DNA from: Gnetum montanum
Taxonomy: Eukaryota; Plantae; Gnetophyta
Length of the DNA: 64,000 nt
Direction: 5' to 3'
NCBI GenBank assembly: GCA_015680685.1
Contig: MNCI01002704.1
Location: 413,622-477,621 of the forward strand
Shown here piece after piece: positions 1 through 64,000 of this stretch. A program made the position numbers and the translations under genes. Under the pieces are notes generated by a model that saw only the letters and a list, made by a program, of their open reading frames with translations, was not told the DNA's origin and ran no database searches. How positions within the stretch are numbered: the first letter of the stretch is position 1; each line of letters starts with the position of its first letter.

Positions 1-79
1 CGCGGCGCGATATCGCGGCCTAGTGCAAGTTGCGTCTCATCAATAATTAAAGCACATTGAAATTTATTTCTAATCCAAA

Positions 80-3000
80 ATGTCTTCTTCTCATAGGCAT
101 GATGAATCAAAATTTCTAGTGCCCCAAGAATTCAAAGTGATGTACATTAATCCAGATGAGTTTGTACCTAATTTTACCTTCGTCCTGCATTAGGATGAAC
201 AACTATGGTGGAGAGACATGGAGGACAACATTGTGTTGCCACTTGACCAATCTATTCCTGAGATATTGCTCCAAAATCTTAAGAGGTTGGGCATCTAGAA
301 TATCCATGAAGAATACATTATGCAAGACCGTGACTATTAGGATTATTATCCCATTGAAACACAATGCAAAAGAGATTGGCATCATGAGAAGCCTAATGAA
401 GCTACAATGGAAAAATAGTTCACTAACCCTTTGATCCTACTAAAACAAAAAGATAATAAGGATCCTTCCTTTAAGGGTTCTCAACATGAAGACTCTCCAT
501 CCTTGATTTCAATGAAGGGGGCTTAAACTTGAATTTAAAGTTTGCTATCAACAATCCTTGTTTAAGCAAGAGTGGCCCCAAGAGTGGGAGTCAAGGTAGG
601 TACTCAAGCAAGCATTGTGATGATGATAAAGCTAATGCTCGTGGTCATAACAAGTGGAGAGGAGGTGGTAGACACCATGATGGTGGTGATCCTTCTTCCT
701 CTTCATCATCTTCATTAGCATCTTCTTCTTCCTCCTTTGAACTTGATTGAAACCACAGAGGAGAAAACCATGATGAAGATGAATGACAAGACAATGATCA
801 AATCTATGAACAAGGGAGTAGCAGAGAACATCATAGGTGTCATCAAAATCATGATGATAATGAGCCTTTATTGGTAACTTGAAGTATACTAAACATGTAG
901 AGATAGTTAGAATTCCAACCAGGCATGTAAAAGATGGTAGAATCAAGAGGTTGAATATGAACAATATTACCAAATTTGATTGGGGATATAACTTAGATCC
1001 ACAGATCCATCTTCAAGTCTTTCATAATGCCTATGCCTTGAAAAATATTAAAAATAACTAGTAGAAACTTAAGTTGTTTCCCAAGGCACTCACAAAAGAA
1101 GAAGAAAGTTGTTACTGGCTCTTCGTAGTTAGAATCAATTTGTAGATGGAGTATAATGCTTGAGTTATTTAATGAAAAATATTAGACGTACTCTTGAGTG
1201 TCCAATTTGAGAAAGAAATCCCAAGGCTAGTGACAAGAAACACATAAACCCTTGGACATAGTAATAGGAAGGTATTATTTCCTTTTTGCAAAGATGTCCC
1301 AATCATGGTTATTCTTAATAGGAGTAGCTTTTTCATATCATAGATGGACTATAATCAGAAATAAGGAGAACCCTTTGGGTCTATGCCTAAGGGAGACTAT
1401 TAGAAATTAGAGTCCATCAAATTCAAAGCTTGATTAAGTAGGTTACAAAATAGGAAGGTGAATTAAGGAAACAGAAAAGTGCTAAAGAATATAACTAGGA
1501 TCCTTCCATTAGAAAAATGGAAGTCTAATTCTATGATAGTGAGGGAGGGGCACCACTTAATGAATAGTGTAGCAAAAAGCCTCAGTGATTCAAAAATCTA
1601 TTTTCAAAATTTTGGCCAAGGTGGAAAAGATGTGGGAAACTTGGGATGAAAAATTCTAAACTACTCTAAAAATTGCAGATGAATCCAAAGAGCAAGGTAA
1701 TGATTGTGATTATAGGAGAAGAAATGAAGCTGAACATGCCTACGAAATGGGTAAGGGAAAAGCTACTATCATAGAGGAGGTTGTGGAGCTGCTAATATGA
1801 ACATCCCAAGGGATGTTACTAGGTTGTATCACACTTGTAAGAATCTATGGTGTATACTCTGAATCCTAAGTTAGTAAGAAGGTAAGCACTTAGAAGATTA
1901 CCTTATCCTCAAGGTAATCCCACGTAGTTCCACCAACAAAAAGCTTACTATCCAAGTGGAGCTCCACCATAATCATATGAGTAGTATCATCAATGGTAGC
2001 ACCCACAGTCATGGGGGATGCCATTGCCACGGGAGCAGTACCCTTATAGGAGCCAAATTTGTATGGGTACTATGTTGCGCAACACATGTCTCTATGTCAC
2101 TCTTTTGGTCATGCTTCCTTTCAGCATCACTACTACCCTTCAGAGTATTACATAACTCATTCTTCATCTCCTAGAGGGGAATCCCCATATCCTTATCACC
2201 CTTCTCATCCTTCTATACATGTTCCTCCATCCTTAATCCAATTACCACCTACTCCATCCATGTAGGATGATATTTCCATGCATCCATAGCAATGTAATGC
2301 TACTAGGGCCATCAACTTATAATTAGTTCCTCCATTGAGTGCTTTAGAATCCAGATCCATAAAAATAACAGTCTTCCAAACTAATAGTCCTACAAAGCCC
2401 TCACTGACTCATGAAACTAGTTATCCTATGTCTCCTTCATCCTCTACATCTATTTCTTTTAAGAACCCTTTAAAGCAAACACATCCCAAGATTTTCATAG
2501 TCATGTTAACTCACACTTTATCTAATTGGATGAAGGCTAACAATCTTCCCAAGAAAAGAGCTAATCCTAAAAGTCCTCTCATCTACTTAGAAATTGTTGA
2601 AAATGAGCCATGAAAAGCTCTTGTTAATTTAAGTTTTGGTGTCAATTTGATTTCTCATGAAATATACAAAGCCTAAAATTTGCCTCTAATCAAGAAGAGA
2701 AAAATTCATTTAGAATTGGTAGATTAGTCTATCATTGTTCCTTTGGCATTAGTGGAGGACATTGTGACCATTGTCTATGGGTGGTCCTATCTTATCAATT
2801 TTTTGGTAATTAAGGTTTATAACTACAAGGGGGACTTCCCAATCATTATGCAAAGGGCTTAGTTGAGCACTATTGATGCATGAATGGGCATCAGAGATAT
2901 TTTCCTAGAAATTTTCAAAGAAAATGCATTTGGAAAGATCAAGAAGAAGAGAGTTCCATGCATTTCGTATAGCGATACAGGGTGCGACTGTGTGTGGAAG

Positions 3001-6000
3001 TTATGGTCTATCAAAACCTCATCAATCAAAGTATGCAGACAATGTGCAAATGAATCTAAAATCCAAAATTACCTATATGCAAAAACCACAAAGTAGGAGG
3101 GAACCCAGTGGCTGACAACTAATCACAATAGCAGCACACATTACATGGAACCAACTGAGAGCCTAACATGTGCCTATGTTGAAGGCATGGATGAACTAGG
3201 GAAATTTCATTGCAAACTCTCTAATGATTAACCTAATGATACTCACTAGAGAGAGTTGGAAATTCCTAAAAATTTTAAATAGGAGACCCTAGAGTTGAAA
3301 ACTTTACTTGGCAACATGGAATATGCATTTTTGAAAAATGGCAAGTTGATGATAATTAATGCTAACCTTTCTCCTAAGTAGAAAAATATGTTGCTAAAGA
3401 TGATTAAAAAATGGATGACAACCTTTGCTTGGTCATATCCTGAACTCACTAAGATTGATCCTAGGATAAGCCAACATTGCATCTATATTGCTCATTCCAT
3501 CAAGTTAACTAAGTAGCTTATAGTTGTAGCTAAATCCAAAATTGAAGTAGATCATCAAAGAGGAAATTGAATAACTCCTCAAGGTGAGGTTCATCTATCC
3601 AATTGTAGATAATGAGTGGGTTAGTCTACTTGTGATTATGCCAAAGAAAGATGTTAAGTGGAGGATGTGTATTGATTTTAGGATGTTGAAAATGGCAATG
3701 TTCAAAGATCATTTGCCATTGTTATTTGTGGACTACATGTAGGACACTATCTTTGGGCATTGCTATTACAACTTTTTGGATGGTTATAATGGCTATAATC
3801 AAATTTAGATTGCACTAGAAGATTAACCCAATACTACATTTATAAGTCCTTAGGGAACTTTTGTATATCATAAGATGTCGTTTGGTCTGTGCAATGCCCT
3901 TGCAACTTTCCAATGGTTAGTCCTAAGCTATTTTCAATAGAAAATTGGTAGTAGGATGGAAGTCTTTGGAGATGAATTTTCCACCTACGACGCTACATTT
4001 GAGCAAGCATTGGACCACCTTGAGCAAGTGCTTAAAAGGTTTGTGGAGACTAATCATTAGCTCAACTAGCAAAAGAGCCATCTCATGATCCAATAAGGCA
4101 TTATGTTAGGGCACAGAATCTCACAAGGATTGAGGTGGATCCTAAATAGATTAGGATCATCCAAGTAATAACCCATCAAACAAAAACTATTAAAGATGTT
4201 TGGTAATTCCTTACACATTGGGTATTACTGACAATTCATAGAGAATTTCTCTAAGATTGCTAAACCATTGATCAAGCTTGTAAATACAGATGCTCTATTC
4301 ATATGGACTAAGGAATGCAAAAAAGCATTCTAGAAATTCAAGGATAAGCTTCTAGAAACTCTAATTCTATGAGAACCTAATTGGTACTATTCATTTTACA
4401 TCATGATGAACACATTAATCTATGCCTTGGGAGCTATGCTTATGTAGTTGAATGATTAGAAACATCCTTATTATATCCAGTGCGTAAGTCAAAGCATTGT
4501 GGATGTACAGCTCAATTACACACAATAGAAAAAGAACTAATGGAAATGGTTAAGCCTTTGAAAAATTTAAGCACTATGTGCTTGGATAAAAGGTATTTGT
4601 GCACACTAATTATAGTGCCATTTGCTTCCTCATGAACAAGCCGATGGTGAGCCCCCATGTCATATGGTGGCTAGTGATCTTATAGGAGTTCGGTCTTACA
4701 ATAGTAGATTGAAAAGAAACTAAGAATGTGCTTGTTGATCACTTATCTTGATTATGATGGGATAAAAAAATGAGGAGAGCCCACTCTCTAATCAATTTCT
4801 TGATAAGATCCTTTTGCTAGTGCAATAATTGAACAAGTGCCCACTAAACTGAACTGGTACGATGGAATCCTCACTTATCTTCTCACTCAAGAGATGCCAC
4901 AAGACTTAGACCACCAGAAGAAATAATAGTTTCTTCATCAAGGCAAACACTTCATGGAAATCAATAGACATCTTTACAAGGCATGCATTAATAGCATGGT
5001 TCATTGGTATGTCCATGATGTTCATCACCTACATGTTCTCTATGATGCTCATGAGGGCCCTCATGGGGATCACTATGCAGTGAGACATGCAGTTATTAAG
5101 ATCTTGATGGTAGGGTATTATTGGCCAACAATCTTTAGGGATACTCACCAATTCATCTACTCTTGTGAATGTTATCAATTAGATGGTGAGATGACCACTT
5201 GAATGAAGAAGCCTTAGTAGTGGATCCAACCATTGGAACCCTTTGATATCTAGAACATTGATTTCATTAATGCCATCATGCCTATGTCAAATGAAAAGGT
5301 GTACATAATATTCATTGTTAACTATTATACTAAATAGGTAGAAGTAGTAGTTTTCATCCATTGTACATCTTCCACTGTTACATAATTTGTACAACAAAGT
5401 GTTATAAATAGGTTTTGAGTGTTATGTGCACTCATTTCTGACAATGGTACTTATTTTAAAGGTGCTACTTTTCACAAGCTCATGCAACACCTAGGGGTTG
5501 AACATAAATTAACAAAACCTTACCACCCTCAAGCTAATGATTATGCTAAGGTTACCAATAGAGATATCACCAAGATCTTGATAAGAACAATTAGTAAATA
5601 TAGGAGAGACTGGAACAAAAAACTTAATGATGCCCTCTAGGCATACCGCTCAACATGGAAACTCTCTATAGGTTACTCTCCCTATGAACTAGTGTATGGA
5701 AAATGACCAACTCTTCCTATTCAATTCAACCTCCAAATACTTTCAACAATATGTGACCTTGACCTTGACCCTAGCCTAGCATGGAAATAAAGAATGATCA
5801 ACTTTAACATGCTAAATGAGAATATATTGGTAGCCCTATCTTTGAATGAAGTGCACAAGGCATTTAGCAAACAACGCCATGATCTTAGAATAAGAAAAGT
5901 CAAATTTAAACCTAGAGACAAGGTCCTTTATTGGAACCCCACACATGTTCCACATTGAACCAAGTTCCAAACATTATGGGAAGGGCCTTATATCATTTAT

Positions 6001-6150
6001 GAAACCTTTCTTTCTAGGGCCATGTTGATCTATAAACCTAAGAGTCCAAACAAAAAATAATTGGTCAACATACAACAACTTAAACCTTTCCATGAGCCTA
6101 AGCAAGCCAATGCAAGAAACATCTCCATAAATGGACAACCTTGCTCAATT
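80..6150 (+). pseudogene. pol: gag-pol polyprotein remnant (element 1)
   Basis: RT motifs EWVS.LVI.PKK..KWRMCIDFR (~3614-3680) and FLDGYNGYNQI (~3773). Integrase HHCC in ORF 4954-5202 (HEGPHGDH...CECYQ). Integrase core ISDNGTYF...PYHPQAN in ORF 5419-5640. GPY motif (tgggaagggccttat) at ~5977. Many stops and frameshifts. Confidence 0.9.
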
Positions 6151-8599
6151 TTTTGAATCTCCTCCTTTCAACTTAGTCATGGGGAAGATGGCCATCCATG
6201 CTGACCATAATAGTGGTTAGTTTTCTACTTTTTTATTTTACACTTTTTATTTTATACTATTTTTGTTTTTATATCTTTTTATTTTATACTTTGTTATTTT
6301 TTCAATTTTTTTTACAATATCATTAGCACATTTTAACTTTCTTGAATATTTTATAATTTATTTTATATTTTACTTTATTTTGGTTTGAATTATTTTTTAT
6401 TTTCTAATGAAGTGCTTTGTTGCCAATATGACACAGTGATGTTGTAGCTATTTTCTAATGGTGGTTTGTACTTAATGTTTTTTATTCCCAATATCTAGTT
6501 TTTATTTTTTAACTTTTTTGATTGATGACTAAGACAGTTTCTTTTTCATGGAATAGGCAGTGAGTCCACATCATCCACCCATCCACCAACTCTATTGTAT
6601 TCCTTTTTTTGGGAATATGAAATCCCTTTTTTCATTAATGAAACTTTAACAAACTTGTGACCTTGGTAGTTTTCAAATTTGGAAAAAATTCAAATGATTT
6701 GAAAAAGTTGTCACTTCAAGGAGATTCAACACTCTCTATGCCTTTCCACTCACTTGAGTGCATGAGTGTTTTTCATGGATTTTTTACCATTTTGTGTTGA
6801 CCAATAATAGGAAGTTAATAAGTATTTGCATGGTGTGTTTCCCATCCAAAAATTCATAAAAACATAAAATTCAAAAAAATATGATGGAAATTCAAGGCAC
6901 ACTCTTTAGACAAAATAATAGGCTACAAGCACTACTTATGGGACTAGAACAACATGTTACCCATGCCTGAAGTTCCTATCTAACAAAGGCACTTTCTCAC
7001 TTTTTTCTTATCTTTTCTTCTCAAATACGAAATGGTGTGTAATTTGTGGATGCATTTTTGTATCTTGAGGGGTGGACTAGTCTTAGAGTGGTGATGTGAA
7101 TTCATTGAAAGTGGTTAGCTTTGATCTAGACTAAGAGTGGACTTTATCAGATCATTAAACATGAAATCCACAAGGGACTTCATATGACCAAGATTAGGAA
7201 TTCCATTTCATTCTCTTCCTCATTCATCAATGGTTTTCATTCTTCACCTCACTGCCAATTTTCATGTCTTGTTCAATGTCTTAGTTTGATATCTTGAAAT
7301 TCTTAGATAGATTCTTCCAAATTAGGTCCTTAACTTTTCATGATCATTAATCAAGTGTGAAGCCCATAGACTCCTTAGTTAAGGTTATGAAAGGGTAAAA
7401 TGTACATGTGCCTACTATGGGGAAGACCCACTTGCATATCCCTTGGTTGGAATAGTTAATCTCCTTACCCTTAGACATTTTTCTAATTAAATCTCACATA
7501 CGCCTCATTGATGCATCCAACTATGAACTCCTTTAAGACATTTCTTCATCATACTTCCAATTGCAAACCTCCATTTTTATGAACTATAAAGTCCTCTTCA
7601 TGCATTTAATCATGTTCTTAACTTTGTGGGCTTTCAAAAGACTTCAATTCCATGTAAAAATTCCTTATATTTCTTGAATTTTAACAAGTTAACAATGGTC
7701 AATAGATGTGTTAATGTAGCTCCATAGACAAAACATCTTGTGTCAACATGACGAAGTCAACATAGCCTCATTGACGTATGGAAAAAATACTATAAATAGA
7801 GTGCAACACTTACTAGGTTTTTGCCATTTTGCTTCAAACAAGAGGGGAAATTTTGTGATTTTTCAGAGCCCAAAACTTTCCAGAGCCCATATCTTTCACA
7901 TTGCTTCTCCAATTTTAGTCCTTTTTTAGTCCTCTAGCTACTGGAGATATGACCACAAACCCTAGGTTTTTAACAAAAAATTTTTCAAAATTTTTCAAAC
8001 TTTTCCATGTGTTTAATGAATAACATAATATTAAATCATCAACCTATGGAATTTAAACCCTTCCAAAAAACTTTAGTAACCTAAATTTAAATAAAATGAC
8101 ATCAAAATAATATTAAAAGTTCAATATGCCATGACCACACCTTAGCCAAGTGTAACTATTGCTAAAGAGATAAGGTACTTAGTTTTATGAGTTACACACT
8201 ATATGCTAATTCTTGATCATGTTGTGGTCATAGATGGTACCAAGATCAAAGCATGGACCAGAGGTAGGACCATCCTAAACTAGGGATAAGCAACCTAGAA
8301 CTCAAAGGGGCCAACAAGAATAACCCTGGGGGTAGGAAGTCAAAACTCATGCCACAAGACCTCTTTGTGATAACCCCAAAGAAGAGTCTATTTGTTAGAT
8401 TCTAGAAGAAGTGGAAAAAAATTAGTCTCACTAAGATGAGACATTGGATCCCATGCCAAGACTTGAAGTTACCTTGACTTGTGCTTTCCTTGATCAAATC
8501 AACCTTAGGGATATTCAATGTTCAATTCTTCAAGAATTGAACTTTGGGATGTTCCTAGAGTTTGCTCTAGAGGAAGTAAAAGCTCAACTATAGACCTCT

Positions 8600-10640
8600 C
8601 CCATGTGGCCAATCACTTATTTCAGTGGAAACTGGTACATGGAAGAGACCTACCTCTTTTAGAATAACTAGTAGCCAGGTACCATAGTTTGCATTAAGGA
8701 AATTTGCATATCCTACTCGGTGGAAGCAATTGTGCAAGATCTTAACTTGCTTGATACTAGAACCATCTCGGCAGTGATCTCAACTTAGGTAGACCTTGAG
8801 GTAAAGAAGGAGTGGACCTAGTGATGCTATGGAGCAGATCGTAAGAAGTATGGTGTACTCACTATGGTGGAACATGTGTATTTCACTATGGTCCATCATA
8901 CCATAAGTGGGTTAGAAGACCTGACACCTACATGTTCTTCCTAAAGAATGCAAGTGCCTGTGTGCTCAAATCCTAGTGTCTAGGAGGTAATAGTGTCCAT
9001 TCTCAGATACCAGTAGTTTCTAGAAATTTTTGAGAATGTTGCTACCTTCTTGGTGCACTTGAAGGAGGGAGATGGGACCACTATCTTGGTGATGTAGCAC
9101 CAAGGGTATGGAATGGCAGCAAAGGTAGTGTTAGACCATGTGTATGAAGTCCTCAATGTTCCTATAGTGTTTGTACCCAACCTTGATACACTTAGAGATG
9201 TTCAAGCATTTTCATGTGTAGCTAGTAGGAGGTTTAGCATAGCCTAGCATGAGGAGTTGCTAGAATGACTAGTGGGAATCCAAAAATTGATTCTAGAGGT
9301 CTTTGATCTTCTAGAAGATATTTTTGCTACCTAGTCGATGTTCTTGGAAGCAAGGGGCAAGTGCATAATTGCAAATATGCAACTTGAAATGACCAAGGTT
9401 GAGAATCAATGCCTAGCTACAGAAGTCATCTATCTGAGAGCATGTCTTACTGATGCCTTTATAGTTAGTGAGGTAATTACAAGGGATGAAGATTTTCGGT
9501 AGCTTCAGTCCAAACATTAAGAGGTTGAGTATGAGAGGGAGTCTACAATCTTTGATAAGTCCTTAGTTGAGATAAAAACTTATCACATCAACAAGGACTT
9601 GAAAGAGGTGCATCGGAAGAATGCCAGTTTGACCAAATAAAATCAACACCTATGTGCCATTGAGCTCTAGAAAGAATAGATGGTTAATTACATGTGAAAA
9701 TTGTAGGAGTAGCTTCCCAAGGTGTCAATGGATTTAAGGAGGTTGGTAGTAGAAAATTTCAATCTCTCCATGAAGGAAGTCTATGCCCTTGACCAAAAAT
9801 CTACAATTAACATAGCTACCTAGAAGAGTGAGGCCTTGAAATTTGAAAGGATCATGAACCATTATAGATACTAGGTTGATTTGCAAAAAGAAATTAATGA
9901 ATGAGAAATCAAATTAGCAAAGGTGAAGGTGAATGAGACCCTCCAGCAGCTCCAAGAAGGAGGTGACATATGGCAGTCCATCTTTGATGGCCTAAATGAG
10001 TACGACAAGGTAGAAATTTTTGTAAAGGAGGTGTAAATTAAGGAGATGATTAAGTATATGAAGCTTACCAACATCTATTACTAAAACCTGGAAATGCTGA
10101 TAGTATGAAGGTCAAAATCAAATTTGGAGAAGTAAGTGTCCAACTCATACTTGTTCTATGAAGCTGAGTAAAAGACACATAAAGAAACCAAGTAGAATCT
10201 TGAGGTGGTAAATATAGAACTTAATGTACTTAGGTAGCGTTTCACTAATTAGTGGTTCTTAGTTGAAAACTTTGCTAGGAGAATAAGTGACTACCAGGAG
10301 TGAAAAAATGTAGTAAAGGCATTTGATGTTGAATGCAAGCTTTTCATTGACAAATGCAAAGGAGCTATTCTTAGCAATGTCCTATTCTTGGGATGTTCCC
10401 ACACTAGCCCACACTCACAATGTGACATGGACCATGATTGATCCTAGGAGTAAGGAGGAGGAGATGAAGACATTTTTGGATGCTTTTCATCTTCTACCAG
10501 AAGTTGTAGCTACCTTAGATCAATCACAACTACCTTAATCACCATGTGTGCCTAGAGTAGGAGAAGGTCCTTTGGAGCCTCAAGAGAGTTCACTACCTTG
10601 GTCTGTTTGAACTTCTTTCTCATCTATGCACCATCAATGA
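8600..10640 (+). pseudogene. extra (env-position) ORF remnant of element 1, coiled-coil-like C-terminal half
   Basis: About 2 kb of coding-like sequence between the AT-rich 3' spacer and the PPT. E/K/Q-rich frames, e.g. ETLQQLQEGGDIWQSIFDGLNEYDKVEIFVKE at ~9934-10030. The position matches the Athila extra ORF. Boundaries are approximate. Confidence 0.6.
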
Positions 10641-10746
10641 AGTTGTGTTTATCAATTTTATCCTAGTGTTCAATTTTATTGTCTTGAAGGCCAAAATTTT
10701 GTAATGATTATAATTTCATACACTTGAGCACTTATTATTTATTTAC

Positions 10747-10770
10747 GTGTGTGTGTGTATGTGTGTGTGT
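10747..10770 (+). repeat. (GT)n microsatellite
   Basis: gtgtgtgtgtgtatgtgtgtgtgt. Confidence 0.9.
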
Positions 10771-10865
10771 TTGTTTGTTAGTAGTTAGTCAATAATCCCA
10801 TACCTTCCAAAAATTTTGGAAGAAGCTTGTTCCTCCTTTTGTTCACTTGAGAATGAGTTTTCATT

Positions 10866-10879
10866 TAGTCATGGGGGTA
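10866..10879 (+). promoter_or_regulatory. polypurine tract (PPT) of element 1
   Basis: ttagtcatgggggta immediately before the LTR start TGATGAG. Confidence 0.7.
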
Positions 10880-11776
10880 TGATGAGTCATGTAAAGGGTT
10901 ACATAGATGATGCCTCATTGATGTGGCTCCATTGACATTGACTTGATTGTGTTGATGTATGATTTAATGTGTTGATGTGATTGCATCGACACAATGTCTA
11001 TTTTCACCTATAAATATGTGCTTAATAACTACATTTATAGTAATAAGTTTCATAGTTTTAGTGAAGGTCTAGTGGTTTTTCCACTTGGAAGCTAGAATAT
11101 TTTCTAAGTGCCCATAGTAGAAGTCAAAGAGTGTACAAATTTTTATTCAAACATTGTTGTACCTGAGCATGATAGTATGTGTAGTAATAAAGATAAGCTT
11201 TATGATAAACCTTGTAGCACTTTGAAATAGATTAATTTTTTCATTAATGCATTTAATATTTTAAGAAATTTTCTTTAATGGTTTAATTAATTAAGTAATT
11301 AATTAAGCTAGACTAAGTTAAATTAAATAGTGATTAATTAAGCATATAAGTACGACCACTTTGAGCATACACTTGGTGCCTGCTAATCCTAGTAATGCTT
11401 AATGTTTGGTAACCTAGTAGCATTAAACATGTTTAATATGTGTACAACAAGTGGGAATAGTTGCCTATGTTAGCATTCGTTAAATGTTGGTTAGTTAGGA
11501 TAAATTAGAAATTAAATATATAATTCTTTATTCTTTATTTTTAGGTGACTTAAAACATAAAACATAAAAATGATAAAAATCATATGCCTAAGTTGTAGTT
11601 AACCATACCTTTGCATTTCACAAGTGTAATAGGAAAGACAATGATTACAATAGTAAGTTTCACCTCCTAAAGACCAGTGTACTTAGAATGCGATAAGTCC
11701 ATTGAATTTGATCAGATCATGCATGAACGCTTAGTGATTTGTATGGTTGGGCATAGGGTCTAGTAAATGCTCATCA
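10880..11776 (+). repeat. 3' LTR of element 1 (~897 bp)
   Basis: Termini TGATGAG...CTCATCA form a 7-bp inverted repeat. Preceded by the PPT. Shares blocks with 13908-14765 (tgtacaaa..ttattc, agttaaccatac, tgtatggttgggc). Confidence 0.85.
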
Positions 11777-13907
11777 TCATCCTAAAGTTCTTCCTAGTAG
11801 GATTCCTTGCTAAAGATCCCATGGTGATGGTCCAAATTGAATTGAGAGAATGTAAGTCTTATGATGATGAGAGGAGTAATGCAAAGATTGATATCTTCCT
11901 CCATAAGGTGTATATGTATTTGTCTACTAAGAGCATTCCTATGACTTAGAAGGTGTCCCCTACATCAAAGTACTTGATCAACAGTGCAAATCTATGGTGG
12001 CTTAGCCTTCTTCATGTCGATGGATACTACAAGTGAGATGGTGAACACATGGAAAAAAAATTCAAGATGACTTTGATCAAATAGTTTCACTTAAGGAACT
12101 CAATATGAGTAGCTAGGACCAAAATCAAGTTATTGAAATACTTTGGCAAGATTGAGAACTACATCAATGCCTTCTAAGAGCTAATATTACTAATTATTAA
12201 TGTGAGAGATTAGGATTAGTTCTTCAAATTTGTAAACATGTTGCAATTGTGGATGTAGATGGAGTTATGTTATCAAGGAATTGCAACTTTTCCTAAGTCC
12301 ATTATGATAATTAGCACCTTCCTCAATTTTAAGACTATAAAGCGAGATGACAAACTAGGAAAAGAAAAGTAGGGTACACCTTCCTAGTCTTAGAAAATGG
12401 ATGTAGGTTCTACAAAGGTGGAAAATGATTCTAAACTAAATTAGTAATGAAATCATTCTGCAAGAGGCCATTCAAGAAACCAAAGCTTCTAGCAAAATGT
12501 ATAGGATACTGGGAGCAAGTGGCAACTTGGTGGTAAGAAGAAATAATTATCTAGAAGGTCATTCAAGGGATCAATTTAATGTTTCTTTTGTAACAAAAAT
12601 ATCCTCTTAGCTTAGGAAGGACTAAGAATAGGTAAGCATAGGCTCTAGGGAAGTAGCTAATGTCCCTAGAATATCACCTAGAATCATACCTACAAATTAC
12701 TAATTATAACACTTTTGAGGAATAGTGAAGGTTGGCTATTAGGATAGAGTTGTTTAATATGATTATCAAAAAGGAAAGGGCCTTAGGTTTCCATGAGATA
12801 GACCTCAATAAACTACATCATGTTCAATTATCCTCAATCATTATGGATTTGAGATAGCTTAGTACCCTAATTAACAATGAGGTAAGTCCAATTACATGAG
12901 TTCATCTATGGTGAGGAACTTATAACTAGTTGTGAATGTAGTCCAAGCCTCCTCCAACATGCAAAATTTTGACCCCTTCAATATGTGAATATTAGTAGAA
13001 ATGTTTTAACCCAAGTGGGATCTTGGAAAGAGGTTATTGACTTAATTTTGGACATGGATTTCTTTGAGATTATTTTAGAGTAAGAGTTCATAGACAAGGT
13101 AAAGATTTTTACAACTTCACATTTCAACTTAATCTTCATATCTTATGAGAACTTTTTTTTGTTTGATTAAAACTCATATGGCACAAGTGGAGAAGGATAA
13201 GAATTATAGTCTTTACATCATCTTCCCAATAATTATGAAATGCTTAACTAGAGATCCTACATGTAGATTCTTCCTAGCCATGTAGATGGGCAAACCTAAA
13301 AAGGTTAGCGAGCCTTATTTAAATTTTGATTTATGAATTTTGTAGGTCCTAGATTACTATCAAGACATTATGTCACCAATAGCTACCTAGAAATCTACCA
13401 CCAAGAAGGGCTATAGATCAAAAAATCAAGTTGTTGCTAGGTACAACCCCTCTTATTTAAAGATCATATCACCTAATAGGGCTAGCAATGGAGGAGCTAA
13501 AGTAGCAACTAGATATTCTAATTTTCAATTATTACATCCATTTGTCAGAATCTCTATATGATACACTTGTATTGTTTATCATCAAGGAGTACAGAACTTT
13601 ATGTCTCTATTGTAACTATAAGTTGTTAAACAAGAATACCATAAGGAATAAGTATCTATTGTCTCTAATTTTTGATTTTGTTTGACCAACTAGTTGGGGC
13701 ATGCTATTTCACCAAGCTAGACCTCTAGTAAGTATAATATTAGGTTCACATTGCAAAGGAAGGCAAGGAAAAAATTTCTTATGTGACTAGATATGTGTCA
13801 TTTGAAAGGATCATAATGGCCTTTGAACTTTGTAAAGCAATCTCCACCTTTTGTATGCTCATGAATGAGATATTCAGGTCATTTCTTCATAAAGTTTAGT
13901 TCCCTAT
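11777..13907 (+). pseudogene. older Ty3/gypsy element D: gag-protease-RT fragment
   Basis: Retrotrans_gag-like KSYDDERSNAKIDIFLHKV in ORF 11767-11949, then A.LWW. RT N-terminal motifs LPPRR.ID.KI.L (~13395), TI.NKY.L (~13638), FDQLVGACYFTKLDL (~13681) and LMNEIFRSFL (~13858). Broken off just before YLDD. Confidence 0.85.
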
Positions 13908-14765
13908 TGATAGAATCAAGTTTTCCAAGGACTACGATATTGGATATATGATATCATATCTCTGATATTGTAGCACTAGCTACGTTGTCATATATGTGAT
14001 ATCACAGGATGTGTGCTAGCCTAGAAATATAACACTTAGGCACACAGATCCACATAAGTTTTCATTTCATAATACTGTAACTCTTATATTTGTGATTTTA
14101 TTTCTAAGCACTTAGAAGTGTGAATGGTCGTAGTATAGTGTCACATAGTGTACAAAGTCTTTATTCGAGCATCTTGTACTTGGGCACAAATGTGACTAGT
14201 GATAAAGATCGAGCTATTTCATACTATTGTAGAATTCTCCTAGTTTACTATCTTAATTAGAATAATGTTTAGTTAATGTTTACTTTCCCATGCACTTTAC
14301 CATGACTATTATTAAGTAGAATGAGTATGATCGATCTTGAGAACATAAGTGTATTTTCTTGATAACCTAATAGTGCTATCACTTGGTTTGCCTAGTAGCA
14401 AAGTACTTGGTAATCGTAGTAGTAATTACATGAAGCCTAGGGTGTGTATGGAAGGTTAGGATTAGATACTCATTGCCTTAAGATAGAATAGAATTATTTA
14501 CTATTTTAGTTAGACTTAGAAACTCTTTTTACTTCACCATGTTCACTAGGAGTAATAATGCCCTCAAACATCAGTTATCATACACCTCATTATGAGTTAA
14601 ACCATACATGTAGACTTCACTAGATTTACGTGGGAAGATAATGGTCATAGACTTAAACCAATTACTAGCAAAATCACATTGTATCATCAACAGATTATGA
14701 TCTGGTCACATGTGAAACACTTGTGACTTGTACGGTTGGGCGTTGGATTGTTGCACTGCTCATCA
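13908..14765 (+). repeat. 5' LTR of Athila-like element 2 (~858 bp)
   Basis: Ends in CTCATCA like the element 1 LTR and is followed directly by a PBS. The start is placed at the TG where D's RT breaks and is approximate. Confidence 0.75.
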
Positions 14766-14766
14766 T

Positions 14767-14784
14767 TGGCACCATTACTAGGAA
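14767..14784 (+). promoter_or_regulatory. primer binding site, tRNA-Asp type (decayed)
   Basis: tggcaccattactaggaa versus the Athila PBS TGGCGCCGTTGCCGGGGA; all differences are G>A or C>T transitions. Confidence 0.8.
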
Positions 14785-14899
14785 CTAGTTAATGTATGCT
14801 GAGTAATTGATTTCACAAAGTTCATTGTATCAAAACTCAATGTTAAAATTCATAACTATGAAGTAAGAACACTTAAAAAAATGTCTTAAATCATAACAT

Positions 14900-17800
14900 G
14901 GCTTTAAACAAGAATACAACATCAATTACCAAGGAACCACATAAAAGCAATGATAAAATTAATGAAGAAGAAGAATGAGGGATGCCAATGTAAACAAGAA
15001 TCACTTATGCTTACACTAATCCTTATCATCCAAATGTTACTTTTATCTTTCATCATGATATACTAATGAGATGGAAAGACATCCAAGGCAACATAGTCCT
15101 ACCTCCAGAATGTGTAGCACTTAGTAGGCTCCAAACTACATTAAGAGGAATGCATTTGGATCAAATTCAAGAAGGGTACCATGTGACTCATCATATGACA
15201 AGACCCTATGAATCCAAAAAATAGAAGATGAGGAAATATGCTGCTTTGGATATCAAAGATTTACACAACAAAGGAAAGCAGGTCAACACTTCTAATGTCT
15301 TAGAAGAACTTGATTTTGATGAATTCATCATAGAATAGCTCCATTAGAATCATGAACCTTTAAAAACACCTACCATTTAACTTGAGGAACTTGGAAAAGT
15401 TCAACTTCAATTCACTCTAGTATAGACACCTAGAATGGAGATTATTGACTCAAAGTCTAAGCAAGACTCAAGGCCAAGATTTTTTGTTGAGGCTTATATA
15501 GGAGAACATAGGAGTCACAAAAGGAGGACAAGTTGACATCATTCTCCTACTACCTCATCTACCTCATCATGATTGCCAATGGACTTTGATAGAAGAAGAT
15601 ACATGTACTGAGATTATGATAGAGAAGAAAGAAGAACTCATGACCATCAATTCAAGACACTTTGATTCAAAAGATGAAGGATATTAGCAAAGAAGATAAA
15701 GGGATCGAAGAGATAATCATGAAAGAGATGAGCATAGAAGGGGGCACCACTACAATAACAGCACATGGACTCGATTATGATGATGAAACCCTAATAACAA
15801 CCCATATCATGATAAATATCTAGGAAGCTATACACATATCAACCAAGCATGTGAGGGATAGATGTATCAAATGGCTCGATATGAATAACATGTAAAAATT
15901 TGAGGGTGGTTGTAATGCTAATCCACAACACCACCTCCAAGCTTTCCACAATGCCTACCCCCTACTACACTTTGAAAGTAATTAGAAAAAGTTAAAGTTA
16001 TTTCCAAGAATACTTGTGAAAGAGGTAAAGAGCTGATATAGATCACTCGAACCTGAATCAATTAGAAGATGAAGTATCATGCTAAACATCTTCAATGATA
16101 AGTACCAAACCTACTCATGGGTGTATAACTTAAGAAAATAAATCCAAGGATGGAAGTAAGGAACTCATAAAACCCTTGATGTGGAAATGGACAAATGCTA
16201 TTCACTACTGCATAGATGCCCAGGCCATGGATTCTCACAATGGGAACAACTCAAGCATATTGTAGATGGGTTATAAAACAAGACTAGAGAGACCCTTGGG
16301 ATTTATTCCCAAGGCCAATTATCTTAAATGACTACCCATTGAATCCAAATATTAATTGATGAAGTGGCCAAGGAGGAAGGTGAATTATGAAAGAGATAAT
16401 CAGCTAATGAGTACAATAGAGACCCATTTATTAGAAAAAGGGATGCAAAAATTTGTGATACATAGGAGGATGAGACCTTGGATCAATTAATTTAGAAGAA
16501 AAATCTACTGATTCCAAAATTCTGTCATCAATGTAATAACATAAGTAGCAAAAATATGGGACTTAGTTGATGAAAGATGTAGGAAAATCCTAAAGATTAT
16601 GGAGGAGGGATTAGAGAAAGCCTTTGGAAAAGGCAAAGATAAGTAAAAGAAGAAAGATTTTGGATAAAAGGACAAAGTGGCTTTAGTGGTTGAGTGTTCA
16701 GAAAAAAGCTCCATCAATGAGGAAGGATGTGTTGTGTGTTAGTATGAAAATCCAAAAGAATGTTGTCTAGTAATGGATCCTTTATAGGAGATAGGGACAT
16801 ATGCACTTAATCCTAGATTTGTTAAAAAATAGATTCCCAAAAGGTTACCTTATTTTGAAGGTCACTATAGGTAGAACTTTCAACTCACATACTATCCCAA
16901 CAAAGTTTTACCATATCCACAAGAATTGTACTATCAATAGTGGCAACAATCCTAATCATGGAACATGCCACCACATCACCAACAATATTCATATATGCAA
17001 CTAGATCCATATGAGTATTTTGTACAACATCAAATCTCCCCTAGTAATGTTATTATCCAAACTTCTTAATACTACCCCATAGAGTACCACAAACCAACAC
17101 CACTAAGAATAGATCCAAACTTGTACATGCATTCATCAGCAACTAGTTCAAATCAACATCTAAATACTCTACCACCAGTGACACCTCCTGTCATATAAGG
17201 GAAATTACCATCACAAACATAGTAAAAGAATGCAACCAAGATGATTAATTTTCAAGAGGAGACAATTGTGTGGAAAGCACAACTTGAGAAATGACCATTC
17301 ATTTGAACCAGCCTTGAAAAGATTTGATAAATGGGGAATACATCTACTTTCAAGCCATCTACATCAAATCCTACTCAACGTAACAAGCTTTTGTCTTAAT
17401 CAAATTCAAATGTCATGATTGTCATGCTTACTTAGATGATCACTCATTGGATAAAGGAAGGGGCTCTTCCATAGAAGCAAAGTTATTCAAAAAGTTCCTT
17501 AGTTTACCTATAGACAACAAGAAAGAAACCATGAAAAACTCTACTTGATTCTAGGTTAGGAGTGAACTTGATCTCACAAGACATCTACTAGGACTAGAAT
17601 CTACTACTGCTAAAGGAAAGTAACATCTAGTTATAGCTTGCAGACAAGGTAATCATAGATCCACTAGGACAAGTGGATGATGTAATTACAACCATTAATA
17701 GTTTGTCTTACCCTATAGATTTTCAAGTTATTCATGTGGAAAAAAATAAGGGAGAATTTCCAATTATTATGGAAAGAGCTTGGCTTAGCATTTTTGACAC

Positions 17801-20800
17801 TAAGCTTGGAATTCATGACTTATCCTTGGAGATTTTTAAGGAAGATGAAGCTGACATCATACAAAGACGAAGAGTTTCATGTATTGCATACAGTGATAAT
17901 GGGTGTAATTGTATGCAACGAATATGGGCTATTAAACAAGAAGACACAAAAGAATGTAATAAATGTGTAGAAGAAGTATGTGTGCAAAATTATTTATATG
18001 TGGTAGCCACATAGCAAGGCACCTAGTGGCTAATCACAAATGAATATACATAATCCTACAAGTACATGGAATTAGAGGAATAAATTGTTAGTGCCTACAT
18101 TTAAGAAATTGATAAGTTGGAGCAATTAAGGGAAAGGCACTTTCACTCATGAATAAATCAAGAAGAAGAGATAGCTTGGGGATGTTTGGAGATTCCAAAA
18201 ACTATGAAACTAGATCTGTTGGAACAAAGGCCCTATCAAAAATTTTAGAATATGCATTTTTAAACAATAAGAAGTTGGTAATAATAAATATCACTTTAAA
18301 AGAATAACAAAAGATGAAGTTACTGGAAGTGATAAATAGATGGCCCATAGCCTTTGCATAGTCGTATGATGAGATCACATGAATTGATTTGCGCATTTTC
18401 CAACACTGAATATATACTGACCCTATAGTCAAACCAAGACATCAACCCCAAAGAAGGATCAATCCTAAACTAAAAGAAATAGTTAAGCAAGAGTTGGAAA
18501 AATTTCTAAATGTAGGATTCATCTATCCTATTGTAGATAGTGAATGGGTTAACCCCTTAGTCATTATTCCATAGAAGGGGGGAAAATGGTGAGTCTATAT
18601 TGACTTTCAGATATTGAACATTGATATATTCAAGGATTACTTTCCTTTGTCATTTTTTGATTAGGTCCTCGACACAGTTACAGGACATGAATATTACAAT
18701 TTTCTAGATGCATACAATGAATATAATCTAATTTTCATTGCATCCAAAGACTAGGAAAAAATAATGTTTACCAGTCCATGGGAAACATTTTCCTACAAGA
18801 AAATGCCCTTTGGTCTTTGTAATGTATCAACCACCTTCTAGTGATTGATGCTTAGCATCTTCTAGAAGAAAATTGAAAATTTCATAGAAGTATTCATAGA
18901 TAATTTTTCAATGTACAAGCTAGATGTCTACCAAGCACTAGCCTAGTTAGAGCAAGTACTAAAAAGATATGTCAAAACCAATCTTAAGCTCAACTGGTAG
19001 AAGAGCCATCTCATGGTCTAGGAAGGCATAGTGTTGGGACATAAAATCTCCCAAAAAGGTATCAAGGTAGATGTTGAAAAGATTAGAGTCATCCAGAATA
19101 TCACTCAAAGGCCATAAATAATGAAATATGTGAGATCATTCTTAGGTCACATAGGATACTATAGAAGATTCGTAGAAAATTTTTTAGAGATAGTCAAACC
19201 ACTTGTGGAACTCATGAAGAATGATGCATCCTTTGAATGGATAGAGTTTTGTGAAATGGAATTTGAAGCTTTGAAGTTGAAGGTAGTGGAGATACCAATC
19301 CTCCAAGCTCTAGATTAATCAAGACCTTTTCACATCATGACCGATGCTTTCAACTATGCATTTGATGTAGTACTAACATAATTAGAGGATTACAAGAGAC
19401 CTTATTATATATATTGTGCCATAAATATCATCATTGAAGCACAATTAGACTACATCATAACAAAATAGGAGTTGATGGTCATGGTGTATGTTCTTAAGAA
19501 GTTTATACATTATGTGCTTGGATATAAAATTTATGTTTGCATTGATCATAGTATCATCTAATTTCTAATGAACAAATTGGTTATCAGTCCCAAAGTGATA
19601 ATATGGCTCATAATTTTTCAAAAAGTTAACATCATGATGATCAAAGAAAAGGGAACAAAAACTATGATAGCTAGTAATCTCTCAAGGTTGAAATGGGATC
19701 TTGAAGCTTAAGTAGAATCTTTACCAAACCAATTTTCTAATGAGGATCTATTTATAAAAATAATACAGGTTGTGAGTGTAACATAGAAGCCATGGACTAT
19801 AGAATACCTCACATATTTATCAACATAAGAGCTTCGTACTGAATGGACTAAGAAACAATGAGAGAAATTCCTTCATAAGGCAAAAAGATATATGGAAATA
19901 AATGGTAATCTATACAATATCTATGCAAATGGACTCATTAGATGGTATGTGCTAGAATATGACCAATGAAGAGTCTTACATGATGTCCATGAAGGCCCAT
20001 GTGGTGGCCACTACATAGGATGCAGAACAACACTCAAGTTAATGATGGTAGACTACTTTTGGCTAACTTTGTTTAGAGACACCCACACTTTCATACAATC
20101 ATGTGAGCAATGCCAAAGAGATCAAGAAGTTATGGCTAGATATGAAGGACCACAACACTGGATATAGCCACTTGAACCTTTTGACATATGGGGAATTGAT
20201 TTTATGGTATCAATTCAATTGATGCCAAAGAAAAAGGAAACATCATTATGACTATAGATTACTGTACAAACTGAGCAAAGTTAGTAGTAGTAAAAGATTG
20301 TATAGCAAAGACAACTGTCAAATATTTCTAACAACCTGTGTTGAATAGATTTGGAGTACCATGAATGTTCATATTAGACAATGGAACTTACTTCACTAGT
20401 GCTACATTCAAAAAGCTCATGCAACAACTAGGGGTGAACCATAAGTTAACAACACCATATCATCCCTAAGTGAATGGTCAAGCTGAAGTGACTAACTACA
20501 AAATTACTAGGATACTTACTACAATGGTTAGTAGGTTTAGAAAGAGCTGGAGAACTAAATTGAATGATGCTCTATGGGCCTATAGGACAACTTGGAAACT
20601 ACCTATAGGATACTCACCATATGAACTATTTTACAATAAGTTGCCAACAGTCTTGATCTAGGTAGAGCTCTACACTCTAGCTACTACTAGTGAACTTGAC
20701 CTTTACTTAATCTTAGCCCAAGAAGAATGTCTCATGAATTTGAATCTTTTGGATGAGAATAGGCTTGTAGCACTCATGAGTAATGAAGTTCATAAACATT

Positions 20801-21050
20801 GCTACAAACTTAGGCATGTAACTATAAAACTAGGTGATAAGGTCCTTTACTATAATTCTAATCATCTACCCCAAAAGCTAAATATCAGACACTTTGGGAG
20901 GGATGATACATTATTCAATCCACTTATCAATTTGATGCCTTACATATCTACCACCCATCTTGTCCACATAAGCTCATTATTGTCAACATCCAACAAGTGA
21001 AATTCTATTGTGAATATTTCAAAGAATCTACCTAGTCCACCTGATAGTCC
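14900..21050 (+). pseudogene. pol: gag-pol remnant (element 2)
   Basis: Protease LLDS..GVNLI (~17542). RT EWVNPLV (~18542). RSFLGHIGYYRRFV in ORF 19121-19318. RNase H MTDA.NYA (~19337). Integrase HEGPCGGH...CEQCQR (~19988-20120) and NGQAEVTN...ALWAYRT in ORF 20470-20661. Confidence 0.9.
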
Positions 21051-22104
21051 TCTACCTATTCTATCTTCCATTTAACTAATTCTAATGATAGTTGTGGGGA
21101 TATCAATCTAAACTATAGAAAATTCATTGAATTTTTTCTTTTCTTTTCATATTTCACATCCTTTAATATTTTTTCATTCTTTTATACTTTTTCATTTCTT
21201 AAATTTTCAATATTCTTTTACATTTTTAATTTTTTAATAATTTTTCCTTCTTTACATCTTTTCCAAATTCTTACTATCTTTTTCATACATTTTTTCATGA
21301 CCTTTGTGAATAATTTTGATTGTTAATAAAGCATATTAATAATAAGATAAGATATAGTTCAATAAAGTGAATATTTCCCCATGCTATCAAGACATAAGGG
21401 ATTGATTATTTGAATAGTGAGACCACAACATTCATCTATCCATGCCATTAATAAGAGGTTTCTACCATGGCTATAATGATATTCTTTCTATCATACAAAT
21501 AAGAATAAGCCTCTGATTGTTATGATTGGACTAAAAAGTAAAGAACCAAGTGAAAATGTAAAGGATGTGACATCAAGGAGATTTGTGGACTCTCTTGGAT
21601 TACTTTTGTTAGATTTATCGTATTACTTAGGTTTTATTATATCCTTGTATATCTAACAAAAAATGGGAGTAAGGGTACAATAAGTGCTACCTTACCATGT
21701 CATTGGAATGATATGTTACCCATGCTTGAAGGTAGTCCTTTGGTAAGGTTGACATAGATAAAAACAAAACTCATGCGCAAAATACTTTTCTAGGGGTCCC
21801 ATTGGAAATACATGCCACCCATCCTTGAAGGTATGTGGCTTCTCAAGAATTTTAGAAAATAATAAGTGCAATGAATATACTCCTCCCTTGAACAATACGC
21901 TAAGTGACAATACTCCTTCCAACAGTGATAGCCTTACAGTTGTAATTCCAAGACATGAGACAATGCAAAGTCATTGAAATGTGATCTGGACTTGGTTTGA
22001 ATCTTGGGCATAAAGGCTAATGAATACTTTAACCACTAATAAAACACAAGAATTTATTATGCCTATGGTAAGATACCTCACATCAAAATTTCTTCTATCC
22101 CTTT

Positions 22105-22942
22105 TGTTACAACTGGAAAAATCAATTGCTAGAAAGAACTGATGGGTCCATTGTAGCAGTCCTCAACCTAAATCCCTAGGGCCTTTGAAAAAAATTGAAT
22201 TCGGGGTGTCCTAGTTGATTCGGTAGATCAAACAAGGACTTAAAAAATGTGATTGGCTTGATCAACTAAAAATTATGTAACCAATGTGAATAGTATATAA
22301 TTAAAAAAGCATTGAACCTTGAGAAAATTACTAAACTCTATCAAAAAATTGTTGAACTTGTAAATGGTGTTTGATGCTAGTTTTTATAGGTCTTAGGCCA
22401 TGAATAGTGTTACAAAATGACTTTAATTTGGTTGTAAATTATCTGCACAATGGTTGAAAATTGGCTATCAAATTCTTGCAAATTTCTACCTTGTATAGGC
22501 AAGATTGGTACCTAAATTTGGTGGGTTACTATATATAGTAAGTGCCTCCCCCATGGCCATTCCATTTACTATAAATAGTAACAATAGCACACCTTCTATG
22601 CTAAAGATAGATCTTCAATGCTAAGCCTTCTACCATCCCTGCTAGAGTGGTTGGTCAATGTTGAAGTGCATGGAGTGCTAAAATCTAGCTTTTTGAGCTT
22701 CCACACTAGGGGCATGTAGTTTTTATGCTAGGGGGCAAAGTTTCCAAGCTAGGGGAAACCCCTCCACTTCTCCATGCTAGGGGTAGGTGAGATTTAACTC
22801 CTACAAGTATTTCCAACATAGAGAAATGTATACCCTTCATAAAACCCATAAAATTACCATTTTTTCATTCCAAAAGGTAACTTTGATGCTTCCCCTTCAC
22901 CACCCTCCCCCCCCTCCTTGTCCAGCCCAAATATAGATACTA
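22105..22942 (-). repeat. 3' LTR of Tat-like element B, part 1 (split by element C; remainder 46706-46902)
   Basis: Homologous to A's LTRs (ccccatggccattccatttactataaatagtaa). Breaks at atatagatacta and resumes at ggtgacttttttcac (46706). Confidence 0.85.
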
Positions 22943-23507
22943 TGTAACCATGTTGCCTTGATGTTGTCTGGCACCCCAAGGAATTCATTAAGATCAAATG
23001 GATCTAGGGAAGTAGACCTGAGGAATACACCTCTAATAATCAAGAAATCCCTAAAAGGGAGCAAATGACACAACAACTTCTTAATAAGAGAGAATGGACC
23101 TCAAGGAGAATCACTAAACATCAAACAATGACTATGCAAATAAGTACATTAGTAACCCTATAGACATCATCGGTGGAAGGGGAGATGATGTATCTATAAG
23201 GAACACATCACCCCTAGACCCCTCACAAGGTTTGACATGGCATTGCATCAAAAATATTCATTCCTAGTTGCCTACATATTTTTGAACACCATAGAATCAA
23301 GGCCATGTAGTTCTCCATGTGCGGGTAGTACAAAGAGAACTTAGAAAGGGATGAAACAAGTGAGAGTCCTACTACTAGCTTGGTACCACTAAGGTAGAAT
23401 GGATTTTCTAGCACTTGAGTGACACTCAAGGGCATCTCAAAGTGTTCCATGGTCCTTGAACCATGGGAAGAGCCTAGGAGAACCTCTATCTTGAGATATC
23501 TCTCACA
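22943..23507 (-). repeat. 3' LTR of element C (~565 bp)
   Basis: tgtaaccatgttgcc...gagatatctctcaca; aligns with 46127-46700. Confidence 0.9.
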
Positions 23508-25675
23508 ATCCTCCCCTACACAAAACAGCTGATGTCCTCTAAGTGGAGTCTAGGATAACTTTGAGAGTACACTTCAAATATGGGCTTGAAGCTCTGTCAA
23601 TGCCAAGGAATCACTCAATTCAATTGATGCTAGGATTGAAGGAAGTTACCAACCCCATCACCTAATACATCGTTCCATCCAATACTTTCCATGAAACACA
23701 AAGGGCACTTGGAGAAACCCAAATACTTTCTCTACTTTGTAACAAGATAAATAAGTCCAATCCAAAGGACCAACATCTCCAAGACATCCCCTAGATCTAT
23801 CCCTTATTGAGTCTAAAGACTTATCTTCCTACATAGACCCATACGTATGCAAGAGGATGTGCTCTTCTTTCACAAGTCTAATCAAGTTTTGTTCCAAATG
23901 GCATCTTGGCATCCATTAATTCCCTTGAATTTTTTTCATCAATTTTGAGAACTCACTAGGACCACTACCCATCCTGCTGATGGACTTGGGAAACAAAAAC
24001 CTAGAGAGAACATGCTCCAAAAGAGCCAAATCTCCACAAGAAACTCAATCTTGCAAGAACCCCAGGTTCTACTTCTCACATCAAGACCAATGGAATTTGA
24101 CTAGTCTATCCATCTATGTACCAAATCATCATGTTTATACCATCCACATATTTTCTCTTTTTTTTTTCCACATCAACATCTATTTAGGTTGGTAGGAGGT
24201 AGTTGAGCATGATCTCCCTTTGAAATTAGGTTTAGTGGTAGATCTCTTGAATTTGACCTTGTCATCTACAGATGCACCAACACTGCAATCCACATTTCAT
24301 CAACCAATACTATCCCATATTCAAAACTAGAGAGAAGATCCAAAATTTATTTAGAAAACTTCTCCAAGAGGCTATCAAAGCATCCTAACCTAGTTTGTCA
24401 TTGATATCCTTTGAGGTTGTCCAACATTGAAAACACTTGCTTGAGTACTCAAACAAGTGGAGGATGGGTTGTATAGCCAACCCCAAGACAATCCTTCATA
24501 CATATGTCTCATGAAAACCACTATCACATGGTCCACTAGAACCACAATGTCTTATTTATGGGAAAGGATCAATTGCACTGGCATCTTATAAGTTGTCCTT
24601 CCCACTTTGAGAGATGTGACAAGCACCATTTTATGAATGCTTAGTCTAATGAAGGATGTAGGATCACCTCCAAGAACAACCACTATCATGAATTTTATAA
24701 GGAACATCTAGGTTCCTAGAATCTAAATTTCCTACCATGCTAGGAACAACTGCAACTCACAATTAATACCTTTCTTTGGACTTTCCAATTGGAACGAAAG
24801 ATCCTCATTATGAGGCTCCTTTCACAAACAAGGATAATAACTTGACTACACTGTAGCCATGATACATGCCCAAGTAGTCCAAAAAAATCATATTGTACCC
24901 ACATTCAATTCCACCCTTCGATCAACTCAAAAAGCTAGGGAGTTCATCCCCTAAACTTCCATTGAGAGGGAGGGTTCTGTTTCACATATGAGATCTAGGT
25001 TTTCATTTCATATATACCAGTCCATCCCATTTACAAAAATTGTGATGTACAAGGCCACACCACTACCTATTACCCTTGGACATAAATAGTGAACTCGAGA
25101 GTCAACAAGAATAGTTTGCCCATAGGAGGACTACACCCTTAAGACAATTTGAAATCACAATGAATGGGCATCACCATCATCAACTACCAACTTAGAACAA
25201 TCCAAGATTCATTCCCATAGGGTTTACGATAAGGAAGGTCTACTAGAGAGCCCCAACTAAGGAGTTCCTCTGAAAGCCCCAAACTAAGAGAGAGTACATA
25301 AGATCACACCTTTCTTAGAATAAGAGATATATACATTTAGGCTACATCAACAACAAGCACTCACAACGGAGATTTCATGAATTCAATTATGATAAAAATA
25401 TCCTATCTCTAAAAACATCCCCCAAGATTTTAAGCACATGGGACCACTGCTTGGAACAAGTCCCAAATACTAACTACTTTTTAATCCCATCTAGGGAAGA
25501 ACTACCTTAATACAACCTACATTATTCTTTCAAAAACTAAAGGGGATATCCATTGAAATGGAGAATGACCCCTCATACTACTAGAAAATCACCAAGTAAT
25601 AAAGTGTTTGGTCATGCTATCCCACTAGAAAGGTTAGGACACTGACATAATTCAATGATACACTAGTAAAATGGG

Positions 25676-27210
25676 TGTTGCTACCAAAAACATTGATCAT
25701 TGAAAAAACCAATGATCCTTGGTGCATTATTCTACCAGCCATAAATTCCTAAGGCCTTCATGAAAAAAATGGGAGTCAGGGTGCCATGGCTGGTCTAACA
25801 GATCAACTAGGGACTTATGAGATGCAAAACATGGGAATAAAAGGAAATGGAATGCAAAATCGATAGTAAATCTAAAATAATTCATAGATGATAAAAATAT
25901 ATATTTCATACAAAAAATCAAAAATTTAAAACTATATTGAGAAAGAAAATAAAGAATAAGTTTAAAAAATATGTACAAAGGGTGCCTGAGTGGGTAGCAA
26001 AAGGGGGTTCACTGGTGTCGAAGTTCAAAGCCCATTGAAGTTGATGGGATCTACTCCACAATTCAGTTACTAAGCTACTCTTGATGCTATCAAACTATCC
26101 TCAACTACTACTATCTCAAATATACTAGTTGGGTCATTGTTGGGGATGAGAAAAGTAGAAAATTTAGATGCCAAATTACTTCACACTGGGATTTGGGAAT
26201 CCAAAAAGTGTAGTGTTGACATCCAAAATCCACAAATTTCAAGGCTACAATGCTTCCACATTGAGGTTCAAGAGACTACAATTATGAGAACTTGGAAGAG
26301 CTCTTCAGTGCTTGAGAATGCACCAAGTATGGAATTATAATCAATTTTGTGTATATGCCAAAATTTTCTTGATAATGTTGGATTTTCTTAAAATTTTAAA
26401 ATCTTTAAATGAGATTTAAGGCTGGATTTTATAGGATCTTTGGGACATGAATGGGGCTACAAATTAGCTATGATTTAGCTATGAAAATGGCTACAAATTG
26501 GTTGTGAAACAACCACAAATTGGCTTCCAAATTCAAGTGAGATGGATGGCCAAATTTTGGGGGTTACCATACATAGTAAGTGCTTCTCCCCATGGCCATT
26601 CCATTTACTATAAATAGTAAGAAAGGCACACCTTCCATGTTGGGATGAATCTTCTATGTTGAGCTCTCTATCATGCTTGTGAAAGTAGTTGATCAACATT
26701 GAAGTGCATGAAGTGATGAATTTAGGCTTTTTTGGCTTCCACATTTGGAGATGCAATTTTCCACATTGGGGGTGAAGACTCCATTCTAGGGGAAACTTCC
26801 ACACTGAGGTTTGGGTGGGGGTGAAGGGAAGGTTTCTAGGCTATGCATGTAGTCTCCATGTTGAAAGAAAAATGTTTTCAAAACTCCTACCTTTCCACAT
26901 TAGGGGTAGGTGAGACTTACCCCCATTCATGTGCTTCCAGTGTAGAAAAATGTATACTCCCCATAAAACCCATCAAATTACCTTTTTTGGCATTCCAAAA
27001 GGAATTTTTGACCTCCCAAGCCAAAATATAGATACTAGATAACTTTTTTCACTTGGGTGATGAGGCTTTGACCACTTATGAGGCATTTTTCAGACCCAAA
27101 AGTATAAAGTATAATTCTCATATTTATAATGAAGTTTTGTCTCAGGTTTCATGGGGTGAAAGCTACATGATGAAGATTAGTTATAACATGCAAATTTTTG
27201 TGGTGTTTCA
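25676..27210 (-). repeat. 3' LTR of element A (~1535 bp)
   Basis: tgttgctaccaaaaac...gtgtttca. Aligns end to end with 41520-43080. A PPT-like aaagagggtc is adjacent on the minus strand. Confidence 0.9.
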
Positions 27211-27471
27211 ATGGACCCTCTTTGTTGGTGCCTAGAAGACTAACCCAAGAGGCACCAATAGAGATTAAAAAACACCACTGCATATTATAATGCTACAATG
27301 CATACAGGTGACATGAGAGAATGAGGTTATCCAAGTTACCAAGGTTGCTAGTTTAAGGCCATGGTAGGCCATGGTACTAGTTTAAGGCCTTGGCAAGCAA
27401 TATTGGTAGTTTAAGGTCATAGTGGACCATTGAAAGTAGGCTCGCTTATTGATGATTATCAGCTACATGTA

Positions 27472-30400
27472 CTATGACTTTAGATAGGAATGATTGACTG
27501 GATTATCTAGCTCATTCCCATTCATGTCAACTATTCTGAAGGCTCCATTCTTGTAGGCTTTGATGATAAGGAAGGATCCTTCAAGGTTAGCTAAGAATTT
27601 TTCTACATGCTTATGAATGGCCTTGAGGACTAGGTCCTCCTCCTTGATCTTGTGCATGGTCAAGTCATGGTGATGTTGTTACTTTTTCCTTTGTTGATGG
27701 TGCTCAATGTGAGAAAGCGCTTGCATACACTACTCCTCCACCGAATCCAAGGTTTCCATATGTAACTCCTTATTCTACTCATCATTAATGAGGTTGATCA
27801 AGGCTAATTTGAGTAATGGAACCTATAGCTCAATAGGTAAAAATGCTTCAAAATGATAAACAAGTTTATAAGGAGTCATGCCAATTGCCATGTGATACAC
27901 TGTTCTATATGCCCATAGTGCATGGACAAGCCACTCATGCCACTTCTGCTTGATGTTGTTGAGCATCTTCTTGAGAAACTTGATGATGGGCTTGTTGCTT
28001 GTTTCTACTTGTCCATTGTCTTGAGCATAGTAAGGTGATGAGAAAGAATACTTAATGCCTAGGTTGTGATAGAATTTCTTGGTTTCTTGGTTGCTAAATT
28101 GAGGTCCATTGTCTATAACTATGATCATGGATATCGCAAAATGAGCTACAATGGCATAAATTTGCAAACTTGTTCTGATGTGGTCTTAACCCACTTGGTA
28201 AAGTATTTGGTTGTGATGATGATGAAGTTATGTCTTGCAGAAGACTTAGGTGTTATAGGTCCAATGATATCCAATGCATATTGCTAAAATAGCCATGTTA
28301 TCTAGGTTTTATGTAACTTAGTTCATGATACATGTACCATGTTGGTATATCGCAGGCATGTGTCACATCACTTAACCTTTTGCAGGCAATCATGTTTCAT
28401 GTGGGACAAATAGTAGCCTAACTATCTAATCTTAGTGATCATGGCTTTAGGCTTTATATGTCCTATACAAATACCCTTTTGAACATCCTCTAGGACTATT
28501 TTGGCTTTGATTTTACCGAAGCACTTTAGGAGTATGCCATCATAGGATCATCAACATAATGTGTTATCACCTATGATGACATACTACTTCAATCACTTGC
28601 ATATGACGTCCTTTTGAGTAGTACTTAGGCCTTGTAACAATTCACTATGCATAAAGTAAAATTTGATATCATCATACCACTCCTTGGAAGGAGCAGTATG
28701 AACAACAACCACAACGGTATCCTCAATGTTTTGTGTAATGGAAGTAGCACAATCCACAGTTAAGATGGGAAACTTGCTAAACACAACTAGCATCACACTA
28801 AGGGCTAATGTTGCAATTTCATTAGCTATGGAATTTTTGTTTCTAGGTATTTTTTGGACATCAACATCTATGAATTATTGTAATAACTACTTCCCTAGGT
28901 CATAGCAAGGTTGTAAGTACTTAGCTTTGCATGCATAGACTTTGATTACTTGGTTAACCACAAGTTGTGAATTGCCTTTGATGGCTAGGCATCTAATTCC
29001 TAGGTCACTAGCTACCATTATTCCTTTAATCAAACCCTCATATTCTACTATGTTTTTGATACATGGAAACCCAAAATGATAGGCAAAGGATCAAATCTCA
29101 CTAGATGGGAATGTTACAATGGAAACAACACTAGCCCCATGAGTGGTTGAAGCTTCATCAAAGTTCATGACTACCTCATAACCCTTAGACACTTGGCTAA
29201 CTATGTTAATGTGTTCATTAGGGAACTCAAGATCTATGGTTGATTGGTCATCAACAGGTGAAACCATGAGTTGTACAACTATGGCTTGACCTTCTATTGA
29301 GGATTAGAGACATAATGGAGGTTAAATTCCATAGATATGGCTTTCCATCACACTATATGGCTACTTTCACAGATGTTGGTTGTTATGGCTTTGAGTATGT
29401 TCTCCTTGCAAATTACATTGACTTGGCTTCTAAAGAGATACTCCATTTATTCAAAGAGAAGACTAGTGCTAGACAATACTTCTCCACTTCAGTGCATCAG
29501 GTTTGGTAGGAAACTAATGCATGACTAAGGTAGTATACATGCATTTTTTCTTTGTCATCACGTTTTAATAGAGTAGAGAGCTAATGGATGTATCAAATAT
29601 GGTGAGATAAATGTAAAATAGTTTACCCTCTTGTGGAGGATAGAATGTTGGTAGTTGTATCAAATCTTGCTGAAGGTTTTCAAAGGCCTCTTGGCATTGA
29701 GATGTTCACTCATAGTGAACTCCTTTCTTAAGCAAGTGTTGCATGGGTTGTAACTTATCTATAAGCTTAGTGATAAACATATGAATAAATTGTAATCTAC
29801 CTTGTAAAACCTGAAGCTCTCAAGGTGGGTAGGTGTTACTAATTTGAATATGACCTTAACCTTATTAGTATCTACACATATCCTTGCTTCAAAGACTACA
29901 AAGCCAAGCATCTTACTGATGTTGATGCCAAAGACACACTTCTTAGGATTGAGGCTAAGCTCATATTTGAGGCATCGTTTAATCCCAAGATCTAGGTCAT
30001 TAACATGATCATCGACCATCTTATACTTACAACTATGTCATCTATGTAATCATTAAGCAAACCTAACATGTAATCATTGAAGACATAGGTTATGGCTCTT
30101 TGGTATGTCACTCCAGCATTCGTAAGGTCAAAGGGCATCATGGTATAACCAAAAGTACCCCATGGGGTCATAAATGTCATGCTAAGTTAGTGCTCTAGGT
30201 TTATCCTAGTTTGGTTATATCACAAGAATCCATCCACAAAGGACAACAAGGCATTTCTAGCTATAGTATCAATAAGTTGATCAATACTAGGCAAAGGGAA
30301 GTCATCCTTGATAGTTTCTTTATTTAGTTCTTGAAAATCAATACAAATATAGATACTCCTTTTTCCGTAGGGACTACCACTATGTTGAATACCCATTCTA

Positions 30401-30952
30401 CATAATCTACAACCCTTATGAAACCTACTTGGTAGAGCTTCAAGATTTCATTGCTAACTACCAAGGCCAAATTAGGTTTAATCTTTTGCACTTTTTGCTT
30501 AACTGGTCTAATGCTAGGGTCTAGTATGATGTTGTGTTGGACTAGATGTGGATCTAGGCTTGGAATATCTTCATCTGACTAGGCAAATACTTTAATGTTG
30601 TTTTCTAAGATCTTGGTGATGTCTTGAGCACTTTGAGGCTCTAGTGAAGAACTTAGTTTAAGGGTTTTCTCCTCACCACTGTGTGTTATGACAAGAACCT
30701 CAACTAGAGACTCTTTAGTTATGTCTCTTGATTCTAAATTAAGGGTTTTGACTAGGGTTTCATGCCATTCTAGAGGTTTCCCTATTAAGGCTATGTGGTC
30801 TACAAGACTCTTAGGCTCAAGATCTAGATAATTAGGGTCAATACACTATTTAATATCACCGTGAGGTCCATGTAGACACAAAGGCAAACCAGTTGTTTCC
30901 AAGTTCTCATACTTTGATCCTGCATGTCAACCAAAAGCATATTAAGTGAAAC
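27472..30952 (-). pseudogene. pol: RT-RNaseH-aRNaseH-integrase remnant of element A
   Basis: TPWGTFGYTMMPFDLTNAGVTYQR...YIDD (29992-30180). LNPKKCVFG (29759-30019). aRH FDEAS...EYEGLI.G...GNSQLVV (~28950-29170). Integrase DNGPQF...SSPYYAQDNGQVE...LWAYRT (27823-28167). Confidence 0.92.
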
Positions 30953-33250
30953 CTAGGTAAAAGTAAATAAATAATGTTAAAATGCCATAAAACACATGTA
31001 AATCTAATGCAATCAAGGCCTTCCAAGATCATCAATGAGATAAGGCCAATTCAACAAAGTGCAATAGAGGCAAACAAAGATCAAGTGAAGGTCTAACTAG
31101 GGAAAACATAAGAAATAAGACTACAAATGTTTAATAAAGGTTACAATGTTGCTAGTTTTAGGCCTTAGCAAGCCTTGATGCTAGTTTAGAGTCTTGGTAG
31201 ACTATGATGCCAATTTATGATCTTAGTGGGCCATGGTCATATGGTGTCAAATGTTGTTAAGGGAAGGTCAAAATCCACTAGTTGATATCATTTAAGGGCC
31301 AAAAAATGATAATAAGATTTTGTAAAGGCTATAGAAGGACAACCAAGTCATCAAGGCAACATAACTCCAAAAACAAGCCAAAAAATTACGTAGTAAGATA
31401 AAAATCAAGCAAAATAGGCTATATATGATAAAATTTGGCTAATATACATAAAAAATGATTAGGTTTTACTAGTTTTAGGCCTTAGTGGACCATTATTTGA
31501 GGCTAGAAGGCTATTAGGTGAGTTCATGCATCAATTAGGGTTATTTCTAGGCTAATTCTACAAGTTGTTGACTTCAGGCATGTTCAAAGGCTATTTAAGG
31601 GCTCTTAATGTCTTTCCATTGTTTTCACACTGAGAGAGTTACTTCAGCATAGAATAATGGGAGGAATGAATTTTGGAGTTTGAAATAAGGTCAAATAAGA
31701 AAAATCTTAAGGCTACAAGGTCCTAGGCTTCCTCGACATAGATCTTTGACTTCTGGGAGTTCCATCTTGCCACAAGAAGTGGAAAAGTAGATTTTCCCCC
31801 TTGTTTCCATGCTATGGGGATTACTTTAGTTTGGAAGAAGGAATAATCATAGATCTATATTGATTCAAGTCACCATCAACCATGCATGTTATCTTCTGGA
31901 GTTGCCAAGGTCAATGGCTATGCCGTAGTGGTTTTTCTTTGAATTCCCCCCACCTTTCCATCTTGGTAATGGAGATCTTAGCATGAAAAACTATCCTAAA
32001 ACATTTTTTGGCTATTTGGAATTAGTCTTGTAAAGCATAAGGGCTCCAATGGCTATTGTCAGGGTTCTAGAGTGCATGAAAGATCATTTAATGTCATTCT
32101 AAGGTGTTTTGGAGCTCTAAACAAGTCATCCCTCAAGTTTCCATGTTGTGGATACTATCCTTAGCATGGAAAAAGGGATCCCTAATGAGAAAGAATCATG
32201 CAAGTTAGATCTAGGCCAAATTTGACCTCAATTGACTATGCATGTTAGCCTCTGGGGCTACCAGGGTCAAGGACTAGGGTTTGGTGTTAAATTTTGGTTA
32301 TTTTGGGTATTTCCAAGAATTATTTTTGGCTTTTCCCCTTTTTTCCACATTGGTACTTGAATTCTTAGAGTGAAAAACTAGGGGGAATCACTTTCTTGAA
32401 GTTTGAAATTTGACATCAATTTCTTGAAGTTTGAAGGCTCCAAATGATGTCGGCAGGGTCCTATAGCACATGCAAGTTTAGTTGATGTTATTTTGAGATA
32501 GTTATGGACTCCAAATAGGTCATCCCATTAATTTCCACAATGAGCAGCATGGAGAAGAAATTCCTAGCATGGAGACATCATAAAACTCATATCACACCCA
32601 ATTTTAACTTCAATTGACCATGCATGTTAACCTTTAGGGATGTTGAGGTTGAACACTAGTGTTTGGAGTCAAAACTAGTTAATTTATAGGTTTTCCAAGT
32701 GGTTTTTGAGCTTTCCCCTCTTTTTACATGTTGGAAATTGTATGCCCAATGTGGAAAATTTTTGGGAAATATATTTTTATTCCTTTGCATCAGTTTTTAT
32801 CCTGCATGTAGGTCCCTAAGGTTACTAGTCATGATGGTCAATGCCTAGTGTCAAAATTTTTCTATTTTGAAGGTTGATGAGTGTTTTTTTACACTTTCCA
32901 AAATTTCTCTACACTAGGGCTTCCATGATTAACTTGGAGAATTGGGGGGAAATCTTTTTAACCATTTGTAATCACTTTTGGTCATGCATGTAGGCTTTTA
33001 AGGTTGTTGCTATTGACCGCCANTGTTTTGGAGGTTGTGAGATGATTTTCAGGCTTCCCCAATTTTTTCCATGCTAAGGGTGGAAGCTTAGCATGGAAAA
33101 GGTCTCCCTTAGTAAAGAAAGTTAGATCTAGGCCAAATCAACAATCGATTAACCATGCATGTTAACCTTCCTGGTTTTCAATATCGATGGTCAATGTTAG
33201 GTGTCAAGATTCAATAGTTTGGAGGTTTTTAAGTGCCTCATGCAATCTCT

Positions 33251-33264
33251 NNNNNNNNNNNNNN
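33251..33264. other. assembly gap
   Basis: Run of N. Confidence 1.
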
Positions 33265-34161
33265 CCCCCACCTTTCTTCCACATTGGACATGGTGGCCCT
33301 AGCATGGATGAGAGGGGGATGATCATTTTATGTCATATTTAACCACTTTTGGCACTTTTAGAACCTCCAAATGGATTCAACAGGGTTTAGGGATCACCAG
33401 GCATTAAGAAATGGTTATTAGGTCATTAATTGAGAATAATTTCATCTTTTTCCACCTATCCATATTGACGGTGAGATGTCTCAGTGTTAAAGAAGCTTCC
33501 TCTAGCATGGAAAACACTAAATCCCAAATTTCAACTAGTTTTGACTAGCTTTGGTGGGCTTCCAAGGCTGTTGGAGATGCTTTGAGGCATTCTAGATCAT
33601 GTGGGGCCCATCTTATAGTCAACCTTGTGCTAGATGGGTGTTGGAGGATAAGAGTGGGTGTTACTCTCCTTTTTCCATGCTAGGCACTGTTGCCCCATCA
33701 TGGAATCCCATGGTGTCTAGCTTTGTTCATGTCTTACCCACGTTTGAAAATCCAAGGTTGAAAAAGAGAGGTTTGGGTTAACAAAAATAGAAAAATATTT
33801 GTAATTCTAATGATTTTGCAAAATAATATGCATGTTTCCATGCTTGGCATGGAATTCCTAGAGTGGATTCATGGGGTTAAGGTTGCTATAAGGTCGATGA
33901 ATGTTCTCAAGAGTTAGAAGAAGTACCTAAGCACATCTTCATCCACGATTCTTCTGTTGCTACTCCAAGGTAGGCATTTCTACATATTTTTGCCTTTTTT
34001 CTAATTTTTTCAAGTTTTTTTTTCCATGTGTTAGGATCATCTTTTTCTAGATATACTCTAGCGGAGAGATTAAAACGGAGTTCTAATCAAATCCCACCTC
34101 CTATTTTAGCCATTTCCAAATGGATCCATGATCATTTCATTGTTTTAGCTTTTGTAGATTC

Positions 34162-34535
34162 AATTTTGAAAATAGGGCTTGCTTTTTAATGCATTTTTTC
34201 CAAAATGGAATGACCATTTTTTTCAAATCTAGGCCTCTTGATTTGCTAAAATTATATTTTAACAAAATCCTACCCCATTATTTTAGTGTGAATTTTAATG
34301 GGAATTAATGATTTTGGCTATTTCAACTATTTCCATGGCTATATGAAATTTTGAAAATAGGGCTTGCTTTTTAATGCATTTTTTCCAAAATGGTATGACC
34401 ATTTTTTCAAATCTAGGCCTCTTGATTTGCTAAATTTATATTTTAACAAAATCATACCCCATTATTTTAGCGTGAATTTTAATGGTAGTTAATGATTTTG
34501 GCTATTTCAACTATTTCCATGGCTATATGAAATTT
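34162..34535. repeat. near-perfect tandem duplication, ~185-bp unit x2
   Basis: ttttgaaaatagggcttgctttttaatgc...ccatggctatatgaaattt occurs at ~34164 and ~34349. Confidence 0.95.
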
Positions 34536-35474
34536 AGGCTTTGAGGTTTTTGAAACTTTGATATAAAAAAGCAATCAAAGTTATATATTTTTTTGGTACA
34601 ACAGTTGTACTTTTATAAAATTTCAATTCATAGGTTTGTAGCTCTTTGTTTAAGATTTCCAATGATTATCATCTTGTTTAATTTGACCTTGAAATAAAGA
34701 AGTTAAGCTTGTTTTCTTTACGTTGCTTAGTTAAGTTGTTTGTGCCACTTTTGTAATTTCATGAAGTTTTGCAAATTTTTATAAGGAAACAGAATATGTT
34801 ATGGATAGTTTTTGGTTATGGTTTAGTATGCTTTGGCTTTATATTTTCAATGGAGGTAGAATCACTTCAATTGGACTTAAAAAAAATTCTACAAATTTTT
34901 TACTAAACATGTGTAATAAGGATGTTTGTGTTGTTTTCAAATTATTTTCTAAATTAAAATAAATTTCCTTCATAAATGGAAAAGGATTTGAATTTTTATT
35001 AAGAATGGATGTGTAGGGATAAATTTAATCTTTCAAACAGTGATGGAATCACTTTTTTTGGAGATCAAACAAATTTTTGGCAAATTTTTTACCAACCTTG
35101 CATGAAAGGGATAAAGTTTGACAGCCATGGTTTTGGCTAAATTATTTCATGTTTTATGGATATATGGATATACTTTTTTGATTTTTAATGGCCATGGCTT
35201 TAAGGTTCATAATTTCAAGATTCTTTTCATGGTGGAATCACTAAAATTGGTGTACATTACCCATTTGATGAATTTTTGATGAATTTTTTGGCTATGGCTA
35301 TGTGAACAAGGTAAAAGCATGGTTATAGTACATTACCCATTTGGAAATGGAAGTGGTTGATATGTATAACTTATGTTTTTCTTTTGTGAAAATGTAAAAC
35401 TAATGCTTAATTTTGCTTTTCTAAGTAGAGTAAAATCTTTTTGTATTTTAAATAAGCTTTTACTATGGCTACAT

Positions 35475-36150
35475 GGTTTTTTTCTAAGTTTTTGATGCTT
35501 TTTCTAAATTTGTGCATAGTTTAGATGCTTTTTCCAAATTTATGCATGCTCTACATAATTTAGATGTTTTTTCTAAATTTATGCATAACTTGCATGTCTT
35601 TTCCAAACTTACGCATAATTTATATGCTTTTTCTAAATTTATGCATAATTTAATTTAAGATAGTTTTGGCCTATAAAATTTTAGCTATAAAGGCTATAAA
35701 ATATGGTAACAATGTTTTTATGGAATATCTTAAACTAATTTAGATAAACAGCTAAGAGCTCTTTATAGAGGTTGATTTTACCTTTGACTTAGGAAGTTTT
35801 TCCTAAATTTGTTAAGAAATTCCAATTGGTTATGATGCAAGGTTATCCAAGGTTGTAATAATTTTTTTTTTGTGGAATTACTTAGACTAATTTAGAAAAA
35901 ACACCTTAGAGCTTTTTATAGAGGCTAATTTCACCTCCAACTAGATGGTTTGTCTAAATTTGCTAAGTAGCTCTAAAAGGTCATAACGTTTCTACTTTGA
36001 AAGGTTATAATAATGCCATTTTTTGGTGGAATTTCTTAAGCTAATTTAGATAAACACCTTAGAGATTTTTACAAAGGTTAATTTTAGCTTCAACTAGTAT
36101 GTTTTTTCTATGTTTGTTAAGAAATTCTGATAGGTGATAATATTCTTTTT
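35475..36150. repeat. tandem arrays: ~30-bp unit (tgctttttctaaatttatgcat..) then ~153-bp unit x3
   Basis: Repeated tttttctaaatttatgcat at 35475-35650; ctaatttaga(t/a)aaaca at ~35735, ~35887 and ~36042. Confidence 0.8.
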
Positions 36151-36849
36151 TGAGTTGTAATTTTCGCTATGGGTTACTAACTAGCTATGTATTGTTGTAT
36201 TTCAAGCCTCAAGACACATTGGCAACCCCAATGATGAGGGTGGGAATGACCCACCACTTCCTCCTTTGGTTGCCACTCAGCAGCCTCGTTTAGTTTAGCT
36301 TGTTGGCTATTTGTTTTTGTTTCTATGTTGATGGCTATAGTTCACCAAGACTATGTTATGGATGGTTGTTATTATTTGACATTCTTGCTACATATTGTGG
36401 CCATGGCTATGTATGTTATGGACATTCTAACTTTAAACTAAAATTTTGATCTTATTTTTTGACTATGTGCATCTATAGTAGTAGTAAACATTGAAAATGG
36501 TTATGTTGAAATTTTTGGTTTTAACATTTAATCAATGTTAAACAAAAGGAGATATAATAATAAAAGGAACGTTTTCTAGTTTTAGGCCATCACAAGCACA
36601 GGTTATATTGTTTTGCCAATTTAAGGCCATGGTAGGTCATATCGCCAATTTAGAGTCTTAGCAAATTATAATGCCAGTTTAATGTCTTATTTGACATAGT
36701 GTCAGTTTAACATCTTAGTAGACATGTATTTATAAGGATTTTTTGATCATAAGAAGGGCCATAGTAAATAGGAAAAAATGCAAACAAACTTAGGCTACAT
36801 GCATAAAATGTCAAATATACAATAAAATGCAAAATAAAAGTAAGGCTAC

Positions 36850-39800
36850 TTGTCTATCAATGCATTTAGTCCTAAGGGCATGGGAAGGTCAAGGTGAACT
36901 TCACTTGTACAGATTCTCCTAATCTTTGCAAGATTAGGGAGTGAGTAAGGCCTACTCTACATAAGCTTGTATTCACCATCCCCTTCACTTACAATGTTAA
37001 AAGGGAGTTCATTCCATAATGTATCCCATTACCTATTGTTGTCATCCTTGGTTGTCTTGGGTTTTTTCTCTTCATGGCTAGAAGATTCTTCTTGAAGCTC
37101 CAATTCATACCCCTATCCTATGTCTATGTTGTTGAAAACTAGGGGAACCATGTTATCACCATGAATGATGATTTCACCTCCCTCATAAGAAAGATGAATT
37201 TCTTGATGGATGGATGAGGACATAGCTCATAACTGAGCCAACCAAGGTCTTCCTAGGATTAGGTTGAATATTGGTGTCTCTTCTACCACCAAGAAGTTGG
37301 TGGTTGTAGGGAATTATTCTCTAGCTACAAAATCCAAGGCGATAGACCCCTTGATGGTAACTCCTAATCCATTGAAGGTCTTAAGAGCTATAGTGGTTGT
37401 AGGTTGTACTTGCTTAGTTAAGCCTAAACATTCAATGATATTGCATGGGATGAATTTCATTGTAGCTCCATTATCAACATGCACCTGATGTATTTTAAAT
37501 TATCCTATATGTATGGTTATGAATAAATGGGTTGTAGTCACCTGGCCATTCTAGGGATTAACTTTAATTTCATATCATGAAATGTTAAGGCTGTTGACTT
37601 CTCCTCCCCTAGTGAGGGAGGAATCATCACTACATGGATAACTTTCTCATTAGCAAGAATATCCTCACTAATAGGTATAGAGGTTAACATTTTGACTAGC
37701 ACCTCATGATTTGTGCTAGAAGTCATGATTAGGTCATACAGGCTTAGGGTTGTTTTTTTCTATTTGAGGGATTGCCTGACTTGGTCCATTGCACTAAGGA
37801 AGTTTTTATTGTTGGTCATGGGCTTCTCACCATAGTTGTGCTTTACTTCCTCCATGCATCCCAAAATGTAGAATTCAACTTTAGGCTTTGGCTATTGTGG
37901 CTCTTCCTTGTTGTTTTGGTTGTGGTCTTTGGTTTCCTCTTGTTGCTTATTGGTTTAAGGGGTTAGGGTAGAGGAGGTCATGGGTATAGCTGAAATGGAA
38001 GTGGTCTTTGGTGGACCTACTTCCTCTCATACCTTTGTATGCTTGTCTCCCTTGTTATCAAGCTTTTACTCATGCTTCTTCCTTTGTTTGGTTATAGATT
38101 TTTGGTTATCGGCCATTGGTTGTAAGAAAGAGGTAGTAGCATTGGCCACCATAGGGGGTCATTGTATAGTTGGTTGGGCTAAGGCTTTTTGGGTTGTATT
38201 GGATTGGGAGACCTTGATGAGAAAAGGTTTCCTTGGATGCATTCATGATGGTACTCTCATAACAAAGGGCGATATTGAGGTATGGGAATCCAAAGAAGCC
38301 CTTTCATTGTAGAGGAATACTTGAACCATAAATGGTTCTCTTGCAGGTATCTAATTGTCATCAATGTTGAATGTTGAAATAACATATGGACTATCATTAG
38401 CATTCAATGGATCTTTGTAGACTTGCATTGACTAGTTTTGTGACCAAACTAGGTTAGAAGCATCTAAGACTAGTTTTCCACTATCTATCAGCCTTTGCAG
38501 GTCATCCTTCAATGTAAGGCAGAAGTTTGTATCATGACTAGGAAATTGATGATTATGGCAAAAGCAATCTAGCTTGAAGTATCTAGGTAACTAGGGATCA
38601 TCCTTCATTGCCCAATTGGGATCTCTAGCTATTTCACATAGTCTCTCATGTTTCTTTTGAGTGGCTTCAGTCATTTTTTTGTGTTGCATGCACCCACTTA
38701 TTAATACTTTATCTAGTAACTCAGATGGTTTTAATGGTAACATAGTGTATTTAGACTTGTCCTTCCTTTTGAAGTTAGGCCTATTTGTTGTCGATGCAGT
38801 GGTCCTAGAAGTTGATGGTTGGTTATTATGGTTATTGGTGGGGGCCTTGGGTAGATTGACCTTCAACCCTTGTTTCATGATTTTTTTTCCTTGGTTATAG
38901 TTGCTATAGTAGTGTTGTTTTGTTTGCTCTTTTCTTTTTCTCTTCAACCATGTTGGTTTTTATATGCTATATAGGCTAGATTATGACTAGCATTTATGGT
39001 ATCCTCTATATTTTTAGTTTGTAAGAATGATTGGCTAAGAGACCATAGGTCAAGGTAGTAGAGTTTGGAATTGATGAAGTTATTAACTACTCTCTTGAAT
39101 ATGGCTAACAAGTGGGCTTCAGTTATGGGCTTTGGTATTTCATTCAATAGTCTATTTAACCATTGAATGAACTTCTGTATGGGTTCTAACGTCCCCTGCT
39201 AGACCTTCATGAGTTGGTCAAGCATTGTATCAACCTTCAAGTTATACTTGATGTGGTTGACAAACTAGGCTACTAAGTCCTCCAAAGAGGATATGGATCC
39301 TCTCGGCAATGCATAATACTAATCAAATGCTTTCCTAGTTAAAGACATAGGAAAAACTCTCATGATGATATGAGGCTATGGCTACAAGAGTAAACATTTT
39401 GATCAAAAGGTAATAAGATGAGCATTAGGATTACCTTCTCCATTATATTTGCTAAATTGGGGAATGGGGGCACTAGGAGGAAGTGTTAAGGGTGGGACTA
39501 CAAAACTTATGGGATCATCTTGGTAGAAGTCCATAATCTTGATAGTTTTTATGGTAGAGGCTTAAAGCCTCTTCAACTCCTTCATTAGTCTTGGATCATG
39601 TGGAAGGTTTGATCCAAGCTTTGCAGTGGTCACATAGGTTTTGAGGTTTGTACATAAGGTTGTGGTGTCTATTGTGAGGCTTGCAGCCTTGTCATGGATT
39701 GCATGATAGAAGGAAGAGGTTGTGTTATGGTTGTGGCTTGTGGGCCAAACAAAGAAAAAGATGTTTTTGCTAGTACTTGAGGCTCAAATGAGACAAATGG

Positions 39801-40330
39801 GGTGTGTGACCCTTGTGTTTCTTGGGATCCCATGGTGGATCTTGTGTGAGTAGTTAATAGATTTTTGATGGTAAAAACCACCGTTGATGATTTTATATAT
39901 TGAGACTATGTTGTAAATGACATTGATTTGCTATAGTTAGTTGTTTGTGGTATTGGCTAAGTGTGATGTGTGGCTATAACTGATGTGGGATTTACTATAG
40001 TAGGGTAGGAAGGAGTGGAAGGTGGTGGCACCATGCTCATAGAGAAAAAAAAGCATTAGAGGAAGGTGCTATGACTTTGGGGGATGTTTGTTAGAACAAT
40101 CATTCCAAGATGCTTTTAGGCTTGAATTCTACCTTAAATTCATCCTCTTCTTCATGTTGTTCCTCAAAGCTAGGCTTGTCATCTTCCTCTTCCATGACAA
40201 TCAATTAGGTTTGGATGCTAGAATAGATGTCATTAAGGGAAATTTGGTCATACAGGGAAGGGATGTACTTTTTTCCACCCTTATGTATGAGCTCAAACTC
40301 CCTTTTTTCCTTAACTTCAATTCATGGAAT
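36850..40330 (-). pseudogene. gag: gag-protease remnant of element A
   Basis: Minus-strand gag with KYNGEGNPNAHL (~39420-39455), a Cys/His knuckle (~38520-38570), and protease VHVDNGAT (~37460-37485) and FNLILGRPWL (~37240-37270). Confidence 0.85.
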
Positions 40331-41494
40331 TAGCATACCTTCTTGTATTTTAGTACAAATGAAGTTATAACAATCTTTATTTATGGCTACAAAATTAGGA
40401 CTCTCCCCTTTGACCTTCAAAGATCACTTACACTCAATGATGGATGGGTCTTTGGAATCAGACATCCTCATGGCTTACTGGCTATGATCTTCGCTAGTGA
40501 GGGTGAAGGGTAATTTGGTGGACTTTTGGAAAAANCTCTAGTTAATGGAATTCAAAAATTCTTAAACAAAATGAAAATGACAAAAAATAATGTACTTACT
40601 ATAATTAGTAAGTTGGGGATAAGGGGGGTTTACCCCTTTACTAGAAATNAGTTTCCAAAGATGGTTTTGGTAGGCTGCTAAATTTTACCACAAAAGAGAG
40701 AAAAGTAGGCTTGCTTGGTATGGAAACCAACATTAGTTTAGTGGCAAAAAATGTGGGGCAAAAATTAAATGGTTATTAGGGCTTCCATGCTAGCTTTGCT
40801 CTAGAAATTCACAACAGATGTAAAAGTTTAGCACCCAAACCACCTACAGCTTCCACGCTGAGGTTTCTACTACAGGGAGGTATAGATAGCATTGGATTCC
40901 TTGGGAGTTTTGGCTTCAAAAAACTAGAAAATGGCTTTCAACTTATAACAAAAGTAGGTCTGATCATTAAATTGGTAGCCAACCTCACTAACGTTGGCCT
41001 CCCAACTGCTTCCATGGTAGGTATGGAAAAGGGGAGGAAAGAAGGCAGGGTAAGATGATGGGAATCTCACACCTCCTACCTCAATGTTGATGAAAGGAAG
41101 GCTGAAAGCCAAAGTGAAAAGTTGGTGCTTTTTAACTAAAACTAGTTTTAGCTAGCTGTAAATTTTCTCAACTTGGGAAAGTCAAGAGAAAGCCAACTCA
41201 TGGAAGAGTTAAACCACCCACATTTAGAAACTAGTGGAAAAACATTTTTGGCAATAAAAAGCAAAAAATAATAGGGGGGAAAAGATATCAATGTTAGCTT
41301 TGGGCTATAAAATTTACAACAAATGTTATAGAAAGCTAAAGCCCAACCACCTACAACTTCCATGCTATAGTTTTGGTCACAAGGGAGGGGAAAGATTAGC
41401 ATTGATTCTTCAAAGGTTTTGGCTACAAAAATCAAGGAAAATATTGCAAATGGTAACAAAAAGAATAGATCTTATCATAGAATTTAGGAAAAGG

Positions 41495-41511
41495 CCCTCC
41501 TTCTAGTGCCA
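41495..41511 (-). promoter_or_regulatory. primer binding site, tRNA-Asn type
   Basis: Minus strand tggcactagaaggaggg is complementary to the plant tRNA-Asn 3' end (...CCCTCCTTCTAGCGCCA) with one CpG transition. Confidence 0.8.
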
Positions 41512-41519
41512 AGAAAACC

Positions 41520-43080
41520 TATTATGATTGAAAACCTTGACCACTAGAAAAACCAAATATCCTTGATGTAATAGTTCCCCAACCCCAAATCCATAGGGCC
41601 TTCATGAGAAAAATGGGATTCAAGGTGTCCTAGTCAATTAGGCAGATCGACTAGGGACTTACAAAATGCAAAATGTGGGACTAAAAGAAAATGAAATGCA
41701 AAACTGGTAGCAAATTTGACATAATGCATAGATGATAAAAAAATATATATTTTTTACATAAAATCCAAAAATTAAAACTTTATTGGAAAATAAAATAAAG
41801 AATAAGTTTGAGAAATGTGTACAAATGATGCCTGAGTGTGTAGCAAAAGTGGCTTCACTGGTGTAGGAGTTCAAAGCTTGTTAAAGCTAATGGGATCTGC
41901 TTGACAATCCTGGTACTAAGTTGCTTCTGATGCTATTGAACCTTCCTCAATTACTACCACCTTAGATCTTGTAGTTGGATCACTATTGGAGGTGAGAAAA
42001 GAGGAAAATTTGGATGCCAGATTGCTCCATGCTAGGATTTGGGAATACCATAAGCGCTATGTTGACATCCAAAATCCACAAATATCAGGGCTACAATGCT
42101 TCCACACTGGGATTCAAGACAATGCAAATATGGGAACTTATAAGAGCTCTTGAGTGCCTAAGAATGTCCCAAGTGTGGAATTATGAATAATTTTGTATGT
42201 ATGCCAAAATTTTCTTGATAATACTGAACTTGCTTAAAATTCTAAAACCTGTAAATGGGGTTTAAGGTAAGATTTTATAGGATCTTTGGACTATGAATGG
42301 GACTACAAATTTGCTATGATTTGGCTGTCAAAATGGCTATAAAATGGCTACAAATTGCTTGTGAAATAGTTGCAAATTGGCTACCAATTTGCTACAAACT
42401 AGTTACCAAATTCAAGTGAGATGGGGGGTTACCATACATAGTAAGTGCTTCTCCACATGGCCATTCCATTTACTATAAGTAATAACTAGGACATGCCTTT
42501 CATGCTAGAGATGAATCTTCTATGCTGAGCTCTTGTAGAAGTGGCTACTTAATGTTGAAGTGCATGTAGTGATGAATTTTGGCTTTTGTGCCTTCCATGC
42601 TAGGGGATGTAATTTTCCACGTAGGGGGTGAAGACTCCACATCTGGGGAAACTTCCACAGTGAGGGAGAAGGTTTCTAGACTATGCATGTGGTCTCCACA
42701 CTAAAAGGAAAAAAATTTAAAAAATCCTACCTTTCCACAGTAGGGGTAGATAAGATTTACCCCCAAGCATGTGCTTCTAGCATATAAAAATGTATACCCT
42801 CCATAAAATTCATCAAATTTCTTTTTTTGACATTCCAAAAGGCATTTTTGACCCCCTCCCCCCAAGCCCAACTATAGACACTAGGTGACTTTTTTCACTT
42901 GGGGAATGAGGCTTTGACCACTTATGAGGCATTTTTCAACCCCAAAAGTATAAAGTATGTGAAATTTCCCACTATGGATTACAATTTTTACATTTACAAT
43001 GAATTTTTGCCTCCGGTTTCATGGGGTGAAAGCTACATGATGAATATTGAATATAACATGCATAGTTTTGTCATGTTTCA
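41520..43080 (-). repeat. 5' LTR of element A (~1561 bp)
   Basis: Homologous to 25676-27210; flanked by the PBS on the inside and TSD atggg on the outside. Confidence 0.9.
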
Positions 43081-46000
43081 ATGGGGTAATACACCAAAAA
43101 TATGGGGTGATAACCTAGAGTACACTAGAGAGATGGGGCAATACACCATAGCCCACAAAGCACCATAAGCCCCTAGTCATGAATGCACAGGCTCAAGTGC
43201 TTTTTAGCACATACAAATCCATCATATAGGGCCTCCAAGAGAAATTAGTAATTTTGAACTATGCATCATTTGTTCTAGGATGGACAACCATTCCAATGAT
43301 TGCAAAAAATACCCCAAAGACCACATCCATTCATGGAAGAGGGAGTCTAGGTGCTAATACCCAAAACTTAGCTCTAACCCTTAGCTAGTCATGACAACAT
43401 CACCTTGGATTTGAATATTCAGTCTACCATTGAAACTCACATGGACACCACGAACCACCCACTATCAAGATCAAGTTCATTGAGCTAATTTGTTTGAATT
43501 TTAGGTTACATTCCATAATCAATAACCCATGAATAAGATTCTTGTCAATCAAGGAACTTGAAAGAAATAATTCCACAATTTGTCCTATCTCAAGAAACGC
43601 TCACTAAAGGACATACCATCATAGCATGCCAAGACAAAGAACATACAGCATCATTTTGGAAGCACCTTGAGCAAGATCATGCCCTAGCATCCTTATTACA
43701 TTACCATATACAAAATAATAGGATTTTTCATAGGGATTTCAAAAGATCTCATATCAGGGCACAAACGTTACTTACAAACATAGAGAGGAGGTGCTTCTAG
43801 GATGAGCATATGAAAATACCATACATCAATTTTGGCCTTGTCATAGGGTGTGGCATAGGTATACAATAAGGAAAAAACTTATTCATATAAGGGAATAACA
43901 TCTAGCACTTTTTTTTGCATGATTTATTAAAAGTGAGTACATCACAACATTACATTACAATCTTGCACATCCAAGGATAGGAATTCATTTGGTGAGCATA
44001 ATACATGACATTTGGAAATGTTACCCAAACCTAGAAGGCTATAGGACAAACTACTCGACCCCATCCTAATTTGAAGGGTTTAAGCCACCATGATCAATAC
44101 CAAAGCTACATCATGTTGTTTTGAGAAAAATTTATCCATGTCTTTGCATGTACATGAACAAATATTGCATTGCACCCACTACAAGACTACCATCAAAAGA
44201 AAACAAATAGGTACATGAACATAATGATTGAACCACATAGGACACCAACTAAGAATCCACCACCCATCATAGTGAAACCACAAGGAATTGGCCACTCTTG
44301 AACCATTAGTATCTAGCATGGCTAAGGATACTATTTTATGACATCTGCTAAGTCAATATCTATAGGGTCTAGGATGGATCACCATTCTCTGTTAGTGCCC
44401 ACCTAGCACTGAGAGGCAAACAAATCATGATGTACTAGTTGCTCCACCACAGCAAGGATATAGATAAATCCACAACCCAATGTTGGGATTTTGAGGCCAA
44501 GTAACTACTTCATGAAGGCCTCAACAGCACACATGTTTCCCATAGACATAATGCTCATAGAATCAACTAAGATCACCACCAGCTACATCTTTATACCTAT
44601 GCTAACTACAAGGGCAAGAAAATAGCCTAGAAACAAAGCAGTTAGCAAGAACATGATTAGCACATTAGCCTCATATACAACCATCAAGCATGATCACACA
44701 ACTAAGAAATATCTATCTTAGAACACCATAGAAAGCAAGACCTCAGCAACACACATAGAGATCAATCATGCAAAACATGATGGGTTAATTAGATACACTC
44801 ACATAAAAGAATTTATCATGAGGAACACCAAGAGAGAGAGAAGTGTAACACTCTAAAAATTCCAAAGATTTACATATAACAAATGTTCCTAGCCATTGAC
44901 ACTGGTTTCCATTAAGATCAAAATCTCAAAAAATTCACAAGAGCCATTGGCACTAGAAAACCATTATCTCAACTCAAAACATAAGGAGGGAGACCAAGTT
45001 CTAGCCAACAATAGGTCTCACCAAAGCTCCAATTCTCTCTACAAAGAGCAACATTAGACAGAATGCATCCACAAGGAAAACTCTCATTAAGAGAGGTGAG
45101 GTCTCAACAAGAACCAATAATAGGATGACTTGTTCCAAAAGGTCTCTAAATTAAAATTCCTAATAAATAACACCAACGAAAGAAGTGATGCCACAAAACC
45201 AAGGGCAACACAACTAGCTCAATGAGAAAACATAACACACATGAGATCTATGACAAGGGTAACTATGCCCAAAGCACAAGAAGTTATCAAAACAAGAACC
45301 ATAATAATTTGATCTTGGGATGGCACACATGGACTCAAAATGCATCCTCAACAATCCCAACAATGAGTCATCAGATAGCATAGAACACAATTCTTTGAAT
45401 TATGAACAATAGACACAGAAAGAGAGACATACATGCAGAATTTGAAAATGTAGTCAAGGAAAACACACATACATAACTAGACAAACATACAATCACAAAC
45501 ACAAGCATATGAAGACTACTAATGATGGTCTTGATCAACCTAGAACTAAGCTCACTGAGAGCACATGTTCGAAGGCCCTCCCTCATGAGGTACTTAGGAT
45601 CCAACATGTCCAAATTTGTAATTCCCCCACTCACTGTATCTAGGGTGAATGGGGATGTAAGAATATTGTATCCTACATAATTCAATCAATGCCATCTTAA
45701 TACATGTCATCTAAGTGGATACTAGGTACAATTCATCCTAGATGAACAACTAAAGACTAGAGATGAGAGCTCCCTAAGCAAAAGTAATTTATATGTTGCT
45801 AATAGAAATCTCTTTTGTGATATCAAAGTAAAACCATAATTGGTCCAGCCACAAGTAAATTAATGGAGGGCAACCCAACAAGATAACCATATACATCCTT
45901 TAGAAGAACAACATACATCAGTTGCTCATACCATAACATCAACCCCATAATGAAACACTTAAGAGTCTTACCATAAGGCAACTCTTTAAAAAGTACATAA

Positions 46001-46126
46001 GGTTATGATTTTATATCACCTAGATATTTATCTAAAAGGACCATAAATAGAAAACCTCAATGGTGTAACACTACCAAAGGATAAAAGCTTATCACAACAT
46101 GATTAGAAAAATGCTTTAGGGCCACA

Positions 46127-46700
46127 TGTAACAATGTTGCCCCCACATTGTTTGGCAGCCCAAGGAATTCATTGAGATCTAATGGATCTAGGAGGAAAAA
46201 CTTGGGGAATATGTCTTTAACAAGAAAGGAACCCCTAAAAGGGAGCGAGTGGTACAATAGCTTCTTAATAAGAGAGAATGCACCTCATGGAGAATTACTA
46301 AAATCTGACTGAGGACTTTGTAAACAAGTACACAAACAATCATGTAGATAGCATCGGTGGAAGGCGTGATGATGTATCTACAAGGGGTGCCTCACCCCCA
46401 GACCCCTCATGATCTGGTACAAGGTTTGACATGGTACCACACCAAATCTATCTATTCATGGTTATCTACATATCTGTGACCACCATAGAATCAGGATCAT
46501 GTAGTTCTTCATGTAAGCGTAGTACAAACAAACTTTGAAAGGGATGAAACAAGAGGGAGTCCTACTACTAGCCTAGTATTGCTAAGCCAAGATGGATTTT
46601 CCAACACTTGAGTGTCACTCAAGGGTACCTTAGTGTGTTCCATGGCCCCCAAACCATGGGAAGAGCCCAGGAGAACCTCTATCTTGAGATATCTCTCAAA
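46127..46700 (-). repeat. 5' LTR of element C (~574 bp)
   Basis: tgtaacaatgttgcc...gagatatctctcaaa, followed by TSD tacta. Confidence 0.9.
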
Positions 46701-47109
46701 TACTAGGTGACTTTTTTCACTTGGAGGATGAGGCTTTGATCACTTATGAGGAATTTTTCAGCTCCAAAAGTATGAAATATGTGAGAAATCCCTCCATGGA
46801 TGACAATATTTACATTTACAATGAATTTTTGCCTTGGGTTTCATGGGCTGAAAGCTACATGATGGAAATTAGCTATAACATACAAAATTTTGAGGTGTTT
46901 CAATGGCCCCTCTTTGTTGGTGTCTGAAGGATTGACCCAAGAGGCACCAACAAAGAATACAAAATACCATTACATATTATAATACTACAATGCATACAAG
47001 CCATATGAGATGATAAAAACAAGCTATCTAGATCACTAAAGTCACTAGTTTAAAGTCATGGTAGGCCATGGTACTAGTTTAAGGCCTTGTTAATGATTTT
47101 TGGCTACAT

Positions 47110-49602
47110 GTAGTATGGATTTAAATAGGAATGATTGATTGGATTGGCTAACTGATTTCCATCCTTGTTAGCTATTCTAAACACACCATTCTTGTAGGCT
47201 CTAGTGATAATAAAGGGCCATAACAATTTTCAAAGATAATCCTATGATGACATATTGCTTCAATTTCTTGCATACAACATCCTTTTTAGTAGTTAGGACT
47301 TGTGAGGATTCGTCATGCATAAGGTAAAATATAATATCATCATGAATGATGGCCACAAAGGTATCCCTGGTGTTCTATGTGATGGAAGTAGCACAGTTCA
47401 TAGTTAAGGTGGACAACTTACTAAACACATCTAGTGTCATACTAAGGGCTAACGTTGCAATTGCAAAGCTATGATGTTCTTGTTTCAAGGTATGTGTTGG
47501 ATATTCATGTCTATGAATTTTTGTAACAATTATTCTCCTAGGTCATAGTAAGGTTGTAAGTGTTTGGATTTACATGAATAGACTTCGGTTACTTACTAAA
47601 CCATGAGTTGTGAATTGCCTTTGATTGCTAAGCATCTACTTTCTCGGTTATGAGCTACAATCATCCCTTTGATCAAACCCTTGTACTCTGCTATGTTTTT
47701 GGTACATGGGAACTCAAAACAATAGGCAATGGGTTGAGTCTCACCAGATGGAAATTCTATGATGGAAGTAGCATTGGCCCCATGGGAAGTTGAAGCTTCG
47801 TCAAAGTGCATGATCACCTCATAATCCTCAGAAACTTAGCTCACTATCTTACTATGCTCATTAGGGAATTCAAGATCTATGACTACTTCATCATCAATAG
47901 GTGAAATCATGAGTTGTAAGGCTATAGCTTGACCTTTCATTGAGGATGAAGAGACATAATGAAGGTCAAACTCCATGGTTATGGCTTTCCATTGGGCTAT
48001 ACGAGTACTTTCATAAATGTTTGTTATGGCTCTAAGTATGTTGTCTTTGCAAATGACATTGACTTGGCTTCTAAAGAGGTAGTGTCTTCACTTCTTCAAA
48101 GAGAAGACTACTGCTAGACAATACTCCTTCACTTTAGTGTATTAGGCCTCATGGAAAACAAATGCATGGCTAAGGTAGTATATAGGAATTTCTACTCCAT
48201 CATCATGTTTCTGACAAAGTAGAGAGGCAATGAATGCATCGAATATGGCAAGGTAAATGTAAAATGATTTACCTTCTTGTGAAGGATAGACTATTGATAG
48301 TTGTATCTACTCTTGCTTAAGGTTTTCAAAGGCCTATTGGCATTGAGTCCTCCACTCATAGTAAACTCCTTTCTTAAGCAAATGTTGCATGGGTTGTAAT
48401 TTATTAGCAAGCCTAGTGATAAACATACAAATAAACTGTAATCTGCCTTATAATCTCTAAAGCTCCATAAGGTTGGTAGGCATTGCTAATTTGGATATGG
48501 CCTTAACCTTATCAAGATTGGTCCATGTCCTTGCTTTAGAAACTACAAAGCCAAGCATCTTATTAATCTTGACATCGAAGATACATTTCTTGGGATTAAG
48601 CCTAAGCTCATATTTGAGGCATTATTTAAGCACAAGGTCTAGGTTATTAGCATGGTTATTGGCCACTTTGAACTAAATAGCTATATCATCTACATAATCA
48701 TTGAGAAAATCCAACATGTAATCACTGAATATATAGGTCATCACTCATTTATAGGTCACTCCAACATTCTTAAAGTCGAATGACATCACAGTATAGCAAA
48801 AGGTACCACATGGGATCATAAAGGTCATGCTAACTTAGTGCTCTAGGTTAATCCTAATTTGATTATATCCTAATAACCCATCCATAAAGGACAATAAGAC
48901 ATGTCTGGCCATAGTATTAATAAGTTGATCAATACTAGGCAAAGGGAAGTTAGCCTTGATAGTAACTTTATTTAGGTCTTGAAAATTGATGCAAATATAG
49001 ATACTCCCATTCTTCGTAGGGACTACCACTATGTTGGACACCCATTTTTCATAGTTGATAGTCCTAATAAAACTAGCTTGGTATAGCTTTAAGATCTAAT
49101 TATCAACTACCAAGGCTAAATCAGGTCTAATCTTGTGCACTTTTCGCTTAACTATTCTAATGCTAGGATCTAGTGTGATGTTGTGCTAGACTAAATATGG
49201 GTCTAAGCCTATCATAACTTCACATGACCAAGCAAAGGTTCTAATGTTTCTTTGTAGGACCTTGGTGATGTCTTGAGCCTATTGAGGTTCTAGTGAGGAA
49301 CTTAGTTTAAGGATTTTCTCCTCACCAATATGTGTTGTGATAGGAACCTTAACTAAAGAGTCTTCGATTATGTTACCTACCTCTAAGTTAAGGGTTCTAA
49401 CTAGGTTTTCAAGCCATTCTAGAGGTTTCTCTATCAAGGCTATGTGGTCTACAAGATTCTCAAGCTTACGATCAAGGCAATCAAGGTTGATACACCATTC
49501 AACATCACCATGAGGTCCATGTAGATACAAAGGTAAAATAATTTTCTCCCAAGTACTCATACTTTGATCTTGCATGTCAAACAAAAGAATATTAAGTGGC
49601 AC
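47110..49602 (-). pseudogene. pol: RT-RH-aRH remnant of element B with integrase core deleted
   Basis: NIVVVPTKNGSIYICINFQDLNK...FPLPSIDQL...FMDGLLGYNQI (48835-49041). aRH HFDEAS...NIAEYKGLIKG (47596-47817). The integrase jumps from its N-terminal region to the GPF region at ~47220-47240. Confidence 0.9.
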
Positions 49603-52600
49603 CTAGGTAAAAGTAAATAAAAAATTTTAAAATGCTATAAAATCATGTAAACACATGTAGATCTAATGCAAACAAGGTTGTCCAAGGCTATAAATAGGGA
49701 ATCAACAAGAAAAAAAAGTGCAATAAGGACTAAATAAATGTCAAACCAAGGTTAAACAAAGTAAAGTATAAGAAATAAGACTACCAATGATCAAAAAGGC
49801 CATAATTTGACTAGTTTTTGGCCTTAATAGGCCATGATGCTAGTTTAAGGCCTTAATGGATGATGGTCACATGGTATCAAATAGTGGTCAAGGAAGGTTA
49901 AACCCTACTATTTGATATCATTCAAAGGCCAAAAAATGGAAATAATGCTACAATATATAATGCTATAAAGACCATAAGAAGATTAATAAGGTTGACAATG
50001 TAACACTAGCCTGAAACAAGTCAAAGCATCATGTAATAAGGCAAAAATCAAGCAAAATAGGTTACATATGATGAAATTTTGCTAATATAGGTAAAAAAAG
50101 GATTAGTTTTTACTAGTTTTAGGCCTTAGTGAGCCATGTCTTGAGGTTTCAAGGTTATTGGATGAGTTCAGGCATTAATCAAGGCTATTTCTAGTCTGTT
50201 TGGACCTAAAAATTAGGATTTTTTAGGCTTTCATATTGGGCCCCCCTTATTTCCACACTAGTTGGCATGGAAGAAGGGATTCTCAACATGGAAACCAATG
50301 AGAGTATATTTCAGAGCATCCATAGGTCCAAATTTGAGTTTCCAAGACCTCCCAAAGGCAATGTAGGGCCAAATCTATCAAAATTGAACACTTTGAAGGT
50401 CTATAAAGGCCAAAAGGCAAGCTTTGAAGCCTCACCCATGTTTCCATCCTAGAAAGCATGGAAAAGATGAGGTTTAACGTGAAGAACCAATATTCAAGTT
50501 AAAACAAGATCAAACATGGTTAAACAGGTAGTCAAAATCTAGATTTGGGAGTTGTGCATCCCTTAGCTTTGTTTTAAGACAATTTGAGGTAAGTTTGAGC
50601 ATTAAAAAATGTTGAAATGGCTTCCCCATCCTTCTTTTTCCACATTAAGCATAGTATCCCTAACATGGAAGAATGGGAGGAACACTTTTTTTGTGGATTT
50701 AGAGTGGTCTGAGAGCACATTGACCAAGTTTCTAGGCCCCTAGAACTATAGGTCATGATTCTATAAGTTTCTAGTTCATTTTGGGCATGTTTGGAGATCA
50801 TTAAAGGGCACCTAACGTCTTTCCCTATTTTTCCATGCTAGGAAAGTTGCTCCAACATGGATGAATAGGGGGAATGAATTTTAGAGGTCAAAATGAGGTC
50901 AAACAAGTAAAATTTTCAGCCTATGAGGTTTTAGGCTCATCCAACGTAGATCTTTGGCTTCCAAGAGTGTTGTCTTATCACCAAAGTGGAAAATCAACTT
51001 TTCCCCAATGTTTTCACACTACCCAACATGAAGGGGATCTTCTCTAGCATGGATGGAGAAAGAATATTATTTCTAGATCAATTTTCATCATAACCGACCA
51101 TGCATGTCAACTTCTACGGTTGCTAGGGCCAAGCGCTAGGGTTTCTATTAAAATTTGGTAATTTTATGTACTTTTGGATGTTTTTTGGGCTTTTCCCCTT
51201 TTTTCCACCTTAGAGCTAGGGAGCTCAGTATGGAAGACTAGGGGAACCACTTTTTGGCCATTTGGAATTAGTTTTCTATGGTTTGAATGCTCTAATAGCT
51301 ATTAACAAGGTTCTAGAGTGCATGCATACTTGTTTGATGTTATTCTGAGGTGTTTAAGAGCTAAAAATATGTTTTCTCATCATTTTACACATTGGACAGT
51401 GTCAAGGAAGGGATACCTAGCATGGAAGAATCATAAATCTTAGATTTAGACCATTTTTTACCTTAATAGATCATGCATGTGTGCCTCCAAGGTTGTCAGG
51501 GTCAAAGACTAGGGTTTTAGGTCAAGTCTAATGAGTTTGGAGGTTCCCTAGATGGGTTTCAAGCTTCTCCCCTATTTTCCACAACAAGGATAGCATGCTC
51601 AGTGTGGAAGACTAGAGATAGAAACTTTTGTCTCTCTATGATCAATTTTGTAAGGTTTGAGGGCTCCAAAAGGTGTAAAACTAGTCCTAGGGTTCATGTG
51701 AGGCTATAGGGTGACTAACTGAGGTGTCTGAAGCTCATTTTGAAGTCTCCCGAAAATTTCCCTCTATGTACCATGTTGGGAAACATGGAAGAAGTGGCTC
51801 TAAACATGGAAGAACTAATGAACTGTAATTTTTTCCATTTTCTATCATCTCTAGCTATGTCAAAACTTGATCATTTCAAGGGTTATTAAGTAGTTTTTGG
51901 GCTTTCACCATATTTTCCCCACTAGGGCTTTCATGCTCAGAGTGGAAGATTGGAGAGAAGGATTTTTTGGCTATTTGTGGTCAATTTCAAAGAGTCTAAG
52001 GGTTCTAGGGTGAGTAGACAAGTTCCTAGAACACACACAAGGATTTCTAGCATTCATTTAAGGTCCTTGAGAACCATTTTAGTGTCCCACCAAAGTTTCC
52101 CCCTTTCCACCAAGTGGGTCAATGTGGAAGAGGTGGATCCTAGCATGGAGGAACCAACACTAAATTTTTGCTACATTTGGTAGTTTTGACTATGCATTAG
52201 TATCTACATGATTGCTGGTGTTGTCTATCAATGTCTATGGTCAAAATCCAATTATTCTAAAGGCTATGAGTGGGTTTTTAGACTTTCCCCCCTCCATCCA
52301 CACTAGGGTTGGGATTCTCAACGTAGATAAGTTATTCCCTGGTGTGAAGAGCCCAAGGAAGATAAGTTTTGATCATTTTAGATGACTTCTAGAAGTCTGG
52401 TGGCTTCCAAAAGGTCTAGGTTGCTTTTGGAATTTGAACTACATGAAAAATCCAATGGTTTTAACTTCTCCCCCTTTCATCCACATTGGGACTAGGATTC
52501 TTATCATGGAGGGGATCCTCCTCAACATGGAAGTACCTTAGGAAGTTGATTTGTTTCATTCTAGTTGCTTCTAGAGGGAATATCAAGGTCCTAATGTTAG

Positions 52601-55494
52601 GTACAAGGTAATTTGACATTGTTTTCTTATTTTTGGGATCCCCTACTAACTTTCCTAGTCAATCCTCCTAGTTTTCCACCCTAGGTAGCATGGAAGAGAT
52701 CTCCCTCAATGTGGAAGAACTAAGAAAATAATGTCTATGCTAGTTTGATAGCTAATTGACCATGCATGTTAGTCTCTGGGGTTGCTAGTGTTGACTGTCA
52801 ATGCTGGGTGTTAGGATCCAGCAGTTTGAAGGTTCTTAAGTACCTCATGTAGTTTTCCCCCTTTCTTCATGCTAGGCATGATGACCCTATAGTCGATGAA
52901 ATAAGGATGGTATTTTTGTGCCATATTTAACTACTTGTGGGACATTTGAAAGCTCCAAAGGGTTCTAGTAGGGTCTAGGTATTACCAAGCTTTGAGAAAT
53001 GGTTACTAAGTAGTCAATTTAGGTCATTTTTTATTTCCCCCATCCATCCACATTGGAGATGAGATGATTAGCATGGATGAAGCCTTCCCTAGTGTGGAAA
53101 CACCAAATCCTAAGGTTTTTCCAAATTTTGACCAATTTCAACTAGGTTCGATGAGGTTCCTTGTCTACCAAAGATGCTTGGAAAGGATCTAGGTCATGTG
53201 GAACCTACTTCAGAGTTAAACATGGGCTAGATGGATGTTTGCGATTAAGAATAGATGTTGCCCCCTTTCTTCTAGGTTGGGCACTATTTCCCCAATGTGA
53301 AAACCCAAATCATCTAGTTTCGTCCATGTCCAATCCATTTTTGGAAGCTTGAGGTTGAAAAAGATAGTTTTTGTTTCCTAGAAATGGTAAAATGGCTATG
53401 TTTTATTGCTTTTGTGAACTGGAAGGATATATCCCTACTAAGCATGGTACTCCTAGCATGAATGCATGAGTTAGGGTTTGGTTATGTTCTAAGTATCAAA
53501 AGTGACTAAATCTTAGTGTTGATGTAATTTTTTAGCAAAGAGGGAAGGTGTATGGTGGGGTCCATAATTCAAAAATTTGAAATTTTGAATTTTGAGCTTA
53601 ACTACCATCAATCTTAGTCTGGAAGAAACTTCGCCCAACCCCACCCACCCTTGCACTTTAGTGTAGTTGGAGTTATCATCTACTACTCTAGCAATTGGGA
53701 TTTAGAGATGGGCATTTAGGTTTAGATGTGTTTTAATGCCAAATTTTACAAGTTTTCAATCACAATTATCATTCTTGAAATCTATCCATTGGAGGAGAGA
53801 TTTGGTAGATAATTTTATGGTAGAAGCAACCTATCCTCAGCATGGAAGCCTCATTCCTTCTTGCACATAGTGTAGAACTCCTATTTTTCTTAATTTCAAT
53901 CATCCACAACATTGAGCCTATCATGGCATCTAAGCAACATGGATGAAAGAACTGGAATCCTAGGATTCAAAAGGTGGATGATCATACCTATAAGGATTAC
54001 CTAGTCCTATCTCAATCTAGGCTTCATTTGTTGCTACTTTGAGGTAGGTAGTTCTACCTAATTTTACTTGGTTTTTTGGTTATTTTCATTACTTTTTCTT
54101 ATGTTTTTGTTGCCACTTATGGTATCATTTTTCTCAAATCTATGCTAAAAAATGGGATAAAACAAATTGATGATGAAATCAGCCATCTTATTTTGGCTAT
54201 TTCCATTCAAATCTATGGTTGTTTCATTATTTTGGCTTTAGTAGATTTAATTCTTAAAATAAGGCTTGCTATTTTTTATCCTTTTGTCCCAAAATCTAGG
54301 GATAGGACCATTTTCTCAAATCTAGGTCAATGTGTTTGTTAAAATTAAATTTTGACAAAATCCTATCCATTATTTTTGTGTTTTTTCTAATGGGTATTTA
54401 TCATTTTGGTTGTGTTGGCTATTTTTTTATAGCTGCGTTAAGTTGGGTTTTAGCTTTTTAGCTTTTTACATCAAAAAAGAAAGCAATGTTGGGTATTTTT
54501 TTCTTAAGAAAATGGCTACATATTTCTCAAATCCAATCTTATGGGTTCATGGTTCTCTATTTAAGATTTCCAATGGCTATTGTCACATACAATTTGGCTT
54601 TGAAATGACTATGTTATGTCTATTTTCCTAAGGTCATGCAGTTAGGATCATTATGCCATTTTTATATTTTCATGTAAATTCATGAATTTTTTCTTAGCAA
54701 ACAACAAGATTTTTGGCTATTTTTTAGCTATTTCTAGGTATTTCTTGGCTTCATCTTTCCAATGAAGGTGGAATTACTCTAATTAGCTTTAAAATAAATT
54801 TTTTATGAATTTGTTTCTAAGCCTTTGTCAAAAGGAGATTTGTGTCATTTTCAAATTCTTGTCCAAATTAGTGAGTTTCTCTGAATAAAATACAAGGGTT
54901 TTGAATTTTTATTAAATATGGATGTGTAGAAGTTGATTTGAATGTTCAAATGGTGATGGAGTCACTCTGATTGCAGTTGAAACAAATTTTTGAAAATTTT
55001 TTACTAACCCTATGTGGAAAGGGATTAATGGTGATGGCTATGGTCTTTGCTAATTTTCTTTGTATTCCATCTAATAATGGTTATGTATTTCTTATTACAA
55101 TGATTATGGCTATAATATTTATGATTTTAGGATTTCTTTTATGATGGAATCATTGAAATTAGAGCCCAAACAAATTTTTAATAAATTTTTGGTTAAACTA
55201 TACAAATAAGGTTAAATTTTGTATGGATGTGATTACTATGTGTAGTTTTTCTTGTAAAATTTATGTTTTAAATTTTTTTAAGAAAATAAAAGGCTTCACT
55301 ATTTTTAGAAAGATTTTTACTATGGCTACTAAGTTTCAATGATTTTTCTAAGTTTATGCATGTTTTAAACAAAGGCTTAATCTCTAGTAGACATCATTAG
55401 TCCATGTTACCTTATAGAGATCAAGTTAATCTCTAGCTTGATCTCTATTGCTTTGACTAGATATTGATGCTAAACTTTGGTTGTTTCTTTGCAG

Positions 55495-58190
55495 GACCTT
55501 CCATCTCTACTAATCTCACCATACCACTTTCAGGGGCACATCATGAGGACATATTATCCTCAAGTTTGGTGAGGTGATACTAGCATAGGAGTGGCTGTGG
55601 GGATAGGTGCCTGGGTACATTCAAGCAAACATCTAGCATGCAAGTTTACTTGATGTATTTATCACACCCATCCCTTCTATCCCTACTGCAAAGATGTTGC
55701 ATGTCATTGACTCCTTCAATGAGAAGGCTAGTCATTTTAACACCATCATTCAAGGTGTGAAGGTTAACATGGACATTGATGAGGGTCTCTTTTGCAACAT
55801 GTTTAGTGTCCTCGCTGACAAGCTAAAGGTTCTAACAAGAATAGTGGAGAAATCAAGCCATCATGATGAAGTTTTGAAGTGGCATGATGCCAACATGGGC
55901 CACTTCAAAATTTCCATGGATGACTCCATGAACCCTAATGCAAATAAATCCTATCCTTTTTTTAAGTCTTATGCATTTCCTAAACTATTATTGCAAAAGA
56001 AGATGATTGGCATTGCGTAGGGGTGGACCTTTAAGAAGGTCCTGATAGATGACACCAGGCTCAACTAGGCAACTACTTTGGCTATTGGGCTTCAAGATGG
56101 GGTCCTTAGACTCTGCACAAATACCTCTACATTAATCCACATGTATTTTGCATTTTTTTTTTGCAAGTTATTTGAAGAGGTTTGTGGAGTTTCTAGTCAT
56201 TTATAGGAATGGATGATGGGTTTCCCAAGACCCAAGCCGACTTTCTATACCTTGGATAAAGCACATTTATCCAGTGGAGCAGGCTTAAAACCCACCAAAG
56301 GGAATGGATGATACATTATCCATTACCACCAAGGATCTTAATGTTAGGTAGTTTGAGTTCCCTGATAGCACAAATGATGAGGAGCCTCTCACATTCCCAA
56401 TAGGCATTCTAAAGGTCAAACAATGACATAGAAAGACCAGAGAGACAGCTAGAAAGAAACTCAAGAGTCCCATGGAGGAAGCGCTATCAACATCAAAGCA
56501 ACCTACCCCGAAGAAGCTTAAGTTCAAGCTTAAGCCATCATAGTAGGCAGTCATAGGTATGCTCTGTTTAAATTTAGCAATTTTATGTTATAAAGTTTAT
56601 GGCTATGTTATGATTTCATGTGTTAACTAGTTTTCTATGTGTTATGGTTGTAGACAAGCACTAGGTCATGGTAGCCCAAACTACTATAGGGGAAGAACAA
56701 AGGTGTGTAGGAGAGACACTCCTCAAGCAACTTGAGGTTGAAGGGTTTGTTGATGCAAATATAAATGATCTATATGCCTTGTTCAATGTGGTGGTAAAAA
56801 TTTCATCCCTCGTCATCATTCTAGAGGAAGAGGAGGAGGAGACATGTATGTCACGCCTTAATTCTTTCATCATATCTTATGGTTTAATTTTGGTTTTCAT
56901 CCTAACTATTCAATGATTTTTATGCTTATAGTAGTTCCTAAGCCACTAGTGAAAGCCCTTGTCACTAACTTTCTCATGAAACCATGGGTGAAGGCCCTAG
57001 GCAAGGTGGAGTTCATGCTTGGGATGGATAAGAACATCATTGACTAGTTGCAATATGTTATACCTAAGATAGGTAAGGACTTGCTTTTATGCACCTTAGT
57101 TGTTTGGCTATGTTATAGGCTATGCTTGTGTTACGACTATCTTAGATTATACATTATGTTAATGATTGTATTTCATGCTTGTGTAGTGCCTTTGCAATGG
57201 AACCCTAGTAGAGACATGGAGACTAACTCCTTACTTAAGCTTCCCTTTAATGTATCTAGTATATCCTTGAAGTTGTACAAGACTATTATTGATCTAGCAA
57301 TGTTATGTTGAAAAACTTCATGGGAGCTAGAGAGGTCCAACAAATCCCTATGGGAAGAAGTTCTGGGCTTAATGAAGAAGACTCAATGATAGGAGAAAAC
57401 TATTACAGTTCTTGAATACTAGAGGCCTTTGTGGAAGCCCAAGTGGCTAACTTAGGAAAATTCCATACTAGGGAGATCACATGGGCCCACTACTCACATG
57501 TCACTCAAGACAAAGTAGTAGTCTTATAGGATATGATAGAAAAGTGGATGCAAATAGACCTCATCTCCTTGAAGGTTCACGACTAAAAAGATCACTACGC
57601 TTGGGTCCTATAGTGGGATAAGAAACAAAAGGTCCACAAGTGATAGTACAAGGTGGATCATGGGGCCTACCTTAAGTGGCTTAACAAAGAGTCATTTGAA
57701 TGGTGCAAGAAGGAGTTGTTCATCCATGGGATCTAAGTAGAGAGTGCTTATTAAATTTTTGAGAGTATTTTCATAGTGGAGTAATTCCCTACTACTTACA
57801 TTACCACTACTGTAGGTGAGACCTCTAAAGTTGCTATGGCCTAGAAGCTACCTACTTGGACTATGGTAGATAGGACCAACATCCTTTCTAGCATTGATCT
57901 TGGGGATGTTGACTGGATCAACATGATGAGGAATGAAATCCTCCATTGTTTGGTGAAAGGCCTTCCACATCTACCCCTGAAAGTTATGTAGTTAGAATAC
58001 CCACAAGTTTGATAAATTTTATGTCTTCTACTTTTAGTTTTTGTTTATGGTTTTAGATATTGGTTGCTAAATGGCTATGTGTCATTGTATTTCAAGCATC
58101 AAGAGACAATGGCAATCCTAGAAATGAGGGTTGGAATGATTGACCACTTCCTCTTCAAGATGCCCCTTAGTAGCCTCCATCAGCTTGATT
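55495..58190 (+). pseudogene. antisense, intron-containing extra gene remnant inside element B's PR-RT spacer
   Basis: Coding-like exons (55694-56020 and 56668-56845) separated by T-rich GT-AG segments at 56557-56653, 56846-56931 and 57073-57186. Acceptors tttgcag (55494) and tttcaag (58096). Confidence 0.6.
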
Positions 58191-58879
58191 TTTTGGCTAT
58201 TTGTTTTTATTTTCATGTTAATGTCTATTATTAACCAATACTATATCATAGATGGTTGTTATTATTTTTTGACATTTGTTCCACATAGTGTGGCCATGGG
58301 TATGTATGTTATGAATATGTTAAGTCTAAATTTAAAATTTAAAATTTTGGTTTTATTTTTTGGTTGTCTATATTGTTCTAGTAAACATTGTAAATGTTGT
58401 GAACATTGTGAAGGGCTAGGTTGAAATTTTTTAGCTATAAAATTAGATAGCTAATTAATGAGATAATAGGTTAAATAAGAAGTATAATAATAATAAAAAG
58501 ATGTTTGCTAGGTTTAGGCCATCATAGGCACAAGTTATATTGTGTTGCCAATTTAAGGCCATAGCAGGTCTTGATGTCAGTTTAAGGTCATAGCAGGTCT
58601 TGATACTAGTTTAAGGTCATAATAGGTCATGTTGTGTGATTATCTTTGCTAGCTTAAGGCCATGGTAGGCCATTATTCTAGTTTACGATCATAGTAAACC
58701 ATTGTTAAAGAGAAGCTTATATTTTTTGGTGATTTTATATTTTAAGTTATTCAAGGATTTTAGATTGTTCATAACATGAGTAAAAGCAAATAAGAAAAAA
58801 TGCAAATGAAAGTAGAAACTTAGGCTACATGCATAAAGAGTAAAACAAATTATATAAAAAAAATATCACAAATTAGGCT

Positions 58880-61800
58880 ACATGGCTATTGATGCATCTG
58901 GTTATAAGGGCATAAGATGAAAAGGTTAAAGTATATGTCACTTGTGTAAATTCTTTCTAATCTTTGCAATATTATGGAATGAATAAGGTCTACTCTACAC
59001 TATCTTATATTCATCATCCCCTTTAGTGATGATGTGAAAAGGGAGTTCATCCCATGACACATCCCATTTCTTATCATTTTCATCATTGGCTTTCTTAGGT
59101 TATTGAATTTCATGGCTCAAAGCTTCTTCTTGAAGCTCCACTCTAGACGCTTGCTCTATGTTCATAATGTTGGTAGCTAGGGGAACAACATTATCACCAT
59201 GAATAATGATTTCACCTCCCTCATAAGAAAAATGAATTTCTTGATGGATGGATGAGGATACAACTCATAATTGAGTTGACCAATCTCTTCCCAGAAAAAG
59301 GTTGAACCCTAGTGTTTTCTCCATCATCAAGAAATTAGTAGTCATGGGGAATTTCTTCCTCACCATGAAGTCTAAGGAGATGGACCCCTTGATAGAAACC
59401 TTGGATCCATTAAAAGAATTGAGGGAAATTGTTGATGTATGCTATATTTGCTCAGTTAAACCTAAGCATTCAACAATGGTGCATGGGATGATGTTAGTTG
59501 TAACTTCATCATCAACATGCACCTAATGCACTTTGAACTACCCTATACATATAGTTATGAATAGAGGAGTTGTATTTACTTCACCATTTTGCGGATCAAC
59601 CTTCATTTCTCTATCATGAAATAAGAGTGGTATTAACTTCTCCTCACTTAGCAAAGAAGGAACCATCACTACATGGATGGATTTCTCGTTAGTAGGGATG
59701 TCCTTACTAATGGGGATAGAGGTCAACATTTTGACTAAGTCCTCACAATGTGTAGTAGAAGTAATGATCAAGTCACATAAGCTTAGAGTTTTTTTTTTCT
59801 ACTTGAGGAATTACCTGACTTGGTCCATCATACTAAAGAAGTTTTTATCATTAATTGTGGACTTATCACCCTGGTTGTGCTTTACTTCCTTCATGCTCCC
59901 CAAAATATGAAATTTAGCTTTAGGTTGTGATAATTGGGGCTTTTCCTCATTGTTCTAGTTATGGGCTTTGGTGTCTTCCTATGGCTTGTTGGTTGGAGCA
60001 AGTTGGGTAGAGGTCACGGGTAAAGCCAAAATGGGAGCGGGCTTCGAAGGGACCACTTCCTTCTACGTCTCCTTCTACTTGTCACCCTTGTTGTTGGGAT
60101 TTTGCATAAGATTCTTCCTTTGCTAGGTTAATTTTTTTTTTTTGTCATTCATTGGTTGTGAGGAAGAGGCAGTAGTATTAGCCATCACATGAGGTCATTG
60201 TGTAGTTGTTTGACCTATGGTTGTTTTGGTTGTGTTAGGTTGAGATACCTTTATAATAAAAGGATCCCTTGATGACATTCATGATGGTATTCTTATGATG
60301 AAGATGGATCTTGAGTTGATGGAGGCTAAAGAAACCCTTTCATCATAAGGGGATACTTAGATCACATATGGTTTTCCTGGGGTTTCCAATATTTATTAAT
60401 GTTGAATGTTGAAATGATGTAAGGGCTATCATTAGCATACAATAGGTTCTTGTAGACCTACATCAACTAATTTTATGATCGAATTGGGTTGGAAGCATCT
60501 AAGACCAGCTTCCCCTATCAATCATCCTCTACAATATGAGGTAGAATTTTGTGTCATGACTAAGTAGCTAGTGATAATGACAAAAGTGATCTAGTTTGAA
60601 GTACCTAGGTAGTTTTTGATCATCTTTTGTTACTATAGTGGGTTATTTGGCTATTTCACAAAGTCTATCATGCTTCTTATGGGAAGCTTCAGATAGTTTC
60701 TTGTATTGAATACACCCAACTTTTTATAAGTTCATCTAATAGCTTGGATGGCTTTAGAGGTAAGGTAGTGTACTTAGACTTGTCCTTCCCTACAAAATTA
60801 GGTCTCGTTGTTGTCAATGTAGTGGCCCTAGAGATTGATGTTTGGTCATTGCAGTCATTAGTGAGGGCCTTAGGTGGGTCATTCCTTGGCCCCTAGTTTC
60901 TAGTCTTTGTTTCTTTGTTCATAGTTGCTACAATCATATTGTTTTGCTTGTTCTTATCTTTTTTTCTCCATGTATGTTGATTTTTATATGCTATGTAGGC
61001 CAAATCATGACTAACCTTCACAACATCCTCTATATTTTTAGTTTAAAAAAATGCCTGGCTAAGAGTCTACAAGTTAAGGTAGTAGAGCTTGAACTTTATG
61101 AAGTCATTAGCCACTCCCTTAAATATGATCAACGAGCGGGCTTCAGCTATAAGCTCTAGTATTTAATTTAGTAGTCCATTCCACAATTGGATGAACTTCT
61201 GAATGAGTTCTAGGAACCCTTGCTTGACCTTCATAAGTTGGTCAAGCATTGTGACAAGCTTCAAGTTATATTTAAAGAAATTGATAAATTGGGTAATTAA
61301 GTCCTCTAGAGAGAATATGGATTCCCTAGGTAATGGTACGAGGTCATGGCTATAAGAGAAAGCATTTGAATAGAAAGATAATAAGATGAGCATTAGGATC
61401 ACCTTCTTCATTGTATTTACTAAACTAGGGAAAATGGACAACAGGAGTAAGTATCAAGGGTGGGACCATAGAACTGATGAGATCATCCTAATAAAAGTCC
61501 ATAATCTTGACAACTTGTGAAGTAGAGGCTTTAAGCCTCTTCAACTTCTCTATTAGGTCGTAGATCATCTAGAAGGCTTGCTCCAGGACCTGTGATGATC
61601 ATGTTGGTTGTGGGGTTTGCACATAGGGTTGTGACATTTGTTGTGAGGCTTGTGGCCTTGCTATGGATTATAGGATGGAAGGAAAAGGTTACGTTATGGT
61701 TGTAGCTTGCAGGAAAAACAAAGAAAATGATGTTTATGCTTGTACCTAAGGCACAAACAAGATAAAGGGGTTGTATGACCCCTGAGTTACTTGGGGTCCC

Positions 61801-62302
61801 ATGGTGGACTCTATATAGGTGGTTAATGGACTTGTAGTGGTGAAAACCACCATCAATGATTCTACTAATCAAGGCTATGTAGAAAATGACATAGATGTGT
61901 TATAGGTTATTGGTTATGATGATGATTGAGTTTGATGTGTGGCTATGACTAGTGTGGAACTAGTCATGATAGGATAGGAAGGAGTGAGAGATAGTGGCAC
62001 CATGTCCATGGAGAAAACAAAAGTGTAAGCGGAAGGTGCTATGATCTTGCAAGACATTTGTTGGAATAATCCTTCCACGATGTTTTCAAGATCATATTCT
62101 ATCCTACATTCATCCTCCTGCTCTTATTATTCTTATGAGCTATGCTTGTCATCTTCCTCTTCCATCATAATCAATTGAGCCAGAATGTTCACATAGATAT
62201 CCATTAGAGGTATTTCGTCATACAAGGAAGGGACTTACTCTTTTCCATCCTAATGTATGAGCTCAAACTTCCTTTTTGCCTCTACTTCCATACATGAAAT
62301 CA
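58880..62302 (-). pseudogene. gag: gag-protease remnant of element B
   Basis: ORFs 59538-59771 and 61163-61441 match A's 37538-37726 and gag region; protease VHVDD motif at ~59505-59525. Confidence 0.85.
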
Positions 62303-62444
62303 TGAGGATAGCCTGCATTTTTTTTTGAGAGAGAGAATGTTCGGGATTGTATTACTGAGAAATATAGTACACAAGTATACAGTTTAAGGGTCATCAGTGA
62401 TGGCCCACTGGAAAAAAAGGGGGGGAGGAGGGGTGGGAGCCTCA
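62303..62444 (-). repeat. putative 3' LTR of element E (~142 bp)
   Basis: Minus strand TGAGGctccc...gctatCCTCA (5-bp inverted termini), preceded by tttaggagggg-tgc. The partner LTR is outside the window. Confidence 0.65.
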
Positions 62445-62447
62445 GCA

Positions 62448-62458
62448 CCCCTCCTAAA
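62448..62458 (-). promoter_or_regulatory. PPT of element E
   Basis: Minus strand tttaggagggg, 3 nt upstream of the LTR start. Confidence 0.65.
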
Positions 62459-62685
62459 CTCAAAACTCAAAAACCAACAACTAGGGGAGGGCAGGTGGGT
62501 GCACCCCCAACAAACAGAAACGACCCCCAATGACCAATCGCTGTCCCCCACCACCAACCCACAAGGGGGGGGGGCCACACCCAGAAATGTGGGAGGGGGG
62601 GCAAAGAAAATAGAAAGCATTTGCGCTGCCGACGGGGGGGGGGGCCTTAGGGGCAGGTCGGTAGATGGCGGCAGGCGCACTGCGG

Positions 62686-63994
62686 TCATTCAAGTTCATG
62701 GAGCAAGTCCAGGGTGTTGTGGTGCTCTTCAGTGTTCATGAAGTTCGCCGCTTGTTGGATGCTCTGCATGACAGACTCTCGCTTACTCCGATCAGCCGGT
62801 GAGTCCCCAGCGTCCGGATGGAATCTTGCTGACCTGCACTGAATATGTCGCCTAAGCTCCCCCCAGGAGCTCTCACAACTTATGCCCAAGATACTGTATG
62901 GGCAGTGTCCCCCCCTAAGCCACTGATGGGCACTGTGCTCGTGTGCCCGGTTGAGCTGTCTTTGTCATTGGTCTTCCTCTTCTTGCAATCGTTCATGTTC
63001 TTCCCTTGCCACCTGCTTTTGGGCTTGATGGGCCACCTCCTCCTGGCACAGCTCCTCCCTAACCTGGTCTCGGATCTCATCGATGAGCCAGGCCCATGTA
63101 GCCTCTACCATGAGCACATGTTGTCATGTCATCTCTTGTGCTTGTTCGTGGAACTGGGCCTCTTGCTCGACACGAGATTGGGCTAGGGCCTCGTTCCACT
63201 TTGCCTCCCACTCCCATCGTTCTACCTCCCACACAACAATAGCCGCCTGTTTTTCGGCAAGGTGTAACTCCGCATCCTAGTTCGGGGGGCATTGGGGGGG
63301 TCTGGTAAGGGATGCAAGCTATGTTGGGAGCAGCGTCCCCAGGTGAGACTCGTAAGGTGAGTTTTCAGGCTGGGGGAGGTTGAAGAGGTGGGGGGGCATC
63401 AGAGGTGCTCCCCCCAGGGGGTAGAGGATGGGCCTAGCACCCCCCCCCCCCCCCCCCCCCNCACAAAGCCAAGATCAACCCCGAGTGACGACCGTGTCGT
63501 TTAAGGCAAAGGATCTCCAGGAAAAACCACGGGATGTTAACCTGGATGCCGAACTTCAAGCACTACAAAAAGACAAAATGCAAGCCCTGAAGCTTGGATG
63601 CATTGCCAGACTAGACAAAAAAATGATCCACCAAGTTGGTAGCCCGGGTCTAGAGGCATGGGAGAGAGGATCTAGGAACTTGGCAGCTCTGCGTTCTAGG
63701 TATGGGTCCCTCGAAAAGGGTCGCAGCGTCCTATAGGCCATGGGTAGTGGACAGGAAGATTTCTCCTACAGCCGGGGCCCCCAAACAGCTGGCAATGGCA
63801 GATTCTATGATGCAAATCTTGCATCCTTGGAAGTGGGTTCTGTCAACGTTCCAATTTGCAAAGAACACATCGTCAGCAAGGTCTGGGTCACCGACCAGCC
63901 GCTGCAACGGGCTAGACCAGCCGCACTTGGTGACCAACCACCACAGCTCCTCATCTTCCCAAAAAGTGGCACAGTCAGGCTCGAACATCGGCAT
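62686..63994 (-). pseudogene. extra ORF of element E: retrotransposon eORF-like domain + Pro linker + coiled coil + J-domain
   Basis: One frame from 63994 to 63461 with four TAG stops, one frame change near the poly-C/N tract (~63440-63461), then one frame through the coiled coil and J-domain to the TGA at 62686. Confidence 0.75.
62704..62901 (-). other. DnaJ-like J-domain with HPD motif
   Basis: PYSILGISCESSWGELRRHIQCRSARFHPDAGDSPADRSKRESVMQSIQQAANFMNTEEHHNTLD follows J-domain consensus spacing (YeiLGv....s..eikkayrkla.kyHPD...f.ei.eAyevL.d...R..yD). HPD is at 62820-62812. Confidence 0.8.
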
Positions 63995-64000
63995 GGCATC

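Follow-up and report, generated by a model that had tools for sequence, protein, structure and literature searches.

The window (the whole stretch of 64,000 nucleotides analysed here) ends in 1.7 kb with a GC content of 52-57%, vs. 37% in the adjoining sequence. The minus strand of this part carries a decayed copy of an abundant repeat, likely one of a large plant genome, with a diverged J-domain, set in an AT-rich element of another kind. The features, from the upstream part of the J-bearing element to its host, are as follows.

63464..64000 (−): coding-like upstream domain in this GC-rich element, with 179 codons of which four are TAG, extending past the window end
63440..63461 (−): run of 21 G plus one N; the reading frames differ on its two sides (either a true frameshift or a fault of the assembly)
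63280..63439 (−): proline-rich linker, TAG at 63321
62965..63279 (−): segment rich in E, Q and A, likely a helix or coiled coil, with stops at 63279, 63126 and 62967
62716..62901 (−): diverged J-domain (Pfam PF00226, E = 9.7e-5)
62812..62820 (−): HPD motif, intact in the window copy
62647..62688 (−): TGA 62688-62686, 12 codons, and TAA 62649-62647, the likely frame end of the family
62327..62646 (−): 3′ untranslated region of 320 bases with G/C runs; few relatives cover it except for its last 40-80 bases
62446..62455 (−): 8-nt purine run followed by TG, the putative PPT and LTR start of the sequence-only reading
62318..62326 (−): A9 tail and junction with the host element; host homology reaches the A9
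58753..62325 (−): AT-rich gypsy-like host element, likely its gag-protease part, carrying the J-bearing insert; 73.5% identical to 36734-40330

The sequence-only reading had translated the minus strand correctly, with internal TGA codons starting at 63126 and 62967 and the HPD at 62820-62812 (−). The TGA at 62688-62686, which it took for the end of the frame, is not the frame end of the family, as most relatives differ there (592/612, 988/1031 and 834/865 in depth); the next in-frame stop, 12 codons further, is TAA 62649-62647. Each of the nine internal stops is either TAG or TGA, and the sole TAA is the last stop. The downstream frame of 270 codons contains 5 stops vs. 9.6 expected, a deficit that does not prove coding for the window copy by itself. 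For the upstream frame the numbers are 4 and 7.0; a neighbouring frame also contains 4, and the frame was thus chosen by eye. Three open reading frames on the opposite strand (62833-63183, 62388-62738 and 63425-63733) and one on the minus strand (62387-62689) had no Pfam match and were dropped as coding frames.

The segment between linker and J-domain contains 23 E, 14 Q and 13 A per 102 residues, a composition from which we infer a coiled coil. The upstream domain gave a sole, weak Pfam match to Pkr1 (E 0.025) and none to RT, zf-RVT or RNase H, and a protein search at 315-2000 aa (271 candidates) found no longer relatives of it. Within the 64-kb window nothing else is similar to the J-bearing element and no gag or pol belonging to it was found; the 1.68 kb of it that lie within the window include neither a reverse transcriptase nor its 5′ end nor a target-site duplication.

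The J-domain and its family

The stop-free stretch of 92 amino acids at 62964-62689 matched the Pfam DnaJ model (PF00226) with E = 9.7e-5 and 22.8 bits, below the cut-off of 27.8; residues 22-83 align with positions 2-60 of the 63 in the model. DnaJ was the only family to match among 24,736 Pfam models and, since it had been named by the sequence-only reading before the search, the E-value indicates a match well outside what chance would give in 64 kb. In a phmmer search of the PDB, 39 of 40 matches were J-proteins, among which we count Sec63, Sis1, 1wjz and 2cug, each match being weak (best E 0.018). In the structural check that had been suggested, the single-sequence AlphaFold model was weak (pLDDT 53.7), and 19 of the first 20 Foldseek rows were titled J or Hsp40, none with E ≤ 0.001. 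The weak model contains helices at residues 34-46, 56-73 and 78-91, and the HPD (residues 49-51) sits between the first two of these. The ESM Atlas result for this stretch was uninformative (best score 0.77, low recognition).

Several residues of the window copy are atypical: Ile replaces Tyr25, Gln-Cys occupy the basic helix-II positions 26-27, Ala-Gly follow the HPD, Met probably replaces Phe47, and Met is likely also found at 57, the alignment being uncertain at both of these positions, which typically bear large hydrophobic residues. Tyr25 and Arg26 matter in the J-domain, residue 36 is sometimes dispensable, and Met47 is found in a natural, working J-domain (PMC1906734). Judged from its sequence, the J-domain is real but diverged.

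The J-bearing segment is not a one-off. Contigs and reads of four sequencing runs were aligned to 62200-63455 at 80% likeness, and in each of three organisms more than 2,200 contigs of the DNA runs aligned, host-flank contigs included (2,358 in A, 2,216 in B and 2,509 in C). All 30 bins of this stretch were covered in the DNA runs. Alignment depth does not equal copy number here, and no aligned piece spans the whole stretch. Among 22 sequencing runs listed, 10 share words with the stretch, none more than 0.18 of them; no RNA run was listed as containing it, which says nothing about expression.

The stops of the window copy were compared with its relatives in the three DNA runs. Relatives differing inside the codon made up 157/162, 219/224 and 199/199 at stop 63321, 201/212, 210/210 and 173/242 at 63279, 203/244, 1074/1143 and 373/382 at 63126, and 716/771, 1203/1410 and 835/996 at 62967. 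The stops look like decay of the window copy. Most relatives differ inside all five, so that in the family the frame was likely open, with its probable end at 62647. No intact copy was seen among the aligned contigs of the three organisms. The transition bias to which the sequence-only reading had pointed is borne out, the two types expected if the window copy lost methylated C making up 73/116, 74/112 and 78/124 of the differences among those listed.

Within the frame, the J-domain bins at 62830-62955 are the deepest (5,300-11,400, vs. 349-2,308 over 62998-63165), which suggests that they are better conserved. At the HPD bin (62788-62829) depth dips to 527-999, vs. 2,470-11,400 in the J-domain bins on either side, and many relatives are clipped at 62843-62846. 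Owing to this dip and to the lack of a spanning piece, conservation of the HPD among sibling copies is not established. Of the oligo-dT RNA reads, 574 aligned, equally in both directions; 445/574 are less than 90% alike, and 72% run on into unlike sequence. The two directions and the low likeness assign the reads to other copies, and they indicate neither the strand nor a transcript of the window copy.

A protein search with the helix and J-domain together found no relative at E ≤ 0.001 among 1,835,955,588 representative proteins, save one J-repeat protein (P0001). This protein has 679 amino acids and six near-identical J-domains with an HPD in each, is 27% identical, and is possibly an artefact of assembly or prediction. 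The downstream frame had no relatives at 141-450 aa (388 candidates). Viral contigs gave one weak match (38% over 39 residues, E 7e-4), and related loci were found neither in metagenome contigs nor in further viral scans.

These results bear on whether the J-like domain is a passenger, a piece of a captured host J-protein gene or a relic that does not engage Hsp70, amplified without function. Such capture is known in plant retroelements (PMC7264820), and the sub-threshold Pfam score, the altered Tyr25 and post-HPD residues and the depth dip at the HPD bin would all fit a passenger. Against it, transduced pieces are usually present in one or few copies (PMC7264820), whereas this J-domain occurs in many copies in three organisms and the stops in its frame are not shared. 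Nor did a host donor emerge among the 1.84 billion representatives at E ≤ 0.001, the six-fold J repeat being the single match. We consider a passenger rather unlikely.

The 3′ end and the carrier

The sequence-only reading had placed a PPT and a 3′ LTR downstream of the frame. The purine run is 8 nt long (62455-62448) before its TG; sites of this kind number 101 in the window, and when the untranslated region was shuffled 2,000 times, 113 of the shuffles gave one. The supposed LTR occurs once in the window, which does not reach the 5′ end of the element, and 121 bases past the purine run the element stops in A9 (62326-62318). Of that reading, the intronless frame, the multicopy mobile element and the J-domain behind a long charged helix were supported; the LTR element with a PPT and 3′ LTR was not.

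Homology to the host element reaches 62325, a junction at which T4 stands in the other host copy. The contigs that leave the stretch at 62300 or 62321 (21-35 per run, mutual agreement 0.76-0.82) are evidently host DNA without the insert. Depth crossing 62327 into the A-run was 11,718/15,884 in run X1, 424/691 in X2 and 11,079/15,620 in X7, and 26/40 among RNA reads. Past 62318 the RNA reads are mutually discordant (n = 17, median 69 letters, agreement 0.49), as expected of varied flanks. Folding of the last 124 nt was ordinary (z = −0.96) and did not support a 3′ stem-loop. Two marks of LINE-type insertion were thus seen, a 3′ poly(A) with varied flanks among the rows listed and a T-rich target, and the 3′ end looks like that of a poly(A) retroposon inserted at a T-rich site. 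Poly(A) is the 3′ end of most plant L1s (PMC3747384).

Depth is 2,645-16,272 over 62326-62367, vs. 3-281 over 62410-62661; in X1 and X7 it drops from ~15,000 at the tip to ~100 where the supposed LTR would begin. In the ~40 bases that precede the A-run (62326-62367), depth exceeds that of the next bin ~10-fold in X1 and X7, and less than 3-fold in X2. A more abundant LINE or SINE family sharing the tail in some species may be partly behind this deep tip.

Two readings would derive the J-domain frame from an LTR element. In that of the sequence-only reading, the element integrated normally, with its frame in a presumed env position and a short 3′ LTR of ~122 bases (TG...CA) ending at the A-run. 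Short LTRs exist, 8 purines precede the TG at 62447 (borderline in the shuffles), and the last C and the first A of the tail make CA. However, the two ends have only TG and CA in common, the A-run is present in most family contigs, and host contigs, leaving at 62321, explain just four of the nine T's. Depth is not level along the supposed LTR, as an LTR would have it, but steeply graded, from 16,272 to 41 in X7. A normally integrated LTR element is quite improbable.

The frame could instead come from an LTR retrotransposon family and the window copy be its RNA, pasted in by LINE machinery with PPT, U3-R and poly(A) but no U5. Such RNA would jointly explain the purine run with its TG, the short remainder of 121 bases, the A9 and the T-rich insertion site, and the upstream domain presumably resembles the extra ORFs of plant LTR elements. 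A precedent is HERV-W, in which 135/213 elements have such a form (PMC5016936). Yet parent LTRs predict a shared, U5-like continuation past the tip, and none was found among the 18 DNA loose-end rows listed; the putative PPT and U3 start has among the lowest depths of the stretch, and two single contigs, weak evidence with their short sides, join the tail to the untranslated region and skip it. LINE-processed LTR RNA is unlikely, yet the 5′ end lies outside the window, and the 3′ end alone would fit a LINE, a non-autonomous, LINE-dependent retroposon or LINE-processed LTR RNA as carrier.

Possible function and known parallels

Our preferred reading, to which we give a probability of roughly 40%, is that of an abundant poly(A)-ended repeat with a J-domain behind a charged segment, inserted in the LINE manner, whose protein recruits Hsp70, most likely onto silencing complexes. 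The family would consist of LINEs that bear an additional ORF at the 3′ end, or of non-autonomous elements mobilised by a LINE, and target-primed reverse transcription of poly(A) RNA would have inserted the window copy. The upstream domain, linker, helix and J-domain would formerly have been one protein, in which the N-terminal domain selects a target and the J-domain makes Hsp70 clamp there, as SV40 T antigen does.

A J-domain stimulates the Hsp70 ATPase beside whatever the rest of the protein binds. A predicted layout of target domain, flexible linker, long helix and terminal J-domain fits a class C adaptor, and we infer that the element's J-domain protein would recruit Hsp70. Viruses use J-proteins to direct host Hsp70 (PMC13254874). 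At methylated DNA in Arabidopsis, the J-protein SILENZIO acts with Hsp70 in silencing (PMC8616336), and DNAJ1/DNAJ2 are J-proteins that oppose silencing (PMC6711733); three 2026 preprints link J-proteins to the PICKLE remodeller. One plant accessory ORF whose product has been tested encodes a nuclear protein (PMC7264820). For these reasons, the Arabidopsis J-proteins at methylated DNA and the nuclear accessory product, host chromatin silencing is, by analogy, ranked first, if tentatively, as the target of recruited Hsp70. The element's own RNA-protein particle is a possible target with a somewhat smaller share of our confidence, and any other target is doubtful.

The most specific form of this proposal, which we regard as speculative and improbable as a whole, is that a plant non-LTR family, whose accessory protein ends in a J-domain and otherwise resembles the extra ORFs of LTR elements, turns the J-protein/Hsp70 chromatin machinery of its host against silencing, making it the transposon counterpart of polyomavirus T antigen. 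J-domains are already known as tools of phages and polyomaviruses. In SV40/polyomavirus T antigen and in phage Rki (RB16/RB42/RB43), as here, the HPD J-domain of a selfish element is joined to other sequence, there directing host Hsp70 (PMC13254874, PMC3486835). In contrast to these virus proteins, the one here is carried by a genomic retroposon and has its J-domain at the C-terminus; its activity is predicted, and the copy is dead.

The accessory ORFs of plant LTR elements offer a second parallel: Athila/Bagy2 env-like, Grande gene23 and Retand TRP28 are likewise family-wide ORFs that lie close to the 3′ end, contain coiled-coil-like parts and lack a host homologue (PMC7264820, PMC11963269). 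They differ in that a J-domain is not named for them (0 occurrences in PMC11963269, main text) and in that the present element ends in poly(A). Closer in end type are insect R1 LINEs with a viral SF1 helicase and plant L1 with an archaeal RNase H, poly(A)-class elements that carry a foreign domain at the 3′ coding end, and an anti-silencing role has also been proposed for such acquired domains (PMC4686597). Those domains are fused to ORF2 with its RT, whereas the present one is a co-chaperone module that no RT accompanies within the window. If the purine run is a PPT, HERV-W processed pseudogenes would match the present end in having U3-R and poly(A) at a T-rich target (PMC5016936), although the parent LTR element is putative here. 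SILENZIO and DNAJ1/DNAJ2, J-domain adaptors at methylated, transposon-related DNA, serve as a model for the proposed target (PMC8616336, PMC6711733); these are host genes, and the likeness drawn here is one of role.

The sequence-only reading knew of no plant LTR lineage with a J-domain ORF, and a search of literature titles and abstract openings listed no transposon-borne J-domain. None is named in the main texts of PMC7264820, PMC11963269, PMC5408684, PMC10410713 and PMC13254874, and the main texts of two J-protein surveys have 0 occurrences of "transpos". Accessory domains of retroelements are a known kind, and a J-domain among them appears new. Since plants use J-proteins and Hsp70 at methylated transposons, an element-encoded J-protein would, if true, be a direct counter-move, and would open a first recognisable way into the biochemistry of a class of accessory ORFs in plant retroelements. 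Such an extra accessory ORF would itself be unusual if the carrier is a LINE.

Host element and other repeats

The gypsy-like host element is present twice in the window, at 28570-40330 and 47241-62325 (−), in collinear copies that are 65-78% alike. The pair aligns at 73.5% over the 3.6 kb next to the insert, and RVT_1 (E 4e-12) and RNase H were found in a collinear block at 47800-48999; the host gag and protease were read by eye, with no Pfam match in the segments tested. The gap between the gag-protease-like part and RT-RNase H contains ~380-base repeats (family D14) and measures ~5 kb in the first copy, vs. ~8 kb in the second. We assume that an Ogre-like split of protease from RT is possible in this element, and from a second RNase H, recognised by eye, we take the neighbouring elements to be of the Tat/Ogre-like clade; such neighbours suggest that the DNA is that of a plant.

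Reading by eye also showed, at 55500-58000 (+) in the second host copy, a degenerate stretch similar to RT/RNase H; it is missing from the first copy, had no Pfam match in the frame tested, and is likely another nested element. The first host copy contains, at 34162-34535 and 35490-35657, a recent tandem duplication of 185 bases (96% alike) and a 30-base tandem array. Elsewhere in the window, 916-5691 and 15840-20628 form an old repeat pair, 65-70% alike and ~14.9 kb apart.

Follow-up and report, generated by a model that had tools for sequence, protein, structure and literature searches.

Several described systems share features with the locus reported here. In plants, LTR elements carry extra open reading frames that have been assigned to the families Transposase_32 (PF20167), Athila ORF-1 (PF03078), plant mobile domain (PMD, PF10536), and Transposase_28 (PF04195) (PMC11728184, PMC6317226, PMC7264820). 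PMD proteins encoded by transposable elements have been proposed to be counter-silencing factors, and the Arabidopsis J-protein SILENZIO acts together with HSP70 in silencing (PMC8616336). As to non-LTR elements, target-primed reverse transcription is expected to leave a poly(A) end at a T-rich target (PMC3747384), a geometry that would not be expected of an LTR end, and in SART1 of Bombyx, an overlapping UAAUG links ORF1 and ORF2 (PMC3894237).

The locus is found on a stretch of 64,000 nucleotides from Gnetum montanum (GenBank assembly GCA_015680685.1, contig MNCI01002704.1, positions 413,622 to 477,621), which is referred to as the window; all positions are those of the window, and features are located on its minus strand unless stated otherwise. 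Positions 62318-64000 belong to one broken copy of a high-copy element, of which they form the 3′ end; the element is GC-rich and poly(A)-tailed, and the carrier is likely a plant non-LTR retroelement of the L1 type. This portion contains two coding regions, designated ORF-A and ORF-B, the second of which includes a J-domain-like segment. The preferred explanation, held with a little less than even confidence, is a two-ORF accessory cassette on a poly(A)-tailed non-LTR element, with two coupled proteins being likelier than one fusion.

The Poly(A) Junction and Its Insertion Target

On the coding strand, the unit reaches its poly(A) about 320 nt past the last stop codon. The tail is seen as T9 on the plus strand (62318..62326) and was recognized from homology breakpoints and empty-site contigs; the first four T residues appear to be target-derived. 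The insertion target of the cassette's carrier is an older, AT-rich element (58753..62321). Homology between this neighboring element and its copy within the window stops at 62300-62321, and empty-site contigs, numbering 23-35 per DNA run (21-35 per row), diverge to other sequence past either 62300 or 62321. The two elements also differ in composition, with a GC content of 55% in 62318-64000 versus 37% in the neighbor and a CpG observed/expected ratio of 0.42 versus 0.14.

RNA reads that have the same tail behind the T-run differ in the sequence flanking it (17 reads, agreement 0.49). The possibility that an LTR begins at the junction was rejected, since at this place the siblings have a T-run with mixed flanks. 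Because the poly(A) is found at a host T-run and there is no LTR at this position, the junction looks like a non-LTR (L1-type) insertion, which contradicts an LTR setting. Two traits of L1-clade LINEs are present: the 3′ end is a poly(A) tail located at a T-rich target, and the copies, with about 3000 contigs per run, are dispersed, their flanks being unrelated (agreement 0.49). An LTR-bounded location of ORF-A is not seen, the downstream end being a poly(A) tail and the upstream end lying beyond the window. The element runs past the window edge at 64000, so that any ORF1 and any ORF2 with endonuclease and reverse transcriptase would lie beyond it; within the 64 kb, neither a reverse transcriptase, a 5′ end, or a target-site duplication nor a second copy of the element was found.

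Between ORF-B and the tail, a GC-rich 3′ UTR with runs of G and C (62383..62646) is prone to indels among siblings, and the terminal approximately 60 nt (62327..62382) have far more sibling depth than the remaining UTR. Contig depth over 62322-62382 is roughly 5- to 200-fold above that of the next UTR bin, as if this were a conserved 3′ recognition sequence common to more copies or families. Folding of the tail RNA revealed nothing notable (z = −1.3).

The insertion target is itself the second of two copies of an old element (36734-40330 and 58753-62300), which are 74% identical. By their motifs, both copies are presumably gag/protease-like; a Pfam search of the respective frames in the older element gave no match. 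Further old repeat pairs are present at 28570-31553 and 47241-50197 as well as at 25687-27214 and 41531-43084 (77-78% identical); the former pair lies over decayed frames that we take to be pol-like. At 34162-34535, two 184-nt units that are 96% alike are arranged in tandem.

Sibling contigs matching 62200-64000, a range that includes host flank, numbered 2926, 2915, and 3290 among 44-50 million in three DNA runs. With about 3000 contigs per run, most of them less than 95% alike, the family is large and old. In the unstranded oligo-dT RNA library X14, 871 of 12.6 million reads align, distributed across the two coding regions; identity is at least 99% in only three of these reads and below 90% in 719. 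Nearly all of the oligo-dT reads thus originate from other copies, which indicates that some copies are transcribed. Decay is mostly in the direction of deamination (34 of the 40 rows listed, 25 of these in a CG or CHG context), which together with the repeat content suggests a host plant with a large genome; the window copy is dead. Sibling depth peaks over the J-domain (62810-62992), several-fold above the upstream domain; possible reasons are 5′ truncation and stronger conservation, since depth is not equal to copy number.

Two Coding Regions Preceding the Tail

ORF-A, the upstream coding region, comprises a family-unplaced domain (63462..64000) and is cut by the window edge. Its frame extends over 179 codons from 64000 to 63464, the first ATG being at 63994-63992. 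The frame proposed originally, passing through four stops, and the peptide quoted for it are correct; all four stops in the window copy are TAG (63731-33, 63650-52, 63611-13, and 63563-65). This number lies within chance expectation (4 versus a shuffled mean of 7.1, P = 0.14). Evidence for coding comes from the siblings. Out of 81 polymorphism rows, 40 were listed, 33 of them in 63466-63617; after seven near-fixed rows had been set aside, 16 of the remaining 26 polymorphisms are synonymous in the ORF-A frame versus five and four in the other two frames, and 14 of 26 fall on the third codon position (P = 0.025). The ORF-A contig pieces among those listed are all free of gaps (8 of 8, over 1761 letters with 293 substitutions). 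At 63563-65 and 63650-52, most of the sibling depth departs from the window sequence; at 63611-13, this applies to 24 of 39 RNA reads, but to only about 30% of the contig depth. Among the 40 of 585 rows listed, three of the four stops are thus altered in siblings. Because the middle base is affected as well at two stops, not all four can be accounted for by the single change from CAG to TAG proposed originally. The existence of a genuine coding region, decayed and carried by a transposon, upstream of the J-domain frame is supported, and the ORF-A and J-domain regions adjoin in at least two other copies.

ORF-B, the downstream coding region, consists of 250 codons (62647..63399), from the ATG at 63399 to the TAA at 62649-62647, and is interrupted by five stops in the window copy. 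Among the rows listed, siblings differ at four of them (63319, 63277, 63124, and 62686; the fifth is at 62965), so that the J-frame probably ends at the TAA at 62649-62647. Also here, stop density is within chance (5 versus a shuffled mean of 9.7, P = 0.07). Among the 24 contig pieces listed out of 9151, three are on the host and 21 on the element; of the latter, 16 of 18 pieces in coding sequence are gap-free versus none of three reaching the UTR (Fisher P = 0.008). ORF-A and ORF-B are coding in the family.

Three parts can be distinguished in ORF-B. The N-terminal part (63274..63399) is Pro-rich and poorly conserved, with low sibling depth and pLDDT values of 40-48. It is followed by predicted long, coiled-coil-like helices (62914..63273), with 44% E, Q, R, or K over 104 codons; AlphaFold, run without an alignment, gave confident long helices at residues 63-182. 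The J-domain-like segment (62716..62901) contains an HPD motif at 62820-62812 in the spacing of DnaJ. In Pfam, DnaJ was matched with 22.3 bits (E = 1.4e-4, positions 2-60 of 63) and, in a second run, with 20.3 bits, both scores of this decayed copy being below the gathering cut-off of 27.8. All 32 PDB sequence matches with E ≤ 1 align over this segment (best E 0.018), most of them being named DnaJ, Hsp40, or Sec63; two matches with clone names are, we assume, J-proteins, too. In the AlphaFold model, the J part has a pLDDT of 43-48 at residues 181-220 and of about 72 at residues 221-240. Foldseek with this low-confidence model yielded no fold match, a word-based search with the J-frame for proteins of near length gave none among 397 candidates, such a search being weak for a decayed query, and the best ESM Atlas value for the open piece of the J-frame (0.77) was uninformative.

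In the way its conserved-looking residues are spaced, ORF-A may resemble the extra ORFs of plant LTR elements. Membership in the Transposase_32 or Athila ORF families, as suggested originally, is unconfirmed, with neither Pfam nor three protein searches giving a match. For ORF-A, Pfam returned only an unrelated weak match (Pkr1, E = 0.025); it is a weak test for decayed sequence and missed the gag/protease-like frames of the neighbor as well. Likewise weak for a decayed query, word-based searches gave none among 271 candidates for longer proteins and none among 28 for proteins of near length. The single-sequence AlphaFold model of ORF-A has a pLDDT of 36.8, there being no homologues for a profile. 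Two candidates for relatives were rejected: L001, from a metagenome scan (1 of 598 stretches), had been selected through an 8-residue pattern and lies opposite to a bacterial-type ORF, on the other strand, and L002, from a viral scan (1 of 5), is the opposite strand of another ORF. What stands of the original reading of ORF-A is thus the transposon-borne coding region, while its family is unconfirmed, its LTR context contradicted, and its fusion with the J-domain unsupported.

The presumed resemblance of ORF-A to LTR-element extra ORFs would also suit a passive origin of the unit, in which L1 machinery copied either part of an LTR element (a subgenomic mRNA or a captured piece) or else a host J-protein retrogene, and the encoded proteins would have no role for the carrier. 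Poly(A) mRNAs can indeed be mobilized by L1 (PMC3747384). Against this stands the observation that, in siblings with a divergence of 10-17%, frame and synonymy are preserved in the two coding regions, but not in the UTR, which argues for selection during amplification; a passive copy is considered very improbable.

Reading Phase between ORF-A and ORF-B

The two coding regions are separated by a run of 21 C residues at 63440-63460 followed by a single N at 63461 (together 63440..63461, assigned to neither strand), the length of which is unreliable. Both the C run of about 21 nt with its N and the need for one frame change were noted correctly in the original prediction; the J-domain frame is one base off the ORF-A frame. 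Single Ns also occur at 33023, 40535, and 40649, and a 14-N gap at 33251-33264; the lengths of homopolymers adjacent to the Ns are unreliable.

Alignment over 63325-63625 gave a single contig spanning the tract in run X7 and another in X8; in X2 there was no such contig, and in X15 there was one read. Between the anchors, the X7 contig has 3 nt fewer than the window, with 13 other letters in 123, and has the same phase as the window, leading to a stop at 63434-36 without overlap with the ATG. The X8 contig, from what is guessed to be an RNA run, is 5 nt shorter and in the third frame, which is open to a TGA at 63401-63399; it has 30 aligned letters past the N, which barely reaches or narrowly misses the 31-letter rule of the alignment tool, and 63431-63460 is skipped by this tool. 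As the two contigs disagree, at least one of them has slipped in this unstable tract (n = 2).

In the phase of the X8 contig, the stop overlaps the first ATG of the J-frame, creating the motif TGATG (63397..63401), a candidate site for stop-start coupling. Its bases show no variant among the 40 of 81 rows listed, at a summed depth of about 400-450 in two DNA runs, and only two of the 27 ATG triplets on the minus strand of the element, that of the TGATG included, are preceded by TG. The overlap was noticed after the fact, and the upstream ORF is in the required phase in one of the two bridging contigs.

Two other ways of connecting the regions were weighed. The first is one fused protein of approximately 448 codons, made up of the ORF-A domain, a Gly/Pro linker, the coiled coil, and the J-domain; the C run, having slipped or been mis-assembled, would account for the frame change. 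Such a fusion is possible, though doubtful. The J-frame is open for 20 codons from the tract to the ATG at 63399, as a fusion requires, this ATG is in weak context, the length of the tract varies among siblings, and a single N marks it, with other single Ns being present in the assembly. However, neither of the two bridging contigs is in the fused phase, so that a single protein of roughly 430-450 amino acids is not supported; the absence of a longer relative among the 271 candidates points in the same direction, albeit weakly, since no relative of any length was found.

The second is that of two uncoupled ORFs, with ORF-A ending at the TAG at 63434-36 after a run of Gly and ORF-B starting 35 nt further on by reinitiation or from its own RNA. 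In its favor, this phase is common to the window and the X7 contig with its 13 other letters. On the other hand, the N makes the tract length of the window unreliable, the phase of the X8 contig is a different one, and the TGATG overlap would have to be due to chance; this arrangement is considered improbable.

Proposed Function and Relation to Known Elements

According to the preferred explanation, i.e., two coupled accessory ORFs, the element would have been inserted by L1-type target-primed reverse transcription with the T-run as the nicked primer, and the unit would spread by L1-type retroposition, either autonomously or in trans. Having terminated ORF-A translation at the TGA, ribosomes would resume on the ATG that overlaps it, and ORF-B would be made from the same RNA. 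The ORF-B protein is predicted to recruit host Hsp70 via its J-domain, held out on the coiled-coil arm. By analogy, the most plausible use would be chromatin counter-silencing of the element's own copies, in conjunction with ORF-A; as a second choice, the cassette may serve refolding or remodeling of the element's ribonucleoprotein, with its reverse transcriptase complex being chaperoned. A more far-reaching version, regarded as rather unlikely, is that of an autonomous plant LINE lineage with two accessory genes behind the reverse transcriptase, coupled by UGAUG and enlisting Hsp70 to shield or assemble the element; one gene would be a domain from LTR-element extra ORFs and the other a coiled-coil J-protein.

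With plant L1-clade LINEs, the cassette shares a poly(A) end that adjoins a T-rich target as well as a conserved terminal stretch, as described for one plant L1 lineage (PMC3747384), while the last coding regions before the tail of the cassette are not the end of an ORF2 and the tail is without notable fold. As in SART1 (PMC3894237), a one-base overlap of a stop with the following start would be present in a non-LTR element; the differences are the UGAUG, its location between two accessory ORFs instead of between ORF1 and ORF2, and a phase that is seen in one contig only. Like the extra ORFs of plant LTR elements (PMC6317226, PMC11728184, PMC7264820), ORF-A is an accessory coding region carried by a mobile element of a plant, but its carrier ends in poly(A) without an LTR, and a J-domain comes after it. 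ORF-B shares the HPD motif in DnaJ-like spacing with J-domain (Hsp40) proteins including SILENZIO; it differs in that its J-domain is C-terminal after a long helix, is multicopy on a mobile element, and scores below the Pfam cut-off.

No published case of a retroelement-encoded J-domain was found in a search that was mostly by title and abstract and covered openly accessible papers. The word "DnaJ" is absent from the available portions of main text and supplements of PMC5203782, PMC11728184, PMC13468544, and PMC6317226; further domain tables belonging to them may list one. Retroelements with accessory ORFs are already known, and it is the combination of poly(A) tail and J-domain that differs here.

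Accessory ORFs of plant LTR elements are well known, while their functions are largely open. Since the J-domain has a standard readout, namely HPD-dependent stimulation of Hsp70, the role of such ORFs becomes testable. If the presumed resemblance of ORF-A holds, it would mean that accessory modules have been exchanged between LTR and non-LTR elements.
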